Source of the DNA: Candidatus Poribacteria bacterium
GTDB taxonomy: Bacteria; Poribacteria; WGA-4E; WGA-3G
Direction: 5' to 3'
NCBI GenBank assembly: GCA_965205015.1
Contig: OZ242029.1
Coordinates: 2,496,001-2,560,000, forward strand
DNA: 64,000 nucleotides
Numbering within the stretch: the first letter of the stretch is position 1; each line of letters begins with the position of its first letter. The notes below the pieces were generated by a model. That model was not told the origin of the DNA and did not search any database. It saw nothing but the letters and a program-made list of their open reading frames with translations. Both the position numbers and the translations under genes were made by a program. This document shows, piece after piece, positions 1-64,000 of the stretch.

Positions 1-736
1 TGTGATTCGAGACTTCCGCTTTATATGCCGATAGCAACTCCCGCGTCTTTTCACCGAAATGCGCCACGATATCGGTCACCATCTGTTCTCCAACTTGACG
101 GCTGGAGGATTCATTGAAATCTCCCATTGCGAAATCAGGTGCGCGTGCATCATCTGTCGGCATCCGCGACATATCGACACAGTCAGGTGCCACCGCCCAA
201 AGCACGGATGTCTCACCGCGTCCAGCGTGTCCGCCGAGTCCTTTACCATCCTCGAAACGCTCGATATCTGCACCGATACTCATCGTTGAATACATCCGAA
301 CGCCAACATGTGCCTGCATAATCTCAATCACGACTGGCACGTCCAGTCGATGGGGACCCGAATGCCCTGAAAACAGAATTGCACCGTGAAAACCCAGCGC
401 ATCCACCGCCCGAATGTGATAGCATATATTCTTCAAGAACATCCAAGGTGGTATTGCTGTCAGCCATGGTCGCTCTTGGTTGACTTGCTTGTGTCCCCAT
501 GCGCCGTAACCGCTAATCTCATGGCAGTGCCAGTAAAAGGGGGGTGCGACAATCCCACCGTGTGCTTGCGCCGCCTGACACGAGCATTCATGTGCGCGAA
601 TTGCATCCATCCCAACCGCATTGTGCCAACCGTGCGGTTCGCACAACCCATACGGGAGATACACCATCGGACACGCCTCTATCGCTGCTTCTAACTCATC
701 CGGAAACATCCGTTCCCATTGCACCTCACGTCTCAT
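1..736 (-). CDS. Creatininase/creatinine amidohydrolase family protein (3' end runs off window)
   Basis: Not in ORF track. Manual minus-strand translation from ATG at 736 (GGAGAGG RBS): MRREVQWERMFPDELEAAIEACPMVYLPYGLCEPHGWHNAVGMD..., the P-x-G-x-x-E-x-HG-x-H---D creatininase motif. Confidence 0.85.
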   Translation of the reverse strand, partial: MRREVQWERMFPDELEAAIEACPMVYLPYGLCEPHGWHNAVGMDAIRAHECSCQAAQAHGGIVAPPFYWHCHEISGYGAWGHKQVNQERPWLTAIPPWMFLKNICYHIRAVDALGFHGAILFSGHSGPHRLDVPVVIEIMQAHVGVRMYSTMSIGADIERFEDGKGLGGHAGRGETSVLWAVAPDCVDMSRMPTDDARAPDFAMGDFNESSSRQVGEQMVTDIVAHFGEKTRELLSAYKAEVSNH

Positions 737-936
737 ATAATATCCTCTCCGATCATTTGTGAAACTCTCTTCAATCCGATTTCAATCTAACCTAAAACGC
801 GTTTGCATAAATCTGTTGAACATGCGATAATGTCAAAAGTCTAATAGAAGTCTAACAGATTTTTAAACTTGATGTCCACTCATTTTTATTGGTGTCAGTC
901 AACTTTCTGAACCCGTAGATCACGGAGGGAAACCCA

Positions 937-1746
937 ATGATACGTCTAATATTAATTGCCTTCAGTATCCTGTGTTGCCTTGCCATGCTTGTGAAACACA
1001 GCACTGCTGAAATCGACCCGACGACCGCCGTTGGTGTGTGGCTCTTTAATGAGACGGATGGGGACACAGCATCCGACGCCTCTGAAAACGGCAACGATGG
1101 CACACTGCAGGGTGACCCGGAATGGGTCCCCGGTGGCAAATTTGGCAACGCACTGGAATTGGATGGTGCAGGTGATTATGTGAGCGTCCCTGACCATGAA
1201 ACTTTGGATGCTAAAATCAGTGAGGCATTCACAATCGTCATCTGGGTTAAAGGCACTTACAGACCCAACGATTGGCACGGGTTAGTGACAAAGGCACAGG
1301 GATGGCGAGTCGATATGTGTTACCTGTTGCAACGGGCTGCTAATGGCAAATTCGAGTTTGCTCTTTTTGGAGAAGGCGGCAACGACAGCTGGACAGCATC
1401 CGACATCCTCCCAGAAGACGACACATGGTACCATGTGGGTGCTGTCTATACCGGCGAAGAAACGCAGCTTTACGTTGATGGCGTGGTCTCTGCCACGCGT
1501 GTCTTCTCTGCGGAGATTGCCGACACGAACGCGCCTGTGGTCATTGGAACTAATTACCCAACCGGTATTCAGCCAGTGAACGGTCTTATCGACGAGGCTG
1601 CGATTTTTAGTGTTCCTTTGGAAGAAGAGGATATCAACGCCATAATGAACGACGGCTTGGAGGAGACGCTCGGTATATTGGCTGTCGAACCTTCAGACAA
1701 ATTGGCTTTGACGTGGGGCGATTTAAAAGTCGGTAATGATAAATGA
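937..1746 (+). CDS. Secreted LamG/concanavalin-like jellyroll protein with C-terminal TWG motif
   Basis: Signal peptide; VGVWLFNE...DASENGNDG, GKFGNALELDG, WYHVGAVY, GLIDEAAIF; ends AVEPSDKLALTWGDLK. Confidence 0.9.
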   Translation: MIRLILIAFSILCCLAMLVKHSTAEIDPTTAVGVWLFNETDGDTASDASENGNDGTLQGDPEWVPGGKFGNALELDGAGDYVSVPDHETLDAKISEAFTIVIWVKGTYRPNDWHGLVTKAQGWRVDMCYLLQRAANGKFEFALFGEGGNDSWTASDILPEDDTWYHVGAVYTGEETQLYVDGVVSATRVFSAEIADTNAPVVIGTNYPTGIQPVNGLIDEAAIFSVPLEEEDINAIMNDGLEETLGILAVEPSDKLALTWGDLKVGNDK

Positions 1747-1886
1747 TGTCCCCGCTGAGTTAATGACGGATCCGCCGGTATACTCTGGTGCGCTCTAAAG
1801 ATGTCTATGCTATCACTGACCATTCATAGATTTCGTACTGGAACAGTAAGTGATAGCATACAATCCAACATTCAGTCAAAAGACTT

Positions 1887-3629
1887 TTACGCTCGTTTTT
1901 CACCCGGTTTTCGTCGATGCTTTGAGGCGTAGCTATCCCCTTCTGGATCGTAGGAAACGGATACCTGCCCATCTTCCACAACCAGTCGCGGCACCGTCCG
2001 GTGACGACCGTCCCGTTCGGGGCCTCGCATAACAGCGAATTGTGTCTCGGTCATATCCTCAACCATATCCCCCCACCGGTCTTGCGGATCAATCACACCG
2101 CCGCCCCAATTGACATTTTTCGACTGATACTTAATCAATACGCCGCGTCTGGGGACAGAATTCTTCCACGCTAAGGCACCGTGTGTGCAACCGCCGTCCA
2201 TAAAGAAGAGGACATCACCAGCCTTCATAGCAGGTTGGACCACTAAACCCATGGTATCATCACACGTCCGAATCCCGGGAGGCATGGAGTACTGGGTCTT
2301 GTGAGAGCCGGGCACACATGCGAAACCGCCGAGTCCCGGTTCAACATCGCGCAGTTGCCATGTGATGGTGACGGTCTCTGCATAACTACGTCCGTTCTTA
2401 AAATAATAACCGCGTGATGGTGTCATCGGTTCATTGCCATCGTGGAGCGAGTGCCCCGATGTGCCTTGAACGGCACAGAACACGGTCGCGCCACCCATGC
2501 GATAGCCGCTACCGCCCATCCAATTCAACCGCTGCACCACGGCAGGATGCGCAATCATACGCCGAAACGGTGCGTTATACGGGTCAGGAAGGTCTAACAA
2601 ACCCGGTAGGAGGGGGCGCCCTGTGCCAGCCTGACTTATCGATCCTCGTGCCAGTTCCTCGCCTACCACGATGCGGTCTTGGAATTTATCCACCGCTTCA
2701 TTGGCTTCCGCGAGCCACTGCTCATCCATTACGCCGCGCACCACCACATATCCATTCAGATCCCAAAAGTAAAACTCTTTCTCATCAATGCCAGAATCTG
2801 GGTCGCGGGTATAAATTGATGGATGAAGGATGGACGGGTCTTCCGCTACCCATGTCTCTTCGCCATCTGTATTTATCACGGGTGGTGGACTTGAACCCTT
2901 ATACCCAGGGACATACATGACTGCCTTTTGTGCGGGGGTCGCTTCATCTGCCCATCCCGGCAAAGATTCGGTCTCTGAGTGGGGGCCAACTGGGTTGGAC
3001 TGAACTGCCGCACGCGCCGCATACCAGTACGTCAATAACCTTTTTGGCTTGTCTTTCCACGGTCGCACGCCTTGGAGCGTAGGTTCCGCAACCAAAAATA
3101 GATCGCCAGCCTTGAGTACCGGCTGCACCACCACTCCCATATCGTCAATACCTGTTGCCAAGTCGTGCGGTGTTTCAACATTGCTCTTGTGGCTTGCCTG
3201 AACGACAATCAGTCCGCCCTCGCCTTCTTCGACATCGTCCAACACCCAGACCGCTTTCACACCCTGGCAGCTTCTCCTGCCGTTTTGTTGGCGGTATGCC
3301 AAAGATGGATTTCTCGGTTCATCACCGCCGACGAGTGTTGTACTTGCTTCGCCTTCTCGCTGTCCCAATAAGCGAGGGGCTTGATCCAATCGGAAGCCGT
3401 GTCCGATAATCTGGTTCAAATACCACACCAATTTCGGATGTACCAGTAAGTCGCGGAACAATTCGCGGTGTGAACTGTCTCCGCCTAACAACTTCTCACT
3501 TTCTCCGACGACATCTAATGCAGCGTTGAGTGCTGCCACCTCTTCTTGAGTGAGGACACTCGGAACGTGTAGATAGCCTGCCACATCAAAAGCATAATTC
3601 TCTTCATTACTCATAACGTCATTATCCAT
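1887..3629 (-). CDS. Tandem two-domain PhyH-family (Fe/2OG dioxygenase fold) protein
   Basis: Two repeats of F(D/W)xxGY...HP...W.L.DV..G.GG...V.(A/G)SHK...KAGD; probable start ATG 3629 after AGGAG. Confidence 0.85.
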   Translation of the reverse strand: MDNDVMSNEENYAFDVAGYLHVPSVLTQEEVAALNAALDVVGESEKLLGGDSSHRELFRDLLVHPKLVWYLNQIIGHGFRLDQAPRLLGQREGEASTTLVGGDEPRNPSLAYRQQNGRRSCQGVKAVWVLDDVEEGEGGLIVVQASHKSNVETPHDLATGIDDMGVVVQPVLKAGDLFLVAEPTLQGVRPWKDKPKRLLTYWYAARAAVQSNPVGPHSETESLPGWADEATPAQKAVMYVPGYKGSSPPPVINTDGEETWVAEDPSILHPSIYTRDPDSGIDEKEFYFWDLNGYVVVRGVMDEQWLAEANEAVDKFQDRIVVGEELARGSISQAGTGRPLLPGLLDLPDPYNAPFRRMIAHPAVVQRLNWMGGSGYRMGGATVFCAVQGTSGHSLHDGNEPMTPSRGYYFKNGRSYAETVTITWQLRDVEPGLGGFACVPGSHKTQYSMPPGIRTCDDTMGLVVQPAMKAGDVLFFMDGGCTHGALAWKNSVPRRGVLIKYQSKNVNWGGGVIDPQDRWGDMVEDMTETQFAVMRGPERDGRHRTVPRLVVEDGQVSVSYDPEGDSYASKHRRKPGEKRA

Positions 3630-3696
3630 TTTGCTTCTCCTGTTATCGGTGATGGTCAAACCGGAGATGGCGCAACCAACTCACGTGAGTTTGTCG

Positions 3697-5157
3697 CTAT
3701 AAACACCACGCATAAGGACCGGGACCTGTGTGGCAAACCATCTCGGCGATCTGCTGGCGCATCTGTGCGATGCGGTTCTGGTGTTCCGGGCGATTGGCAA
3801 CGTTTTGCATTTCGTCCGGGTCGGTCTTTAGGTCGTACAGTTCATCAATATCGAAGCGGTTCCGAATATATTTCCAGTCTCCATCTTTTATCATCATACA
3901 GGCTGCCAATTCTTCCGGTTCGTTTGCGTTATGATAGATCGCATTAAGACTGGCGATTTCAGCGAAAATGGGTTGATGTTCAGGTTCGCGCCCGTTCAAA
4001 ATCGCCTCCGCGACGGATCGTCCGTCAATCGGCGTTTCCGGCGTCTGATCTGCGAAACTTAGCACAGTCGGCATCAGATCCACACCCGCCAGCGGTGTCG
4101 TAACTCGAAAACCGGACGGCAAATGGTTCTGCCATGAGAGCAGACACGGCACCCGCACCGAGGCCTCATACATCAAACACTTCTCGGTGTAGCCGTGGTC
4201 GCCGAGCAACTCGCCGTGGTCACTTATAAAGGCGACAACTGTATTCGTTCCCTCAAGCGCATTCAACAGGCGTCCAACTTGGGTGTCGATGTGTGTGATG
4301 AGGGCGTAGTAATAAGTCATCATTCGGCGGAATTCAGCCTCAGTGACGGTTGGGGGGATACGGAATTTTCCACGCGTTTGAAATTCAGGCTTTCCCTCAA
4401 GCGGATCGCGCAAAGAGGGAGGTAGCGGCATATCTTCTTCGCGATAGTGCTCCAGCAAGTCCGGCGGCACCAAAACAAGAGGATGTGGGTCTTTGATACT
4501 GGCAAATAGGAAGAAAGGGGCATCGTCATCTTGTTGTTGAATAAATTCGAGCGAACGGTCGATTGTCCAGGTTGTGCGCTGTTGTCGAGGGTCCGTAATC
4601 GTGCCGAATTCCAGGATATTTCCGTACTGCGTCATTCCTGGTGCCCCTGAGCGATAGAGGTTTTCAACCCCTTCCGTATCGAAGTAATCAAACAGTGGGT
4701 CTGGAGCGTCACCGAGATAACGATAGGTACACCAAAAATCGGTAAATCCGTGTTGTGGGTGCTGGTCGTCTCCTAAATGCCACGGTCCGACGATACCACA
4801 GCGATAGCCAGCACGTTTGAGCACGTCTCCGATAGTGATCCGGTCGTGAGGGAGGTGGCCGCCGAACTCGCCCATCCTTTTCGGTCCATAATTCCGCAGT
4901 TGTAAATGGGCATGCGGATAGAGTCCCGTCAACCAACTTGCGCGTGCGGGTGAGCAGACCGGCGATGCACAGTAAGCGTTTTCGAAGCAGACACCGCTTG
5001 CTGCCAACCGATCCAGATGCGGCGTCTGAACGACTGGACTGCCAGCGAACCCGGCAGCGTCCCACCGCATCTGATCACACATAATGAGTAAGATATTCGG
5101 TCGAGATGTCGTCATCACTTTGAAACGGCTATGTGAGAAGGCATGAAAAGTGTTCAA
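3697..5157 (-). CDS. Sulfatase (formylglycine-dependent)
   Basis: PNILLIMCDQ, CSPARASWLTG (CxPxR), SDHGE, YEASVRVP, ELYDLKTDPDE; true start probably at MTTSRPN. Confidence 0.93.
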   Translation of the reverse strand: MNTFHAFSHSRFKVMTTSRPNILLIMCDQMRWDAAGFAGSPVVQTPHLDRLAASGVCFENAYCASPVCSPARASWLTGLYPHAHLQLRNYGPKRMGEFGGHLPHDRITIGDVLKRAGYRCGIVGPWHLGDDQHPQHGFTDFWCTYRYLGDAPDPLFDYFDTEGVENLYRSGAPGMTQYGNILEFGTITDPRQQRTTWTIDRSLEFIQQQDDDAPFFLFASIKDPHPLVLVPPDLLEHYREEDMPLPPSLRDPLEGKPEFQTRGKFRIPPTVTEAEFRRMMTYYYALITHIDTQVGRLLNALEGTNTVVAFISDHGELLGDHGYTEKCLMYEASVRVPCLLSWQNHLPSGFRVTTPLAGVDLMPTVLSFADQTPETPIDGRSVAEAILNGREPEHQPIFAEIASLNAIYHNANEPEELAACMMIKDGDWKYIRNRFDIDELYDLKTDPDEMQNVANRPEHQNRIAQMRQQIAEMVCHTGPGPYAWCL

Positions 5158-5190
5158 ACCTTCGTCGGATTAATCTGGTATGTGTCCCTT

Positions 5191-5913
5191 CTATTTCATC
5201 GCGTAATCTACTGTTACCAAAGCACTAACCTTCTTAGATATAGAGGAGACATCATCAGTACTCTTTTCGGAAATACCGCTCGAATCTGCAGAGCGCACGC
5301 TGAACACCCCCTGACGCGCAGCACGGAGCGAACCGAGGTTCACGTCGCTCCCTTCAGCCAACGTTTTGGCGCGTTCTCGCGCATCCTTAGTCGCTTCTAC
5401 CAGCAACTGGCTCTTCAGCGCATTCACTTGCGTATAATAGTAACTCGGCATTCCTGAACGCAGGGCTACGCCTTCTCCGAGCAGTGAAGCAATTGCTGTA
5501 GATAACTTTGATATGTTATGCACGTCCCTTGATTTAACGCCAATTCCCTGCGAAAGTTCAAAGAATTCTATCTCATTTGTTTCATGTCCATTTTCTGCCC
5601 GTCTCCTGCGCTCATTTACAGAGACCGCGCGAATTCTTATCTCCTCAGTTTCCACTTGGTTTTCCTGTAGAAAATTTAATACTTTCTCCCGGTGTTCAGC
5701 GAGAACAGTGTAGGCTTCTGCCATATTTCTATCTTTTGCTTTGATTGTAATGTACCATTTCACCATATCTGACTCGACTGGCGTCTCGGCGTATCCCCTC
5801 ACCTTAATAATCTGGTGAGACATTCGTATATCCCGCAGTGCATCTGTAACAAGGTAGGTCGAGATCACGATCCCAAGGGCGAGTATGAAACCAAATGGTA
5901 TAAATCCTTTCAT
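5191..5913 (-). CDS. SIMPL (DUF541) domain protein
   Basis: N-terminal TM, IKVRGYAE, ATKDARERAKTLAE...LGSLRAARQGVF, KKVSALVTVDY. Confidence 0.85.
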   Translation of the reverse strand: MKGFIPFGFILALGIVISTYLVTDALRDIRMSHQIIKVRGYAETPVESDMVKWYITIKAKDRNMAEAYTVLAEHREKVLNFLQENQVETEEIRIRAVSVNERRRRAENGHETNEIEFFELSQGIGVKSRDVHNISKLSTAIASLLGEGVALRSGMPSYYYTQVNALKSQLLVEATKDARERAKTLAEGSDVNLGSLRAARQGVFSVRSADSSGISEKSTDDVSSISKKVSALVTVDYAMK

Positions 5914-5966
5914 ATGACGTATATCTCCTCAATGAATGCTAACTTCAATATTTCGACTCCTGTCTA

Positions 5967-6350
5967 TCACGGTGCGAAACTCGATCGCAGTTTGATGCCC
6001 CAGCGTCCCGCTTCGTAGGTTAAGACGTAGAGCGATTCGTAGGAGGCAATGATCGTGCCATCGGCGCGATAGCGTGTGAACTGCGTGTCAACATGGACTT
6101 TAGATGCTGAGATATGGACAATATTGCGTCTGTCCCAACCACTATGGTGCCAGCCACGTGCAGTTAAGTTCTCTCTTATTCGCGCCCCATCCTGCTCACC
6201 CGGTTCGTTGAGGATTCGCATGTTGCCAGACGCAAGACGGTAATGCGGAAAGTGAAACGTTTTTTCCCATGCAACTATATCGAGACGATTAAATGCCGCC
6301 ATCCACGTGTCAAGCACTTCTATGATTTCAGCTTCGATTTTTTCTTTCAC
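5967..6350 (-). CDS. NTF2/SnoaL-like fold small protein
   Basis: WMAAFNRLD...FHFPHYRL...FTRYRADG...SLYVLTYEAGRWGIK; GTG start with GAGGTGA RBS. Confidence 0.75.
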   Translation of the reverse strand: MKEKIEAEIIEVLDTWMAAFNRLDIVAWEKTFHFPHYRLASGNMRILNEPGEQDGARIRENLTARGWHHSGWDRRNIVHISASKVHVDTQFTRYRADGTIIASYESLYVLTYEAGRWGIKLRSSFAP

Positions 6351-6374
6351 TGTTTCACCTCAAATAGATATTAC

Positions 6375-6801
6375 CATTGATTCTTGCGTGAAAGCCCTAT
6401 CCTTTAGGTTAGGGATGAAACGCTTTTTCCTTGACTTTTTTCTCTAAAAAGTGGTATAATGCGCTTAGCACTTGGATAGGAATGTCACCTCTCTCGCTTG
6501 AGAGAGTCCTATCCTCACCAGTGATATGGTGTGTGAGTGCGAAGTGCGACACCACTCTAAACTACATTTTGGGTATCGTTCCTGTAAGACGAATGCGGAG
6601 TAATGTCCCTACGCCTTGTATCGGTACCCCCTCATTCATTATTTTGCAGGCTGGGGTACCCTGGACCTAAACCAGATAAAACCGATCTGATTCGGAATAA
6701 GAGCCTGCGGGTGGAGCGATAATAAGACGTTCAACCCTTTAGGGAAGAACGCAATCGCTATGAAGCCGAAGCCCCACGCTTTAGCGTGTGGGTTGTATCA
6801 C
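6375..6801 (+). mobile_element. Non-autonomous IS200/IS605-family element (PATE/MITE-like), no TnpA or TnpB ORF
   Basis: Left: TTAC (6371-6374), then 16 nt, AAAG and hairpin CCCTATCCTTTAGGTTAGGG. Right: GAAG, hairpin CCCCACGCTTTAGCGTGTGGG, ending TCAC (6798-6801). Same geometry as IS608 ends. Confidence 0.85.
6431..6460 (+). promoter_or_regulatory. Sigma70-type promoter inside the IS200/IS605 element
   Basis: TTGACT-18 nt-TATAAT with TG extended -10. Confidence 0.75.
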
Positions 6802-6821
6802 CAAACGTCCGCTATTCTATC
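6693..6821 (+). ncRNA. Putative TnpB omegaRNA (reRNA)-like scaffold plus flanking guide
   Basis: GCCTGCGG...ATAAGAC...GCAATCGCTATGAAGCCGAAGCCCCACGCTTTAGCGTGTGGG..TCAC resembles IS605 right-end omegaRNA regions; the guide would be the flank CAAACGTCCGCTATTCTATC. Confidence 0.55.
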
Positions 6822-6842
6822 ACAAATTTCCTATGCATACAA
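6814..6842 (-). promoter_or_regulatory. Putative promoter for the NTF2-like gene
   Basis: Minus strand TTGTAT-17 nt-TAGAAT. Confidence 0.5.
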
Positions 6843-6889
6843 GCGGACAATTTTTAACGAAAGTTAGGGATATCAATACAACGACCCGT

Positions 6890-8032
6890 TCACTGTTGAC
6901 TCTCTTTAATAGCACGTTCAAAGGCGCAGAATAGATTTTGAATATCCTGACGCAATAGGGTTGGGTTCACAGTAAGCAGGATACGTCCGGCGTGATCGCT
7001 ATCTGCAGGGGATACAGATACCGAATGCTCCTTAAGCACCTCAACGAAACATGTCCGATCAACACCTGATGCTAACTTCAGCGGAAATATATTAGAACCG
7101 TGCGCAAAACGTTCAACAGTGATGCCCTCCAACGCGTTGATTTTATCAAAAAGTGCGCTTGCCCGTGTCATAGCACGATTGAAACGTGCTTCAAACCCAT
7201 CTATGCCCTGAAGTGCCAATGCCGCCGCAAAGTTTGCTGATGCCAACCCGCCTCCAAACATACGACGGTCGTGATACAACCCATCCGCGAACGCAGCCGT
7301 GCCTGCCAATATTGCCCCGAAGGGTGCCCCAAAATATTTGTATAACGACACGTACACCGTATCAAACAACGCTGCGTAATCCGCTGGCGGAATACCGGTC
7401 GCGCCTGACATCATGTAGAGCCGTGCGCCATCAAGATGACTCCCAATCTGTTTGTCTTGGCAGTAGTCCGTTACCGCCTTCATTTCATCAAACGGCATAA
7501 TCTTCCCCGATTGGCGGCGGACAGGGCTTTCGACCATCACTGCCCCAACCGGTGTGATGACTCTTCCACTCTCTGCCTGCCCTACTGCAGCTTTCAACGT
7601 TTCGAGTGTAAAATAGGGACATCCCTTTGCCAAGGGTATGAGGTTGATATTACTGAGCCGCGTTACACAATCACCACTGTCATTGTAGAGATGACTTTGC
7701 TCCTGGACGATCGCACGCGGTTTGATGCCGCAGAGTTTTCGGATGGCAAGATGATTGGCGAGCGTACCCGTCGGCATAAAGACCGCCGCCTCCTTGCCCA
7801 ACATTTCAGCGCATTTTTTTTCAAGTTGTTCGACAGTGCCACCAAGGGAATAGGAATCTTCCTTAAGCGTAAATTTTTGATCGAACGCAGCAAGTTCCTG
7901 TAGCATCGTTGAGGGTGATTTCGGTTCTCCGTCTCCTCGAAAGATAACCGTGTTGCTCGGGGGAACATCCGAGATAAGCCTCGTATCGGATCGGAGTAAC
8001 TCGGTAACATGGCGGTCCGTTGTTTCCGTCAA
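6890..8032 (-). CDS. Low-specificity threonine aldolase family PLP enzyme
   Basis: MLGKEAAVFMPTGTLAN, HLDGARL, YVSLYKYFGAPFGAIL (PLP Lys). Confidence 0.85.
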   Translation of the reverse strand: MTETTDRHVTELLRSDTRLISDVPPSNTVIFRGDGEPKSPSTMLQELAAFDQKFTLKEDSYSLGGTVEQLEKKCAEMLGKEAAVFMPTGTLANHLAIRKLCGIKPRAIVQEQSHLYNDSGDCVTRLSNINLIPLAKGCPYFTLETLKAAVGQAESGRVITPVGAVMVESPVRRQSGKIMPFDEMKAVTDYCQDKQIGSHLDGARLYMMSGATGIPPADYAALFDTVYVSLYKYFGAPFGAILAGTAAFADGLYHDRRMFGGGLASANFAAALALQGIDGFEARFNRAMTRASALFDKINALEGITVERFAHGSNIFPLKLASGVDRTCFVEVLKEHSVSVSPADSDHAGRILLTVNPTLLRQDIQNLFCAFERAIKESQQ

Positions 8033-8193
8033 AGTTAACCTCCTTCGTGTTGATTCTGCTCTCTATGTCGAACTTACCTTCAAGGATAAAAAGTTGTCGC
8101 CTTCTTTGTCGGAATTGGATATACTATCATAAGGTACTATTGGAGAATTGTCCATTGTGAAGTTTTGTAGCGAACGGAGAATTGTAGGGACTT

Positions 8194-9561
8194 ATGAACA
8201 TCGTCTTTCTATTTTCAGATGAACACGCCGGTGCTGTGATGGGGAATAGCGGACATCCGGTTGTCCGAACCCCTCACCTTGACCGTCTCGCCGAACAGAG
8301 TTACACCTTCGACAACGCTTATTGCAATTATCCAATCTGTACGCCTTCACGCCTATCAATGCTCACCGGACGGTATCCACATCAAATTGGGGCGTGGGAT
8401 TTGGGCGTAATTGCAGATCGGCAATACCCGATGTGGGGGGATTACTTGACAGAGGCGGGTTATGAGACTGTGCTGTGCGGACGGACGCATTTCAACGGCA
8501 CTGATCGGTTGCTCGGTTTCTCCCATCGTTTGCTGGACGATTTGCCGCGATGGTGTAACAGAAATGGAAGACCGCCACGGCGCACACCGGATGCCCGTCG
8601 AGGTTCCAACTCACACGTTGCCGAATGCGGACCGGGAGACCACGAACACACAAGATATGACAGAAACGTCGCGGACTTGGCGATCGATTTCCTCCGCGAA
8701 AAATCGGCTTCACCCGATGGTAATCCGTTCCTGCTGTACTGCGGATTCATGCATCCGCACTTTCCACTGATCGCACCGCCCGAATTCTTCTCACAGTATG
8801 ACCCGGACACACTCGAATTACCTGCTACATGGAACGAACCGCTCGAATCTCAACATCCGATAATTCAACGCCACCGTTGGGCATGGCGGAACGACATCCC
8901 ACCGCCTGAGGCTGTTGTGCGCTGTGCGTTAGCGTGCTACTATGCTCTTGTTTCGTCCCTTGATGCCCAGATTGGACGGATACTGGAGGCAATTGACACA
9001 TCGCCGTTACGCGAGGATACGGTTGTCATCTATACCAGCGATCACGGTGAAATGGCGGGACACCACGGCATCTGGCAGAAGCAGTGTTTCTACGAACCGG
9101 CGGTAAGAGTACCGTTGATGCTGCACCTACCTTCAGGCGAAAGCGGTCGCGTCGCCCAAAATGTCTCTTTGGTAGATGTATTGCCAACTTTGTTGGAGGT
9201 CGCTGGTTTGGAGGCACCTTCTGACCTACCAGGCGACAGTCTGCTGGGGATAGCGCGACACGAAGCGAACGAGACAACGCGTGCCGTCCTTTCGGAGTAT
9301 CATCACATGGGTATGCTTAACGCTGGTTTCATGCTCAAGCGTGGAAATTACAAATTGTGTCATTACGTCGGAAGCGAACCGCAGTTGTTCAATGTGGGTA
9401 TTGACCCGTTGGAGAATGATGACGTGGCATTGAAGCCTGAATATGCGGCGATACGTAATGAACTGGAAATCGCCTTGCGGACGGTTGTCAATCCAGAGCG
9501 AGAAGATGCCCGGGCAAAGGAGAACCAAAGGGTGCGTAGCTTGAAAGGTGGAGATACCTAA
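8194..9561 (+). CDS. Sulfatase (choline-sulfatase-like)
   Basis: NIVFLFSDEH, CTPSRLSMLTG, HPHFP, SDHGEMAG. Confidence 0.92.
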   Translation: MNIVFLFSDEHAGAVMGNSGHPVVRTPHLDRLAEQSYTFDNAYCNYPICTPSRLSMLTGRYPHQIGAWDLGVIADRQYPMWGDYLTEAGYETVLCGRTHFNGTDRLLGFSHRLLDDLPRWCNRNGRPPRRTPDARRGSNSHVAECGPGDHEHTRYDRNVADLAIDFLREKSASPDGNPFLLYCGFMHPHFPLIAPPEFFSQYDPDTLELPATWNEPLESQHPIIQRHRWAWRNDIPPPEAVVRCALACYYALVSSLDAQIGRILEAIDTSPLREDTVVIYTSDHGEMAGHHGIWQKQCFYEPAVRVPLMLHLPSGESGRVAQNVSLVDVLPTLLEVAGLEAPSDLPGDSLLGIARHEANETTRAVLSEYHHMGMLNAGFMLKRGNYKLCHYVGSEPQLFNVGIDPLENDDVALKPEYAAIRNELEIALRTVVNPEREDARAKENQRVRSLKGGDT

Positions 9562-9564
9562 CTG

Positions 9565-10626
9565 TTAAACTTCTCCATCCCAATAACTCAGGCTTGGGTC
9601 TTTACGATAAATTTTTCCGACGACATAGGGGAGGACCTTATTAGAATCCGGGTATTCACTCACGTCGTGCGGTGTGGTCGTTCCGAGGATGAATAGGGTG
9701 ACTGGCGCATCGCTGCTATTTACAAACTTATGTGCGCCGATGGTTCCGGGTGGAAACGCAAGGAAATCGCCCTCATTGACTTCTACATCACCTCGAGGGG
9801 TCTTGAGCGTGCAGGTGCCCTCCATGACATAGCACATCTCCTCCCCGAAATTGTGGAAATGCATCGGGAAACTCATCTTACCCGGTTGCAGCCGAATCAC
9901 GCGATAGCCTAAATTCTTACCACCGATGAGCGGGTCGATATCTTTATCCTCGAAGTCGTAAGGGTGTGGGGCATTTTTATACTGCCACGCGATTTCATCG
10001 ATATGAATGCGGTTGATGTAGATGTCGCGCCGTTCTTGCAAGCAATCAATAAGGTATTGACGGGCATCTTTAAAGATAGAGTGACCGTCCCCGACAAGGA
10101 TTGTATTGAATCGGAGTGCCAAGATTTTGCGCAGTTCAAGTGCGGCTTTCGGTGGATCGCTCAGTTTACTGTCGGCGATCAGCGTCAGTGCGCCCATCGG
10201 TTCACCGACCACGAGATCTCCGAACAGAACGGTCTGTTTCTCTGGGAAATAGAGTGCGATTTCGCCTGGACTCTTTCCGTGCCTGAGATGAATAGCGTGT
10301 AAACCCGGGACAATTGCCTCACGGTCCTGAAGCGTTCGCGTCGGTGTGATGTTCAGCGCGTCTGCATCGGCTTCATGTACAATCACGTCGGCACCTGTCC
10401 ATTCCTGAAAGGCAGCGACTTCTCGTTCATGATCGGCATTGGTCAGAACGATTAGCTTTGCGCCACCGAGTGCTTGCAGGTGTTCTCGATCGTCGTCGGA
10501 CATTGGAACCGGATCTATGAGAATATTTCCGTCCGGACGCACCCACAGATGTCCATTAAAGTCTATCTGTCGGTCTTGACTAAAGACCGTCCAACTGTAT
10601 ATATCTTCAAAAATCAAGCGTTTCAT
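9565..10626 (-). CDS. Metallo-beta-lactamase-fold / cupin fusion protein
   Basis: N-half NILIDP, LTNADHER, GKSPGE, ILVGDG; C-half cupin HFHNFGEEMCYVMEG...AHKFVN...YPDSNK. Confidence 0.8.
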   Translation of the reverse strand: MKRLIFEDIYSWTVFSQDRQIDFNGHLWVRPDGNILIDPVPMSDDDREHLQALGGAKLIVLTNADHEREVAAFQEWTGADVIVHEADADALNITPTRTLQDREAIVPGLHAIHLRHGKSPGEIALYFPEKQTVLFGDLVVGEPMGALTLIADSKLSDPPKAALELRKILALRFNTILVGDGHSIFKDARQYLIDCLQERRDIYINRIHIDEIAWQYKNAPHPYDFEDKDIDPLIGGKNLGYRVIRLQPGKMSFPMHFHNFGEEMCYVMEGTCTLKTPRGDVEVNEGDFLAFPPGTIGAHKFVNSSDAPVTLFILGTTTPHDVSEYPDSNKVLPYVVGKIYRKDPSLSYWDGEV

Positions 10627-11156
10627 TGCTGTTTTTCCTTTGAAACGAGTCCGTAAACCTCCAGTTCATGTATGAAGGCTCTGCCTAACTTTATTTGGGG
10701 TACGATTGCGCCACGTCTTGGATCATACCGACTGGCTTGTTTTTCGTCATCGGTGGTGCCGCTGATGTAGATACGGATTGCTTCCGTCACGACACCGCTG
10801 ACGCGCATTTTAATAATTGGACTCTCGTTGTTCTGGATCTGCATAACTGCGCGCCAACGTCCGTCACCTTCCAATTTCTCGTATATCATAGCATTTATAA
10901 TATTAGTCCCATTGATGGTGATCCGGTGAATCGCCTTTTGCGTTGGTAGGTTTAGATGGATCCACCGTCCATCGGCGTAGCCTCTCGTGTTCACATCGCC
11001 GTCTATCATTTCTGGTGAGGTGCAGGTGACGCCTTCTGTGACGGCGTAGTTGTAAAGTTCCTGCGGTTCGATCAGCATCTGCAGTGCCTTGGATTGGCAT
11101 CCTGAAAAGAGTATTATTACACAGAACACTGTGGAAATAGAAAGGTAACGTTGCAT
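10623..11156 (-). CDS. Lipoprotein, possibly discoidin/galactose-binding-like fold
   Basis: Lipobox-like LFSGC; MIDGD..T, IHRITI, EAIRIYI, IHELEVYG pattern. Confidence 0.6.
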   Translation of the reverse strand: MQRYLSISTVFCVIILFSGCQSKALQMLIEPQELYNYAVTEGVTCTSPEMIDGDVNTRGYADGRWIHLNLPTQKAIHRITINGTNIINAMIYEKLEGDGRWRAVMQIQNNESPIIKMRVSGVVTEAIRIYISGTTDDEKQASRYDPRRGAIVPQIKLGRAFIHELEVYGLVSKEKQQ

Positions 11157-11307
11157 CTTTTCCTCCTACGCTATGGCTCCGCTTTTCAAAATATTATACC
11201 ACATTCTCACTTTTCTTTACAGGGGAATTTTGTGAAAATCGTTGCTTTAAAATAGCACTCGACCTATAATGCAGTATCTGGATTGATAAGTAAAAGGAGA
11301 TAACGCA

Positions 11308-12345
11308 ATGTATAAAAGTGCGATTTTAGGATGCCGAGGACGTGCCCGTGGGCACGCACGCGCATATCAACACGTCAAGGGTGGTAAACTTGCCGCTATT
11401 TGCGACATGCAGGAAGATCTGCTCAACGATTTTGGCGATGAGTTCGGTATTGAGGCTCGGTATACCGATCTCGATGAGATGCTGTCAAAGGAGAAGCCGG
11501 ATCTCCTACACATTGTTACTGCACCCGTGCTGCGCGGGAGTAACGAACGCATCCGCTACCCCCTGATGAGCCAAGCCTCTGAACACGGGGTTCCTGCCGC
11601 GATTGTCGAGAAACCGATCGCTGTTGAGAGCGAAGACTGGCGGCAGATTTCCGAGCTTGCCCAACGCACTAAAACCAAGTTTGTCGTCAATACACAACTC
11701 AATTTCCATCCGCAGAATCTTGCCCTTAAACGTGATGTCGCAGAAGGCAAAATCGGTGCGATTAAATTTATTGAGGCAAGCGCCCGTAACCCACCTGTTG
11801 ACCAAGCACCGCATGTCCTACAACTCGTGTCCTCCTATATTGACAACTCGCGGCCCGTGAAGGTCCAAGGACAAATCTCCGGTGCGGGACAACTCGATTC
11901 AGCACAACCTTCGCCTGCCAACGCTACAGCACTCGTGACCTACGCAAACGGCGTGCAAACCTCAGTTGCGTTCGGACCAGAGATGGCACCACGCGTACTG
12001 CCGGATACAGGTAACAACCGGCATAAGCGCGTCTGCGTGTTCGGTGAACAAGGATTTGTCCACTGGCGGTTCGAGAGTTGGGAACGCAATCTACCCGGAA
12101 GTGGGTATGAAGGCGGTGATCTCAACTACGGGGCACAGGATGTCATTGCCCAAGGCGGACTCACAGACGCAGTGTTTGAATGGCTCGATGATGAAAGCAA
12201 AGTGCATCCGACGCATTTGAAGCAATCCCTTGCGGAATTCAACCTGTTGTTGGGAATCTACTATAGTGGTTTGACGAACACCGTCGTCGAATTGCCGTTT
12301 GATCCACCTGATGGCATGATTGACATGTTCCGTGAACGGCTTTAA
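11308..12345 (+). CDS. Gfo/Idh/MocA family oxidoreductase
   Basis: AILGCRGRARGH, AAICD, EKPDLLHIVT, IVEKPIA. Confidence 0.9.
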   Translation: MYKSAILGCRGRARGHARAYQHVKGGKLAAICDMQEDLLNDFGDEFGIEARYTDLDEMLSKEKPDLLHIVTAPVLRGSNERIRYPLMSQASEHGVPAAIVEKPIAVESEDWRQISELAQRTKTKFVVNTQLNFHPQNLALKRDVAEGKIGAIKFIEASARNPPVDQAPHVLQLVSSYIDNSRPVKVQGQISGAGQLDSAQPSPANATALVTYANGVQTSVAFGPEMAPRVLPDTGNNRHKRVCVFGEQGFVHWRFESWERNLPGSGYEGGDLNYGAQDVIAQGGLTDAVFEWLDDESKVHPTHLKQSLAEFNLLLGIYYSGLTNTVVELPFDPPDGMIDMFRERL

Positions 12346-12362
12346 ATTTCCGATTTTCCGCG

Positions 12363-12385
12363 CTGGCGAGGTTTCTAACCTCGCC
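12363..12385. repeat. REP-like hairpin (empty form of nested repeat)
   Basis: CTGGCGAGGTTTCTAACCTCGCC; the same arms flank insertions at 49978-50211 and 58122-58270. Confidence 0.8.
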
Positions 12386-12425
12386 TATTTCATCCAATTA
12401 AAGGCACCCTAAAAGGAACACCCTC

Positions 12426-13580
12426 ATGAACGATACCATCTATATGGATAACCATGCCACAACGCCAATTGCCCCTGAAGTTTTAGCGGCGATGATGCCG
12501 TATCTCACCACAGATTTTGGCAACGCTTCCAGCGCGCATCCGTTCGGTGTTACGGCGAAGAATGCTGTGGAAAAAGCGCGCCACCAAGTCGCTGAACTGC
12601 TCGGTTGTTCAGGAGAGGAGATTGTCTTTACCAGCGGTGCCACCGAATCGGACAACCTTGCTGTTAGGGGGATCGCCTACGCCTGTCGGGAGAGGGGAAA
12701 CCATATCATCACAAGCACGGCGGAGCATCACGCAATCCTTGATACATGCCACGCCTTAGCGACAGAGGGATTTGAAACCACGTATCTTCCGGTAGACAAA
12801 TATGGGAGGGTGAGTCCTGACGATGTGGCGGCTGCCATTACGCCGAAGACGGTTTTGATGAGTTTCATGTATGCCAACAATGAGGTAGGCACGATAAACC
12901 CGATCGCCGATATTGCCGCTGTCGCTGCCAAACACGGCGTGCTTTTCCATTCGGATGCGGTGCAAGGTATAGGACAGTTGCCATCGGATATGGAGAGACT
13001 CGGTATAGCTCTTGCATCTCTGACGGCACACAAGATTTATGGACCCAAGGGGACCGGCGCGCTTTACATCCGTCGAAAGGGTCCCCGACCGGATTCGCTT
13101 TTCCACGGCGGTGGGCAGGAAGACGGGGTTCGACCCGGCACTTTAAACGTCGCGGGGATTGTCGGCTTAGGGGCAGCGTGTCAACTTGCTAAAAACTATA
13201 TGGAAACGGGAAAAAATTGCGTGTCGATCTTGCGGAACTCACTCCATCTGAAGTTAAGCGCGCGATTGGAGGACATTCATCTCAACGGGCACCCGGAACA
13301 GCGGCTACCGGGCAATTTGAATCTCTGCTTTGCGGGGGTGCAGAGTCATGCCCTACTGATGGGGCTTAAGCGCGTTGCTGTCTCAACTGGATCGGCATGT
13401 GATTCTGAATCGGTGAAGGCATCACACGTTTTGGTTGCAATGGGGGTTCCGAATGAACTGGCGTTGACGGCTATCCGTTTCGGCTTGGGACGCTACAACA
13501 CCGCGGCGGAGGTCGAGGTTGTCGCCGATGAGGTCGTAAAGATCGTTCGTCGGTTGCGTGAGTTGGCACCCGAACGGTGA
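12426..13580 (+). CDS. iscS: Cysteine desulfurase (IscS/NifS class)
   Basis: IYMDNHATTP, FTSGATES, ANNEVG, HSDAVQ, TAHKIYGPKG, STGSAC. Confidence 0.9.
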   Translation: MNDTIYMDNHATTPIAPEVLAAMMPYLTTDFGNASSAHPFGVTAKNAVEKARHQVAELLGCSGEEIVFTSGATESDNLAVRGIAYACRERGNHIITSTAEHHAILDTCHALATEGFETTYLPVDKYGRVSPDDVAAAITPKTVLMSFMYANNEVGTINPIADIAAVAAKHGVLFHSDAVQGIGQLPSDMERLGIALASLTAHKIYGPKGTGALYIRRKGPRPDSLFHGGGQEDGVRPGTLNVAGIVGLGAACQLAKNYMETGKNCVSILRNSLHLKLSARLEDIHLNGHPEQRLPGNLNLCFAGVQSHALLMGLKRVAVSTGSACDSESVKASHVLVAMGVPNELALTAIRFGLGRYNTAAEVEVVADEVVKIVRRLRELAPER

Positions 13581-13782
13581 GATCCTAAGTCCCTTGTCCC
13601 GCTTGTGGGTGATTTTTGGCTGTGTGCTTGGCAATCAACTCACGCACGGCATTTGTGTGCTTTTATCCCATGTTGTGTCAAAAACTTTACACACCCATTC
13701 AATTGCAAGCTGTTGCAATTTTCCCCGATAATATGCTATACTTTTATCGTCAAGTTAACACCTATCACAGCAGGAGACACGC

Positions 13783-14391
13783 ATGTCATCTATTGCAGCC
13801 CGAACCTACTTAACTCCTGAAGAATACATTGCTGCCGAACGCAAGGCAACGTTCAAAAGCGAATATCTGAGCGGCGAGATCGTCGCGATGTCTGGTGCCA
13901 GTCTCGCGCATAACCTTATCACAGTGAACACCGTAACTCAACTCTATAATCAACTCACAGAAGGCGGATGTAGAGTGTTCACAGGCGATATGCGCGTCGG
14001 CATTGGTGCGGGTGTCTCCTACTTCTATCCAGATGTCACCGTTGTCTGTGATGAACCCCGTTTTGAGGACGATGCTTTCGATACACTCATCAATCCCCAA
14101 GTCGTTATTGAAGTGCTTTCTGATTCAACTGCAAACTATGACCGAGGTGAGAAATTCATACGCTATCGACAATTAGAATCACTCCAAGAATACATCCTGA
14201 TTTCACAGGATCAGGTTCATGTTGAGCACTATCTCCGTCAAGGGAAACAATGGGTACTCAGCGAATTTAGCGCACTTGAGAACGTGTTACCACTTACTTC
14301 AATTGAGGCAGAACTTCCCTTACGTCAGATTTACAGATTTGTTGAATTTGAAACCGATGCCGCCGTTCAAACGACTGTAGGAGCTGGGTAA
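13783..14391 (+). CDS. Uma2 family (DUF820) endonuclease-fold protein
   Basis: TPEEYIAAER, SEYLSGEIVAMSGAS, YPDVTVVC, IEVLSDSTANYDRGEKF. Confidence 0.92.
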   Translation: MSSIAARTYLTPEEYIAAERKATFKSEYLSGEIVAMSGASLAHNLITVNTVTQLYNQLTEGGCRVFTGDMRVGIGAGVSYFYPDVTVVCDEPRFEDDAFDTLINPQVVIEVLSDSTANYDRGEKFIRYRQLESLQEYILISQDQVHVEHYLRQGKQWVLSEFSALENVLPLTSIEAELPLRQIYRFVEFETDAAVQTTVGAG

Positions 14392-14403
14392 CCCAGCCCC
14401 TAC
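14377..14403. repeat. GTAG-type REP-like hairpin overlapping the Uma2 stop codon
   Basis: GTAGGAGCTGGGTAACCCAGCCCCTAC. Confidence 0.7.
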
Positions 14404-14421
14404 AAAGAGGAAATCCGTCTC

Positions 14422-16446
14422 ATGCTGACTGTTGAACAACTCATCGCTTGTGGATTGGAAAAAGCAGAAGCATCGAAAATAACCGAAGTCGTCAATCGGA
14501 TATTGAAGGCGCAATCGCCGATTGCCTGTTGGTCCGACATTTCACGCCACAGTCTCACACCACACCACCCGTTCGCACTCCACCAATTGCTTTATGAGAC
14601 GGTATATGCCGATTTTGATAGCGCAACGCACGGGCCACCGCCTGCTTGGTTCCCTACGGACAAAGACATCACCGAAGCAAATATCACCCGTCTAATGGTG
14701 GCTTTAAACCTGAAAACCTACCGTGAACTCCACGCTTGGACGGTGCGGAATCGGGACACGTTTTGGCAGATGATGATCGATGCGTTGGGCATTAAAACGG
14801 TATCTACAAACACCGAGGCACAGCGAGACGCAACAGGAATCGCAACACCCTTTCATGCGCTCAACATCGTCGAGAGCTGCTTCAACACGCCTCCGGAGGC
14901 TATTGCGATTGTTACGCAACGAGAAAACGATGAAGGTCTCACAACATTCACCTATCACGAACTGGAGTTCCTCACCAATCGGGTCGCGAATGGACTTGTC
15001 GAAATCGGTATGAAGCCAGGCGACGCAGTCGCAGTTGATATGCCGATGAACGCTGAATCCGTCGCTATCTATCTGGGGATTGTCAAAGCGGGGTGTGTTG
15101 TTGTTGGGATCGCCGATAGTTTTGCGCCGGACGAGATAGCCACCCGTCTTCGCATCGGTAATGCCAAAGCAATCTTCACACAGGATTACATCAACAGGGC
15201 AGGTAAACGTCTTCCGTTGTATGAGAAAGTGATCGTCGCGAATGCTCCGAAAGCCATTGTTTCTTCATACAAGGGTCGGGACAGCGTCGCACGGATCCAA
15301 CGCGAAAGTGATATGACATGGGATAGTTTCCTGAGTGATACAGATGCCTTTACCGCCGTTCCGTGCCCTCCGGATGCCCATACCAATATCCTCTTTTCCT
15401 CTGGGACCACTGGTGAACCGAAGGCGATCCCTTGGACACATACCACCCCGATCAAATGTGCAGCGGATGCCTACCTACACCACGACATTCATCCCGGCGA
15501 TGTGCTTGCGTGGCCGACGAACCTCGGTTGGATGATGGGACCGTGGCTCATCTACGCCAGCCTCATCAACAAAGCCACTATTGCCCTATATGATGGCGTT
15601 CCGACAGGACGCGACTTCGGGGTCTTTGTCCAGAACGCCAAGGTCAGCATGCTTGGTGTCGTTCCTACCCTCGTTCGCGCGTGGAAAAATACGGAATGTA
15701 TGCACGGGGTCGACTGGCAGGCAATCCGAGCCTTCAGTTCAACGGGTGAATGTTCTAACCCAGAAGAAATGCTTTATCTGATGTCTTTGGCGGGTTATAA
15801 ACCGGTGATAGAGTATTGCGGCGGCACCGAGATCGGAGGCGGATATGTCACCGGCACGCGGGTGCAACCTGCTGTCCCTTCGACCTTTACAACGCCGGCA
15901 CTCGGTTTAGATTTCCTACTTTATGATGATGGAATTCCCTCTGATAACGGCGAAGTTTTCATCGTCCCACCCTCCCTTGGGCTCTCTACGAGCCTGCTCA
16001 ATGCCGATCACAATGAAGTCTACTTTGCCGGGACACCGCGTCCTGATCTGCGCCGGCACGGCGATGCGCTTGAACGGTTCGCGGAAGGTTATTACCGCAT
16101 TCACGGGCGCGTTGATGATACGATGAACCTCAGTGGGATCAAGGTGAGTTCCGCAGAGATAGAGGAGGTGCTTAATGTCGTTAGCGGGGTCCAAGAGACA
16201 GCAGCGGTTGCGGTTTCACCGAAAGATGGCGGTCCCAGCCAACTCGTCATTTACGCCGTACTGGCAGCATCGGCGTCCGAACCGACAAAGCAGGAGATTC
16301 ACGAGGCATTGCAAACTGCGCTTTCCGGGCATCTCAATCCACTGTTCAGAATTCACGATGTCGTCATCGTGGATGCGCTGCCACGAACCGCGTCTAATAA
16401 AATTATGCGCCGCATTTTACGCACCGGAAATTTCACTAAAAATTGA
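14422..16446 (+). CDS. AMP-dependent acyl-CoA synthetase (acetyl-CoA synthetase-like)
   Basis: ILFSSGTTGEPK, STGE, YCGGTEIGG, GRVDD, LPRTASNKIMRR. Confidence 0.92.
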   Translation: MLTVEQLIACGLEKAEASKITEVVNRILKAQSPIACWSDISRHSLTPHHPFALHQLLYETVYADFDSATHGPPPAWFPTDKDITEANITRLMVALNLKTYRELHAWTVRNRDTFWQMMIDALGIKTVSTNTEAQRDATGIATPFHALNIVESCFNTPPEAIAIVTQRENDEGLTTFTYHELEFLTNRVANGLVEIGMKPGDAVAVDMPMNAESVAIYLGIVKAGCVVVGIADSFAPDEIATRLRIGNAKAIFTQDYINRAGKRLPLYEKVIVANAPKAIVSSYKGRDSVARIQRESDMTWDSFLSDTDAFTAVPCPPDAHTNILFSSGTTGEPKAIPWTHTTPIKCAADAYLHHDIHPGDVLAWPTNLGWMMGPWLIYASLINKATIALYDGVPTGRDFGVFVQNAKVSMLGVVPTLVRAWKNTECMHGVDWQAIRAFSSTGECSNPEEMLYLMSLAGYKPVIEYCGGTEIGGGYVTGTRVQPAVPSTFTTPALGLDFLLYDDGIPSDNGEVFIVPPSLGLSTSLLNADHNEVYFAGTPRPDLRRHGDALERFAEGYYRIHGRVDDTMNLSGIKVSSAEIEEVLNVVSGVQETAAVAVSPKDGGPSQLVIYAVLAASASEPTKQEIHEALQTALSGHLNPLFRIHDVVIVDALPRTASNKIMRRILRTGNFTKN

Positions 16447-16471
16447 CATCTGTCGTTTTTTTAGGTATACT
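16443..16471 (+). promoter_or_regulatory. Near-consensus sigma70 promoter of second Uma2 gene
   Basis: TTGACA-17 nt-TATACT. Confidence 0.7.
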
Positions 16472-16537
16472 TAACAAATACCCGAGTGACGGGTGCTTAT
16501 TTTTTCAATCACCCTTTGTGGAAAAGGAGATGTTCTC

Positions 16538-17293
16538 ATGGAAACGCATCCAAATTCACGCCACATCCCTTACGCTCCCACAGAAACTGCTGATCTATAC
16601 CCTGAATCGGATGGAAAACCTATGGCTGAGACGGATATGCACGCGGTGGCTATCATCGATTTACGGCACCGTTTTGACAACTTCTTCGCGGATAATCTGG
16701 ATACTTATGTCTCCGGGACTATCATGATGTATGATGTAGAGGGTCCCGGCCGTACCGCTGTCTCGCCCGATATCCTCGTCTCTTTCGGCATAGGTAAGAA
16801 ACTCCGCCGCACTTATAAGGTGTGGGAAGAGGGGAAGCCGCCAGACTTCGTGATGGAGTTTTCAAGCAAAGGGACGTTTCAAAATGACTTAGGACATAAA
16901 AAGGCACATTACGCGTCAATGGGAATACCGGAGTATTTTCTCTGCGATATAGACAAACGCTATTTGCCCACGCCGCTGATGGGGTTTTGTCTCAAAGATG
17001 GGATTTATGAGCGGATACCGGAGAACACCGATGGCAGTATCTCCTCTGTGATATTAGGCGTATCGTTCCATCTGTCGGATGAGGGATTAGCCGTTTATGA
17101 TGAGGCGACGGGGCAGTGGCTGCAAACGCCTGCTGAAGCGGCAGAGCAGCGTGCAGAACAAGAAGCCGCCGCACGGGCGCGTGAAGCCGCCGCACGGGCG
17201 CGTGAAGCCGCCGCACGGGCGGAAGCGGAAGCAGAAGCCTCGCGTCTACGCGAAGAACTTGAGCGTCTCAAAGGGCGCTTGTCAGAGGACTAA
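16538..17293 (+). CDS. Uma2 family endonuclease with C-terminal coiled-coil repeats
   Basis: YPESDGKPMAET, SPDILV, KPPDFVMEFSS, IPEYFLCD; start ATG 16538 after GGAG. Confidence 0.9.
   Translation: METHPNSRHIPYAPTETADLYPESDGKPMAETDMHAVAIIDLRHRFDNFFADNLDTYVSGTIMMYDVEGPGRTAVSPDILVSFGIGKKLRRTYKVWEEGKPPDFVMEFSSKGTFQNDLGHKKAHYASMGIPEYFLCDIDKRYLPTPLMGFCLKDGIYERIPENTDGSISSVILGVSFHLSDEGLAVYDEATGQWLQTPAEAAEQRAEQEAAARAREAAARAREAAARAEAEAEASRLREELERLKGRLSED
17162..17221 (+). repeat. 21-bp in-frame tandem repeat (about 2.9 copies) encoding EAAARAR
   Basis: GAAGCCGCCGCACGGGCGCGT at 17162, 17183 and 17204 (last copy partial). Confidence 0.95.
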
Positions 17294-17362
17294 CGCTTGA
17301 TACGCGAAGTCCCAAAATTTCATGCTATTTTAGAAATTCACGCCAATAAATGGAGTTGCACC

Positions 17363-18580
17363 ATGCAAGAGAAACAGTTCAAAGTTAGAGCGGCGCATTG
17401 CGATTATCGCGCAACGGAGGAGGAGATTTATCAAACACTCCGCCGCATCACCGATCCGCTCACCCGTGCTTGGAAACCGATTGAGACCGCTAAGAAGGTG
17501 GTCATGAAGTTCAATATGATGAAACCGGCGGAACGCATTATCTATTTTGAGGGGCGCCGCCGAGAATTGGTAGACGATGCGGTCTGTCGTGCCGTGTTGC
17601 GATTAATCAAGGAACACACCACGGCGCAGTTGGTCGCTACCGACACGAATCCGTATACCCACGGACATCGAATGCCCCCCGGTTTCAACTATGAATACCT
17701 TCTGAAAGAATTCGATGTGCAGTTCGTCGATTCCAACTTGCCACCTTTCAAGGTCTACGATGTCCCGGATGGCGGTTCAATGTTCGATCGCTATACGCTG
17801 AGTGCGTGTTTCGACGATGCGGATGCTGTCGTTTCTGTGGCAAAGATGAAAAACCATGCTTTCATGGGTATCACCCTGTGCACCAAAAACCTGTTCGGGT
17901 TGCCGCCGATGCTCCTTCCGGAAGGCAGGACACGCAGTTATTACCATCATCTCATCCGACTCTCTTATGTGCTTCCCGACCTGGCACTCATCACGAAGCC
18001 GTGCCTTAATATTATTGATGCGTTGACGGGACAGTGGGGACGCGAATGGGGTGGCGAAGGTAGGATTTGTAACGCACTTATCGCTGGGGATCATCCGATC
18101 TCCACTGACACCGTTGGTATGCACCTGATGGGACACGATCCGCAGTCCGATTGGCCCACACCGCCCTTCAAGCGCGATCGGAACCATATCCTCATCGCGG
18201 CACAGCGTGGATACGGCACTGTCAACTTGGATGAGATCGATTGGGAGAGCGAAGTCAAGGCACCGTTGGCGGAGTTTGATTCTGTCGAAACGGATACGCC
18301 GGAGACGGTTGGCAACTGGCGGCGAACGACGTGTGAGCAAGGGTTGGTTTACCTCGAAAACCAGAAGGAACTCATTGACCGGTATCGCAACGAATTCATT
18401 TACATGCAAGGTGGCGAGGTTGTCTGGAGTGGACCGGATCCGTCAAATCTCGGCAGCCGTCGACAGTTGAGCGGTGAAAAGAAGGATAGCGCGCTTTGGC
18501 TGAAACTTGTTGATGCCGAGGAGCATGAAGGCGAACGTTTCAACGTCTATGCGGAGTGTCTAAAACCCTTTGCGGCGTAG
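17363..18580 (+). CDS. DUF362 domain protein
   Basis: KVVMKFN, VVSVAKMKNH, ITLCTKNLFGL, LNIIDAL, IAGDHPISTD. Confidence 0.8.
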   Translation: MQEKQFKVRAAHCDYRATEEEIYQTLRRITDPLTRAWKPIETAKKVVMKFNMMKPAERIIYFEGRRRELVDDAVCRAVLRLIKEHTTAQLVATDTNPYTHGHRMPPGFNYEYLLKEFDVQFVDSNLPPFKVYDVPDGGSMFDRYTLSACFDDADAVVSVAKMKNHAFMGITLCTKNLFGLPPMLLPEGRTRSYYHHLIRLSYVLPDLALITKPCLNIIDALTGQWGREWGGEGRICNALIAGDHPISTDTVGMHLMGHDPQSDWPTPPFKRDRNHILIAAQRGYGTVNLDEIDWESEVKAPLAEFDSVETDTPETVGNWRRTTCEQGLVYLENQKELIDRYRNEFIYMQGGEVVWSGPDPSNLGSRRQLSGEKKDSALWLKLVDAEEHEGERFNVYAECLKPFAA

Positions 18581-18634
18581 TTTCTATCATTTGATGGCGA
18601 GGTGAATGCCTCGCCTATTGAAGGAGAATACGAA

Positions 18635-19387
18635 ATGGGTATCACCGCGGCAGAAAAGAAGCAATTGGACGAACAGGGATGCATTGTTATCCCAGATGTG
18701 CTTTCCGACGAAGAAATTAAGGTCTACAGAGCCGATATACTCCGGTTAGCGGAGGCGGAAAAACAGAACGGGTTGGCACGCCAACATACCGATGGGTATG
18801 GTCAGCACGTCCGTTGGTTGGTAAACAAGGGCCAGATGTACGAGCAGCTCGTCGCTCGTCCGAAGGTGATGCCCTATTTTGAACACCTGCTCGGTCCCGA
18901 TTATACACTCAGCACCCTCACTTCTAACATTATCGATCCGGGCGCGCCGGATGGTGGCTACCACGTTGACAGTGTACTTGGCTCGATGCCGGAGCCGCTC
19001 CCGAGTTTCCCACTGGTCGCCAACAGTCTCTGGTTGCTCGACGATTTCACGCCGGAGAACGGTGGCACGCGTCATGTGCCGGGTATCCATCTGCAGCGAA
19101 TCAAGCCGCCTCCGGGGACCACCCACCATCCCGATGAAGTTCGGCTCTCCGCACCGAAAGGTTCCGTGTTCCTTTTCAACGGTGCGATCTGGCATTCCGC
19201 GGGTGCCAATGAAACCGATCGGCAGCGCATTGCGTTAATCTGTTTCTGCTGTCGTTCCTTTGTCAAACCGATGTTCGACTTCGTGCATCATCTCAATCCG
19301 GAGGTCGTCGAACGTGCAACCCCGACTATGCGCCGCATCTACGGGTTCGATTCCCAACCCCAACCTCCAGATCAACCTACTCGATAA
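18635..19387 (+). CDS. PhyH-family dioxygenase
   Basis: LDEQGCIVI, YHVD (HxD), WLLDDFTPENGGT, IWHSAGAN. Confidence 0.9.
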   Translation: MGITAAEKKQLDEQGCIVIPDVLSDEEIKVYRADILRLAEAEKQNGLARQHTDGYGQHVRWLVNKGQMYEQLVARPKVMPYFEHLLGPDYTLSTLTSNIIDPGAPDGGYHVDSVLGSMPEPLPSFPLVANSLWLLDDFTPENGGTRHVPGIHLQRIKPPPGTTHHPDEVRLSAPKGSVFLFNGAIWHSAGANETDRQRIALICFCCRSFVKPMFDFVHHLNPEVVERATPTMRRIYGFDSQPQPPDQPTR

Positions 19388-19413
19388 TCGCATTTCACTG
19401 ACGAAAACTTTAG

Positions 19414-19436
19414 AAGCCCCCGCACGGGGGTTTTTT
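19414..19436 (+). terminator. Rho-independent terminator
   Basis: CCCCCG-CA-CGGGGG stem followed by TTTTTT. Confidence 0.75.
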
Positions 19437-19574
19437 CTTCTCCTGCTAACAAAAGCTGTAACGTTAATCTCAAATTTCACGTTACAATTTAAAGCGGAAG
19501 CTTTAACACTCTCCGATTTTTATCCGAAAACCCATCAATCGCTTTCAGTCAAGAACAGGAGGAGGTCCCGTACT

Positions 19575-20003
19575 ATGACGATGATAACCGTTTATTGGCA
19601 AAGATGTATCAAGAACTCTCTCTGGTGCCCATTCAATGAAAAACTCTTAAACGATGGTCGTCTTGAATCACGCCTCGGTGACTATAGTGCGGGTATCAGT
19701 GGTGTCTATATCATCTGGGCAGGAACGGACAACAATCGCACAGTGCTTAAAGTCGGAAGCGGAATTATCAAAGATAAATTAGCGGCACACCTCAAAGACC
19801 CTGAAATCCGAGCCTATAAACCTGCACGATTGTATGTTACGTGGGCTTCCACCTTATCTGTAATTGGACCAGAGAAGATACAAAAAGGCATAGAGAAGTT
19901 CCTTGAAATCGTATTTAAGCCGAAGTTGGCTGAAAATTTACCTGATGTCGATTTTGTAATCATCAATCTACCTCGATGGCATAAATCGGTGCCGCCGCTT
20001 TGA
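19575..20003 (+). CDS. Small protein with GIY-YIG-like motif
   Basis: AGGAGGAGG RBS; SGVYIIW...VLKVGSG..KDKLAAH...LYVTW...IEKFL. Confidence 0.55.
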   Translation: MTMITVYWQRCIKNSLWCPFNEKLLNDGRLESRLGDYSAGISGVYIIWAGTDNNRTVLKVGSGIIKDKLAAHLKDPEIRAYKPARLYVTWASTLSVIGPEKIQKGIEKFLEIVFKPKLAENLPDVDFVIINLPRWHKSVPPL

Positions 20004-20248
20004 AAAGCAGAGGTAAAAATAGAGTCCATATCACTTGCCGAATGTCAGCCACGCGAAATGCCACCACGATATAGACGTTCCCAGCCTCGTCTAAGTAGGT
20101 ACCTTCCCAATGACGATTGGAGTCCGCAATTTGTAATCCCACCACATCAGCCAGTTCCGCTGTCGTACCACTGTAGGAGCGAGTTGGAAACCTCGTTAGC
20201 AAAACCTACGGGACGTGGGTCCTCTTGGAAAAAATTGCGGAAGTCTTC

Positions 20249-20536
20249 AAAATTTCACAGTAAGCATTTGAGAAACAGTCTTTGTAACCCTTTCAAAACA
20301 TAGGTGTGGTATAGGGTGAGAGCCGTTTGGAGGACATTGCATTTTTTGGCGTTTACTGTGAAATTTTAGAATTAGAGGTTTGCTCTGATCCCTTGTAAAC
20401 GTAGTCGTGGTGTGGGTTTATCAGCATTTTGTAAAATGTGTGCTTTTTGGGTTTACTGTGAAAAGATTATATTGTTTAATTTGATATAACATCTTGATAA
20501 ATTAGCACGTTAAAATGTTACACCCGTGTAACATTT
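20249..20536. repeat. Inverted/direct repeat cluster and perfect palindrome
   Basis: AAAATTTCACAGTAA (20249-63) / TTACTGTGAAATTTT (20353-67); GTTTACTGTGAAA again 100 bp later; AAATGTTACAC-CC-GTGTAACATTT (20513-36). Confidence 0.8.
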
Positions 20537-20907
20537 GGTAGGTAACGGCTATCTGACCGAAACCCAGTGGCTGTAAGGGTTTATAGACCTCTCTCCTCAT
20601 CTCTCCGTTGTGGAAAAGAATAATACTGAATAGCCCTGTGTTTTTGATTGCCTGCATTAGGGTTGACATGTTATACTGATACTATATCCACACTGTTTTT
20701 TCTGAAAAAAATGACCTAATCCTAATATAACCCAAGTTGCTACTAACGGGTTTTGCATGTTTGAGGAACCCTTTTCAGCACCTTTTTTCACCCCAGAGGG
20801 GTGGTATGTCTATAGAAAATCGTGTGTTCAACCTCTTGCACTCCAGCGGAGTGCTATGTTCATAAGTAGATGGCAACTTAGGTTAATATATATTTACAGA
20901 AAATATC

Positions 20908-23877
20908 ATGCCGAATCAACGCGAAACAACAATCACGAATGAACTGGTGAACATCCTACGAAACATGCGCCACGGATGGGAGATTGAGACGGAAGTCAAT
21001 GCCTTCATCCGAGGCAACAGCGAACTGGATGCCCTTGTGATTGAGCGCGGACGTGAACCTATCGGCATAGAAGCTAAATTCGCTACCACCACCAATGCCA
21101 AAAACCTCATCAAACAAGCCGAAACACGGTTCGTCTATGAACTTGAAGCAGAATACCATACTTCTCGGAAAACCCTGAACAACGTCATGGCGGTTCTATA
21201 TCCTGATCGTTTTAAAGCGATGCCAGGACGGGACATCAATCCGCAACTTCGCGCAGCAGACGACTTGCAGTACAAACTCATCAGTACCCTCGGGGATATC
21301 ATCGGGCATTTCCCAAAGAACGGATGGGCAACTGGCACCGTGGGAGACATTGCGAATGCGTTACAAGTCGGTGCAATGCCTAATTCCCAACTGGAACAGG
21401 CTGCAGAAGAGATGGAACTGAGTATTGACAGCGCAGCCCATCTACTTGCGGATGCAATCGTTGATCACCGTGCTATCGGCACGAAAATTGAAACGATTCT
21501 TCACCAAGAGGTTTTTTCTAAAGACAAAGACGACGAGGAAGAAAAACTCAACATACAAACCCTCCGTATGGCAGCGCTAATTATCACCGATGCCTTTGTC
21601 TTCCAGAGTTCGCTCGCTGGCAAAGCAAAGATGAAATCCGTTCGTTCCCTCCACCAACTTCTGCCTACGGTTGACTATGCTGATGTTATCGCCGATTGGA
21701 ACACTATCCTCAAAGTCAATTACCGTCCGATCTTTGAGGATGCTCGCGATCTCGTTGAGGCACTCGCTACCGATGACAAGTTAGTTAAACCTATCTTAAC
21801 TCTCCTCTGTGAAGCAGCCAAAGACCTCGTTGATACGGGTATCGCGCAGATTCACGAACTCTCAGGCATCGTTTTCCAAAAACTCATCACCGATAGGAAA
21901 TACGTTAAAGCAAATTACACACTCCCCGAAAGTGCGGTGCTGCTGTCAACACTTGTGCTGCCGAAATTGCCCGAAGGCAAACTGCCGAAAGTGGCAGATT
22001 TCGCGTGTGGGACAGGTGCGCTCCTCAACGGTGTTTACCAACGCATCTTATCTCTATACGAACAGCAAGGTGAAAACGGCAGAGATATCCATCAGAAGAT
22101 GCTTGAAGAAAACATCGGTGGTGCAGACATTATGCCCAATGCAACACACCTCACGGCGGCTGCACTCGCCAGTACCTATGCAGAGTTGAAGATTCGTGGA
22201 ACCAGGATTATTACGGCTCCCTACGGGAGACAGGATAACGGGACTTATGCTATAGGTGCACTCGATTGGCTTGATAACACCCTCGTCTTCAAAGAAATGG
22301 ATACTCAAGCACAACAACTCGGTGGAACAGAGGATGTAACGGTAGAAACACAACATGTGTTCAAACGTGGCGAATTTGATATTGTCGTTCAGAACCCTCC
22401 CTTTACAAAACCGGGCACAGATCAAGGTAGTGACGTACCAAAGACAACATTCCAAGGTAGTGACCGTCCAGAAGAAGATAAGAAAGCGATGCAAGCTGCG
22501 CTGCGAAATAAAGACTCCCGTGTAGCACATGGATTGAGCGGCCTTGTTTCTTACTTTGTCGACCTCGCTGATCGCATGATTAAACACGATGGGATCATGG
22601 GTTTTATCATGCCAGCGACAATTCTAACGTCATCCACCATGCAAAAAGTACGTGACATGCTGGCCACGGAATACCACGGAATCGTGGTGGTTACTATTGC
22701 CGAAGCAAAGACAGAAAATGCAGCATTTTCCGCGGATACTAACATGGCGGAGTGCATTGTGGTAGCCAAGAAAGGGGTGAATGCCGATACAGGACGAGGG
22801 AAATTTGTATGTCTAAACCAACGACCACGGAGTGTCTTAGAAGCGGTGGAAATTGCAAACTATATTAACCAAAACAGCAGCGCGCGACGATTAGAAGATA
22901 CCCCTAATGGTGGCGATATAATCAGAATCGGTGATGACATCGCTGGACAAATGCTAAACTGTCCGCTCTTGCTTGGTGAAGGTTGGGGAGTGTCCCGTGT
23001 ACAATCGATGTCATTGATTCAGTCTGCTTATAGTATACAAAAAGGTATCCTACATCTACCTATGCAAACAACTAATGTTAATGTTCCTATGTGCCGTGTA
23101 GAGGACATAGCACAGGTTGGATGGCATCCGGAAAGTATCTACGGAAGGGATGGTCCCTTTGATATGATTAAAGGAGATGCCAACGGTGATGGGTATCCTT
23201 GTCTGTGGAGTTTGAACAGTGAAACTCAGCGATCAATGCTTGTCAACCCTGATTCGAGGGGAATTCCGCGCAGAAATACAGAGGGTATTCTTTCAAAAAT
23301 CCTTACAAAGAACAGCAGAGCTCACTACAATCTCTACTTACGATTCAATGCTAACTCAACCCTCATCCTCTTAACAGAAAACCCTTCGGTTGGGGTTAAC
23401 AGGTTACCCAACGTGGCATTCGAGGATCCACGGCACGAAATTGCTTTTGCTCTCTGGTGTAACTCAACATTGGGACTGATGTGTCACTGGATACATAGTG
23501 GGAAGCAACAGTCGGGGCGCGGTATTCTAACACTCAATACGTTAGCAACAACGCCGATACTGGATGTCCGAGCACTTTCTGAAACAGCGTTAGCCAACGC
23601 TGAATCGGTCTTTGAACAGTTAAAGTACAAACGCATGCTGCCATTCAACGAATGCGCTCACGACCCTGTCCGACACGAATTGGATACAGGTTTGTTAACG
23701 GAGGTGCTTGGCATCAAGGATCTCGGTGTCCTCACAGCGATGCAGACTTTGCGCGAGATGCTCTGCGCTGAACCGAGCATTCACGGTGGGAAAAAATCTA
23801 AGTGTGATCTTGACGCGGAGTTGGCGAAGCTTAAGTTGAAGGGTATTCCGTTTCCGAATTGGTATAATGATAATTAA
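20908..23877 (+). CDS. Type IIG-like fused restriction endonuclease / N6-adenine methyltransferase
   Basis: N-terminal PD-(D/E)xK-like LDALVI...IEAK; motif I DFACGTGALL; motif IV QNPPF; GFIMP; long C-terminal TRD-like region. Confidence 0.85.
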   Translation: MPNQRETTITNELVNILRNMRHGWEIETEVNAFIRGNSELDALVIERGREPIGIEAKFATTTNAKNLIKQAETRFVYELEAEYHTSRKTLNNVMAVLYPDRFKAMPGRDINPQLRAADDLQYKLISTLGDIIGHFPKNGWATGTVGDIANALQVGAMPNSQLEQAAEEMELSIDSAAHLLADAIVDHRAIGTKIETILHQEVFSKDKDDEEEKLNIQTLRMAALIITDAFVFQSSLAGKAKMKSVRSLHQLLPTVDYADVIADWNTILKVNYRPIFEDARDLVEALATDDKLVKPILTLLCEAAKDLVDTGIAQIHELSGIVFQKLITDRKYVKANYTLPESAVLLSTLVLPKLPEGKLPKVADFACGTGALLNGVYQRILSLYEQQGENGRDIHQKMLEENIGGADIMPNATHLTAAALASTYAELKIRGTRIITAPYGRQDNGTYAIGALDWLDNTLVFKEMDTQAQQLGGTEDVTVETQHVFKRGEFDIVVQNPPFTKPGTDQGSDVPKTTFQGSDRPEEDKKAMQAALRNKDSRVAHGLSGLVSYFVDLADRMIKHDGIMGFIMPATILTSSTMQKVRDMLATEYHGIVVVTIAEAKTENAAFSADTNMAECIVVAKKGVNADTGRGKFVCLNQRPRSVLEAVEIANYINQNSSARRLEDTPNGGDIIRIGDDIAGQMLNCPLLLGEGWGVSRVQSMSLIQSAYSIQKGILHLPMQTTNVNVPMCRVEDIAQVGWHPESIYGRDGPFDMIKGDANGDGYPCLWSLNSETQRSMLVNPDSRGIPRRNTEGILSKILTKNSRAHYNLYLRFNANSTLILLTENPSVGVNRLPNVAFEDPRHEIAFALWCNSTLGLMCHWIHSGKQQSGRGILTLNTLATTPILDVRALSETALANAESVFEQLKYKRMLPFNECAHDPVRHELDTGLLTEVLGIKDLGVLTAMQTLREMLCAEPSIHGGKKSKCDLDAELAKLKLKGIPFPNWYNDN

Positions 23878-24008
23878 GTTCGGGAACTCCCCCTCGGAAA
23901 TTCAGACAGGACAAAGCGAAATGCCTCTGTAACATCATATTTTGATTAGCATATTGACAAGACAAGGATTCCCAATTCAAACTAGGCAAAGGAAAGAAAG
24001 ATAAGTTA

Positions 24009-25589
24009 ATGAGAGTAAAAACTGTAGAATTGATAGGGTTCAAGCGATTCGATCATTTAACTATAGATCTTGGCCCTATCCCCAAAAAGATTGTCGCTAT
24101 GGTTGGTCCGAATGGTTGTGGAAAGAGCTCAGTATTTGACGCTTTTGAATACCAATTGCAGCATTTTCAAAATCACGGAACTGAAGAAGCACATTTTTAT
24201 TTAAGATCGCGTTTTCATGATGATAATCCCCAAAATAAACAGTACCAGATAGAAAAAGTAGACGTAACTTTCGATTCGGGATCACTGAATGAAAAAAGTT
24301 TTTACATTAGAACGCCGTACCGCTTTACTTCTGGCCTCACTATAAATTGGACACAACCCTTTCCTGAGATACTGAGTCGACAAGATAGTCCACCCCGTAG
24401 CACAAATGCTTTAGATCAGCGCCTTGGATTAAACTACACAAAGTTGGTGGCATCTTCAGAGAAAGAGGCCTCTGGAGGGCCAAAGACCGGAAAGCAAATC
24501 CGTACTGAATACATTGACAAGATTAACAATATTCTATCCAATATGATGCTTGATGTGCAAATATCAGATTTAGGCGATCCGTGGGAGGAAAAAACTGGAA
24601 TGTATTGTAAGAAGGGTAACACAATTGACTTTCCGTTTGCCAACCTATCGTCTGGGGAAAAGGAAGTAATTAACATAATTATTGATCTCATCCTCAAATC
24701 AGAAGAGTATACAACAACAGTCTATTGTATTGATGAACCAGAGTTACATTTAAATACAACTATACAGCGGAGGCTTCTCATTGAGATTAATAACCTAATT
24801 CCAGCTAATTGTCAACTTTGGATTGCAACCCATAGCCTCGGATTTATGCGTGCGTTGCAAAATGAACTAAAAGAAGATGCTCAAATCTTAGATTTCTCAG
24901 AGAAGGATTTTATAGGCAGGCATACAATTGAGCCAATGAAACTGAATCGTCAAAACTGGATGAGAATCTTTGAGACTGCCCTTGACGACTTGATAGATTT
25001 GGTAGGTCCGAGTCGAATAGTTTACTGTGAGGGTAGGGCAAAGCCAGGTCCAAACAGAATGGAGAAAGGTTTAGACGCACAAATCTATGAACAGATATTT
25101 TCCATTGCCTTTCCCAACACGGTTTTTGTCTCAAGTGGTGGAAATACTGAACTTGACCAACGAAGTGATATTGCAATAGATATTCTTGGTAAGGTATTCA
25201 ATGAGATAGAGATATGGGTACTCAAAGATCGCGACATGGCATCGGGGAAACCAATCAATGAGTCAGATCGTCAGGAGTACTTAAGCAATAATCCATCTCA
25301 TCATCGTGTTCTCAAGCGTTTTGAATTAGAAAATTACCTTTTTGACAAAGAGGTTCTGTCTAAATACTGTCAATTTAAAGGTCTAACGTTCAGTGAGGTA
25401 GACTATGATAACTTTGTGACGAACATCAACAATCAAAATGTCAAAGACGATATTAATCGAATAAAAAACTTTTGTGGGATCAACACAAGCATCAATGCAG
25501 ACACGTTCAAACTGAATCTCTCAGAATTCATCACGGAGGAAACCGAAGTCTACAAAGAGTTGCGAGAATGTATTTTCTATCGAGCGTAA
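24009..25589 (+). CDS. ABC-type ATPase fused to TOPRIM-like domain (OLD/PARIS-like nuclease)
   Basis: Walker A GPNGCGKSS, LSSGEK, IDEPELHL, ATHS; C-terminal YCEG, SSGG, KDRD, ELENYL. Confidence 0.82.
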   Translation: MRVKTVELIGFKRFDHLTIDLGPIPKKIVAMVGPNGCGKSSVFDAFEYQLQHFQNHGTEEAHFYLRSRFHDDNPQNKQYQIEKVDVTFDSGSLNEKSFYIRTPYRFTSGLTINWTQPFPEILSRQDSPPRSTNALDQRLGLNYTKLVASSEKEASGGPKTGKQIRTEYIDKINNILSNMMLDVQISDLGDPWEEKTGMYCKKGNTIDFPFANLSSGEKEVINIIIDLILKSEEYTTTVYCIDEPELHLNTTIQRRLLIEINNLIPANCQLWIATHSLGFMRALQNELKEDAQILDFSEKDFIGRHTIEPMKLNRQNWMRIFETALDDLIDLVGPSRIVYCEGRAKPGPNRMEKGLDAQIYEQIFSIAFPNTVFVSSGGNTELDQRSDIAIDILGKVFNEIEIWVLKDRDMASGKPINESDRQEYLSNNPSHHRVLKRFELENYLFDKEVLSKYCQFKGLTFSEVDYDNFVTNINNQNVKDDINRIKNFCGINTSINADTFKLNLSEFITEETEVYKELRECIFYRA

Positions 25590-25620
25590 ATAATCGGAAA
25601 GACAATGTGGTTATAGATTC

Positions 25621-25645
25621 GGTGCGGTTAGGAAACCGCACCTAC
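25621..25645. repeat. REP-like hairpin
   Basis: GGTGCGGTTAGGAAACCGCACCTAC; its reverse complement shares the GGTTTCCTAACC core with 12363. Confidence 0.7.
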
Positions 25646-25834
25646 CGGGTCTGCGGTAAGCCTCTTTTTCAATAGCACATGTCGCCCTACGGGACTAAAG
25701 CATGAAGAATTAAATGCACCAACTTGATATTCTTGCTTCAAGCATGTTATAATTTTAGACAATTGGTTTATTTCAAGCTGCAAGCACCTCGAAACCAATC
25801 CTTTTCAAATCCAACTCTTAACGGAGATATTGAC

Positions 25835-26170
25835 ATGCAAATTGAAGATTACTTCAACTTTTTGGCAGAAAATGACATTCGTATTAAGGGAACACGTATA
25901 GGTATTGAAACTGTTCTGGGCGAGTATATTCACGACGGCAAAACAGTAGAGGCAATTGCTGATCGTTACCATACGGTCACACTGGAACAGGTCTACGCTA
26001 CGATCCTATATTATCTGCAAAACCAAGAAAAAGTTGGCGCATATTTGGAAAATTATCTGGAATATTGCCGAACGGCGCGGGAGGAATACGAGAAAAATCC
26101 GCCCCCTGGTGTTATTCGCCTACGTGAACTTATCGCAGAAAGGAAAACTGTTTCTGATAATTCAACCTAA
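25835..26170 (+). CDS. DUF433 antitoxin-like protein
   Basis: IRIKGTRIGIETVL...VTLEQVYATILYY; GGAG RBS before ATG 25835. Confidence 0.85.
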   Translation: MQIEDYFNFLAENDIRIKGTRIGIETVLGEYIHDGKTVEAIADRYHTVTLEQVYATILYYLQNQEKVGAYLENYLEYCRTAREEYEKNPPPGVIRLRELIAERKTVSDNST

Positions 26171-26272
26171 AAATGTCTTGATATCTCAACAGACTTATGG
26201 CATAATTGTTAGAGGTTGATCAATTTCACATTGTGAAAACCGGTCCGAAATTCAGCACAATCGTAGGAGATC

Positions 26273-26896
26273 ATGAGATCAGCTCGCTATACCGATAATG
26301 TTTTCATCAATTGCCCATTTGATTTAATGTATAAGCCATTGTTTGATGCGATGGTGTTTACTGTCCACGATTGCGGTTTCATTGCCCGGTGCGCACTTGA
26401 GGAAGAAGACGCAAGTCAGGTCCGCATTGATAAAATTTACAACATCATTGCGGATTGTCGTTATGGAATTCACGATATATCCAGAACGGAATTAGACGAG
26501 AATTCGGGGTTTCCTCGATTTAACATGCCTCTGGAGCTGGGTATTTTCCTTGGGGCAAAGAAGTTCGGAGTAGCGGATCAGAAAACGAAAAAATGTCTCG
26601 TCTTGGATAAAGAGCCGTATCGGTATCAGCAATTTATCTCGGATATCGCAGGACAAGATATTCAGGCACATAACAACGATGTTGAAATGATTGTGAGAGG
26701 CGTTCGGAACTGGCTCCGCACCGCATCAGGACGGCAGACGATTCCTGGCGGAAACATCATTTGGGAACGTTACCAGACCTTTCTGAGAGATCTGCCTCAA
26801 ACGGCTGAGGAGTATCAATTAGAAGCTGAAGAAATGATTTTCCATGATTACATTTTTGTAATAGGAAAATGGTTAGTAGCTGCAAGAGGGCATTGA
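26273..26896 (+). CDS. Nucleoside 2-deoxyribosyltransferase/TIR-like fold protein
   Basis: VFINCPFD, RIDKIYNIIADCRYGIHDIS, FNMPLELG (N-x-x-x-ELG), SDIAGQDI. Confidence 0.7.
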   Translation: MRSARYTDNVFINCPFDLMYKPLFDAMVFTVHDCGFIARCALEEEDASQVRIDKIYNIIADCRYGIHDISRTELDENSGFPRFNMPLELGIFLGAKKFGVADQKTKKCLVLDKEPYRYQQFISDIAGQDIQAHNNDVEMIVRGVRNWLRTASGRQTIPGGNIIWERYQTFLRDLPQTAEEYQLEAEEMIFHDYIFVIGKWLVAARGH

Positions 26897-26925
26897 TTGA
26901 AGCATAGCTCAAGGAAGTAATCCAC

Positions 26926-28170
26926 ATGGCAAGAGAAAGAACCGTCAAATTCCCCCCCCGCAAACGAGGCGGAAAACTTACAGTCCGTCAGGTTGAACGC
27001 GCAGTGAAAAAGGTCATTCGTGAGCGGCTTGAGTGGGAAGCCTCAGAATCCTATCAGCGTATCTATTCTACGCAATCTACGCTACTACTTGAGGCCATAG
27101 CTGAAACATTGGATATATCTGAAACCCACTATGAATCCGCGGTAAAACGTTACAAAGGGATCCGTGCGTGGTTAGAACGAGATGAATCCAGCGTTGCCCG
27201 TTATAATCCTGAAATTTATCCTCAAGGTTCTTTTGCACTCGGCACGGTTACGAAACCTCTTTCTGATGCCGAAGTGTACGACATAGACTTTGTTTGTGAG
27301 TTGAAACTTCAGAAAACAGAGATCAGTCAAAAGCAACTCGACAAGTTAGTGGGACAAGAAATCAAATCCTATGCACGTACTAATGACATAAATTCTCAAC
27401 CTGAAGAAAGTCGGTATCTTTGGACGCTGAATTATGTCGATGGTGCTCAGTTTCATGTAAATATCTTACCAGCTATTCCGGACGCAGAGTCTTTCAAAGA
27501 ATTTATTGCGTCAAAGGGTTCCGTGCCGTCTGATTGGTCAGATTCCGCGATTGCAATTACAGACAATACGCTTCCCAATTATTGCCGAATTGATGCCGAC
27601 TGGCCACGCAGTAATCCAAAGGGGTACGCAGAATGGTTCCGAAGTCGTATGGACAATGTGCCTGAGTATAAAGTGAAAACCCCACTTCAGCAATCGATCC
27701 AGATATTAAAACGGCACCGCGATATCTGGTTTGATGAAAATCAATCTGCTTACGAGGAAAAGGCGAAACCGATCTCTATCATCATTACAACACTTGCAGC
27801 CCGTGCTTATGATAATCAAGCCGATCTGCAGCAAGCACTAATGAAAATTGTGACGGGAATGCAGGGGCATATTGCGGCTTACAAGACAGGTGTAGTTGTC
27901 CTACCCAATCCGGTAAACTCGCTTGAGAATCTTGCCGAGGAGTGGCAGGAGTATCCCATCCGAAGAGTCTGCTTTGAGGACTGGCTTAAACAGATATACT
28001 CGGACCTGACACAAGCGTTAGCACTAAGTGATATTCAGAGCGTAGCGGAATCGCTCAAACTTTGCTTGGGTGAGCGTGTTATCAGCGATGCATTACGGAA
28101 CGCCTTAGCATCAACAGGAGTCTCAGAAAACCCTATGCACGGTAACTTGAGCCATGAGATTAACCGATAA
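26926..28170 (+). CDS. cGAS/DncV-like nucleotidyltransferase (CD-NTase), atypical
   Basis: LDIS..Y, YPQGSFALGT, YDIDFV, SNPKGYAEWF, TPLQQSIQILKRHRD, PISIIITTLAA, NPVN..EN. Confidence 0.85.
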   Translation: MARERTVKFPPRKRGGKLTVRQVERAVKKVIRERLEWEASESYQRIYSTQSTLLLEAIAETLDISETHYESAVKRYKGIRAWLERDESSVARYNPEIYPQGSFALGTVTKPLSDAEVYDIDFVCELKLQKTEISQKQLDKLVGQEIKSYARTNDINSQPEESRYLWTLNYVDGAQFHVNILPAIPDAESFKEFIASKGSVPSDWSDSAIAITDNTLPNYCRIDADWPRSNPKGYAEWFRSRMDNVPEYKVKTPLQQSIQILKRHRDIWFDENQSAYEEKAKPISIIITTLAARAYDNQADLQQALMKIVTGMQGHIAAYKTGVVVLPNPVNSLENLAEEWQEYPIRRVCFEDWLKQIYSDLTQALALSDIQSVAESLKLCLGERVISDALRNALASTGVSENPMHGNLSHEINR

Positions 28171-28300
28171 CTAAACTAAACGGCTATATCTTACCCCAGA
28201 ACTTATAGTATACGGTGCGGGTCAAATGCCTGAAAGAATCGCACATCAGATTGGTTGGGACTGAGGTAGAATAGCGCAGAAACAGACGAGACTTTTCGGA

Positions 28301-29125
28301 TTAGTAGCGTTCAGTCCCTGACCGCTTGAGTATCCCCCATGTTACCGCAAGCTTCCCCGATGCCTCGACGGCTAATGCCTCGCGCATGTTCATCGTGATG
28401 TCCTGAATTTCCTCTTCGGTGAGTGCCTGATTGAACATTGCGACTTCATCGAGCACACCTGACCAGAAATCGCCTCTCGGATTCCCCCAGCGTCCGATGC
28501 GGACGGGTTCCGTATTGTGATCCGGCGGGATTTCAGTCTTGGTTTCGCCTTCCATCACACCGTCAAAATACGCCCGAAGGAACGTGCCATCAAAGGTCGC
28601 AGCGACGTGATGCCATTTGCCGTCGGCAGCGACCGTCTTGCTAAAGGCGGTCTTCCATGCACCAGCAGTGGTGTAGTTCACGCCAAGTAGGTTCGTATTG
28701 CCGGCAACGAAGATCCCATAATTCCTCGGGTTCCCAGCGACAGGTTCCTTCCCGATCACGGTTTGCCAGAGACCGGTTGGTTCCGTTTTGATCCACGCCG
28801 ATATTGTGTATTCGGTGAGATCGAAATCGGCGTGATGTGGGATTTCTACGATATTACCATCACCGTTGAATTCGAGAGCCGCTCCTATTTTGCCTTGAAC
28901 CCATTTCGCGCCCTGAATATCGCCATCATGCCCATTCTCAGAGGTATCTTTCGCTGTCCCACCTTGGTTTTCGTCGAAAAGCCATGCGCCAACGAGTGCG
29001 TCTTCCAATACGTCCGTTGTACATATATTGGTACTACACAGAAGAACTACCAACAACATTATCAACATCATCACAGGTCGTTTTTGAACAGGCATCATTG
29101 TGTGTTCCTTTGGTGTCGAACCCAA
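28301..29125 (-). CDS. Secreted LamG protein with C-terminal TWG motif
   Basis: LVGAWLFDE, GKIGAALEFNG, WHHVAATFDG, LDEVAMF, AVEASGKLAVTWGILK; start may be MMPVQ. Confidence 0.9.
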   Translation of the reverse strand: MGSTPKEHTMMPVQKRPVMMLIMLLVVLLCSTNICTTDVLEDALVGAWLFDENQGGTAKDTSENGHDGDIQGAKWVQGKIGAALEFNGDGNIVEIPHHADFDLTEYTISAWIKTEPTGLWQTVIGKEPVAGNPRNYGIFVAGNTNLLGVNYTTAGAWKTAFSKTVAADGKWHHVAATFDGTFLRAYFDGVMEGETKTEIPPDHNTEPVRIGRWGNPRGDFWSGVLDEVAMFNQALTEEEIQDITMNMREALAVEASGKLAVTWGILKRSGTERY

Positions 29126-29239
29126 TCTCGGATGTCTTCATCAACAATTCATTGGAGGACAGACGCAATTTGGGATGGTGCAAGCGGCGGTCCCTCATAC
29201 CGATTTTTCATCTCTGGCATTTTCGGACATTGGCGTATA

Positions 29240-30016
29240 TCAATCCTGAGTCTTGAGTGTGCCCCAAGTTACCGCCAGCTTTCCAGTAGGTTCAATCGCT
29301 AACGCCAGTGTATGCAATCTCCTCACGTCGGTATCACTGAACGCCCCTTCAAAAATCGCAATTTCGTCAATGCCACCGGCGTACCAGATACCGCCCAAAT
29401 GCTGTGTGTAGGCGATTGTCGGCTTATGCGCGGCACCGTAGGCAATACTGATGGGATCAGGGGCTGGAGTCGTCTTTTTGAGCTCACCGTCCAAGTAGAT
29501 TCGGACGGACTTTTTGCTCTCAACAACCCCAACGACATGATGCCACTCGCCGTCAGTGGGGAACGGTACATAGGCGGAGGGCCAATGCTTTGCGGCGTTC
29601 GCCGTGTCCGCTCGAATCCAGATGCCAACATTATTGTTATCAAGCAGTTGGATACCGTAATTGTATTTGTCATAGATCGGATTTCGTGTCCCAAGGGTCG
29701 GCTTAATAATCGCCTCCATCGTCACAGAAGGGAAGAAGATGTCCTCACCGATTCGTATCAAATCAACAACACCATCAAAATCGAGGGCTTCACTGCGAAA
29801 TCCGTCGATGTGGTCGGGTTTGCCCGTAACGGTTCCGCCGTTCTTCCCCAAAACATCTTCAACTTTTTTCCCTTGAACGGTGTCTTTGTCAAAGGTCCAA
29901 AGTGCCGCAAGCCCCATTTTTACTCTCGGATCCTCGGCTTCTGCGGACTGAATTACCGTGATAGAAATTACAAAACTGACTAAAAGCAGAACAGAGGCAG
30001 ACAATTTCGTTTTCAT
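29240..30016 (-). CDS. Secreted LamG protein with C-terminal TWG motif
   Basis: Signal peptide, LWTFD, ALDFDG, WHHVVGV, IDEIAIF, AIEPTGKLAVTWGTLK. Confidence 0.9.
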   Translation of the reverse strand: MKTKLSASVLLLVSFVISITVIQSAEAEDPRVKMGLAALWTFDKDTVQGKKVEDVLGKNGGTVTGKPDHIDGFRSEALDFDGVVDLIRIGEDIFFPSVTMEAIIKPTLGTRNPIYDKYNYGIQLLDNNNVGIWIRADTANAAKHWPSAYVPFPTDGEWHHVVGVVESKKSVRIYLDGELKKTTPAPDPISIAYGAAHKPTIAYTQHLGGIWYAGGIDEIAIFEGAFSDTDVRRLHTLALAIEPTGKLAVTWGTLKTQD

Positions 30017-30208
30017 GGATCAGTCCTCCTTAGATTCTGATTTCCGCCTAAACAATTTGATGTACGCACTGAAAATCTCCTACAATTTTAGATATTTAGA
30101 AAAACGTGTCAAGTTTCTTCAAGCGGATTACATTTTTTCATACCTTTAGGCCATCAGGTGAAGTTGTTTTGGATAATGTCCGAATCAATCATGCCCTCCA
30201 TAATCATA

Positions 30209-31063
30209 TCAAGCGGATTCGGAGATTGGGAGCACATCGCGCTCGACTTCGTGGACTTTACTGGGATAAGTTTTGCCGCGAATCCACATGACAGCGCAAC
30301 CTCGCTCCGGTTTAGGCGTCACCCATTCTGCTTGCGCACTGAGGTAATGGGCGACGAAACTCCGGCGGAACCGTAGACTGTGGTTGTCCATGCTCTTGTG
30401 CAGGAGATGACTATGGAACCAGATGACGGCACCAGGTGGCACTTCTACCGCTACACCGTCTTCATCGCGAACACCGCGTGCCATTTTGAACTCCCGCTGC
30501 TGTGAGCCTTCAAGGTCTCCATGCTGAAAGATGTCCCATTTATGGCTACCAGGGATGACGTAGAGACAACCGTTCTCTTTGTCTGCCGGGTCAATAGCCG
30601 TCCATGTTCCAACAGTCGTCTCTGTATTAAACCGAGTGCGGAAGTAGAACTTATCTTGATGCCACGGGAAACCGAGACCAATCTTGGGAGCCTTCCAAAT
30701 GAACAACGTGTTGATACCGAGAATATCTGGACCAAGTAGATCGACCAATGGATCAGTGAGCCGAGGATCCCGCACACGTGTGAGGAATTCTGGGTCGTAG
30801 CAACTCGGAAAATGGATTTTGTGCATCGCGTAGATGCCTTGCTGTGCTGCTTTCCCGTCTCTGACGAGGGCATTTTGATCGATGTGTACGGACGGGAAGG
30901 GACGTTTTCTGTCCACAATGTCTTCAGCGACTTGGCGGAATGCATCGTTCTCTTCGGGGGTGAATACGTTCAAACGGACAAGGTAACCGTTCTCGTTCCA
31001 GTATGAGAGTTCATCCGGGCTTAGTTTAAAACGCCGATTCTGTGGTGTTGGTTCTGCGTTCAT
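30209..31063 (-). CDS. PhyH-family dioxygenase
   Basis: WNENGYL, PWHQD, AIDPADKENGCLYVIPGSH, LLHKS..N.S...R. Confidence 0.92.
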   Translation of the reverse strand: MNAEPTPQNRRFKLSPDELSYWNENGYLVRLNVFTPEENDAFRQVAEDIVDRKRPFPSVHIDQNALVRDGKAAQQGIYAMHKIHFPSCYDPEFLTRVRDPRLTDPLVDLLGPDILGINTLFIWKAPKIGLGFPWHQDKFYFRTRFNTETTVGTWTAIDPADKENGCLYVIPGSHKWDIFQHGDLEGSQQREFKMARGVRDEDGVAVEVPPGAVIWFHSHLLHKSMDNHSLRFRRSFVAHYLSAQAEWVTPKPERGCAVMWIRGKTYPSKVHEVERDVLPISESA

Positions 31064-31162
31064 TTTAATCTCCTGTTCCTTGATTTGCAGCGGTGGGCGA
31101 CAATCTTTTGAAGGGCTGTGGAAATAATAACACATTTGGTGGAAAAGTCAACCCGTTTTTTC

Positions 31163-31191
31163 TTGACAGATATTGTAGTAAAGTGTATCTT
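31163..31191 (+). promoter_or_regulatory. Putative sigma70 promoter
   Basis: TTGACA-17 nt-TATCTT. Confidence 0.55.
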
Positions 31192-31289
31192 CGTGAGTAA
31201 TTATCAAGTACGAACCGCTAAAGTTTTGAGAAATATGTGAAGTGTGCTAAAATAGCGTATTGGTTCAAAGTCACTATCTAACAGGAGGA

Positions 31290-32477
31290 ATGACAATGAA
31301 CACGAATGAAGCATCAGTGAAAGAGACCTACCGCGCGACAGCGTTTGCAGATTTCCAACCTGAACTTTCGGCTCCGGGTGCCACACCTGAAAGATTGGCA
31401 TACCTGAAGGAGCACGGTTTTGTCATCATCAACGACTTTGTTGATAATCCGTGGATTCCCATTCTTCGGGAGGCAGGTCGCCGTGTCACGGAGGCGTGTG
31501 CCCCCGAGCACTGCTACGACACGATCGACTGCTCAAAGGGCTACGTCCACCGTGCCGCGGAAGATGAACCGTGGGCGATCCGAGGACTTATCCATCCCGC
31601 TTTCGGTGAACCGAGTTTCTCCGAATTCCACGGCTCTTCGGATTTCTTGGACTTTGTTGCCTCTTGGTGTCACGGACTTCAACCTGAGGACCTGACGTTT
31701 AGTGGTATGCTACTGTGGGCAAATCCGCGAAAGAACGAAAATGGACCCAGTTGGCACAGAGACGTGACGTGGTGGGGGGACGGCGCAGGCTACTTCTCAC
31801 AGCGGGAAATCCGCGGAGATACCCCTGAAGACTATTCCGAAGCGGTAGAACGGATCCGCTGGAAAGAAATTCAAGAAAGTAATGAGAAACGAATTACCGA
31901 GCGGAACGGCGTGAGCATGTTTTTGGCACTCACAGACGACGAATGCCATGAGTTGATTCCAGGCAGCCATCATCGATGGCGCACTCCCTTTGAGCATGAC
32001 GTGCTACTTCCACAGGCGATGAAGGATCAGGGGGTTCCCTATACACCGAGTTGGAACAGGGTTGATCCGTTACCCGGTCAGGTCGCTATTCGGCTCAAGC
32101 CGGGAGAGGCACTCATCCGCAATGGCAACAACATCCATACGGGACACACCGTGCCTGAGCGCGAGCGGAACACATTGTCGATCGGCTGGTCGAAATGGTC
32201 GGGCGAATTCACCGGTGAGCCTTCAGTCGCGGACGCACGAAACGCTTGGCAACTCGATCCTGCTGTCCGAGACGCTTTGCCGCACGAGTTTATGAAGACG
32301 GCGTGGGACCGGTGGGCAGAAACCCAGAAACTCGGAGACACGCTTGAGGACAGGTACGCCGGATTTGACGTCAGGCAGATTAAGTCTGGAAAAGTCGTTG
32401 GGTGGCAGACTGAATTGGAACGTCAAGCCGCAGCAGCAGGCGACGCGTGGGAAGCCTTCCAAACCGCTGCATCATAA
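31290..32477 (+). CDS. PhyH-like dioxygenase
   Basis: LKEHGFVII, SWHRD, LIPGSH, LKPGE...IHTG; AGGAGG RBS. Confidence 0.8.
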   Translation: MTMNTNEASVKETYRATAFADFQPELSAPGATPERLAYLKEHGFVIINDFVDNPWIPILREAGRRVTEACAPEHCYDTIDCSKGYVHRAAEDEPWAIRGLIHPAFGEPSFSEFHGSSDFLDFVASWCHGLQPEDLTFSGMLLWANPRKNENGPSWHRDVTWWGDGAGYFSQREIRGDTPEDYSEAVERIRWKEIQESNEKRITERNGVSMFLALTDDECHELIPGSHHRWRTPFEHDVLLPQAMKDQGVPYTPSWNRVDPLPGQVAIRLKPGEALIRNGNNIHTGHTVPERERNTLSIGWSKWSGEFTGEPSVADARNAWQLDPAVRDALPHEFMKTAWDRWAETQKLGDTLEDRYAGFDVRQIKSGKVVGWQTELERQAAAAGDAWEAFQTAAS

Positions 32478-32754
32478 TTAGACAGGAGCCAACCGTATTG
32501 CCTAAAAAATTAGCAAGCGACAATAGGGGTATAACCTGTGTTCTCATCTCCGTACAACGTCCGAAGTGGGGTGGCTTACGCATGCGTTGAGACAGGTTAT
32601 CATTCTTCCGTATACATTGACCTTGGCATAAGTATTGCATCATGCCTGAGTATAGGGCTTACGCAATCTGCAAACCGTAACCCATAGTATCTTTGCATCC
32701 TCGCTGCGGAATCACTGTATTCTTGACAGTACGAGATAGAGGAGGTTCATCGCG

Positions 32755-34197
32755 ATGGCAGGATTTGATGGATATAATACTGATGGATTTTATGATGAGA
32801 TGTTTACGGCTGATGGAAGTGCCCGTCCCGCGGTTCAGATGTTGGTAGAACGCATTGAAGGTTTTCCGGAAGGCGAGTTAGCGCGTCGTCACATTGCCGC
32901 TGAACATGCTTTGCTGCGAATGGGCATAACCTTCAATGTCTATGCGGACGAACAGGGCATCGAAAAGATTTTTCCGTTCGACCTGATCCCGCGAATCATC
33001 GATGCGAGTGAATGGAACTGGATAGAGCGCGGGCTCAAACAGCGCATCCACGCGCTGAATCTATTCATTGACGACGTTTACCACGATCAGAAGATCCTCA
33101 AAGATGGCGTTGTCCCGGCAGATGTCGTGCTTTCATCGGAACGGTATCTGCAGCAATGCATCGGCTTGGATCCGCCGCGCGGTGTTTGGTGTCACATCAC
33201 TGGGACGGATTTGGTTCGCGATGGCGATGGGCAGATTTATGTCTTGGAAGATAATCTCGGGTGTCCGTCAGGGGTTTCCTACGTCGTGGAGAACCGACAG
33301 TTAATGAAACGGACCTTCCCGCAGCTTTTTGGGATGTCGCAGATTCAACCCGTGGAGGATTACCCGAGCCAACTTCTGAATATGCTTCGGTACCTTGTGA
33401 CTGACAAGGTACTGACCCCTGAAGTGGCTGTGCTGACGCCTGGCATTTACAACTCCGCCTACTTTGAACACTCTTTCTTGGCACAGCAGATGGGTGTCGA
33501 ATTGGTTGAGGGGCGCGATCTTGTCGTGATGGACGGATTTGTGCACATGCGAACAACGAAAGGTTTTGAGCGTGTTGATGTCATCTATCGCCGTATTAAC
33601 GACGATTTCCTTGACCCAACGGTGCTTAATCCTGAATCAATGCTGGGTGTTCCAGGCTTGATGGAGGTTTACAAAGCGGGACGGGTCGCTTTGGTCAATG
33701 CCCCCGGGACTTGTGTCGCCGATGACAAAGTCGTCTGTTCGTTTGTGCCACAGATTATCAAGTATTATCTCGGCGAAGATATTATCGTTCCAAATGTTCC
33801 GACCTATATGTGTTGGGAAGATACGGATCGAAAATACGTTTTGGAGCATCTCGATGAACTCGTTGTCAAAGAAGCAAATCAGTCGGGTGGTTATGGGATG
33901 TTGATCGGTCCGCATTCAACCAAGGCAGCGTGTGAGGAATTTGCCCGCCGCATCAAAGAGAACCCACGCAACTACATTGCGCAACCGACGCTCTCGCTTT
34001 CACGGGTGCCTGTGTTGATTAACGACCATTTTGAAGGACGACACGTTGACTTGCGTCCGTTCATCCTTTACGGCGAAGATATCTATGTGCTTCCGGGTGG
34101 ATTAACACGGGTCGCCCTCAAGAAAGGCTCACTGGTCGTCAATTCGTCCCAAGGTGGTGGTAGCAAGGATACTTGGGTCTTATCGAACTCGGCGTAG
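32755..34197 (+). CDS. Circularly permuted ATP-grasp (type 2) peptide ligase
   Basis: GITFNVY, PFDLIPR, LEDNL..PSGVSY, VLTPGIYNSAYFEH, HVDLRP, VVNSSQGGGSKDTW. Confidence 0.93.
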   Translation: MAGFDGYNTDGFYDEMFTADGSARPAVQMLVERIEGFPEGELARRHIAAEHALLRMGITFNVYADEQGIEKIFPFDLIPRIIDASEWNWIERGLKQRIHALNLFIDDVYHDQKILKDGVVPADVVLSSERYLQQCIGLDPPRGVWCHITGTDLVRDGDGQIYVLEDNLGCPSGVSYVVENRQLMKRTFPQLFGMSQIQPVEDYPSQLLNMLRYLVTDKVLTPEVAVLTPGIYNSAYFEHSFLAQQMGVELVEGRDLVVMDGFVHMRTTKGFERVDVIYRRINDDFLDPTVLNPESMLGVPGLMEVYKAGRVALVNAPGTCVADDKVVCSFVPQIIKYYLGEDIIVPNVPTYMCWEDTDRKYVLEHLDELVVKEANQSGGYGMLIGPHSTKAACEEFARRIKENPRNYIAQPTLSLSRVPVLINDHFEGRHVDLRPFILYGEDIYVLPGGLTRVALKKGSLVVNSSQGGGSKDTWVLSNSA

Positions 34198-34206
34198 GAG
34201 GATGTC

Positions 34207-35175
34207 ATGCTAAGTCGCGTTGCGGAATCAATTTACTGGATGAGTCGCTACATTGAACGTGCCGAAAATGTTGCGCGTTTTGTAGATGTCAACCTCCACC
34301 TCATTCTCGACCTACCGGTCGGTGTACAGGCACAGTGGGAACCCTTGGTAGCCACGACAGGTGATGATGAAGTATTCGCTGAACGCTACGGTGAAGCATC
34401 ACGCGAAGCGGTGATTCGGTTTTTAGCATTTGACACTGAAAATCCGAATTCAATTGTCTCTTGTCTGCGGGCTGGACGTGAAAATGCCCGATCGGTCCGT
34501 GAAAATATCTCGTCAGAGATGTGGGAACAGTTAAATGATGCCTACTTATTGGTGACAAACACCTCCGAACAGTGGGCGATGGCGGAGCCTCATGAATTCT
34601 TTAGAGACATCAAACTTGCATCACATCTCTTCATGGGACTCACAGATAATGTGATGTCCCATAGCGAAGCGTGGCACTTCTGTCAGTTGGGGCGTTTGAT
34701 TGAGCGTGCCGACAAGACATCAAGAATCGTAGATGTTAAATATTTTATTCTACTTCCATCCGTGTGGGATGTGGATACACCGTTTGATGATATTCAGTGG
34801 GGAGCATTGTTGCACTCTGCCAGTGGTTTTGAGATGTATCGTCGGACCTACGGGCTCATCTCCCCAAATGAAGTCGTCTCCTTTTTATTGCTGGATCGTG
34901 AGTTTCCGCGGTCGGTACTTTATTGTCTTTCCAAGGCTGAAGAATCATTGCATGCGATCTCCAGCACCCCGTTAGAAACCTTCTCCAACCCAGCGGAACA
35001 GCGGTTGGGGCAGCTGCGTGCTGAATTTGCGTATGCCCAAGTCAAACAGATTCTCAGGATGGGTTTGCACGAGTTTCTCGATGCCTTCCAAACGAAGCTG
35101 AACTTAGTCGGTGATGACATTCACAAGACCTTTTTTGCTTTGCGGCCCGTCAATGGAGAACCCGCGGAGGAATAG
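34207..35175 (+). CDS. Alpha-E domain protein
   Basis: MLSRVAESIYWMSRYIERAEN, ERADKTSR, FPRS. Confidence 0.93.
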   Translation: MLSRVAESIYWMSRYIERAENVARFVDVNLHLILDLPVGVQAQWEPLVATTGDDEVFAERYGEASREAVIRFLAFDTENPNSIVSCLRAGRENARSVRENISSEMWEQLNDAYLLVTNTSEQWAMAEPHEFFRDIKLASHLFMGLTDNVMSHSEAWHFCQLGRLIERADKTSRIVDVKYFILLPSVWDVDTPFDDIQWGALLHSASGFEMYRRTYGLISPNEVVSFLLLDREFPRSVLYCLSKAEESLHAISSTPLETFSNPAEQRLGQLRAEFAYAQVKQILRMGLHEFLDAFQTKLNLVGDDIHKTFFALRPVNGEPAEE

Positions 35176-37908
35176 TTGAAGGTGATAGACGATAATTATA
35201 ACATCCCTATAGAAGAGGTTCGTAACCTCGATTCTTTTAGTTTGCCTTATGGACGGACAGGCGACTTTCCGGGTGGACAGATCGATGAGATGCTGAACCG
35301 GGATGGACAGGTCAATCCGCATTGGCGCGCCTTCATGCAGGCACTCGACATCTTGGGACTCACAGAGATGGAATCTCGCGACGAAGAGGTAAAGCGGCTC
35401 CTCCGTGAAAATGGTGTTACTTACGTCTTACACGGGGAGCAACAGGGACACCGCCCGTGGGAACTTGATCCTATTCCATTTATCATTTCGAACACTGACT
35501 GGCAAACTATCTCTGATGGACTTATCCAGCGCGCCGAACTGCTGAACCTAATTTTGACCGATCTCTACGGGGAACGCACTTTAATCAAAGAGGGGGTAAT
35601 ACCCCCAGAAGTGGTTTATGCACATGCCGGATTTTTACGCGCCTGTGTTGGGCTTGCTCCGTGTGAATTCCCATTCCTTCTGAATTATGCCGCCGATTTA
35701 GCACGCGGACCGGATGGCAATATGTGGATACTCAGTGATCGGACACAGGCCCCCTCAGGGGCAGGTTATGCGCTTGAGAACCGCACTGTCCTCGCGCGAG
35801 CACTGCCGAATCTCTTTGGTGAAGTTGGTGTTCATCGACTCTCCTTTTTCTTCCGAGCACTCCAGAACAGTGTAGCAGATCTGCAATATCAACTCGAAAG
35901 TGCCATCCGCATTGCCCCGAACCAGACAGAAAATCCACACGTCGTTGTACTCACCCCTGGGCCCCTCAACGAAACTTACTTTGAGCATGCCTATCTCGCG
36001 AATTACCTCGGTTATACTTTAGTCCAAGGTGACGATTTGACGGTGTGGGATGGGCGTGTTTGGCTAAAATCGATTGATGGTCTACGTCCTGTTGATATTA
36101 TTCTGCGTCGGGTAGACGACATCTTCTGCGATCCATTGGAACTCCGACAAGATTCGCGCCTTGGCGTTGCAGGCTTGTTGGAGGCAATTCGGCAGGGAAA
36201 CGTGATCGTGATAAACCCACCCGGCAGCGGTGTTTTGGAAAATCCGGGCTTGATACCGTTCCTACCGAGTATCGCAAAACGGTTGATGGGCGAAGACCTC
36301 CGTCTTCCCTCTGCTGCAACGTGGTGGTGTGGGCAACCGAAGGAGCGAGAATATGTATTGGCAAATCTTGAGACGCTGGTTATTAAAGCTATTCATCGTC
36401 AACCGGGCGATCAACCTCTGTTTGGGACCCAATTGAGCAAGGCAGAACGTGACGCGCTCCGCATCCAGATCAATGCTAATCCATACTTATACGTGGGACA
36501 GGAACAGATTCACCTATCGACAACACCCTCGCTGATTGAAGGAAGACTTGAACCCCGCCGTGCAATCCTGCGTTGTTTTCTATTTGCTGAGAAAGAGGGA
36601 TACGCCGTGATGCCGGGGGCACTCACGCGTTGTGCGGGAGAGAGAGACGAGGTAACGATCTCGATCCAAGATGGTGGTGTTAGCAAAGACACTTGGGTGC
36701 TCGCTTCAGAACCTGAACCACATGTGAGTTTATGGCAGCGGCGTATCACCGAGGTGCGGGGTCCTGCTTCTACGAATCCTGCTGGATTGTCGAGTCGGTC
36801 GGCTGAAAACCTATTCTGGGTCGGTCGCTATGCGGAACGCGCCGAGGGGCAAGCGCGGCTCCTCCGAATTATGTTGGATAAAGTTAAGATGAGTAAAATG
36901 GGTTTGGAGACTTCGACTTTAGGCGAGGTGCCACCGTCCACTGTTTTCACAGAGATCGTTGGCGAAGATGCGAGAAAGGTTTCTGAACTTGCGTACCTCC
37001 GTAGTATGCTCCATTCTCTCACGGGTTTGCGGTCATCTCACCCGGGTTTTGTCAGTAAGGACGAACAATCATTGGAAAGCGATCTCCTTTCTATCATGCG
37101 GGATACAGAAAACAGTGGGAGCCTGGTGTCAACACTTCAGGCGCTCCTCAGCGCGGCGTATGCTGTCCGGGATCGCTGGTCTACCGATACGTGGCGTGTG
37201 ATGAACAATATTGAGGATTTATGTGCTACACTTGATAGGAATATGCCCGAAGAAAGTGGCACAGATGCACAGGTACTAACGAATTTTATTTTACAAGACA
37301 CAGAATTGGCTGCACTTGACCAACTCGTGATTTTTCTTTCTGCATTAAGCGGACTTAATGCAGAGAGCATGACGCGAACGATCGGTTGGATTAGTTTGGA
37401 TATAGGGCGGCGTATTGAGCGCGCCCTGCTTCTGATTGTGCTTTGTCGTTCAAGTCTCGTCGCGGTGCAAGATGAATGGATCGAACGCCTCCTGCTTGAA
37501 TCTGTTCTCGCTGCGGCTGAAAGTCTGATCACTTACCGCAGCCGCTATCGTGCGGCACTTCACTTTCCAACTGCTCTTGAATTGCTACTTCTCGATGAAC
37601 ACAATCCACGCTCACTTCTATATCAATTGAAACGACTGGAGGAACAAATCCAAGTGCTTCCGAGAGAGAAACTCGGCTATCGGCTCAGCGAAGAAGAACA
37701 ACTCATTTTGGAGGCACTCACGCAGTTGCAACTCTCCGATACAGTGGACCTCTCAGAACGTTCAGAGCATACGACACAACGGAGGGGATTAGAAAAACTC
37801 TTGGTTCGGCTTGCCCAAATACTAATTGCTATTTCCGATGTCCTGACGCAGACGTATTTCAGTCACGTCCAAGGACCTCAGCAGCTTATTACCACGAATA
37901 ACCCGTAG
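35176..37908 (+). CDS. Circularly permuted ATP-grasp fused to alpha-E domain
   Basis: PWELDPIP, DRTQAPSGAGYALENR, TPGPLNETYFEH, SKDTW, then SRSAENLFWVGRYAERAE, GRRIER, NPRS. Confidence 0.92.
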   Translation: MKVIDDNYNIPIEEVRNLDSFSLPYGRTGDFPGGQIDEMLNRDGQVNPHWRAFMQALDILGLTEMESRDEEVKRLLRENGVTYVLHGEQQGHRPWELDPIPFIISNTDWQTISDGLIQRAELLNLILTDLYGERTLIKEGVIPPEVVYAHAGFLRACVGLAPCEFPFLLNYAADLARGPDGNMWILSDRTQAPSGAGYALENRTVLARALPNLFGEVGVHRLSFFFRALQNSVADLQYQLESAIRIAPNQTENPHVVVLTPGPLNETYFEHAYLANYLGYTLVQGDDLTVWDGRVWLKSIDGLRPVDIILRRVDDIFCDPLELRQDSRLGVAGLLEAIRQGNVIVINPPGSGVLENPGLIPFLPSIAKRLMGEDLRLPSAATWWCGQPKEREYVLANLETLVIKAIHRQPGDQPLFGTQLSKAERDALRIQINANPYLYVGQEQIHLSTTPSLIEGRLEPRRAILRCFLFAEKEGYAVMPGALTRCAGERDEVTISIQDGGVSKDTWVLASEPEPHVSLWQRRITEVRGPASTNPAGLSSRSAENLFWVGRYAERAEGQARLLRIMLDKVKMSKMGLETSTLGEVPPSTVFTEIVGEDARKVSELAYLRSMLHSLTGLRSSHPGFVSKDEQSLESDLLSIMRDTENSGSLVSTLQALLSAAYAVRDRWSTDTWRVMNNIEDLCATLDRNMPEESGTDAQVLTNFILQDTELAALDQLVIFLSALSGLNAESMTRTIGWISLDIGRRIERALLLIVLCRSSLVAVQDEWIERLLLESVLAAAESLITYRSRYRAALHFPTALELLLLDEHNPRSLLYQLKRLEEQIQVLPREKLGYRLSEEEQLILEALTQLQLSDTVDLSERSEHTTQRRGLEKLLVRLAQILIAISDVLTQTYFSHVQGPQQLITTNNP

Positions 37909-37951
37909 CGGGATACCTCGTGTTCTGTTTCTCCAATATTGGATTATTGTC

Positions 37952-38833
37952 ATGAATTATAGGATTATTCACAAGACTGAATACAGTTACAGCGGCTCCG
38001 TGAACCTCTGTTACAACGAAGCGCGCTTGACACCTCGAAGTTTTGTGCATCAACACTGTAGCGACAGTCAATTCGTTGTCGATCCCGAACCTGGCGTGTG
38101 CCGAGAACGTCAGGATTTCTTCGGAAATACCGTCTACTATTTCACAATCCAGCAGCCCCATCGGGAACTCACCGTTACAGTTACGAGTCATGTACAAGTC
38201 AGAGGCAGAGAGATGCAATTGGATTTCGCCGAACATTTGGCGTGGGAGGAAGTCCGTCAGCGCATACAAACAGATATGGATCCAGAGGTTCTGGAGTTGC
38301 GGCAGTACGTTCTCGACTCCTCTATGATTCCGACGATACCTGAACTCCGGACGTATGCTGAGAAGTCATTTCCCAAAAATCGACCCCTGCTGGAAGCGGT
38401 TGAAGCGTTAACCGCTCGTCTCTACACCGACTTTACGTATGACCCAAATTTCACGACAGTCGCGACACCGTTGGCGGATGTGATACAGCACCGCCGAGGG
38501 GTTTGTCAAGACTTCGCGCATCTCGGTATTGGCTGTCTACGGTCGTTGGGGCTTGCTGCGCGGTATGTCAGCGGGTATATCGAAACCGACCCACCACCCG
38601 GCCAGGAACCTTTAGAGGGTGCCGATGCTTCCCATGCATGGTTTTCGGTCTATCTCCCACAACTCGGTTGGGTGGATTTCGATCCGACAAATAATCAGAT
38701 ACCCGCAGATCAGCATATCACAGTCGCGTGGGGACGAGATTACTCGGATGTAACGCCATTGAAGGGCGTTATTTTTGGAAGTGGTACACACGCATTATCT
38801 GTTTCGGTGGATTGCCAACGGGAAAATTTTTAA
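37952..38833 (+). CDS. Transglutaminase-like protein
   Basis: YRIIHKTEY, GVCQDFAH, ARYVSGY, SHAW, FDPTN, GRDYSDV. Confidence 0.93.
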   Translation: MNYRIIHKTEYSYSGSVNLCYNEARLTPRSFVHQHCSDSQFVVDPEPGVCRERQDFFGNTVYYFTIQQPHRELTVTVTSHVQVRGREMQLDFAEHLAWEEVRQRIQTDMDPEVLELRQYVLDSSMIPTIPELRTYAEKSFPKNRPLLEAVEALTARLYTDFTYDPNFTTVATPLADVIQHRRGVCQDFAHLGIGCLRSLGLAARYVSGYIETDPPPGQEPLEGADASHAWFSVYLPQLGWVDFDPTNNQIPADQHITVAWGRDYSDVTPLKGVIFGSGTHALSVSVDCQRENF

Positions 38834-38932
38834 TGAAAGGGGTGGTTTAATGACGGTTTTCGCGCAAGAGTCGTCTATGCCTGCTTCGCTGTGGGAATAT
38901 AGGGACTCGCGATTTTCTCAGTTAAAATAGCG

Positions 38933-39021
38933 CGTAGCTTGGAACGAAGTGGAAAGCGGATCTACGGAGAAGGACGTGCAAACCTCCGATCACCTAACCG
39001 ACCGCAAGGAAAATTAAAAAA
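38933..39021 (+). repeat. Dispersed repeat ending in RBS-bearing ACCGCAAGGAAAATT
   Basis: CGTAGC...AGTGGA..GCGGAT.TACGGA...CACCT.ACCGA.CCGCAAGGAA also at 47806-47920. Confidence 0.75.
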
Positions 39022-39306
39022 ATGACAATTGAAGCGTTTCAGAAACAGATTGAAGATATCTACTACACCCGCGATGCTGAGCGTGGCGTGCCGCTAACCT
39101 TCACATGGTTTGTTGAAGAGGTAGGCGAGTTGGCGAAAGAGATCCGCAAACAGCCACAGGACATGACGAGACTCCGCGAGGAATTCGCTGATGTTTTCGC
39201 GTGGCTCGCGACCTTAGCAAGCCTGTTCGGTATCTCCCTTGAGGATGCCGCGAAAATCTACGCAGCGGGCTGTCCAAAGTGCAGCGAAACGCCTTGTCGA
39301 TGTTAG
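39022..39306 (+). CDS. MazG-like nucleotide pyrophosphohydrolase
   Basis: EEVGELAKE, EEFADV, C-terminal CPKC...C.C. Confidence 0.88.
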   Translation: MTIEAFQKQIEDIYYTRDAERGVPLTFTWFVEEVGELAKEIRKQPQDMTRLREEFADVFAWLATLASLFGISLEDAAKIYAAGCPKCSETPCRC

Positions 39307-39319
39307 CCCGTGGCCGAGT

Positions 39320-40621
39320 TTAGTTCCCGTTCAGAAACTGATCAAAGTTGCCGCCGAATAGGTTATTGACATCCCTTTGAATCTCCGCTGAAGTCAAGGT
39401 CCATCCGACATCAAGAAGCGTCTGGTATTTCTCTACCAGGACCTCTGCAATAATTTGGCGTGAATGTTTCCACTTGTAGAGGAGCTGATCCAAAATTCGC
39501 GCATCGGAGTGTTGCGGGATAACGCTCAAACCGAGCAGTTCAATCCGCTCTCGTGTGATTTCCTCAATGACACTCGGATTGTTCATAAACCACCAACATC
39601 CGAATATCATGAGATTTTTGAATTTCCGTCCGATCACACATAACTCGTGCTGATTTTCACGCGACAGGAGTGTAACGAGAAACTTGTTGTCAGGGTTTTC
39701 ACGGAGTAGTGTTTCCAGACTTGTCAAGTCCGCCTTTCCACTGCCATCGCCTGCCATCTGAAGTTGTGGATTCACCGCACGCTTCACGCCGATCATGAGT
39801 GCGAAGGGAACGTTAAATTCACGGGAGATCGGTAGTATACAGTTATCAAACAAGCGTCCGAGAACACCGTAATCGGGGTATTGGAAATCGGGTGGGAGAG
39901 AGACCGCCATGTACTTTGGATTCATCCGCTGAATCCATGTCTCTAAAAATCGGCGGACCTCTTTGTAGGTTTTCTCCATTGATAGACTCGGATCGACGTC
40001 GTAGCCGAGACGGCGGAGGTGTTCGTAACCGACTTCTTCATAGGTGTTGATGAGGACATCCATTCGGAGAGCCGCTTCAAAGCGTGTGTCACCGAGGTCG
40101 CCGGATTGCCATACGGGTGCCTCTGCCGAATCGAACGGATCGTTCGTCATCACCACTTTAGCGACTTTGGCGCGTTCAAAAACGGTGTCGATAAAAGCAT
40201 CGACGGTCGTATCCGCGAAATAGTCTCGGTAGTCCTGTAGGTTTCGCGAATCTACATCCAAGCCTAACGTGTCTAAGGTCGTCACGACACCGCGGCATGC
40301 CTCGCTCAGCGGTGAATTTTCGATAAACAGCGTCTGCCAAATCAGTTCCGCTTGTTCCGCCTTTGACATCGCCCAGAATTGCTGGTATGAGACATCAGAT
40401 TTGCGGAATACTTCAGCGATGAGATAGTGATAAGTGAGCAGTTCATCAATACCCCACAGCAACAACTCACCGAATGGTGGACTAAAGAGGTGTGTGTGAA
40501 TATCTGTGACACTTTGTGTGTCCACGGCATCTAAAACGGCGGTTTTCAATTCATCTGCGGTTTTAATTTTTTGTGCGTGGTTTGATTCAGGAACGTTCAT
40601 CGTGATCCTCTCTTGTAACAA
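39320..40621 (-). CDS. uxaC: Uronate (glucuronate) isomerase, divergent type
   Basis: TDIHTHL, LLTYHYL, MTNDPFD, GCWWF, HSDAR. Confidence 0.85.
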   Translation of the reverse strand: MLQERITMNVPESNHAQKIKTADELKTAVLDAVDTQSVTDIHTHLFSPPFGELLLWGIDELLTYHYLIAEVFRKSDVSYQQFWAMSKAEQAELIWQTLFIENSPLSEACRGVVTTLDTLGLDVDSRNLQDYRDYFADTTVDAFIDTVFERAKVAKVVMTNDPFDSAEAPVWQSGDLGDTRFEAALRMDVLINTYEEVGYEHLRRLGYDVDPSLSMEKTYKEVRRFLETWIQRMNPKYMAVSLPPDFQYPDYGVLGRLFDNCILPISREFNVPFALMIGVKRAVNPQLQMAGDGSGKADLTSLETLLRENPDNKFLVTLLSRENQHELCVIGRKFKNLMIFGCWWFMNNPSVIEEITRERIELLGLSVIPQHSDARILDQLLYKWKHSRQIIAEVLVEKYQTLLDVGWTLTSAEIQRDVNNLFGGNFDQFLNGN

Positions 40622-40660
40622 AATCAGCTAAAAAAACGGACATTGACACCTTTGTGAAAT

Positions 40661-41170
40661 TTAGGAAGAAGATTCTGACGCAATCTTGCTGGTGATAAAA
40701 TTAACGACTTCCTCAGGGGAGTGTTTTCCGAATCGGACGTAAACACCACGGAAGTTTTCAAGGCGTGTCGGATGGGCGAATGGACTGAGCAATACGCCAT
40801 TCGCGTCAACGTAAAAACTGCGAAATGTTTCCCAGGATCGCTCTAATTTATAGCAGCAACTTGTGATGATAAGTTTATCTGCTTCACAGTGATGGTGAAA
40901 CGGGAGAAAATATTTGTAGAGCGACCCGAGTAGAAAAGTGGCGGATAGCAGGGCGATGTAAATTGATTGGAAACCCCAATAGATGCCGATGAAAAGAAGG
41001 GTTAGAAAAACCGCTAATAAGATGGACTTGCGCCAATTTTCAACGAGTGGATGGACTGTCCATGAAAGCTTAGGTGGAAGGGTGGAAGGGTGGAAGGATG
41101 GGTGTCCACTCTTCCCTTCTTCCCTTCTTCCATCCGAGCGTCTTCCATTCCAGCTACTATTCTGTCCCAT
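40661..41170 (-). CDS. Hypothetical membrane protein with repeat-derived N-terminus
   Basis: ATG 41170 overlaps end of secG; two TM helices; LLSPF...LENFRG. Confidence 0.7.
   Translation of the reverse strand: MGQNSSWNGRRSDGRREEGKSGHPSFHPSTLPPKLSWTVHPLVENWRKSILLAVFLTLLFIGIYWGFQSIYIALLSATFLLGSLYKYFLPFHHHCEADKLIITSCCYKLERSWETFRSFYVDANGVLLSPFAHPTRLENFRGVYVRFGKHSPEEVVNFITSKIASESSS
41073..41151 (-). repeat. GGAAG/CTTCC 8-nt-periodic imperfect palindrome, in frame in CDS
   Basis: GGAATGGAAG...GGAAGAAGGGAAGAAGGGAAG...CCTTCCACCCTTCCACCCTTCCACC; related copy at 54300-54373. Confidence 0.8.
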
Positions 41171-41567
41171 CGCTGTCGAGTTCTGTCTTTGATGCGTCGT
41201 CGGTAGCGGTTCCGCTGTCTCCATCTGTTGTTGTTTCAACGCTTCCTTCGTCTGTCGTGTCAACAGGTTCGGTCGTGGCTTCCTGTGTTGTTTCCTGCTC
41301 AAGCGGTGTGAGTTCACCCCCGCTATCTTCGCCATAGAAACGCATCAGGAACAGTGAAATAACCATGAACCCGATAGCAAGCCATGTCGTCAGTTTACTA
41401 AGAAAGGTCGCGGCCCCGCGCCCTCCGAGAACAGACTGCATTTCCGCGCCGCCAAATGCGCTTGATGAAAGCCCTTCACCCTTACTGTCCTGTAACAAAA
41501 TGATCAGCGTCAGAACGACGCAGACCGGCACGAAGAGAAACACTACGAAACCGATAATAATTTCCAT
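41157..41567 (-). CDS. secG: Preprotein translocase subunit SecG
   Basis: ILLQDSKGEGLSSSAFGG...GGRGAATFLSKLT; follows tpiA. Confidence 0.92.
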   Translation of the reverse strand: MEIIIGFVVFLFVPVCVVLTLIILLQDSKGEGLSSSAFGGAEMQSVLGGRGAATFLSKLTTWLAIGFMVISLFLMRFYGEDSGGELTPLEQETTQEATTEPVDTTDEGSVETTTDGDSGTATDDASKTELDSDGTE

Positions 41568-41581
41568 CTGATTCTTTCCTC

Positions 41582-42348
41582 CTATTTGGCGTTTTTCACG
41601 ATTTGTGCGAATGATTCCGCTTCGAGACTTGCACCGCCAACGAGTGCGCCGTCCACGTCAGGTTGCGCCATGAGTTCTGCTGCATTTTCCGGTTTAACGC
41701 TGCCACCGTATTGAATACAAATCTGCGACGCGACTTCTGCCGAATACGCCTTCGTTAGCAAACCTCGAATGAAGTTATGGACCTCCTGTGCTTGGGCAGG
41801 CGTGGCGGTTTTTCCGGTGCCGATTGCCCAAACCGGTTCATAAGCGATGACGCAGGCCGAAAGGTCATCAGCGGATAAGTCCGCAATGCCGCCCGTAACA
41901 TGGTTCTCAATCACCGTTTCTGTGTGTCCGGCTTCCCGTTCTGCGAGTTGCTCACCGACACAGATGATTGATTTTAAGTCGTGTGCTAACGCCGCTTTCA
42001 CCTTTTGGTTGACGCTGGCGTTCGTTTCGCCGAAGTATTGTCGTCGTTCCGAATGCCCGATAATGACGTAATCACACCCTGCATCTTTCAGCAGTGGCAC
42101 AGAGACTTCGCCGGTGAAGGCACCGCTGTCCTCCCAATAGACATCTTGGGCGGCAAGACGAATGTTGCTGCCCTTTATGGCATCGTTGACCGCCGAGAGC
42201 GCAGTAAATGGCGGCGCAACAATGACTTCAACGCCGGTGTTGTCCGCAACGAGTGACTTTAACGTCGTTGTGAGCGCGACCGCCTCTGAAATGGTTTTGT
42301 TTAGTTTCCAATTTCCCGCAATGATAGGTGTTCTCATGATCTTTTCCA

Positions 42349-42349
<1 letters not shown>
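41582..42349 (-). CDS. tpiA: Triosephosphate isomerase
   Basis: [35 protein letters not shown]. Confidence 0.97.
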
Positions 42350-43395
<1,046 letters not shown>

Positions 43396-43527
43396 TCAAG
43401 TTTCACGATTTACGCCTTTTTAATTATACTCTAAAGTGCAGTAAATTGCAAGCGCGTTGTTAAAGTCCATAGCTGTTCTGAAGCAATTTGACTTGACAAT
43501 TCAGGCGGTTTCAGATACCCTATTGGT

Positions 43528-44349
43528 ATGTCAACAAACACCCCCAAAAAAGCGATTCAACCGACTGGAAGTTTCCGCGCGATTCCTGTTGCGGTGCCCG
43601 AGAATCTCACGAACGTCCGAATTATCCTCTTTGAACCGCGTGAACCGGGCAACATCGGCTCTGTCGCCAGAGTTGTCAAAGGGATGGGACTCTCTCAACT
43701 CTATCTGGTGAACCCAATTCCGTTCCGCGACGTAGACGCGGCGTGGTATATGGCGCACGGTGCGAAGGATATCCTTGAAAATTGCCACGTCGTTCCCGAA
43801 CTCAAAGACGCACTTGAGGGTGTCCAGTATCTGGTTGGGACGACGCACCGTCGTCGTGATGTGCGTCTGCCGCCACCTGTCCCCGCAAGGGAAGCCGCAG
43901 AAACGATCGCCACAATTTCGCAGGATAAACCCGTCGCGCTGCTGTTCGGACGTGAAGACTTCGGCTTGTCTACCGATCAGATGAGTCTTTGCCAGTTGAC
44001 TGCGAGTGTGCCGATGGCGACAAAGAACCCCTCCTTGAATTTGGCGCAGGCAGTCCAGATATTTGCCTATGAGGTCTTCATTGCAAGTCTGAATGAGTAT
44101 CCTCCCTCCGAAATTGACTATGCCGAAGTGAACGCCTTGGAAGAGTTCTATGGACGTGTGACCCGCTTGCTGGATAAGGTCGGTATGTCGCCGTATAACC
44201 ACGAATGGGAAACGTATCTGAAGTCGCTGCGAAGGGTTTTTTCCCGTGCACCGTTAGAAGCACGAGACATCGCTACGTTGGACATGATTTTCTCTACAAC
44301 GTTTCGATACATTGAGCGATTGGAGAAGGAATTAGAGGATTCTACTTGA
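43528..44349 (+). CDS. trmJ: SPOUT tRNA methyltransferase TrmJ/LasT family
   Basis: PGNIGSVAR, LLFGREDFGLS, SLNLAQAV. Confidence 0.85.
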   Translation: MSTNTPKKAIQPTGSFRAIPVAVPENLTNVRIILFEPREPGNIGSVARVVKGMGLSQLYLVNPIPFRDVDAAWYMAHGAKDILENCHVVPELKDALEGVQYLVGTTHRRRDVRLPPPVPAREAAETIATISQDKPVALLFGREDFGLSTDQMSLCQLTASVPMATKNPSLNLAQAVQIFAYEVFIASLNEYPPSEIDYAEVNALEEFYGRVTRLLDKVGMSPYNHEWETYLKSLRRVFSRAPLEARDIATLDMIFSTTFRYIERLEKELEDST

Positions 44350-44433
44350 AATTGTGGCGTGAACTAACGTATCATATATGTTAAGACTTTAGAAGAGACC
44401 TGCAAAGTGAAATATCTATAAAATACACGAAAA

Positions 44434-47400
44434 ATGCGATACATCAAGCCCATCGTTTGGTTCATTTTTATCTTCTCCGGTGCCAGTGGACTTATCTATC
44501 AAGTCATCTGGATGCGGCAACTCACGCTCATTTTCGGGAGCACTGTTTTCGCAACGAGTACCGTCCTGACGGCGTTCATGGCAGGCCTCGCACTCGGTAG
44601 TTACTACTTCGGTAGGAAGATCGACGAAAGCACACTTACGGGCGAGGCGACCTCGCCCCTACGGATGTATGCGCTTCTGGAAGCCGGTATCGGTGCGTTC
44701 TGTCTTGTGTGGCCCCTCATTTTAACGGCACTTGGCGCGATCTATGTGCTGATCCATCGCAACGTCACATCGGAATTCTATACCCTCTCTCTGATTCGGT
44801 TTCTGTTGACCTTCGGGGTCATCTTGATTCCCTCTACGTTGATGGGCGGCACACTCCCGGTGCTGACCCGATTCTTTGTGAAAAGATTGGAGCAACTCGG
44901 CACGAACATCGGAATCCTGTATGCGTTGAACACGTTCGGTGCCGTTGTTGGAACTGTGGCGGCGGGTTTTTTCCTGATTGAGGCGTTGGGCATCCGATGG
45001 ACACTCGGGATCGGGATCGCTATCAATTTCGCTGTCGCAGCGGTTGCATTAGCATTAGCACAGAAGGTATCGGGAACAGAAGCGGACGAACCGCCTGAAG
45101 AAACACAACACGCGGAATCTGAAGATGTGCCCTATCTACCTGAAAGGCAATTAGTGTTATGGGCGATAGGTATCTCCGGGTTCTGTGCTTTGGCGTATGA
45201 AGTGTTATGGACCCGTATCATGGTCTTCTTCCTTGGGAGCACGACGTATGCGTTTGCGACGATGCTTGCGGCGTTCCTGTTCGGCATTGCACTGGGGAGC
45301 ATGGTGTTTTCGCGCTGGGTTGACCGGATTAAACAACCGATCGCGGTTTTCGGCATCGTTCAGCTCGGTATCGGGCTCTTCGCGCTTATCTTGATGCCGG
45401 CGTTTGAGGAGTTGTACGGGATGAGCCAAGCGTTCCAATCGACGTTCGGTGTGAGCAGATTTTGGGCGTTTTTCTCCTGTTTTCTTGTGATGTGTCTGCC
45501 GACGTTTCTGATGGGCGCGAGTTTTCCACTCGTAACGAAAATTTACACAGGTAACGCACGCCAATTGGGGAGGAGTATCGGAAACGTCTATGCAGTCAAC
45601 ACGGTTGGAAGTATTTTGGGCGCGTTTTGTGCGGGGTTTATCCTGATTCCATTGCTGGGTATCCGACCGAGTATCGTGCTGACGGTGGTTTTGAACACGG
45701 GCATTGGATGTTTTCTTGTTTTAAAAGATAGGGCGCGGGAAACCGAAACAGGAAGATCGCTCCTACAAGGCGTAGGCGTAGGGATACCGGTTCTCAGTGC
45801 TGGGTTGGCTGTGATTCTCTTGCTTACGGTGAATCAACCGCTCTTTCTGAAGAGTACTATTTTCAAAACGCAACGTCCCGGCGATACACTCATTGATTAC
45901 AACGAAGAGGTGGATGCCACCGTAACGACGTTAAAAGATGATGAAGGGGTCTACCGTCTCTATGTGGATACAAATCAAGCAGCAGATGCCTCGCGCTGGG
46001 ATTCACCGTCGCATCGCGTCATTGCGCACCTACCGTTACTGTTGCACCCACGTCCGAAACAGGCACTCGTCGTCGGGTTCGGTATGGGGCTTACCTCACA
46101 TTCAATCACACAGCACGGTGTCCGCGTCGATGCGATAGAATTGTCCAGTGGTGTGATTTCCGCGGCGCAAAAGCATTTCACGCACATCAATGGAAATGTG
46201 TTTGAGAATCCATTGTTCAATTATAGACTCAATGACGGACGAAATCATATCCTGATGACGAAGACGAAGTACGACATGATCTCAACGGGTATTATCCATC
46301 CGCTTGTGAGTGCGGGGAGTTCCAATATCTATACAGCGGACTTTTACCGACTCTGTCGTCGGATTCTGAGTGAAGATGGGATTATGTGCCAGTGGGTGCC
46401 GTTGCATCGCTTACCGGAGGCACACTATAAGATGATTGTGCGTACCTTCATTGAGGTGTTCCCACAGACGACGCTGTGGTACAAATACACACCCGATTTT
46501 GTGATTCTCATTGGCACGCCTGAGCCGCTCCGAATTGACTACAAAAACTTCATGGCACGTGCACGGATCGCGAGTATCCGCGAAGGGCTTGCTGCCGATG
46601 ACCTTGACGGTCCGTCGCTCCTCGATTCATTCATGATGGGACCCGAAACTGTGCGTAAATACGCTGGCGTTGGACCGATTCACACAGACAACCGTCCTCG
46701 ATTAGAATTCTTTCGGGGGATAGACTTGGTGGGGACGACACTGCAAAACGTTAAAGGGATGTCAGAATATCGGGAGCGGGTGCTACCTTATCTCGAAAAC
46801 TACGGCGCAACACTTGCAGAGAAACGGGGTGTCCGAGAGAAGCTCGACACTTACTTCAGAGCCACACAGCGGTTAATCCGTGGACAGATTGCTTACGCCA
46901 GTGGGCAGTATCAGAGTGCCGCATCGCTCATGAATGATGCTGTAGAAATCAACCCTGTTGACGAGACAATTCGTTACAACTTCGGTGTAGTTGCAGGCTT
47001 AATCCGTGAAGGTGAACAGGAAGAACTCCGACAGATTGAAAAGCAGGTACAGCAAACAATGGCGCAAAATCCTGATGACCTTCAGGGACACCTCCACTTG
47101 GCGACCTTATATGAGATGCAGGGTGAACTTGGAAAGGCAACGCGGGAACTGGAAGCGCTGCTCAGACGCGATCCAAAAAGATTTGAGGTCTACCTACTCT
47201 TGGGTCCCTTATATGAACGCCAAGAGCGATACCAGGATGCGCTTCGGACTTATGAACGACTTGAACGGCAGGCAACAACTTCGCAGCTGCCTGCGCCTAT
47301 TTTTGCGGCAATGGCGGGGCTCCATCTGCAATTAGAAAATCTAAAGGAAGCTGAAAGATATGGAAAGAAGGGCATCGCGACAGATGCCAATTCGTGGCGT

Positions 47401-47577
47401 TCACATTACATTCTTGGAAACGTTTACGCCGCTATGAATCAACCGCGGAAACAGATAGCGTCCTACGACACTGCCTTGAAAGTACTTGATGGAATCATCC
47501 GTGTTACCACAGATCCGAGTGAGTTATTGCGTGCCAGAGAACAGATCCAAAATGAACTTGAACGGCTTAGAAAATAA
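44434..47577 (+). CDS. Fused MFS-like membrane domain / spermidine synthase-like domain with C-terminal TPRs
   Basis: SGASGLIYQVIW, LMGGTLP, LYALNTFG, ALVVGFGMG, DGRNH, CQWVPL, TPR helices. Confidence 0.88.
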   Translation: MRYIKPIVWFIFIFSGASGLIYQVIWMRQLTLIFGSTVFATSTVLTAFMAGLALGSYYFGRKIDESTLTGEATSPLRMYALLEAGIGAFCLVWPLILTALGAIYVLIHRNVTSEFYTLSLIRFLLTFGVILIPSTLMGGTLPVLTRFFVKRLEQLGTNIGILYALNTFGAVVGTVAAGFFLIEALGIRWTLGIGIAINFAVAAVALALAQKVSGTEADEPPEETQHAESEDVPYLPERQLVLWAIGISGFCALAYEVLWTRIMVFFLGSTTYAFATMLAAFLFGIALGSMVFSRWVDRIKQPIAVFGIVQLGIGLFALILMPAFEELYGMSQAFQSTFGVSRFWAFFSCFLVMCLPTFLMGASFPLVTKIYTGNARQLGRSIGNVYAVNTVGSILGAFCAGFILIPLLGIRPSIVLTVVLNTGIGCFLVLKDRARETETGRSLLQGVGVGIPVLSAGLAVILLLTVNQPLFLKSTIFKTQRPGDTLIDYNEEVDATVTTLKDDEGVYRLYVDTNQAADASRWDSPSHRVIAHLPLLLHPRPKQALVVGFGMGLTSHSITQHGVRVDAIELSSGVISAAQKHFTHINGNVFENPLFNYRLNDGRNHILMTKTKYDMISTGIIHPLVSAGSSNIYTADFYRLCRRILSEDGIMCQWVPLHRLPEAHYKMIVRTFIEVFPQTTLWYKYTPDFVILIGTPEPLRIDYKNFMARARIASIREGLAADDLDGPSLLDSFMMGPETVRKYAGVGPIHTDNRPRLEFFRGIDLVGTTLQNVKGMSEYRERVLPYLENYGATLAEKRGVREKLDTYFRATQRLIRGQIAYASGQYQSAASLMNDAVEINPVDETIRYNFGVVAGLIREGEQEELRQIEKQVQQTMAQNPDDLQGHLHLATLYEMQGELGKATRELEALLRRDPKRFEVYLLLGPLYERQERYQDALRTYERLERQATTSQLPAPIFAAMAGLHLQLENLKEAERYGKKGIATDANSWRSHYILGNVYAAMNQPRKQIASYDTALKVLDGIIRVTTDPSELLRAREQIQNELERLRK

Positions 47578-47656
47578 TATTTGTTTCTGATATGAATTTC
47601 AGAAGCGATCTGGTGTTTAATAATAGAATATAAAGGTCAAGGACTCGACCGCTTGA

Positions 47657-47920
47657 CCGAACCGCAAGGAATTTTTTAAATGTTCGCGAGGCGAGAAATG
47701 GGGTGTTTTGTTTATTGAGGATTTCCTCTTATATCCGCCTGCGTGTTTTTGCTTGGGTATTTCTGTGTATTGTTGCAGGCTGCTGTCTTGGATAGAACGA
47801 AAAGCCGTAGCCTGTAACGGAGTGGAGGGCGGATATACGGAAAAGCGCGTTATTCTTCAAAACCCACCTGACCGAGCCGCAAGGAACAATTAAAAAACCG
47901 AACCGCAAGGAAAATTTAAA
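47657..47920. repeat. Composite repeat region upstream of aspS
   Basis: Three CCGA.CCGCAAGGAA copies, an inverted pair of AGCCTG(C/T)AAC...GGCGGATAT, and GTTTTTGCTTGGGTATTTC at 47745-63. Confidence 0.75.
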
Positions 47921-49960
47921 ATGTCTCAAGAAACTCAAGAAGCTACATCACCTTGTTTAAAACGGACCCATTATTGTGGGGACCTGCGCTTAGCCGATGC
48001 AGGCGTCACTGTGCAACTCAACGGCTGGGTCAACCGCCGTCGAGACCATGGGGGCGTCATCTTCGTTGATTTACGCGATAGAACAGGCATCACACAAGTT
48101 GTCTTTGATCCACAGATTGATGAAAAAGCACACGTCCTCGCAGATAGTATTAGAAGCGAATATGTGCTGAACGTCAGCGGCATCGTCCGCGAACGGGATC
48201 CAGGCGAATTGCTGTTCCATGCGGACGCTGCGTACCAGACGGAACTCGCCGATGGCACCCTCTCCGCAGCGTTCCGATCTCTGTTTTCGGATGTCGATAC
48301 GAAGTACACCCTCTCTGAAGAGATTGAGGTAGCGACCCGCGTCGCCGGCACGCGGTGGCTGCTCACCGATGTCGAAAACAATCGGACGTATCACATCGTC
48401 AGTGAAGATGCGGGGGCGGAAAACGGTCTCAGCATTTATCAAGGCACGGTCAACCCGGAACTCGATACGGGTGAAATTGAAGTCGCTGTGGATTCTCTGA
48501 ATATTCTGAATACTGCCAAAACGCCGCCGTTCCCAGTTGAAGACGACGTTGACGTAGCGGAAGACATTCGGATGCGCTACCGATTCGTCGATCTACGCCG
48601 TCCTGAGATGCAGAAGACTTTGGCGATGCGGCATAAGGCAGCACTTGCAGCACGCAACTATATGAACGAGCAGGGTTTCCTTGAGATTGAGACTCCCATT
48701 TTGATGAACAGCACGCCAGAGGGGGCGCGCGATGTACTCGTTCCGAGTCGTCATTACCCCGGCAGGTTCTATGCGCTTCCACAATCCCCGCAGCAGTTCA
48801 AACAGATTTTGATGATGAGCGGTGTTGATCGGTATTTCCAGATAGCACGGTGCTTCCGCGATGAGGATACCCGTGCTGACAGACAGTTGGAATTCACCCA
48901 GCTTGATATTGAAATGTCATTCGCCGACGTGGACGATGTACTTGAGGTGACCGAGGGGTTGATGAAACGCATATTTGAGGATGCGGGGGGTATTCCCGTC
49001 CAAACGCCTTTCCTACGGCTCCCATATTACGAGTCGATGGCACGGTTCGGGAACGACAAACCCGACACGCGGTTCGGTATGGAGCTGACCGATCTCTCGG
49101 ATGTCATGGCGGACTGTGAGTTTCAGGTATTTACACGCACCTTGTCGGCAGGTGGGCAGGTTAAAGCCATTGCCGCGCCAGGGGGTGCAGACTTTTCACG
49201 CAAAGATATCGATGACCTGACGCAATTTGTCGCCATCTATCGCGCGAAAGGATTGGCATGGGTTAAGGTCACAGCAGACGGATTTTCCTCGGGTATCGTT
49301 AAGTTCTTCACAACAGAGCAACTTGAAACGGCACAGGAGAGAACGGGCGCGAAACCGGGCGATATCATGTTCTTTGTCGCCGACACACCGAAGGTCGTCG
49401 CCGATGCCCTCGGCAACCTCCGCCTCCACCTCGGACGCAAACTCAACCTCATTGACGAAACTCGGTACAACTTCCTGTGGATCGTTGATTATCCGCTGTT
49501 TGAGTGGAACGAGGATGAGAATCGGTATGAATCGGTACATCATCTATTCAGCGCGCCGAAAGAAGAATTTCTACCGCTCTTAGAGACGGATCCGAGTAAA
49601 GTCCAAGGTCAACACTACGATCTGGTGTGCAACGGCTATGAGATCTGTAGCGGAAGCGTGAGAATTCACCAGTGGGATGTTCAACAGAAGGTGTTTAAGA
49701 TTATAGGCATTACACCCGAGGATGTCAAAAATCGCTTTGGCTATTTCATAGACGCCTTGGCGTATGGCACGCCGCCGCATGCAGGTATTGCCCCGGGTTT
49801 AGACCGGATTGTTATGTTGATGCGGAATGAGGAGAACATCCGAGAGGTCATCGCGTTCCCGAAATCGCAACAGGGACTGTGCCCGCTCACACACGCTCCC
49901 TCTGTTGTAACGGATGCCCAACTGGAAGAGTTATCAATTCGCGTTGATGCAGAACTCTAA
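47921..49960 (+). CDS. aspS: Aspartate--tRNA ligase with 80-aa insertion
   Basis: RTHYCG, RDHGGVIFVDLRD, STPEGARD, LPQSPQ, CFRDED, PPHAGIAPGLDR. Confidence 0.97.
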   Translation: MSQETQEATSPCLKRTHYCGDLRLADAGVTVQLNGWVNRRRDHGGVIFVDLRDRTGITQVVFDPQIDEKAHVLADSIRSEYVLNVSGIVRERDPGELLFHADAAYQTELADGTLSAAFRSLFSDVDTKYTLSEEIEVATRVAGTRWLLTDVENNRTYHIVSEDAGAENGLSIYQGTVNPELDTGEIEVAVDSLNILNTAKTPPFPVEDDVDVAEDIRMRYRFVDLRRPEMQKTLAMRHKAALAARNYMNEQGFLEIETPILMNSTPEGARDVLVPSRHYPGRFYALPQSPQQFKQILMMSGVDRYFQIARCFRDEDTRADRQLEFTQLDIEMSFADVDDVLEVTEGLMKRIFEDAGGIPVQTPFLRLPYYESMARFGNDKPDTRFGMELTDLSDVMADCEFQVFTRTLSAGGQVKAIAAPGGADFSRKDIDDLTQFVAIYRAKGLAWVKVTADGFSSGIVKFFTTEQLETAQERTGAKPGDIMFFVADTPKVVADALGNLRLHLGRKLNLIDETRYNFLWIVDYPLFEWNEDENRYESVHHLFSAPKEEFLPLLETDPSKVQGQHYDLVCNGYEICSGSVRIHQWDVQQKVFKIIGITPEDVKNRFGYFIDALAYGTPPHAGIAPGLDRIVMLMRNEENIREVIAFPKSQQGLCPLTHAPSVVTDAQLEELSIRVDAEL

Positions 49961-49977
49961 GCACAGTCGCGCTTTCG

Positions 49978-50211
49978 CTGGCGAGGTTTCATGAAGATTA
50001 ATTTTTTAATTCGGTAATATGCGGGCAGGCACGAGACCTGGGGAAACACCCAAGCAAAAACCCCCTACAATGTCTTTTTTGCGATAGGATTTTCGGTAAT
50101 ATGCGGGCAGGCACGAGACCTGGGGAAACACCCAAGCAAAAACCCCCTACAATGTCTTTTTTGGGATAGGATTACCGAAATATTTATTTAAACTTCATCT
50201 AACCTCGCCAG
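49978..50211. repeat. Nested palindromic repeat with internal 82-bp tandem duplication
   Basis: CTGGCGAGGTTTC|ATGAAG..TTCGGTAAT..[unit x2]..ATTACCGAA..CTTCAT|CTAACCTCGCCAG. Confidence 0.9.
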
Positions 50212-50254
50212 TGGTGCCTGAAATTAACGTTCAAAAAAAAGAGGGAATCAAACT

Positions 50255-51838
50255 ATGAACGAAAATGGAAATAAGCCAAAGGTCAGCCTCGGTCTGCTGT
50301 ACGGGATTGTCATTGCGATTATCGCTGGAGCGATTATCGGTGGGTTCGCGCCAGACTTTGCAGTCCATACAACAATACTCGGTGAAATATTCCTAAACCT
50401 CCTGAAAATGATAGTCGTGCCGCTCGTTGTTCTATCCATGGTAGTCGGGATAACGAATTTAGGCGATATTCGCAACATCGGTTCCATCGGTGGACGGACT
50501 GTTCTGTACTACATGGCGACAACCGCTATTTCCGTTCTCATCGGCATCATTCTCGTCAACATCATCTTGCCCGGGAAGGGACTCTCACAAGGCGAAGAAC
50601 GCTCGGATCTGAGTTACACACTCTCGGGTCCTGAGATGCTCACTGCTGAGTTGAGTGGGGAATTCAATCGGACCTATAACAATAAATACGTCATTACCCT
50701 CATCGACCAAGACATCCGGGGTGAAGTCGAATCAATTTCGGGAGCAACCGTCACAGTAAAATCGTGGCAACCCTTCAAGGACGCCCGTTATGTCACCACT
50801 GACGATGGGGAACGTTTGTTGTTCTCTGAGGGTCGGCTCGTCAGGATAGAACCCAACGCTACCGGTAAAGGCATTGACATCAGCTTACCGATCGCTACAA
50901 GAATGTCCGACAAAACGGAGCGGACGATGGGCAACACCATCAAAGAGGTATTCCTCGGCAACGAAAAGACCGGCAAAGAGGGGATGATCCCTTCGAACGT
51001 TTTCAAAGCGATGGTGCACACTGACATTCTCCCCTTAATCTTTTTCTCACTCCTCATTGGTGCCGCCTTGTCCATGCTTGGGGATATCGGAAAACCCGTT
51101 ATCTCCGTGATTGCGGGATTAAACGAAGCAGTGATGAAGCTCGTCCATTGGATTATGTATGTTGCACCCGTCGGCATCTTCGGCTTAATCGCCGGTAGGA
51201 TTGGTGAGGCAAAGGGATTCGCAGGTTTCTGGCCCGAACTCATTGCAGTCGGCAAGTACAGTGCCACAGTATTGTTAGGGCTCGGCTTACACGCTGTTGT
51301 CGTTTTACCGCTACTGCTGCTGTTCCTCGGACGCAGAAATCCAATTGACTACTTCAAGGGCATGGCAACTGCCTTATTGAACGCCTTTTCAACGGCGAGT
51401 TCAAGTGCGACCCTGCCCCTAACGATGGAAGGGGTTGAGAATCAGAACGGGGTCTCCAGACGGACCTCCAGTTTCGTCCTTCCCTTAGGCGCTACCATTA
51501 ACATGGACGGCACCGCACTCTATGAGGCGGTCGCTGTCATGTTCATCGCGCAGGTCTATGCGATCAACATGGATCCCGCGCAACAAATTGTTGTGGTGCT
51601 CACCGCGACCTTGGCAGCAATCGGCGCAGCAGGGATTCCGGAGGCAGGCCTCGTCACAATGGTTATTGTACTCAGAGCCGTGGACCTCCCCGTTGAAGGT
51701 ATCACACTGATTCTCTCTATCGATTGGCTCCTTGATCGCTTCCGTACCACAATTAACGTCTGGGGTGACAGCATCGGGGCAGGCGTAATTGAGAGATATG
51801 AATCCGGAGATTCAACTGACGCGCCAGCAACGGCGTAA
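50255..51838 (+). CDS. Dicarboxylate/amino acid:cation symporter (DAACS)
   Basis: FLNLLKMIVVPL, AFSTASSSATLP, PLGATINMDGTALYE, DWLLDRFRT. Confidence 0.95.
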   Translation: MNENGNKPKVSLGLLYGIVIAIIAGAIIGGFAPDFAVHTTILGEIFLNLLKMIVVPLVVLSMVVGITNLGDIRNIGSIGGRTVLYYMATTAISVLIGIILVNIILPGKGLSQGEERSDLSYTLSGPEMLTAELSGEFNRTYNNKYVITLIDQDIRGEVESISGATVTVKSWQPFKDARYVTTDDGERLLFSEGRLVRIEPNATGKGIDISLPIATRMSDKTERTMGNTIKEVFLGNEKTGKEGMIPSNVFKAMVHTDILPLIFFSLLIGAALSMLGDIGKPVISVIAGLNEAVMKLVHWIMYVAPVGIFGLIAGRIGEAKGFAGFWPELIAVGKYSATVLLGLGLHAVVVLPLLLLFLGRRNPIDYFKGMATALLNAFSTASSSATLPLTMEGVENQNGVSRRTSSFVLPLGATINMDGTALYEAVAVMFIAQVYAINMDPAQQIVVVLTATLAAIGAAGIPEAGLVTMVIVLRAVDLPVEGITLILSIDWLLDRFRTTINVWGDSIGAGVIERYESGDSTDAPATA

Positions 51839-51863
51839 ATGCCGCATCGTTAAGAAGTATCAA

Positions 51864-54146
51864 ATGAACACGCCCAATGAACCGAATCCACAGCAGATAG
51901 TGCTCAGTGTTACAGCGATTCTCTCCATTATCAGCGTCGTGCTCGCCGCCGGATGGATAGCCTTTGCCTATTACAAAGGCAGTGCTAACAGCAGTCGAAT
52001 ACTACTGCTGCACCCAGTCGTACCGATACTGCTGATTGTTTTGCTTATCCGCGTTTACCGCTGGATCGACCTAAAAAGTATCGTTATTCTTGAGATACTG
52101 ATGATAACTGTATGGATTTTTATACGTTTGTTGGGCGTGCTGACCCCTTTCATTTTAGGATTTGGCTTTGCTTATATCTTTAGGTTTCTCTGGAATGCTC
52201 TCCCCTTTAAAGCACAATACCAACGTGGGATCGCGACAGTCCTGATTTTACTCGTTTGTGGTGGGCTGCTCTTCTATACTGGAAAACAGGTGAGTAAACA
52301 AGCAAGTCAGATGGGCAGTGGGTTACTGAAGTTTTATCATGAAATTGTTCTGCCTTATGTCGTCGGTGAAACGTTTGAGGCAATCGCTATCAGTGTTAAT
52401 AGCAGTCAGGAAGAGAACCGCTCACCTGAAGGTTTCCCGCGAGAACCGATGGAAACCGATAGCCAATACGTAGAGACGTTCTACCTCGGGACGAACCACG
52501 GTGTCTATGAAATTCGACAGCGGACAGAGGGGGAGCACAGTATTGGTATCACGAACGGTGCCCTTCTTGGTAAACCGATACAAGCCCTTGCAGCAGTTGG
52601 AAATGTTATCTACGCTGGTACGCAGAGTGGGTTATATCGGTATTACAAGGCGTTGCCTACGGATGTCCCGGAAGCAATTGACGGTGAGGCAACAAGTACC
52701 CAGAACATCAAACCGAAGATATGGCATAGGGTGCAAGGGACCCCCTTCGATACTATTTCCGTCCAAACTCTCAACGTTCCGACTTGGGATAATGCCCAGA
52801 TTTATGTTGGAACACAAAAAGGACTCTACAGCAGTAGGGATTTAGGACGAACATGGCGTGAGGTTGCCCCTGACACTTATGGTGAAAGGTCGATCGTCAG
52901 TATTGTCTCAATTGTGGATGCGAATGGCGATAGGACAATTTATGTCGCCAGTACAGCGATAATTGATGCGATGCCTTCAGAAGGGCCGGTCTCCACGCCT
53001 AAAGCTACAACGGTGCATTGGTATCTGGCGGATTCCTCTCTTGAGTGGAATCCGCTTCCTTCTATCATAACGCATCCGGTTTACGCGCTTGCAAGTGGCG
53101 GTAGAACGTGGAGTGATAAGGAATCGGGGTTGCAAACCCCTCCTACACGGGTGTTTGATATTGAACTGTACGCGGGTACGTCCGATGGGCTTTATGAATG
53201 GCATCGTCTCGGCACGTGGCGGAAAACGGAAGGGACCCCTGTCGTCTCGTTGTTAGCGTCGGCACCTTCCGGCGTATACATCGGTACCGAAACTGCTATC
53301 CTTCATCGTGCTACGGCTACTGCGGGTTGGCAGCCGTTTGCGACGCGGAACGAAGGGGTCAGTTACACCTACAGGGACGAGCCTATTGTCCAGCAGGCGA
53401 AAACATACCTGACCGAAAGGCTTCCAACAATAGCCCAAACCGGTAGTGAGGCTGTCAGGGAAGGGGTTCAGTTCGCGGGTTCGATCGCTTTTGGGTTCGG
53501 TGGATTTTTAGCCACAGTGTCACTCGCGTTCATTGTATTTGTCTACGCAAACCAGTCGTTTGACAATTATTTCCGCGGTTTCATCACCTTGGTTCCTGAA
53601 CTCCATCGCGAAACCGTCAAGACTTATCTGCGCGAAATTGATAGAAATTTACAGCAGTTCCTCAAAGGATTAGTTGCGGTCATCGCGATTGTATCTGTGG
53701 TTTCCTGTATTGTGTACAGCATTATCGGTGTACCCTTCGCATTGGTTATTGGTGTTATCGCCGGGATCTGTAATGCTATACCAACCTTTGGACCCTTTAT
53801 CGGTGGCGGTTTCGCCTATGTGGCGATGCTAATGGGACTGGCGGCTGGGGATTTCGGCATAATTGATTTCCTCGTTCGCAGTGCATTTCTGTTAGCTGCC
53901 ATTCTTGGCATTCAGATGCTTGACAACTCATTAATTTCACCGAAAATCATGAGCACCGCTGTTGATGTGGACCCGCTGTTGATTATGTTTGCTGTGATTG
54001 TTGGGGCAGCCGTACTCGGATTTTGGGGTGTATTGCTTGCAATTCCTATGATTGTTGTGGTAAAATCGGTTATTGCCGTTTCTCAATCTGTGGCGACAGA
54101 TGGGCCCACTGTAGGCGGGAACTCCGATTCCCAACTGACGCACTGA
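51864..54146 (+). CDS. AI-2E family transporter with large beta-propeller-like insertion
   Basis: TPFILGFGFAY; NAIPTFGP, DNSLISPKIMS, DPLLI, GFWGVLLAIP; central Y.GT..G.Y repeats. Confidence 0.85.
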   Translation: MNTPNEPNPQQIVLSVTAILSIISVVLAAGWIAFAYYKGSANSSRILLLHPVVPILLIVLLIRVYRWIDLKSIVILEILMITVWIFIRLLGVLTPFILGFGFAYIFRFLWNALPFKAQYQRGIATVLILLVCGGLLFYTGKQVSKQASQMGSGLLKFYHEIVLPYVVGETFEAIAISVNSSQEENRSPEGFPREPMETDSQYVETFYLGTNHGVYEIRQRTEGEHSIGITNGALLGKPIQALAAVGNVIYAGTQSGLYRYYKALPTDVPEAIDGEATSTQNIKPKIWHRVQGTPFDTISVQTLNVPTWDNAQIYVGTQKGLYSSRDLGRTWREVAPDTYGERSIVSIVSIVDANGDRTIYVASTAIIDAMPSEGPVSTPKATTVHWYLADSSLEWNPLPSIITHPVYALASGGRTWSDKESGLQTPPTRVFDIELYAGTSDGLYEWHRLGTWRKTEGTPVVSLLASAPSGVYIGTETAILHRATATAGWQPFATRNEGVSYTYRDEPIVQQAKTYLTERLPTIAQTGSEAVREGVQFAGSIAFGFGGFLATVSLAFIVFVYANQSFDNYFRGFITLVPELHRETVKTYLREIDRNLQQFLKGLVAVIAIVSVVSCIVYSIIGVPFALVIGVIAGICNAIPTFGPFIGGGFAYVAMLMGLAAGDFGIIDFLVRSAFLLAAILGIQMLDNSLISPKIMSTAVDVDPLLIMFAVIVGAAVLGFWGVLLAIPMIVVVKSVIAVSQSVATDGPTVGGNSDSQLTH

Positions 54147-54164
54147 TGCTCTGGAGGAAGACTC

Positions 54165-55634
54165 ATGGAAACGCCACGTCCCATTGTTGCGATCGTCGGC
54201 AGACCGAACGTCGGAAAATCATCGCTTTTCAATCGAATCACTGGAAATAGCCGTCGGCAGAATAGCCGTCAGCGGTCAGCCGTCAGGCGTCAGGAAGAGG
54301 GAATGGAAGAAGGGAAGAAAGGAAGAAGGGAAGGATGGGAGTCCCACGCTTCCACTCCTCCACTCTTCCAACCAAATGCCGAAAACCGTGTCTCGCGTAA
54401 ATACGCTGTCGTTCATGACACTCCCGGCGTGACGCGCGACAGGAACTACGCTGACGTGGAATGGGCAGACCGCGCTTTTACCATCGTTGACACCGGTGGT
54501 TTGGACGTTGATCCGGATGACCGACTCATTGATAGCGTTCAAGCACAGGTAGATACAGCGGTGGCTGAAGCGGATCTCGTCCTTTTTGTCGTTGACGCGC
54601 GAGCCGGTATCATGCCCCACGATAGGGTTGTCGTTGATAAACTCAGAACCGCTGGTAAACCTATCTTCCTCGTCGTCAATAAGGTAGATAGCGACCGATT
54701 TCACAATGAAGCCGCTGAGTTTTACGCGCTCGGATTGGCAGAGCCACTGTTGACCTCGTGTGTCCAAAACGATGGAATTCGGGAACTCCTTGACCGCGTC
54801 GTTGATGCCCTTCCAGAGACCGATGAAACTGTCCACGCTGCGCCAGCTACGATGAAAATCGCCGTTGTTGGCAGGCCGAATGTCGGAAAATCCTCGTTTA
54901 TCAACAGTTTGTTGGGTGAAGAACGGATGATTGTTGATGACCGACCTGGTACCACGCGTGATGCAGTGAATATACGGATCGTTCACGACAATATCCCTTT
55001 TGAGGTCGTTGATACAGCGGGAATGCGGCGTAAATCCACTATCAATGATGCGCTTGAATCGGCGACCGTCCAACGTGCGATACACAGCATTCGCCAAAGT
55101 GACATCGCTGTACTGATGCTGGATGTAACCCAGGAGGTCGCGCAGCAGGATAAAACGATTGCTAATTTCATCGAACGCCAAGGGAAAGCCTCCGTTTTAG
55201 TCATGAACAAGTGGGACCTAATTGATAAAGACAACACAACGCATCCAGCGTTTATGGATGCGATAGATGTCCAGTTTCCACAACTCGGCTATGTTCCACG
55301 GGTTTTCGTGTCGGCACTCACTGGACAGCGCGTTACCCAAGTATTAACGACTGCGCTTGAGGTCTACCGTGAGTATTGTACACACATCCCTACACCGGTA
55401 CTCAACGAATTGCTGCTGGAATTGCGGAGTGCGCATCCGCCGCCGCGGGTTAAAGGTGCACGTCCGGCGCTCAAATATATCACGCAGGTGGAAACCAAAC
55501 CGCCGACTTTTTTAATCTTCGGACGAAATATCCATCGCGTGCAGCAGCCGTATGAGGCGTACCTTATCAACAGTATTCGGAAGGAATTTGGATTTCACGG
55601 CACACCGATACGGATTTTTTATCGCAGGTCATAA
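54165..55634 (+). CDS. der: Ribosome biogenesis GTPase Der with about 49-aa insertion
   Basis: Two GRPNVGKSS P-loops, PGVTRDR, DTGG, DTAG, NKWD, FGFHGTPIRI. Confidence 0.96.
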   Translation: METPRPIVAIVGRPNVGKSSLFNRITGNSRRQNSRQRSAVRRQEEGMEEGKKGRREGWESHASTPPLFQPNAENRVSRKYAVVHDTPGVTRDRNYADVEWADRAFTIVDTGGLDVDPDDRLIDSVQAQVDTAVAEADLVLFVVDARAGIMPHDRVVVDKLRTAGKPIFLVVNKVDSDRFHNEAAEFYALGLAEPLLTSCVQNDGIRELLDRVVDALPETDETVHAAPATMKIAVVGRPNVGKSSFINSLLGEERMIVDDRPGTTRDAVNIRIVHDNIPFEVVDTAGMRRKSTINDALESATVQRAIHSIRQSDIAVLMLDVTQEVAQQDKTIANFIERQGKASVLVMNKWDLIDKDNTTHPAFMDAIDVQFPQLGYVPRVFVSALTGQRVTQVLTTALEVYREYCTHIPTPVLNELLLELRSAHPPPRVKGARPALKYITQVETKPPTFLIFGRNIHRVQQPYEAYLINSIRKEFGFHGTPIRIFYRRS

Positions 55635-55647
55635 AAGGAGAAATGCT

Positions 55648-56619
55648 TTGTCAAAATTTAAAGTCTTTGTTACGCGTCCTATCCGAGAAGAGATCCGCAC
55701 AAAAATAGAAGAAGAATGCGAGGTTGATATGTGGCACACGAGTGCCATTTTACCGCCCATCGCTGAAAGAATTCCGCCCTTGGATGGGTTAATGACTTAT
55801 GGGCATGAGCCCGTCTCTCCAGAGATGATTGCGACAGCCCCGAATCTCAAAGCTATCTCTGTCGTTGGGGTCGGTTATGATCACGTCCATGTTGAGGCGT
55901 GTAGAGAACGAGGGATCGCGGTTGGACATACCCCCGGGGTGCTCAGTGATACCACTGCCGATATGACTATGGCACTCTTGCTCGCTGCGGCACGAAATAT
56001 TGTTCCTGCCTATAACCATGTTCAAGTTGCTAAACAGTGGCATTACTATGATCCAAACATCCTCTGGGGAACCGATGTACATCATTCGACTTTAGGAATT
56101 GTGGGTATGGGACGTATTGGGTATGCGGTTGCCAAACGTGCCAGGGCTTTTGACATGCGTGTCCTTTACTACAAACGTGAACGCCGACCCGACTGGGAAC
56201 AGGAGCTCGGCGTAGAATACGTGACACTTGAGAATCTATTGAAAGTCTCCGATTTCGTGACGCTTCATGTCCCGTTAACGGAGGAAACGACGCACTTCAT
56301 CGGCGCATCGGAACTCGCTTTGATGAAAAAGACCGCCATTTTAGTCAATATCGCGAGAGGTCCTGTCGTTGACCACTATGCTTTATATGATGCGCTCCAG
56401 CAGGGGCAGATTGCCGGTGCCGCTGTTGATGTAACCGAACCGGAACCCATTAATACCGACCATCCATTACTTGATTTGGACAATGTGATTATTGCTCCCC
56501 ATCTCGGCAGTGCGACTGTGCAGACTCGGATGAAAATGATGACAATGGCGATGGAGAATTTACTTGCTGGTTTAAAGGGAGAGCAATTGCCCTATGGTGT
56601 GCTTCAGCCAAACTTTTAG
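55648..56619 (+). CDS. D-2-hydroxyacid dehydrogenase (glyoxylate/hydroxypyruvate reductase type)
   Basis: VGYDHV, HTPGVL, GIVGMGRIG, NIARGPVVD, DVTEPEP, PHLGSAT; TTG start after AAGGAG. Confidence 0.92.
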   Translation: MSKFKVFVTRPIREEIRTKIEEECEVDMWHTSAILPPIAERIPPLDGLMTYGHEPVSPEMIATAPNLKAISVVGVGYDHVHVEACRERGIAVGHTPGVLSDTTADMTMALLLAAARNIVPAYNHVQVAKQWHYYDPNILWGTDVHHSTLGIVGMGRIGYAVAKRARAFDMRVLYYKRERRPDWEQELGVEYVTLENLLKVSDFVTLHVPLTEETTHFIGASELALMKKTAILVNIARGPVVDHYALYDALQQGQIAGAAVDVTEPEPINTDHPLLDLDNVIIAPHLGSATVQTRMKMMTMAMENLLAGLKGEQLPYGVLQPNF

Positions 56620-56620
56620 G

Positions 56621-56751
56621 AGTTATCAGTTAACAGTTGTCAGTCATCAGTTAAGACGTGTGGTAGTTGTGTTTTGCGTGAATGCCACGAGGATTTCTTT
56701 AACCAACAACTGAAAGCTGAAAGCCTGCGCAGCAGGCGTACTGAAAACCGT
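56621..56751. repeat. Heptamer-periodic imperfect palindromic repeat
   Basis: AGTTATCAGTTAACAGTTGTCAGTCATCAGTTAAG ... CAACTGAAAGCTGAAAGC...CTGAAAACCG. Confidence 0.7.
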
Positions 56752-56763
56752 AAAGGGGGGAAG

Positions 56764-58095
56764 ATGATACTGGAAAAATTATTTGCGTTAAAAGAAAACG
56801 GCACTTCGTTAAGACGCGAATTGGTTGCGGGTCTCACGAATTTTATGACGATTTCATATATAATTTTCGTGCAACCGTCGATGCTGTCGTTGGCCGGCAT
56901 GGATTATGGTGCCGTTATGGTCGCGACCTGCCTCTCCAGTGCCCTCGCGACGTTATTCATGGGATATTTTACGAATTATCCCGTTGTATTGGCGCCGGGT
57001 ATGGGGCTTAACGCCTATTTCGTTTTTGACGTTTGCAGAGGTTCAGGCGTGCCGTGGCAGGAAGCTTTAGGTATCGTTTTCATCGCCGGCATGCTGTTCT
57101 TTGCCCTCTCGTTTGTGGGCGTCCGCGCCACCATCATGAATGCCCTTCCGCGCTCGCTCCAAAATGCCATTGCTATCGGGATTGGGCTGTTTATTGCCTT
57201 CATCGGACTGCAGATGAGTGGAATCATTACAAAGGACCCTGCCACATTTATAACCCGGGGGAACCTTGACTCCACTCCGGTCTTGCTTTCACTCTTCGGC
57301 ATTGCTGTGACGCTCACACTCATCGCACGCAAGGTGCGAGGCGCGATCCTGATTGGTATCCTTGTTTCAACTGCTGCCAACCTGATCGTCGGAACTGCCA
57401 TGTATGAGGGTAGAATCGCTGCGCCGCCCCCCGATATCACGCCAACGTTCTTTAAACTACAGTTTCCCAACATCTTTGCTAAGTTGGAACTCATCCCTGT
57501 CATCTTTGTGTTTTTTGCGATTGATATGTTTGATAGTATTGGGACTCTCACGGCTATCGGCTATAGAGCGGAGTTGATGGAAGAGGGAAAACTCACAAGA
57601 GCCAGAGGGGCGCTTTTGACGGACGCAGGGAGTACCGTTGGTGGTTCCTTACTCGGCACCTCGACTGTGACCTGTTACATTGAAAGCGCGACGGGGATTA
57701 CGGAAGGTGGACGGACAGGGCTTACCGCCGTCGTCACAGCGGTTTGTATGTTGCTCTCTCTCTTTTTATATCCGCTTGTTAAGATTGTAGGCGGCGGGTT
57801 TCAGATCGGACCTTCTGCTTTCCTTTATCCGATTATCGCCCCAGCCCTCATCGTTGTCGGTGGATTGATGCTCAGGAATGTCAGCCAGATTGATTGGGAA
57901 GACATCACGGAATCGATCCCTGCGTTCCTTACGATGCTGATGATGCCGCTCTCCTTCAGTATTACAGACGGCATTGGTTTTGGGTTTATCTCATTGGCGT
58001 TTTTGAAGTTGGTGACGGGTCGTAGAAAAGAGATTCATCCTGTCATTTACTACTTCGCACTCTTCTTTATCGCCTGCTACATCGGTGATCTGTAG
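56764..58095 (+). CDS. NCS2/AzgA family purine permease
   Basis: GTSLRRELVAGLT, APGMGLNAYF, GIGLFIAFIGL, YIESATG..EGGRTG, SITDGIGFG. Confidence 0.93.
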   Translation: MILEKLFALKENGTSLRRELVAGLTNFMTISYIIFVQPSMLSLAGMDYGAVMVATCLSSALATLFMGYFTNYPVVLAPGMGLNAYFVFDVCRGSGVPWQEALGIVFIAGMLFFALSFVGVRATIMNALPRSLQNAIAIGIGLFIAFIGLQMSGIITKDPATFITRGNLDSTPVLLSLFGIAVTLTLIARKVRGAILIGILVSTAANLIVGTAMYEGRIAAPPPDITPTFFKLQFPNIFAKLELIPVIFVFFAIDMFDSIGTLTAIGYRAELMEEGKLTRARGALLTDAGSTVGGSLLGTSTVTCYIESATGITEGGRTGLTAVVTAVCMLLSLFLYPLVKIVGGGFQIGPSAFLYPIIAPALIVVGGLMLRNVSQIDWEDITESIPAFLTMLMMPLSFSITDGIGFGFISLAFLKLVTGRRKEIHPVIYYFALFFIACYIGDL

Positions 58096-58121
58096 ATGTA
58101 ATGTGTCATCCCTGTCCTCTA

Positions 58122-58270
58122 CTGGCGGGGTTTCATGAGGATTAACAATTTAATTCGGTAATGCGTGGGCAGGCACAAGACCCGGGGAAACACCCAAGCA
58201 AAAACCCCCTACAGTCGTTTTTTGGGATAGAATTACCGAAATATTTTCTTAAACTTCATCTAACCCCGCC
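58122..58270. repeat. Nested palindromic repeat (single-unit copy)
   Basis: CTGGCGGGGTTTC|ATGAGG..TTCGGTAAT..GGGAAACACCCAAGCAAAAACCCCCTAC..ATTACCGAA..CTTCAT|CTAACCCCGCC. Confidence 0.9.
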
Positions 58271-58271
58271 T

Positions 58272-59144
58272 TTACCCGCGCCAATTCAGGTTGATGCTGG
58301 TGTAGCCGTGTGTGTATTCGTGAAAGTGCGACGGTAAGTCCGCTAAGAACTGTCTTCCTTCTTCTGGGATCTCCCATGGAATATCGATGTGGTGGTCCCG
58401 TCTCCGAAAACCGACGCCGCACGACAACCGAATTTCATCGATCTGGTTCGGAAATGCACCGTGATACGTCCGATGCGCAAATACAATCATGTCCCCCGGA
58501 TTCGTGAACAGTGGCACCAATCCTGGAATATCAAATCCTACATAAGGTTTTTCTTCTTCACCGATCTTATAGAAGGAGCGTTTGTCTGCTGTCAAGTTGA
58601 AGCCTTCGGGACCTTCCCAGTTCTCAACGTGTGAATTCTCAATAACACATAAACCGCCGTGTTCTGGACGAGAACCCGTCAGGTAGAACCATTTACCTGA
58701 GGGCCAAAATCCACGGTTCAGAACATCACCGGAATTTTTGGGGGCATCTGTTGAAAACCCGCACCAGTCCGTGTGCCATGCGACAGGTTGAGAGCCGGGC
58801 ATCCGAATGATAGCGGCAGATCGGTGGAGGGTCAATTCCTTTGTGCCAATCAGGTGCCGATGGATTTTCATAAAGGGTTCGTATCCCATCAGTTGCCAAG
58901 CCCCGGGTCCAGACTCAATCCACGCGTGTCGGGTGCTACTTTGTCCGTGCTCCAATTCTCTTTTCGGATCTGTGCCATCGAAGACGGCTTTTTTTAAACT
59001 GTCGACCAGGTCTGGAGGCAGGACATCTTTGATAATCGCGAAGCCGTGTGCCTCAAGACATTCGGACACGAGAGAGAGTTGATCGGTTTCAAACTCGTAA
59101 GTGTAGTCAAGTTCAGGTTTCTGAATCTGTAGATATTCTTTCAT
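58272..59144 (-). CDS. PhyH-family dioxygenase
   Basis: LEAHGFAII, AWHTD, GGLCVIENSH, PGDMIVF..RTYHG..PN...R. Confidence 0.88.
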   Translation of the reverse strand: MKEYLQIQKPELDYTYEFETDQLSLVSECLEAHGFAIIKDVLPPDLVDSLKKAVFDGTDPKRELEHGQSSTRHAWIESGPGAWQLMGYEPFMKIHRHLIGTKELTLHRSAAIIRMPGSQPVAWHTDWCGFSTDAPKNSGDVLNRGFWPSGKWFYLTGSRPEHGGLCVIENSHVENWEGPEGFNLTADKRSFYKIGEEEKPYVGFDIPGLVPLFTNPGDMIVFAHRTYHGAFPNQIDEIRLSCGVGFRRRDHHIDIPWEIPEEGRQFLADLPSHFHEYTHGYTSINLNWRG

Positions 59145-59297
59145 GAGTGGACTCCTAAAATTTTTGATATTCGGAGTGTTGTCGGCATTCTAATAGATAT
59201 TCGTTGTTTCGTCAATCCCAATTTTTGTGATGGATGGATATTTCTCCGGACCGAAACTTAAAACCAAATGACCCTATAGAGAAAAGATTAGATAATT

Positions 59298-59326
59298 TTG
59301 ACATTAATGTTGCATCGTGATACAAT
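59298..59326 (+). promoter_or_regulatory. Putative sigma70 promoter
   Basis: TTGACA-17 nt-TACAAT. Confidence 0.65.
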
Positions 59327-59360
59327 AGAATTAAAAATTTGCACAGAAAGTTGAAAGCGC

Positions 59361-59903
59361 ATGGGAAAAAATAACATTACATTAACGTTTGGACAAATCG
59401 CCGCGGGGAGTATCATTGGGCTGGCAGGTGGGTGGATTTGTTTGCTAATATTTGAGAATCTTATCTGGCAATTCCTGCTTGAAAACCGAGTCGGCCACGG
59501 TTTCTGGGTAGGCTTGTTCCTCCTTATCTCACTGAGCGTCACATACGGAATTGTGATTATAGGGGCGGGCATGGGGATCCGTCTCGTGAGTCGAAAATTT
59601 GGTACCGATATACCTCTAAAACCGCTCTGTTCGGGGGCATTTTTGGGTCCGCCTGCGGTCGTCGGTTTACTGGCACTGCTTAACGTTCCGTGGGAGATAT
59701 TTGGCAGACCGAATCTGATCTTGGCGTTGCTCCTACCAATCCTTAAGACACTCGCGTATATTGTCTCGTTACCGATGCGCGGGTGGGTATACCTCGGTTT
59801 ACCGGTCGAAATCTGGTACATTCTTGCTGTTCCTATCGGTGCGATATTAGGATACAGGTTAACATCTGTAGAAAAAACGGAAGTGAATGCAGAACTGGCT
59901 TAG
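59361..59903 (+). CDS. Hypothetical membrane protein
   Basis: Several hydrophobic Gly-rich helices; downstream of a promoter. Confidence 0.7.
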   Translation: MGKNNITLTFGQIAAGSIIGLAGGWICLLIFENLIWQFLLENRVGHGFWVGLFLLISLSVTYGIVIIGAGMGIRLVSRKFGTDIPLKPLCSGAFLGPPAVVGLLALLNVPWEIFGRPNLILALLLPILKTLAYIVSLPMRGWVYLGLPVEIWYILAVPIGAILGYRLTSVEKTEVNAELA

Positions 59904-60037
59904 TTCAAGAAAGGCTTCTTTAATGAACAGTTGCGAAAATCGACCGCTGATTCTTGTGATTTACCCTGATGAGATCTCTGATCATCAGAGTCCATCAGTT
60001 AAATTAGGGGTCCGCGCTGGAGGTTTCACCCGTCAAA

Positions 60038-61447
60038 ATGCAATACGATGATAAACCCAAAGATGAATGCGGTGTATTCGGCGTTTTCGGTCATCCAAAA
60101 GCGGTAGAATTGACGTATTTAGGGTTACGTGCCCTTCAGCATCGAGGTCAGGAAAGTAGCGGTATCGTCGCATCAGACGGCGAGAAGTTCACATATCACC
60201 ACGGTATGGGGCTCGTTCACTCCGTCTTCAGCACTGAGACTTTAGGGGCATTGAAGGGGCATATTGCTATCGGACACAACCGATATTCAACAGCAGGGGC
60301 GAGTACGCTTGAAAACGCGCAACCTTTGGTCCGGAACTACAAACAGGGTCCGCTCGCCCTCGGTCACAATGGCAATCTCGTGAATGCCCCACAAGTTCGG
60401 AATCACTTAGAGAATGCCGGTTCCATCTTTAGCACGAGTTTAGATACTGAAGTCATTTTCCACTTGATAGCGCACTCGCGGAAACATACATTAGAACATA
60501 GAATTATCGATGCGTTGCGAAGTCTTGAGGGTGCGTATTCGTTCGTATGCATGGATAAAAATACCCTGATAGGTGCCCGAGATGCCTACGGATTCCGCCC
60601 GCTCTGGCTGGGTAAACTTGGGAATGCCTACGTGTTAGCCTCTGAGACGTGTGCCTTTGATGTGATTGAAGCGGAACCGATACGTGAGGTAGAACCCGGG
60701 GAATTGGTATTCATACGCTCCACACATCGTGGTGTAGAGTCGTTGCGTTTTCATAAGAGACAATCCCAATTATCGCAGTGCATCTTTGAATATATCTATT
60801 TGGCACGGCCGGATAGCATGATGTTTGGGCAGAGCGTGAACAACACGCGCCGTGAATTCGGCAGACAGCTCGCCCGCGAACATTCCGTCAAAGCGGATGT
60901 TGTTATCCCAGTGCCTGATTCTGCGACAATCGCTGCTCTTGGATACGCCGAGGAATCTGGCATCCCGTTCGATTTAGGACTGTCTCGAAACACTTTCGTC
61001 GGTCGTTCCTTCATGAATCCAACGCAGGATATCCGGGAACTGATGGTGAAGATAAAACTCAACCCGGTGCGCGATGTGCTGCGCGGCAAACGGGTTGTAC
61101 TTGTAGACGACTCAATCATGCGGGGGACAAACAGTAGGAAACTCATCAAAATCGTTCGGCAAGGCGGCGCGACAGCTGTTCATCTCCGCATTGCCTCCCC
61201 TCCGAACAAATTCGCATGCTTCTATGGTGTAGACACACCGACCCGTGGTGAATTAATCGCAAGTTCACACACAATTGATGAAATCCGTAGGTACATCCGT
61301 GCTGACAGTCTGGGGTATCTCAGCATTGAAGGACTGCTCCGATCCGTGAAAACACCTCAGGATTTTTGTACCACCTGTTTTGACGGAAAGTATCCGATTC
61401 CGTTTGTGGAAGAATCCTCACAACAGCTCCCCTTAATCGTAGATTAA
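60038..61447 (+). CDS. purF: Amidophosphoribosyltransferase
   Basis: Propeptide then ECGVFG, LQHRGQES, GHNRYST, VDDSIMRG, Fe-S Cys ligands. Confidence 0.97.
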   Translation: MQYDDKPKDECGVFGVFGHPKAVELTYLGLRALQHRGQESSGIVASDGEKFTYHHGMGLVHSVFSTETLGALKGHIAIGHNRYSTAGASTLENAQPLVRNYKQGPLALGHNGNLVNAPQVRNHLENAGSIFSTSLDTEVIFHLIAHSRKHTLEHRIIDALRSLEGAYSFVCMDKNTLIGARDAYGFRPLWLGKLGNAYVLASETCAFDVIEAEPIREVEPGELVFIRSTHRGVESLRFHKRQSQLSQCIFEYIYLARPDSMMFGQSVNNTRREFGRQLAREHSVKADVVIPVPDSATIAALGYAEESGIPFDLGLSRNTFVGRSFMNPTQDIRELMVKIKLNPVRDVLRGKRVVLVDDSIMRGTNSRKLIKIVRQGGATAVHLRIASPPNKFACFYGVDTPTRGELIASSHTIDEIRRYIRADSLGYLSIEGLLRSVKTPQDFCTTCFDGKYPIPFVEESSQQLPLIVD

Positions 61448-61495
61448 CCCCGGTCTTAACAGGGACGTGGCGGCGCGCCTTACGAGGGATATTTT

Positions 61496-61813
61496 ATGCA
61501 GTATAGACAGCGTGGCAACCAGAAGAAACCGAGTCAGATAGGTACAACGATAGGTACAGCGCAGGGGCGATATACACTCATCTCCCTCCTTGGATGCGCG
61601 ATTCTCGGCATGGTTTTGAGTAGAATCCTTCCGTTCTTGATTGGGAAGTTGCGCCCGAAGATGACACCAGCGGAGGCGGAAGAGATCGGTGTTCTCATAG
61701 CCTTAGGCATTAGCGGTATCGTGTTAGTCGTGAGTCTCCTAAGACCCAAGAGAAGCGTTTCACCGCTTCGTAAACAGTTATTGAAGGAACAAGAGAAATC
61801 AGATGGCAGCTAA
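61496..61813 (+). CDS. Small membrane protein
   Basis: Two TM segments; lies between purF and purM and overlaps the purM start. Confidence 0.6.
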   Translation: MQYRQRGNQKKPSQIGTTIGTAQGRYTLISLLGCAILGMVLSRILPFLIGKLRPKMTPAEAEEIGVLIALGISGIVLVVSLLRPKRSVSPLRKQLLKEQEKSDGS

Positions 61814-62843
61814 AAAGCCTTTGACGTACGCCGATGCTGGCGTTTCATTTGAAGCAGAATCCGAGGCGATATCTCGGCTTAAACGCCTTGTTCAAACGAC
61901 CTATCGATCTGAGGTACTCAGTGATGTCGGGAGTTTCGGCGGGCTTTTTGCCCTGAAAACCTATCGAGAACCGGTTCTTGTTTCCAGTACAGATAGCGTT
62001 GGCACAAAACTGAAGGTTGCCTTTAAAGTCGGACGGCACGACACGGTCGGTTTCGATATTGTGGCACATTGCGGCAACGATATCGTCGTGCAGGGAGCAG
62101 AGCCACTCTTCTTTTTGGATTATATCGGCATTAGCAAAGTGGCGCCAGCAGTGATTGAAGATATCATAACCGGTCTCGCCTCGGGATGCAGAGAGATCGG
62201 TTGTGCATTAATCGGCGGTGAAATCGCAGAGCTTTCAGATATCTATACACCCGGTGAATACGACTTAGTGGGGACTATTGTCGGCGCGGTTGAAAAAGCA
62301 GACGTGATTACTGGAGCGAGAATTGCGCTGGGGGATCAACTCATCGGTTTAGGGTCGGCAGGTTTACATACGAACGGTTTTACATTGGCTCGGCGTATTC
62401 TGTTCGACAGGTGTGATTACAGCGTAGACACCTATCTTCCTGAACTCTCTGCAACAGTCGGGGAGGCATTGCTTGCTTGCCACAAAAGTTACGTGAATTC
62501 TATTCTGTCCCTTCGTAAGGTATGCGACATTAAAGGGCTTGCCCATATCACGGGGGGTGGTTTACCCGCAAATATCGCGCGGATTCTACCAGAAGGATGT
62601 ACCGCCTACATTCGGAACGGTGTATGGGAAATTCCGCCCATTTTCCCGTTTCTCCAAGGAAAAGGGGACGTTGAAGCCTCAGAAATGTATAGCGTTTTCA
62701 ATATGGGAATTGGCATGGTCGTGATCGTTGCTCCTGATGCCGTTGATGCTGCGCTGGCGTCTCTCAACGCGTCTGGGGAATCCACGTACCGAATTGGCGA
62801 AATCATCGCGGGGGAAAAGGGGGTACAGGGTGTCCCTGCCTAA
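61803..62843 (+). CDS. purM: Phosphoribosylformylglycinamidine cyclo-ligase
   Basis: TYADAGV, GSFGGLF, DSVGTK, GLHTNGF, AHITGGG, FNMGIGM. Confidence 0.97.
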   Translation: MAAKKPLTYADAGVSFEAESEAISRLKRLVQTTYRSEVLSDVGSFGGLFALKTYREPVLVSSTDSVGTKLKVAFKVGRHDTVGFDIVAHCGNDIVVQGAEPLFFLDYIGISKVAPAVIEDIITGLASGCREIGCALIGGEIAELSDIYTPGEYDLVGTIVGAVEKADVITGARIALGDQLIGLGSAGLHTNGFTLARRILFDRCDYSVDTYLPELSATVGEALLACHKSYVNSILSLRKVCDIKGLAHITGGGLPANIARILPEGCTAYIRNGVWEIPPIFPFLQGKGDVEASEMYSVFNMGIGMVVIVAPDAVDAALASLNASGESTYRIGEIIAGEKGVQGVPA

Positions 62844-63642
62844 CACAGATTCTCGGAGGGCACACGATGGCGCGCCTCCGCAGCAGACCGCTCCCACCTT
62901 TTTAGACGCGGCGGCTCTGCAAGAACTCCTGGACTTGCTTGACGAAACGCCCGCACAAGTGGCTTTGGCGGCATTCCAAGATGTGGACGATAACGACGCG
63001 GCACTGTTTTTTGTTATGTGTACACACCTAAAAACTGAATCCACAGGAGATGCGCTCGCCACGCATGCTGGAAAACTTTTCGCGCAGCTCCCTTTTGACA
63101 AACAGGTGAGTATTGCTGAGCAGGTGACGATAACAAAGACGGTTGCCTCTGAACACGCCATACAAATTTGGAATGAACAGATTGAGAGGATTAAGGCGGC
63201 AATCCAAGAAACCACCTTCTTGGGGGAAGGTACCGAGAATCTTGCAAAATTGTTATCGTATCTGGACGTAACAGAACAGAACGCATTGCTGGAAGCATTA
63301 GGAGAGAAGCAACCTGGAGTGGTGGATAGCGTTTCTGAACAGTTGTTTACGTTTGAGGACTTGGGGAATTTGGAGAATGAAGCGATCAGAACTATTTTGC
63401 AAGTGTTGGATACACCGACCTTAGCCCTTGCCCTGCACAAGGCACCGCCTGCTATACAGGACCGATTCTTTGAAAATATGTCAGCATCCCAGGCAGAAGC
63501 CGTTGAAGCAGAAACGGCTCAGCTGACATTTGAGCAGACGCAGATAGCGGACACAGCACGCCATTCGGTTGTCAACTTAGTTCGTAACTTTGCAGCAAAA
63601 GGCTTGCTAAAAATTGGACAGTCCACTACTTTTTATCTTTAA
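62830..63642 (+). CDS. FliG C-terminal-domain-containing protein
   Basis: QLFTFEDL..L....IRTILQ....TLALAL...IQDRFFENMS...VVNLVR....G; probable GTG start overlapping purM end. Confidence 0.72.
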   Translation: MSLPNTDSRRAHDGAPPQQTAPTFLDAAALQELLDLLDETPAQVALAAFQDVDDNDAALFFVMCTHLKTESTGDALATHAGKLFAQLPFDKQVSIAEQVTITKTVASEHAIQIWNEQIERIKAAIQETTFLGEGTENLAKLLSYLDVTEQNALLEALGEKQPGVVDSVSEQLFTFEDLGNLENEAIRTILQVLDTPTLALALHKAPPAIQDRFFENMSASQAEAVEAETAQLTFEQTQIADTARHSVVNLVRNFAAKGLLKIGQSTTFYL

Positions 63643-64000
63643 GCGTAAAGGTGTAAGGTATTTCAACCTGAAGGCTGATTGGGTTTCCGCCTTTTGTCGC
63701 AGGCCGGAAAGTGGTTTTCTTCAACGCCGCGATTGCTGCAGCCTCAAATCCAAATCCGACATCTGTAATCGCGACAATGTCTCTCGGAATGCCCTTCTCA
63801 TCAATAGTTGCCTGCAGGATGACCTGTCCTTCCTTGCCTGCCTTTGAGGCAACTTCGGGATATTTAGGTTCCGCCTTAAATTTGTATTGTGGCCTCACAA
63901 CCCCGGGTTCGCTCTCAAAACTAACACCATCCAACCCGAGGGCTGCATCGGGCGCCTCGGTATCGAGCTTGTCAATCAGTGTTGTTGACTCACGCTGTAT
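63626..64000 (-). CDS. TonB family energy transducer, C-terminal domain (5' part outside window)
   Basis: PKYPEVASKAGKEGQVILQATIDEKG...GFGFEAAAIAAL...FRPA...IPYTFTL. Confidence 0.88.
   Translation of the reverse strand: MQRESTTLIDKLDTEAPDAALGLDGVSFESEPGVVRPQYKFKAEPKYPEVASKAGKEGQVILQATIDEKGIPRDIVAITDVGFGFEAAAIAALKKTTFRPATKGGNPISLQVEIPYTFTLKDKK

Follow-up and report, generated by a model that had tools for sequence, protein, structure and literature searches.

A probable in-frame copy of a composite palindromic repeat in the Der GTPase of a Candidatus Poribacteria bacterium

The Der (EngA) GTPase encoded in the Candidatus Poribacteria window studied here, a continuous stretch of 64,000 nucleotides, carries 50 extra residues in its first G domain, and comparison with related sequences makes it likely that these residues derive from a composite palindromic repeat, specific to Poribacteria, of which one copy lies in frame in der and is translated. 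In this repeat family, two inverted arrays of 7-nt units surround a stem (AAGAG ... CTCTT) and, at the centre, a module that can be exchanged; the left units have the form CAGNNNN, and the complementary right units are of the TAACTGA, CTGAAAG or CCGAAAG type. The usual home of such an element is the spacer that runs from a stop codon to the next ribosome-binding site. At der, one copy occupies a permissive surface junction, after the end of helix alpha1 and just before the conserved stretch ahead of the G2 threonine (switch I). Its central module in the window der is a GGAAG/CTTCC hairpin of period 8 nt, and the whole copy is probably translated into a hydrophilic loop that is likely to be disordered.

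The insert in Der and its repeat anatomy

As judged by the curated TIGR03594 cutoff ('ribosome biogenesis GTPase Der'), which is passed with 518.6 bits against 306.7 in a match split into two stretches, the product of the der ORF (Table 1) is the ribosome-biogenesis GTPase Der/EngA, a family defined by two G domains in tandem and, after them, a KH-like C-terminal domain. EngA/Der structures are its best matches in the PDB, with full-length sequence matches to 4dcs and 2hjg (phmmer), and the top Foldseek match of its predicted model is YphC/EngA (9bsl_W, E 3.6e-40). In an alignment of 51 sequences the motifs of the first G domain, G12-S19 (P-loop), T90, D109-G112, N172, K173 and D175, occupy invariant columns; by this alignment G1, G2, G3 and G4 of the domain are intact despite the insert. 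A promoter and terminator scan of 53900-56900 gave counts no higher than those in shuffled sequences and was uninformative.

When the protein is aligned with B. subtilis EngA (2hjg) by phmmer, query residues 5-28 match residues 3-26 and query residues 79-487 match residues 27-433. Because these flanking parts align to the adjacent residues 26 and 27 of 2hjg, residues 29-78 form a 50-residue insertion. An earlier note on this DNA had placed about 49 extra codons at 54246-54392, with the reading frame preserved. Both statements are borne out: the boundaries given by phmmer (54249-54398) are only 3-6 nt apart from those of the note, and the Der frame is stop-free over 54246-54392, as is one other plus-strand frame, the other four frames having one or two stops each. 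The AlphaFold2 model of Der is confident in the core and of low confidence in the insert (block means of pLDDT across residues 31-90 of 51, 50, 38, 31, 32 and 32, against a whole-model mean of 78.6), and by this model the 50 inserted residues are most likely a floppy loop of the protein.

Searches with the peptide itself say only that it corresponds to no known domain. A region-restricted homologue search returned no scored candidate for residues 29-78, and HMMER found 0 matches to the 50-aa insert at E <= 0.001 among 1.84 billion representatives, a search that has little power for a short, biased peptide. An intein was also considered and dropped, as inteins are far larger than 50 aa. Since the exact insert peptide is absent from every other protein searched, the window version of the insert has been seen once. 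This single occurrence, together with the failure of the back-translated insert motif to retrieve any other genome, is what one would expect of an assembly or sequencing artefact, in which a fold-back or chimeric join had put a repeat into der. We regard such an artefact as highly improbable. The insert keeps the frame exactly, its palindrome is imperfect, unlike that of a perfect fold-back, der of the relatives L001, L002 and P0001 has a matching left arm and right end, and in independently assembled relatives the position is likewise occupied by an insert of comparable size.

The DNA of the insert is a nested repeat, consisting of a 7-nt array, an imperfect GGAAG/CTTCC hairpin with a period of 8 nt, and a right-arm remnant. 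In the left arm, Tandem Repeats Finder reports 4.3 copies of AGCCGTC with a period of 7 (54264-54293), and a CAG-phase array covers 54270-54293. The nhmmer left-arm profile matches weakly at 54263-54298 (E 0.011), and the arm can be aligned to the equivalent arm in der of L001, L002, L005, L006, L026 and L047. The central module contains 4.1 copies of GAAGGGAA with a period of 8 (54301-54333) and 2.5 copies of TCCACTCC (54351-54370), both found by Tandem Repeats Finder; its inverted arms, located by the repeat search at 54313-54340 and 54342-54369, are 28 nt long and 75% complementary. This module can be aligned to the copy downstream of secG and to a copy in L046. The right-arm remnant aligns to CCGAAAG/CCGACAG heptamers of relatives and to the stretch that follows the L046 hairpin.

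The RNA fold of the der hairpin has a predicted energy of -29 kcal/mol (z -1.54), and 17 of 200 shuffled sequences are as stable; for the intergenic hairpin copies z ranges from -3.35 to -6.03. The der hairpin is a weak, degraded palindrome, which fits decay after its arrival, yet weakens the claim of a recent copy. Thus, of the heptamer-type arm enclosing a GGAAG/CTTCC palindrome that the earlier note described, the nested anatomy stands, but the palindrome is weak.

Copy number within the window is modest, at three heptamer-arm copies and two GGAAG hairpins. The second hairpin, downstream of secG, has a predicted fold of -32.1 kcal/mol (z -3.35), and 0 of 200 shuffles are as good. It is most likely intergenic, because the long frame that runs through it (40661..41335) has no family match: 0 Pfam families were found for the 224-aa part at 40664-41335, and 0 NCBIfam families for the part of the frame past the hairpin (40661-41047). 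The intergenic heptamer-arm element contains a CAG-phase array at 56627-56650 and matches both the left-arm profile (E 1.1e-7) and the right-arm profile (E 0.012). Four TAACTGA dimers with one or two mismatches were found in the window, at 56619-56653, where 0.31 were expected. In the copy within the AI-2E-transporter-like gene, the left-arm profile matches weakly at 52378-52412 (E 0.091).

Table 1. Features of the window that bear on the der insert and its repeat families
Feature	Position	Strand	Basis or remarks
der (engA) ORF	54165..55634	+	489 aa; SD-like GGAGG 7 nt 5' of ATG
Inserted coding segment, Der residues 29-78	54249..54398	+	phmmer break against 2hjg; between helix alpha1 end and conserved stretch into G2/switch I motif
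Left arm, heptamer array, CAG-phased units (AGCCGTC type)	54246..54293	+	Tandem Repeats Finder; nhmmer; alignment to relatives
Central module, imperfect GGAAG/CTTCC hairpin, 8-nt period	54293..54373	+	Inverted-repeat search; Tandem Repeats Finder; one of 7 hairpins
Right-arm remnant (CCAAATGCCGAAAACCG type), after which conserved der resumes	54374..54398	+	Alignment to relatives and L046
Second GGAAG/CTTCC hairpin	41073..41150	-	blastn; Tandem Repeats Finder periods of 8; downstream of secG
secG	41157..41567	-	TIGR00810
Intergenic heptamer-arm palindromic element	56618..56745	+	Fills spacer between 2-hydroxyacid dehydrogenase and permease genes; minus-strand units TAACTGA-like
Second in-frame heptamer-arm copy	about 52398..52469	+	Inside AI-2E-transporter-like gene 51789..54146, directly upstream of der

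Repeat families and the der site in Poribacteria

The repeats were counted in a Poribacteria set of 1.165 Mb (58 loci and the window) and in 22 outgroup loci (0.33 Mb). CAG-phased heptamer arrays of at least four units occur 27 times in the Poribacteria set and 0 times in the outgroups, with 0-1 in each of five shuffles. The GGAAG/CTTCC hairpins with a period of 8 number seven, with 0 in the outgroups and 0 in each of ten shuffles, a count made with a relaxed pattern after the strict GGAAG regular expression had overlooked the der copy. Exact TAACTGA dimers, from which the units of the der copy (AGCCGTC x4.3) have diverged, were found 11 times in seven Poribacteria loci and 0 times in the outgroups. 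The heptamer arms are inverted arrays of the TAACTGA type that flank a central stem, and a search of the relatives for this arm-stem-arm pattern gave 26 matches on both strands, corresponding to 18 distinct full elements, against 0-3 in shuffles. Because the window copies are degenerate, the strict regular expression for the pattern has no match in the window, where nhmmer arm profiles were used in its place. In the inverted element it is the right arm alone that abuts the ribosome-binding site of the next gene, as at 11371-11431 of L012 and at 56618-56745 of the window.

Seven of the 27 heptamer arrays lie in recognised genes, four of them in der, two in an AI-2E-like gene and one in a spermidine-synthase-like gene; another lies in a 141-aa frame of unclear standing, and the remaining 19 have no long open frame across them. 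Two of the seven GGAAG hairpins are in frame within recognised genes, namely der of the window and the spermidine-synthase-like gene of L046. By these sequence matches, both layers of the der insert belong to repeat families that are specific to Poribacteria and mostly intergenic.

The L046 gene encodes a 1064-aa spermidine-synthase-like membrane protein, a loop of which contains heptamers, a GGAAG hairpin and a matching right-hand stretch. The nested element is read in the same frame here and in the window der, the peptides are identical at 18 of 41 residues (E 6e-8), and the hairpin apex and the stretch following it also match between the two genes. The window ortholog of the spermidine-synthase-like gene (44434..47577) is without the element, and the L006 version has heptamers only. 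A second such pair is formed by the centre of the L003 der and the centre in the L024 spermidine-synthase-like gene, which match at 22 of 23 nt. Among the AI-2E-like orthologs, those of L002, L006, L008, L009 and L012 contain the window's element with one to five heptamers, and at this site the other orthologs listed carry about 18-34 aa of unrelated sequence. In these two genes, as in der, the modules are in frame and polymorphic between genomes.

At the der site, the segment is 9 aa long in 22/22 outgroup loci, in keeping with the earlier statement that only a few residues lie here in Der, and also in five basal Poribacteria loci. It is 17-58 aa long in the other 52 Poribacteria loci, in frame in all 52, and 17-76 aa long in 119 of 120 database homologues. 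With 9 aa in basal and outgroup loci and 17-58 aa elsewhere, the segment is neither invariant nor phylum-wide, and its content differs between close relatives. The P0001 Der, which is 93% identical to that of the window outside gaps, has the left arm and right end of the window copy and a different centre. The sister loci L048 and L056 have der cassettes of 39 aa that are unrelated to each other, these relationships being drawn from a quick tree search with SH-aLRT as the only support. The GGAAG module is present in der of 0 of the 52 other expanded Poribacteria loci, and the DNA of 'ASAP'-type der cassettes gives hints only of heptamer traces, such as CCGAAACTGAAAC. From this comparison, the der site was an expansion segment already before the lineage of the window arose, with the GGAAG module as the window-specific part, and it has probably been one through most of the history of the phylum.

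The earlier note had suggested that intergenic repeats invade open reading frames and create new peptide loops, so that the insert should be polymorphic among Der genes of relatives and should be related to intergenic repeats. The variable length and content of the segment, the match of both of its layers to intergenic families, and the presence of in-frame modules in two further genes all argue for this suggestion.

Origin, turnover and translation of the insert

A second explanation for the loop is that it grew locally by replication slippage in a tolerant linker, in which case its likeness to intergenic repeats would reflect a common mutational process and nothing would have been copied in. 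Both der and the AI-2E-like gene do show stepwise differences in heptamer number between relatives at one site, from one to five, and a view cited in passages of MacGregor 2015 (PMC4679880) holds that in many genomes no class of repeat is more prone to slippage than that of 7 nt. Local growth would also agree with two negative results. Of the two marks of a MITE, terminal inverted repeats and a target-site duplication, the arms do form inverted arrays, but no duplication was identified in the alignment of filled and short der sites, where none could be made out because the flanks are themselves 7-nt repeats; and no transposase family, RAYT included, was found with Pfam at E <= 1e-5 among the 48 window ORFs. 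It follows that modules common to unrelated sites are the sole argument for mobility. However, local slippage would not account for complex, non-periodic modules that are common to unrelated genes across genomes (der and L046; L003 and L024), nor for unrelated cassettes of equal length in the sisters L048 and L056, and slippage alone does not yield inverted arrays around a stem. We consider a purely local origin unlikely.

If the insert is a copy of the composite repeat, the der segment could turn over in two ways. Units of 7 or 8 nt may be gained or lost, where, the gene being essential, only changes that keep the frame would survive; and the central module may be replaced from other copies of the family. 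We infer that turnover proceeds by slippage plus recombination or re-insertion. It is also conceivable, though we give it little credence, that the heptamer arrays are more than slippage-prone DNA and serve as the specific landing site of a novel copying mechanism that places hairpin modules in the centre of an array. This idea comes from the position of the GGAAG module, which in two genomes, and in genes unrelated to each other, directly follows the inner stem AAGAG. On this view the alpha1/switch I junction of Der and the loops of the AI-2E-like and spermidine-synthase-like proteins would be cassette sites, between which Poribacteria populations would actively exchange peptide-coding content, perhaps under pressure to diversify. 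Alternatively, such a mechanism could affect the expression of der through RNA or a repeat-binding protein.

The reading of the insert as a translated copy of the repeat has a rival in its absence from the protein, either because it is cut from the mRNA like an intron, as the earlier note had allowed, or because it is skipped by translational bypass. All that speaks for this is the position of the segment near the start of the ORF and its ability to fold into a hairpin. Group I and II introns are far longer than 150 nt, the length of the insert. An Rfam scan of 53800-54800 found nothing near a gathering score, the best match being to a miRNA-precursor model, in effect a generic hairpin, with 28.9 bits versus the 97 needed. 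The frame is kept and free of stops in 52/52 expanded der loci over lengths of 17-58 aa, and two further genes likewise contain the element in frame. In the three largest cassette groups, none of which includes the window GGAAG cassette (it has no close relative), dN/dS is 0.43, 0.34 and 0.32, against 0.07-0.11 in 150 flanking codons. These values indicate purifying selection at the protein level on the older cassettes; the heptamer-type cassettes gave scattered values, from 0.14 to 2.0 (1-6 pairs each), and the ungapped alignment of slippage-prone DNA may inflate dN. Hydrophobic residues make up 19% of the cassettes versus 41% of the rest of Der. The suggestion of removal at the RNA level is thus unsupported, and we hold it, and bypass likewise, to be most improbable. 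The insert appears to be translated and tolerated in Der.

The loop might instead be a selected functional addition, such as a contact, peculiar to the lineage, with the ribosome of Poribacteria or with a regulator, to which the repeat-like character of the DNA would be secondary. In favour of this, the site adjoins switch I, an expanded segment is kept in 52 of the 57 informative Poribacteria loci, and each cassette group has one constant length (35, 39 or 44 aa) and a dN/dS of less than 1. However, neither sequence nor length is conserved across groups, the cassettes of sister genomes are unrelated, the expanded segment is missing from the basal lineage and from all outgroups, AlphaFold2 predicts the segment to be disordered, and the same modules are found in unrelated proteins. 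A selected function is therefore doubtful in our view, and the loop would seem to have little or no function of its own.

Relation to known repeats

Rickettsia palindromic elements (RPEs) are about 100-150 bp long and are located between genes as well as in frame within unrelated, often housekeeping genes, where the encoded peptide is alike from site to site; the fold of the host protein is said to accommodate them (sections of PMC10969869, citing Ogata et al.). The precedent that the earlier note saw in RPEs is a good one, as the Poribacteria palindromic repeat is of the same length range, is likewise both intergenic and in frame in unrelated genes, and the peptides from der and L046 are alike (18/41, E 6e-8). 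Unlike RPEs, the Poribacteria element is modular, with inverted 7-nt arrays and an exchangeable centre, and its host phylum is different; in contrast to the fixed insertion of RPEs, the content of the der site turns over between close relatives. Its copy number in the window is also modest. In these respects the Poribacteria element works like an RPE; the likeness drawn here is one of behaviour, and we do not claim that it is a member of the RPEs.

Passages of MacGregor 2015 (PMC4679880) describe TAACTGA heptamer repeats from marine Beggiatoaceae, some Cyanobacteria and Bacteroidetes. According to these, the Beggiatoaceae arrays are mostly intergenic and end near the next start codon, and the 'reverse' orientation is stop-free and occasionally found inside ORFs (PMC4679880). 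The 7-nt unit is common to the arrays described there and to Poribacteria, the window copies carrying one or two mismatches. As reported in the same passages (PMC4679880), the Beggiatoaceae arrays are direct, with one inverted case, and intragenic cases are mostly at protein ends, whereas the Poribacteria arrays are inverted pairs around a stem and central module, and the Poribacteria copies are internal, by a catalytic switch. There are 0 mentions of Poribacteria in MacGregor 2015 (PMC4679880). The link to Poribacteria gives the unexplained TAACTGA arrays of Beggiatoaceae and cyanobacteria a wider distribution, with a palindromic, modular form in Poribacteria, and the units of the der copy (AGCCGTC type) are GC-richer than the Beggiatoaceae TAACTGA. 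In 2008, Elhai et al. reportedly described very small hairpin elements in Nostoc/Anabaena that lie within tandem heptamer arrays, other repeats and occasionally conserved genes. Those nested repeats differ from the Poribacteria element in both organism and sequence.

The GGAAG hairpins resemble REP and REPIN sequences (passages of PMC3116915; see also PMC3733652) in being short and dispersed between genes; they are of REP-like size and lie in REP-like positions, the copy downstream of secG being an example. In the account of PMC3116915, REP/REPIN are linked to RAYT, an IS200/IS605-like tyrosine transposase, whereas no RAYT was found among the 48 window ORFs, and REPs are extragenic by definition, whereas two of seven GGAAG hairpins in Poribacteria are also in frame. 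A further difference from REPs is that units with a period of 8 nt make up the GGAAG stems. Borg tandem repeats, described in part of PMC9879509 as fast-evolving and as adding intrinsically disordered segments to ORFs, are direct and lie on archaeal extrachromosomal elements, whereas the Poribacteria repeats are palindromic and shared with intergenic DNA.

If the der insert is indeed a copy of the composite repeat, selfish palindromes inside genes, best known from Rickettsia, would extend to an uncultivated phylum of sponge symbionts, and to a striking position in an essential GTPase of ribosome assembly, one turn away from its switch I. The der segment could then be used as a ready strain marker for Poribacteria, and would provide a natural experiment on how far a G domain tolerates disorder beside its switch. 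For annotation, inserts of this kind cut family scores and split alignments, which does not imply a broken gene.

Position and probable translation of the Der insert

The TIGR03594 match to the Der protein of the window is broken by HMMER into two stretches. When aligned to solved structures, Der residues 5–28 correspond to B. subtilis EngA 3–26 and residues 79–487 to 27–433, and because the alignment breaks between adjacent EngA positions, residues 29–78 constitute a 50-residue insertion. It lies past the end of the P-loop helix, directly before the conserved stretch bearing the G2 threonine, and a 51-sequence alignment shows no variation at any G-motif residue of the first G domain. The earlier note, made from the sequence alone, had described a nested repeat translated within Der over 49 codons at 54246–54392. 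Its coordinates agree with the structure alignment to within two codons, and both the repeat-bearing insert and the nesting of its DNA were confirmed. The source is a Candidatus Poribacteria genome, the name borne by the nearest Der proteins and loci.

The insert DNA has three parts: a 7-nt array, a purine and a pyrimidine run forming inverted arms (28 nt, 75% complementarity), and a short right-hand stretch (see table). Across it, stops are absent from the Der frame and from one other plus frame. As RNA, the der hairpin does not stand out (−29 kcal/mol, z −1.54; 17 of 200 shuffles equally good), whereas intergenic hairpins of the same family fold clearly better than shuffles (z −3.35 to −6.03), which marks the coding copy as a decayed palindrome.

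From the sequence, we infer that the insert is translated. The der gene is essential in bacteria where this has been tested, and the frame is intact, with zero stops, in all 52 expanded der loci over a threefold range of lengths; that the insert is an assembly artefact has little in its favour and is highly improbable. The earlier note had also raised removal at the RNA level. No Rfam family matched (best score 28.9 bits, gathering score 97), and such removal, for which there is similarly little to be said, is very unlikely. An AlphaFold2 model of Der, built on a 51-sequence alignment, has confident cores (mean pLDDT 78.6), its top structural matches being EngA/YphC, the ribosome-bound form among them. 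Block means of pLDDT for residues 31–90 are merely 31–51, and in the insert region helix alpha1 is prolonged at low confidence and followed by coil. The cassettes, as we call the contents of this variable segment, are hydrophilic, with 19% hydrophobic residues versus 41% in the remainder of Der.

Older cassettes gave dN/dS values of 0.43 (45 pairs), 0.34 (21 pairs) and 0.32 (9/10 pairs), the pairs not being independent, and the next 150 codons of der gave 0.07–0.11 at similar dS; judged by these ratios, the older cassettes are under protein-level constraint. Values for heptamer-type cassettes were scattered from 0.14 to 2.0 on 1–6 pairs each, so that these look near neutral, and the GGAAG cassette of the window has no close relative for comparison. 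That the loop has a selected function seems to us unlikely.

Features of the window, with coordinates in nt
Feature	Position	Strand	Description
der ORF	54165..55634	+	489-aa Der/EngA; TIGR03594 518.6 bits (cutoff 306.7)
Inserted coding segment of der	54249-54398	+	Der residues 29-78; 50 residues between adjacent EngA positions
7-nt array in insert	54264-54293		AGCCGTC x4.3
8-nt-period purine run in insert			GAAGGGAA x4.1; opposite pyrimidine run TCCACTCC x2.5
Right-hand stretch of insert			CCGAAAA type
Heptamer-arm copy in der			Arm profile E 0.011
Heptamer-arm copy in AI-2E-transporter-like gene	about 52398-52469		In frame; gene directly upstream of der; arm profile E 0.091
Heptamer-arm copy filling spacer	56618-56745		Between 2-hydroxyacid dehydrogenase and permease genes; arm profile E 1.1e-7
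GGAAG/CTTCC hairpin	41073-41150		8-nt period; just downstream of secG; z -3.35
82-bp unit, tandem duplicate	50010-50173		98% identical; upstream of dicarboxylate symporter gene
82-bp unit, third copy	58154-58213		60 nt
Perfect 21-bp tandem repeat	17162-17221		x2.9; in frame in ORF 16493..17293 (Uma2-family)
AspRS	47921..49960		679 aa; about 110 surplus residues between anticodon-binding and catalytic domains
SDF symporter	50255..51838		527 aa; about 120 surplus residues
AI-2E-like protein	51789..54146		785 aa; about 400 surplus residues
Defence-like gene cluster	20908-28170		Eco57I-type methylase/restriction protein, AAA_21/AbiEii-like ATPase, DUF433, SMODS/DncV-like nucleotidyltransferase
Uma2-family genes (two)	13783 and 16493

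Repeat families and their copies in other genes

The survey of the families drew on 80 Der loci, each with flanks of up to 10 kb; 58 of these were from Poribacteria and 22 from other phyla (L-numbers denote the loci of relatives). CAG-phased heptamer arrays of at least 4 units numbered 27 in 1.165 Mb of Poribacteria DNA, the window counted in, against 0–1 in shuffles and none in 0.33 Mb of outgroup DNA. The heptamer-arm layout runs from a left array of CAGNNNN units through an inner stem (AAGAG ... CTCTT) and a variable centre to a right array reverse-complementary to the left one (TAACTGA, CTGAAAG, CCGAAAG, CTGATAG). This arm-stem-arm pattern gave 26 matches (0–3 in shuffles), which reduce to 18 distinct elements since palindromes match both strands. 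Outgroups held neither exact TAACTGA dimers (11 in 7 Poribacteria loci) nor 8-nt-period GGAAG/CTTCC hairpins (7 in the surveyed Poribacteria DNA, none in any of 10 shuffles), which have a conserved apex in common. Typical heptamer-arm copies occupy an entire spacer, from stop codon to the next ribosome-binding site, as at L012 11371–11431. No long frame runs through 19 of the 27 arrays; seven lie in three recognised genes (der, AI-2E-like and spermidine-synthase-like) and one in a 141-aa frame of uncertain coding status.

Arm profiles made from relatives detected three heptamer-arm copies in the window. The units of the spacer copy are TAACTGA-like on the minus strand, and the permease probably starts at an ATG near 56764, not at the listed TTG at 56674. 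The hairpin downstream of secG is better preserved than its sibling in der and is most likely intergenic, because the long frame through it matches no family; the 5' part of the ORF crossing it (40661..41335) is probably non-coding.

The same modules occur in other genes. In L046 they occupy a loop between membrane segments of a 1064-aa spermidine-synthase-like membrane protein: heptamers come first, then a GGAAG hairpin, then the right-hand stretch that is also present in the window der. The two peptides agree at 18 of 41 residues (E 6e-8), and the element therefore has the same reading frame in the two genes. The window ortholog (44434..47577) is without the element, the L006 version has heptamers only, and the centre of the L024 version matches that of the L003 der. 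The site in the AI-2E-like gene is likewise polymorphic: orthologs in L002, L006, L008, L009 and L012 hold an in-frame heptamer-arm element with one to five heptamers, and the other orthologs listed hold unrelated sequences of about 18–34 aa.

Variation and origin of the Der segment

Measured from where the P-loop helix motif ends to the G2 region, with the truncated L057 excluded, the segment is 9 aa long in 22/22 outgroup loci and in the five loci of the deepest Poribacteria branch (L052–L055, L058; about 60% identity), 17–58 aa in the other 52 informative Poribacteria loci, and 59 aa in the window. It spans 17–76 aa in 119 of the 120 best database homologues, the remaining one being N-terminally truncated. 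The polymorphism that the earlier note had proposed to look for in related Der proteins is thus present, and given the 9-aa forms and the varied lengths, the insert is neither invariant nor phylum-wide.

One cassette type starts with GNS(R/H)Q and is plainly a heptamer-arm element at the DNA level; the other starts with ASAP, and its DNA has at most heptamer traces. On a quick maximum-likelihood Der tree, from which the variable segment had been removed, the two types are intermixed: the heptamer-type cassette of L048 and the ASAP-type cassette of its sister L056 are both 39 aa long but unrelated, and L028 (ASAP type) is nested within a heptamer-type group. The window clusters with L003, L010 and L011 (SH-aLRT 97), and the centre in these three is different again. 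P0001, a database homologue and the most similar protein overall (93% identity), has the left arm and right end of the window and a different centre, and the GGAAG module is absent from all 52 other expanded der loci. Compared with the shortest forms (23 aa; L007, L008, L012), the window der has additional heptamers on the left, and its hairpin is placed exactly between the inner-stem AAGA and the following ACCAAA. No target-site duplication is readable in the alignment with these short forms, since the flanks are themselves repeats, and no transposase was found among the 48 window ORFs scanned.

Slippage alone would account for the stepwise heptamer numbers, but it leaves unexplained both the non-periodic modules common to unrelated genes and the unrelated cassettes in sister genomes, and we consider it an improbable sole origin of the loop. 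In our judgement it is likely that a composite palindrome of an intergenic family lies within Der, where its translation yields a disordered loop whose content turns over. Such a repeat would sit at a permissive surface junction, be read through by translation, and change by slippage of units and by replacement of its centre from other family copies. The suggestion of the earlier note that intergenic repeats enter ORFs and make new loops is thus upheld by shared modules and site polymorphism, and its RNA-level variant is not.

Known repeats and other features of the region

Elhai et al. in 2008 reportedly described hairpins nested within heptamer arrays in Nostoc. Rickettsia palindromic elements, as presented in PMC10969869, are about 150 bp long, occur in frame within genes that are unrelated to one another, encode a conserved peptide there, and are predicted to be compatible with the host fold; the Der element resembles them in behaviour, in a different host, and is not assigned to them. 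The heptamer layer resembles the MacGregor TAACTGA repeats (PMC4679880), a paper without any mention of Poribacteria. According to that paper, those repeats are chiefly intergenic, near start codons and seldom inside ORFs; they are arranged as direct arrays, one inverted case excepted, are stop-free in the 'reverse' orientation only, and in genes lie mostly at protein ends. The GGAAG hairpins are like the REPs described in PMC3116915, but differ in that the 48 window ORFs scanned include no RAYT and that two of the hairpin copies are coding. No description of these repeats in Poribacteria was found among the papers listed by full-text searches, judged by their titles and abstract openings, which is weak evidence of absence; one Poribacteria paper uses 'tandem repeats' for protein domains only (PMC3909097). 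The phenomenon is of a known kind, but in an unusual place and in an unusual modular, fast-turning-over form.

A further small palindrome of the form GGATTTTTTGAAAAAATCC follows intergenic heptamer-arm elements at L002 5875–5950, L006 7488–7580, L008 11373–11500 and L046 11397–11520, and may be another module of this family. The 82-bp unit looks like a third repeat family, its 19–22-nt core occurring 20 times across 11 Poribacteria loci; at L046 11448–11468 the core is found shortly past the der stop, next to a heptamer array (11397–11420). The spacer directly upstream of the der start also holds repeats in several genomes, a GGAAG hairpin in L013 (9886–9947) and the 82-bp core in L010, L011, L042 and L056 (around 9888–9931).

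Three neighbouring genes (AspRS, SDF symporter and AI-2E-like) are far longer than their Pfam domains explain, and their surplus looks like folded inserts, not repeat-derived sequence. Elsewhere in the window there are a defence-like gene cluster and two Uma2-family genes, in one of which, encoding a putative restriction-endonuclease-like protein, the 21-bp repeat gives rise to a recurring 7-residue motif.
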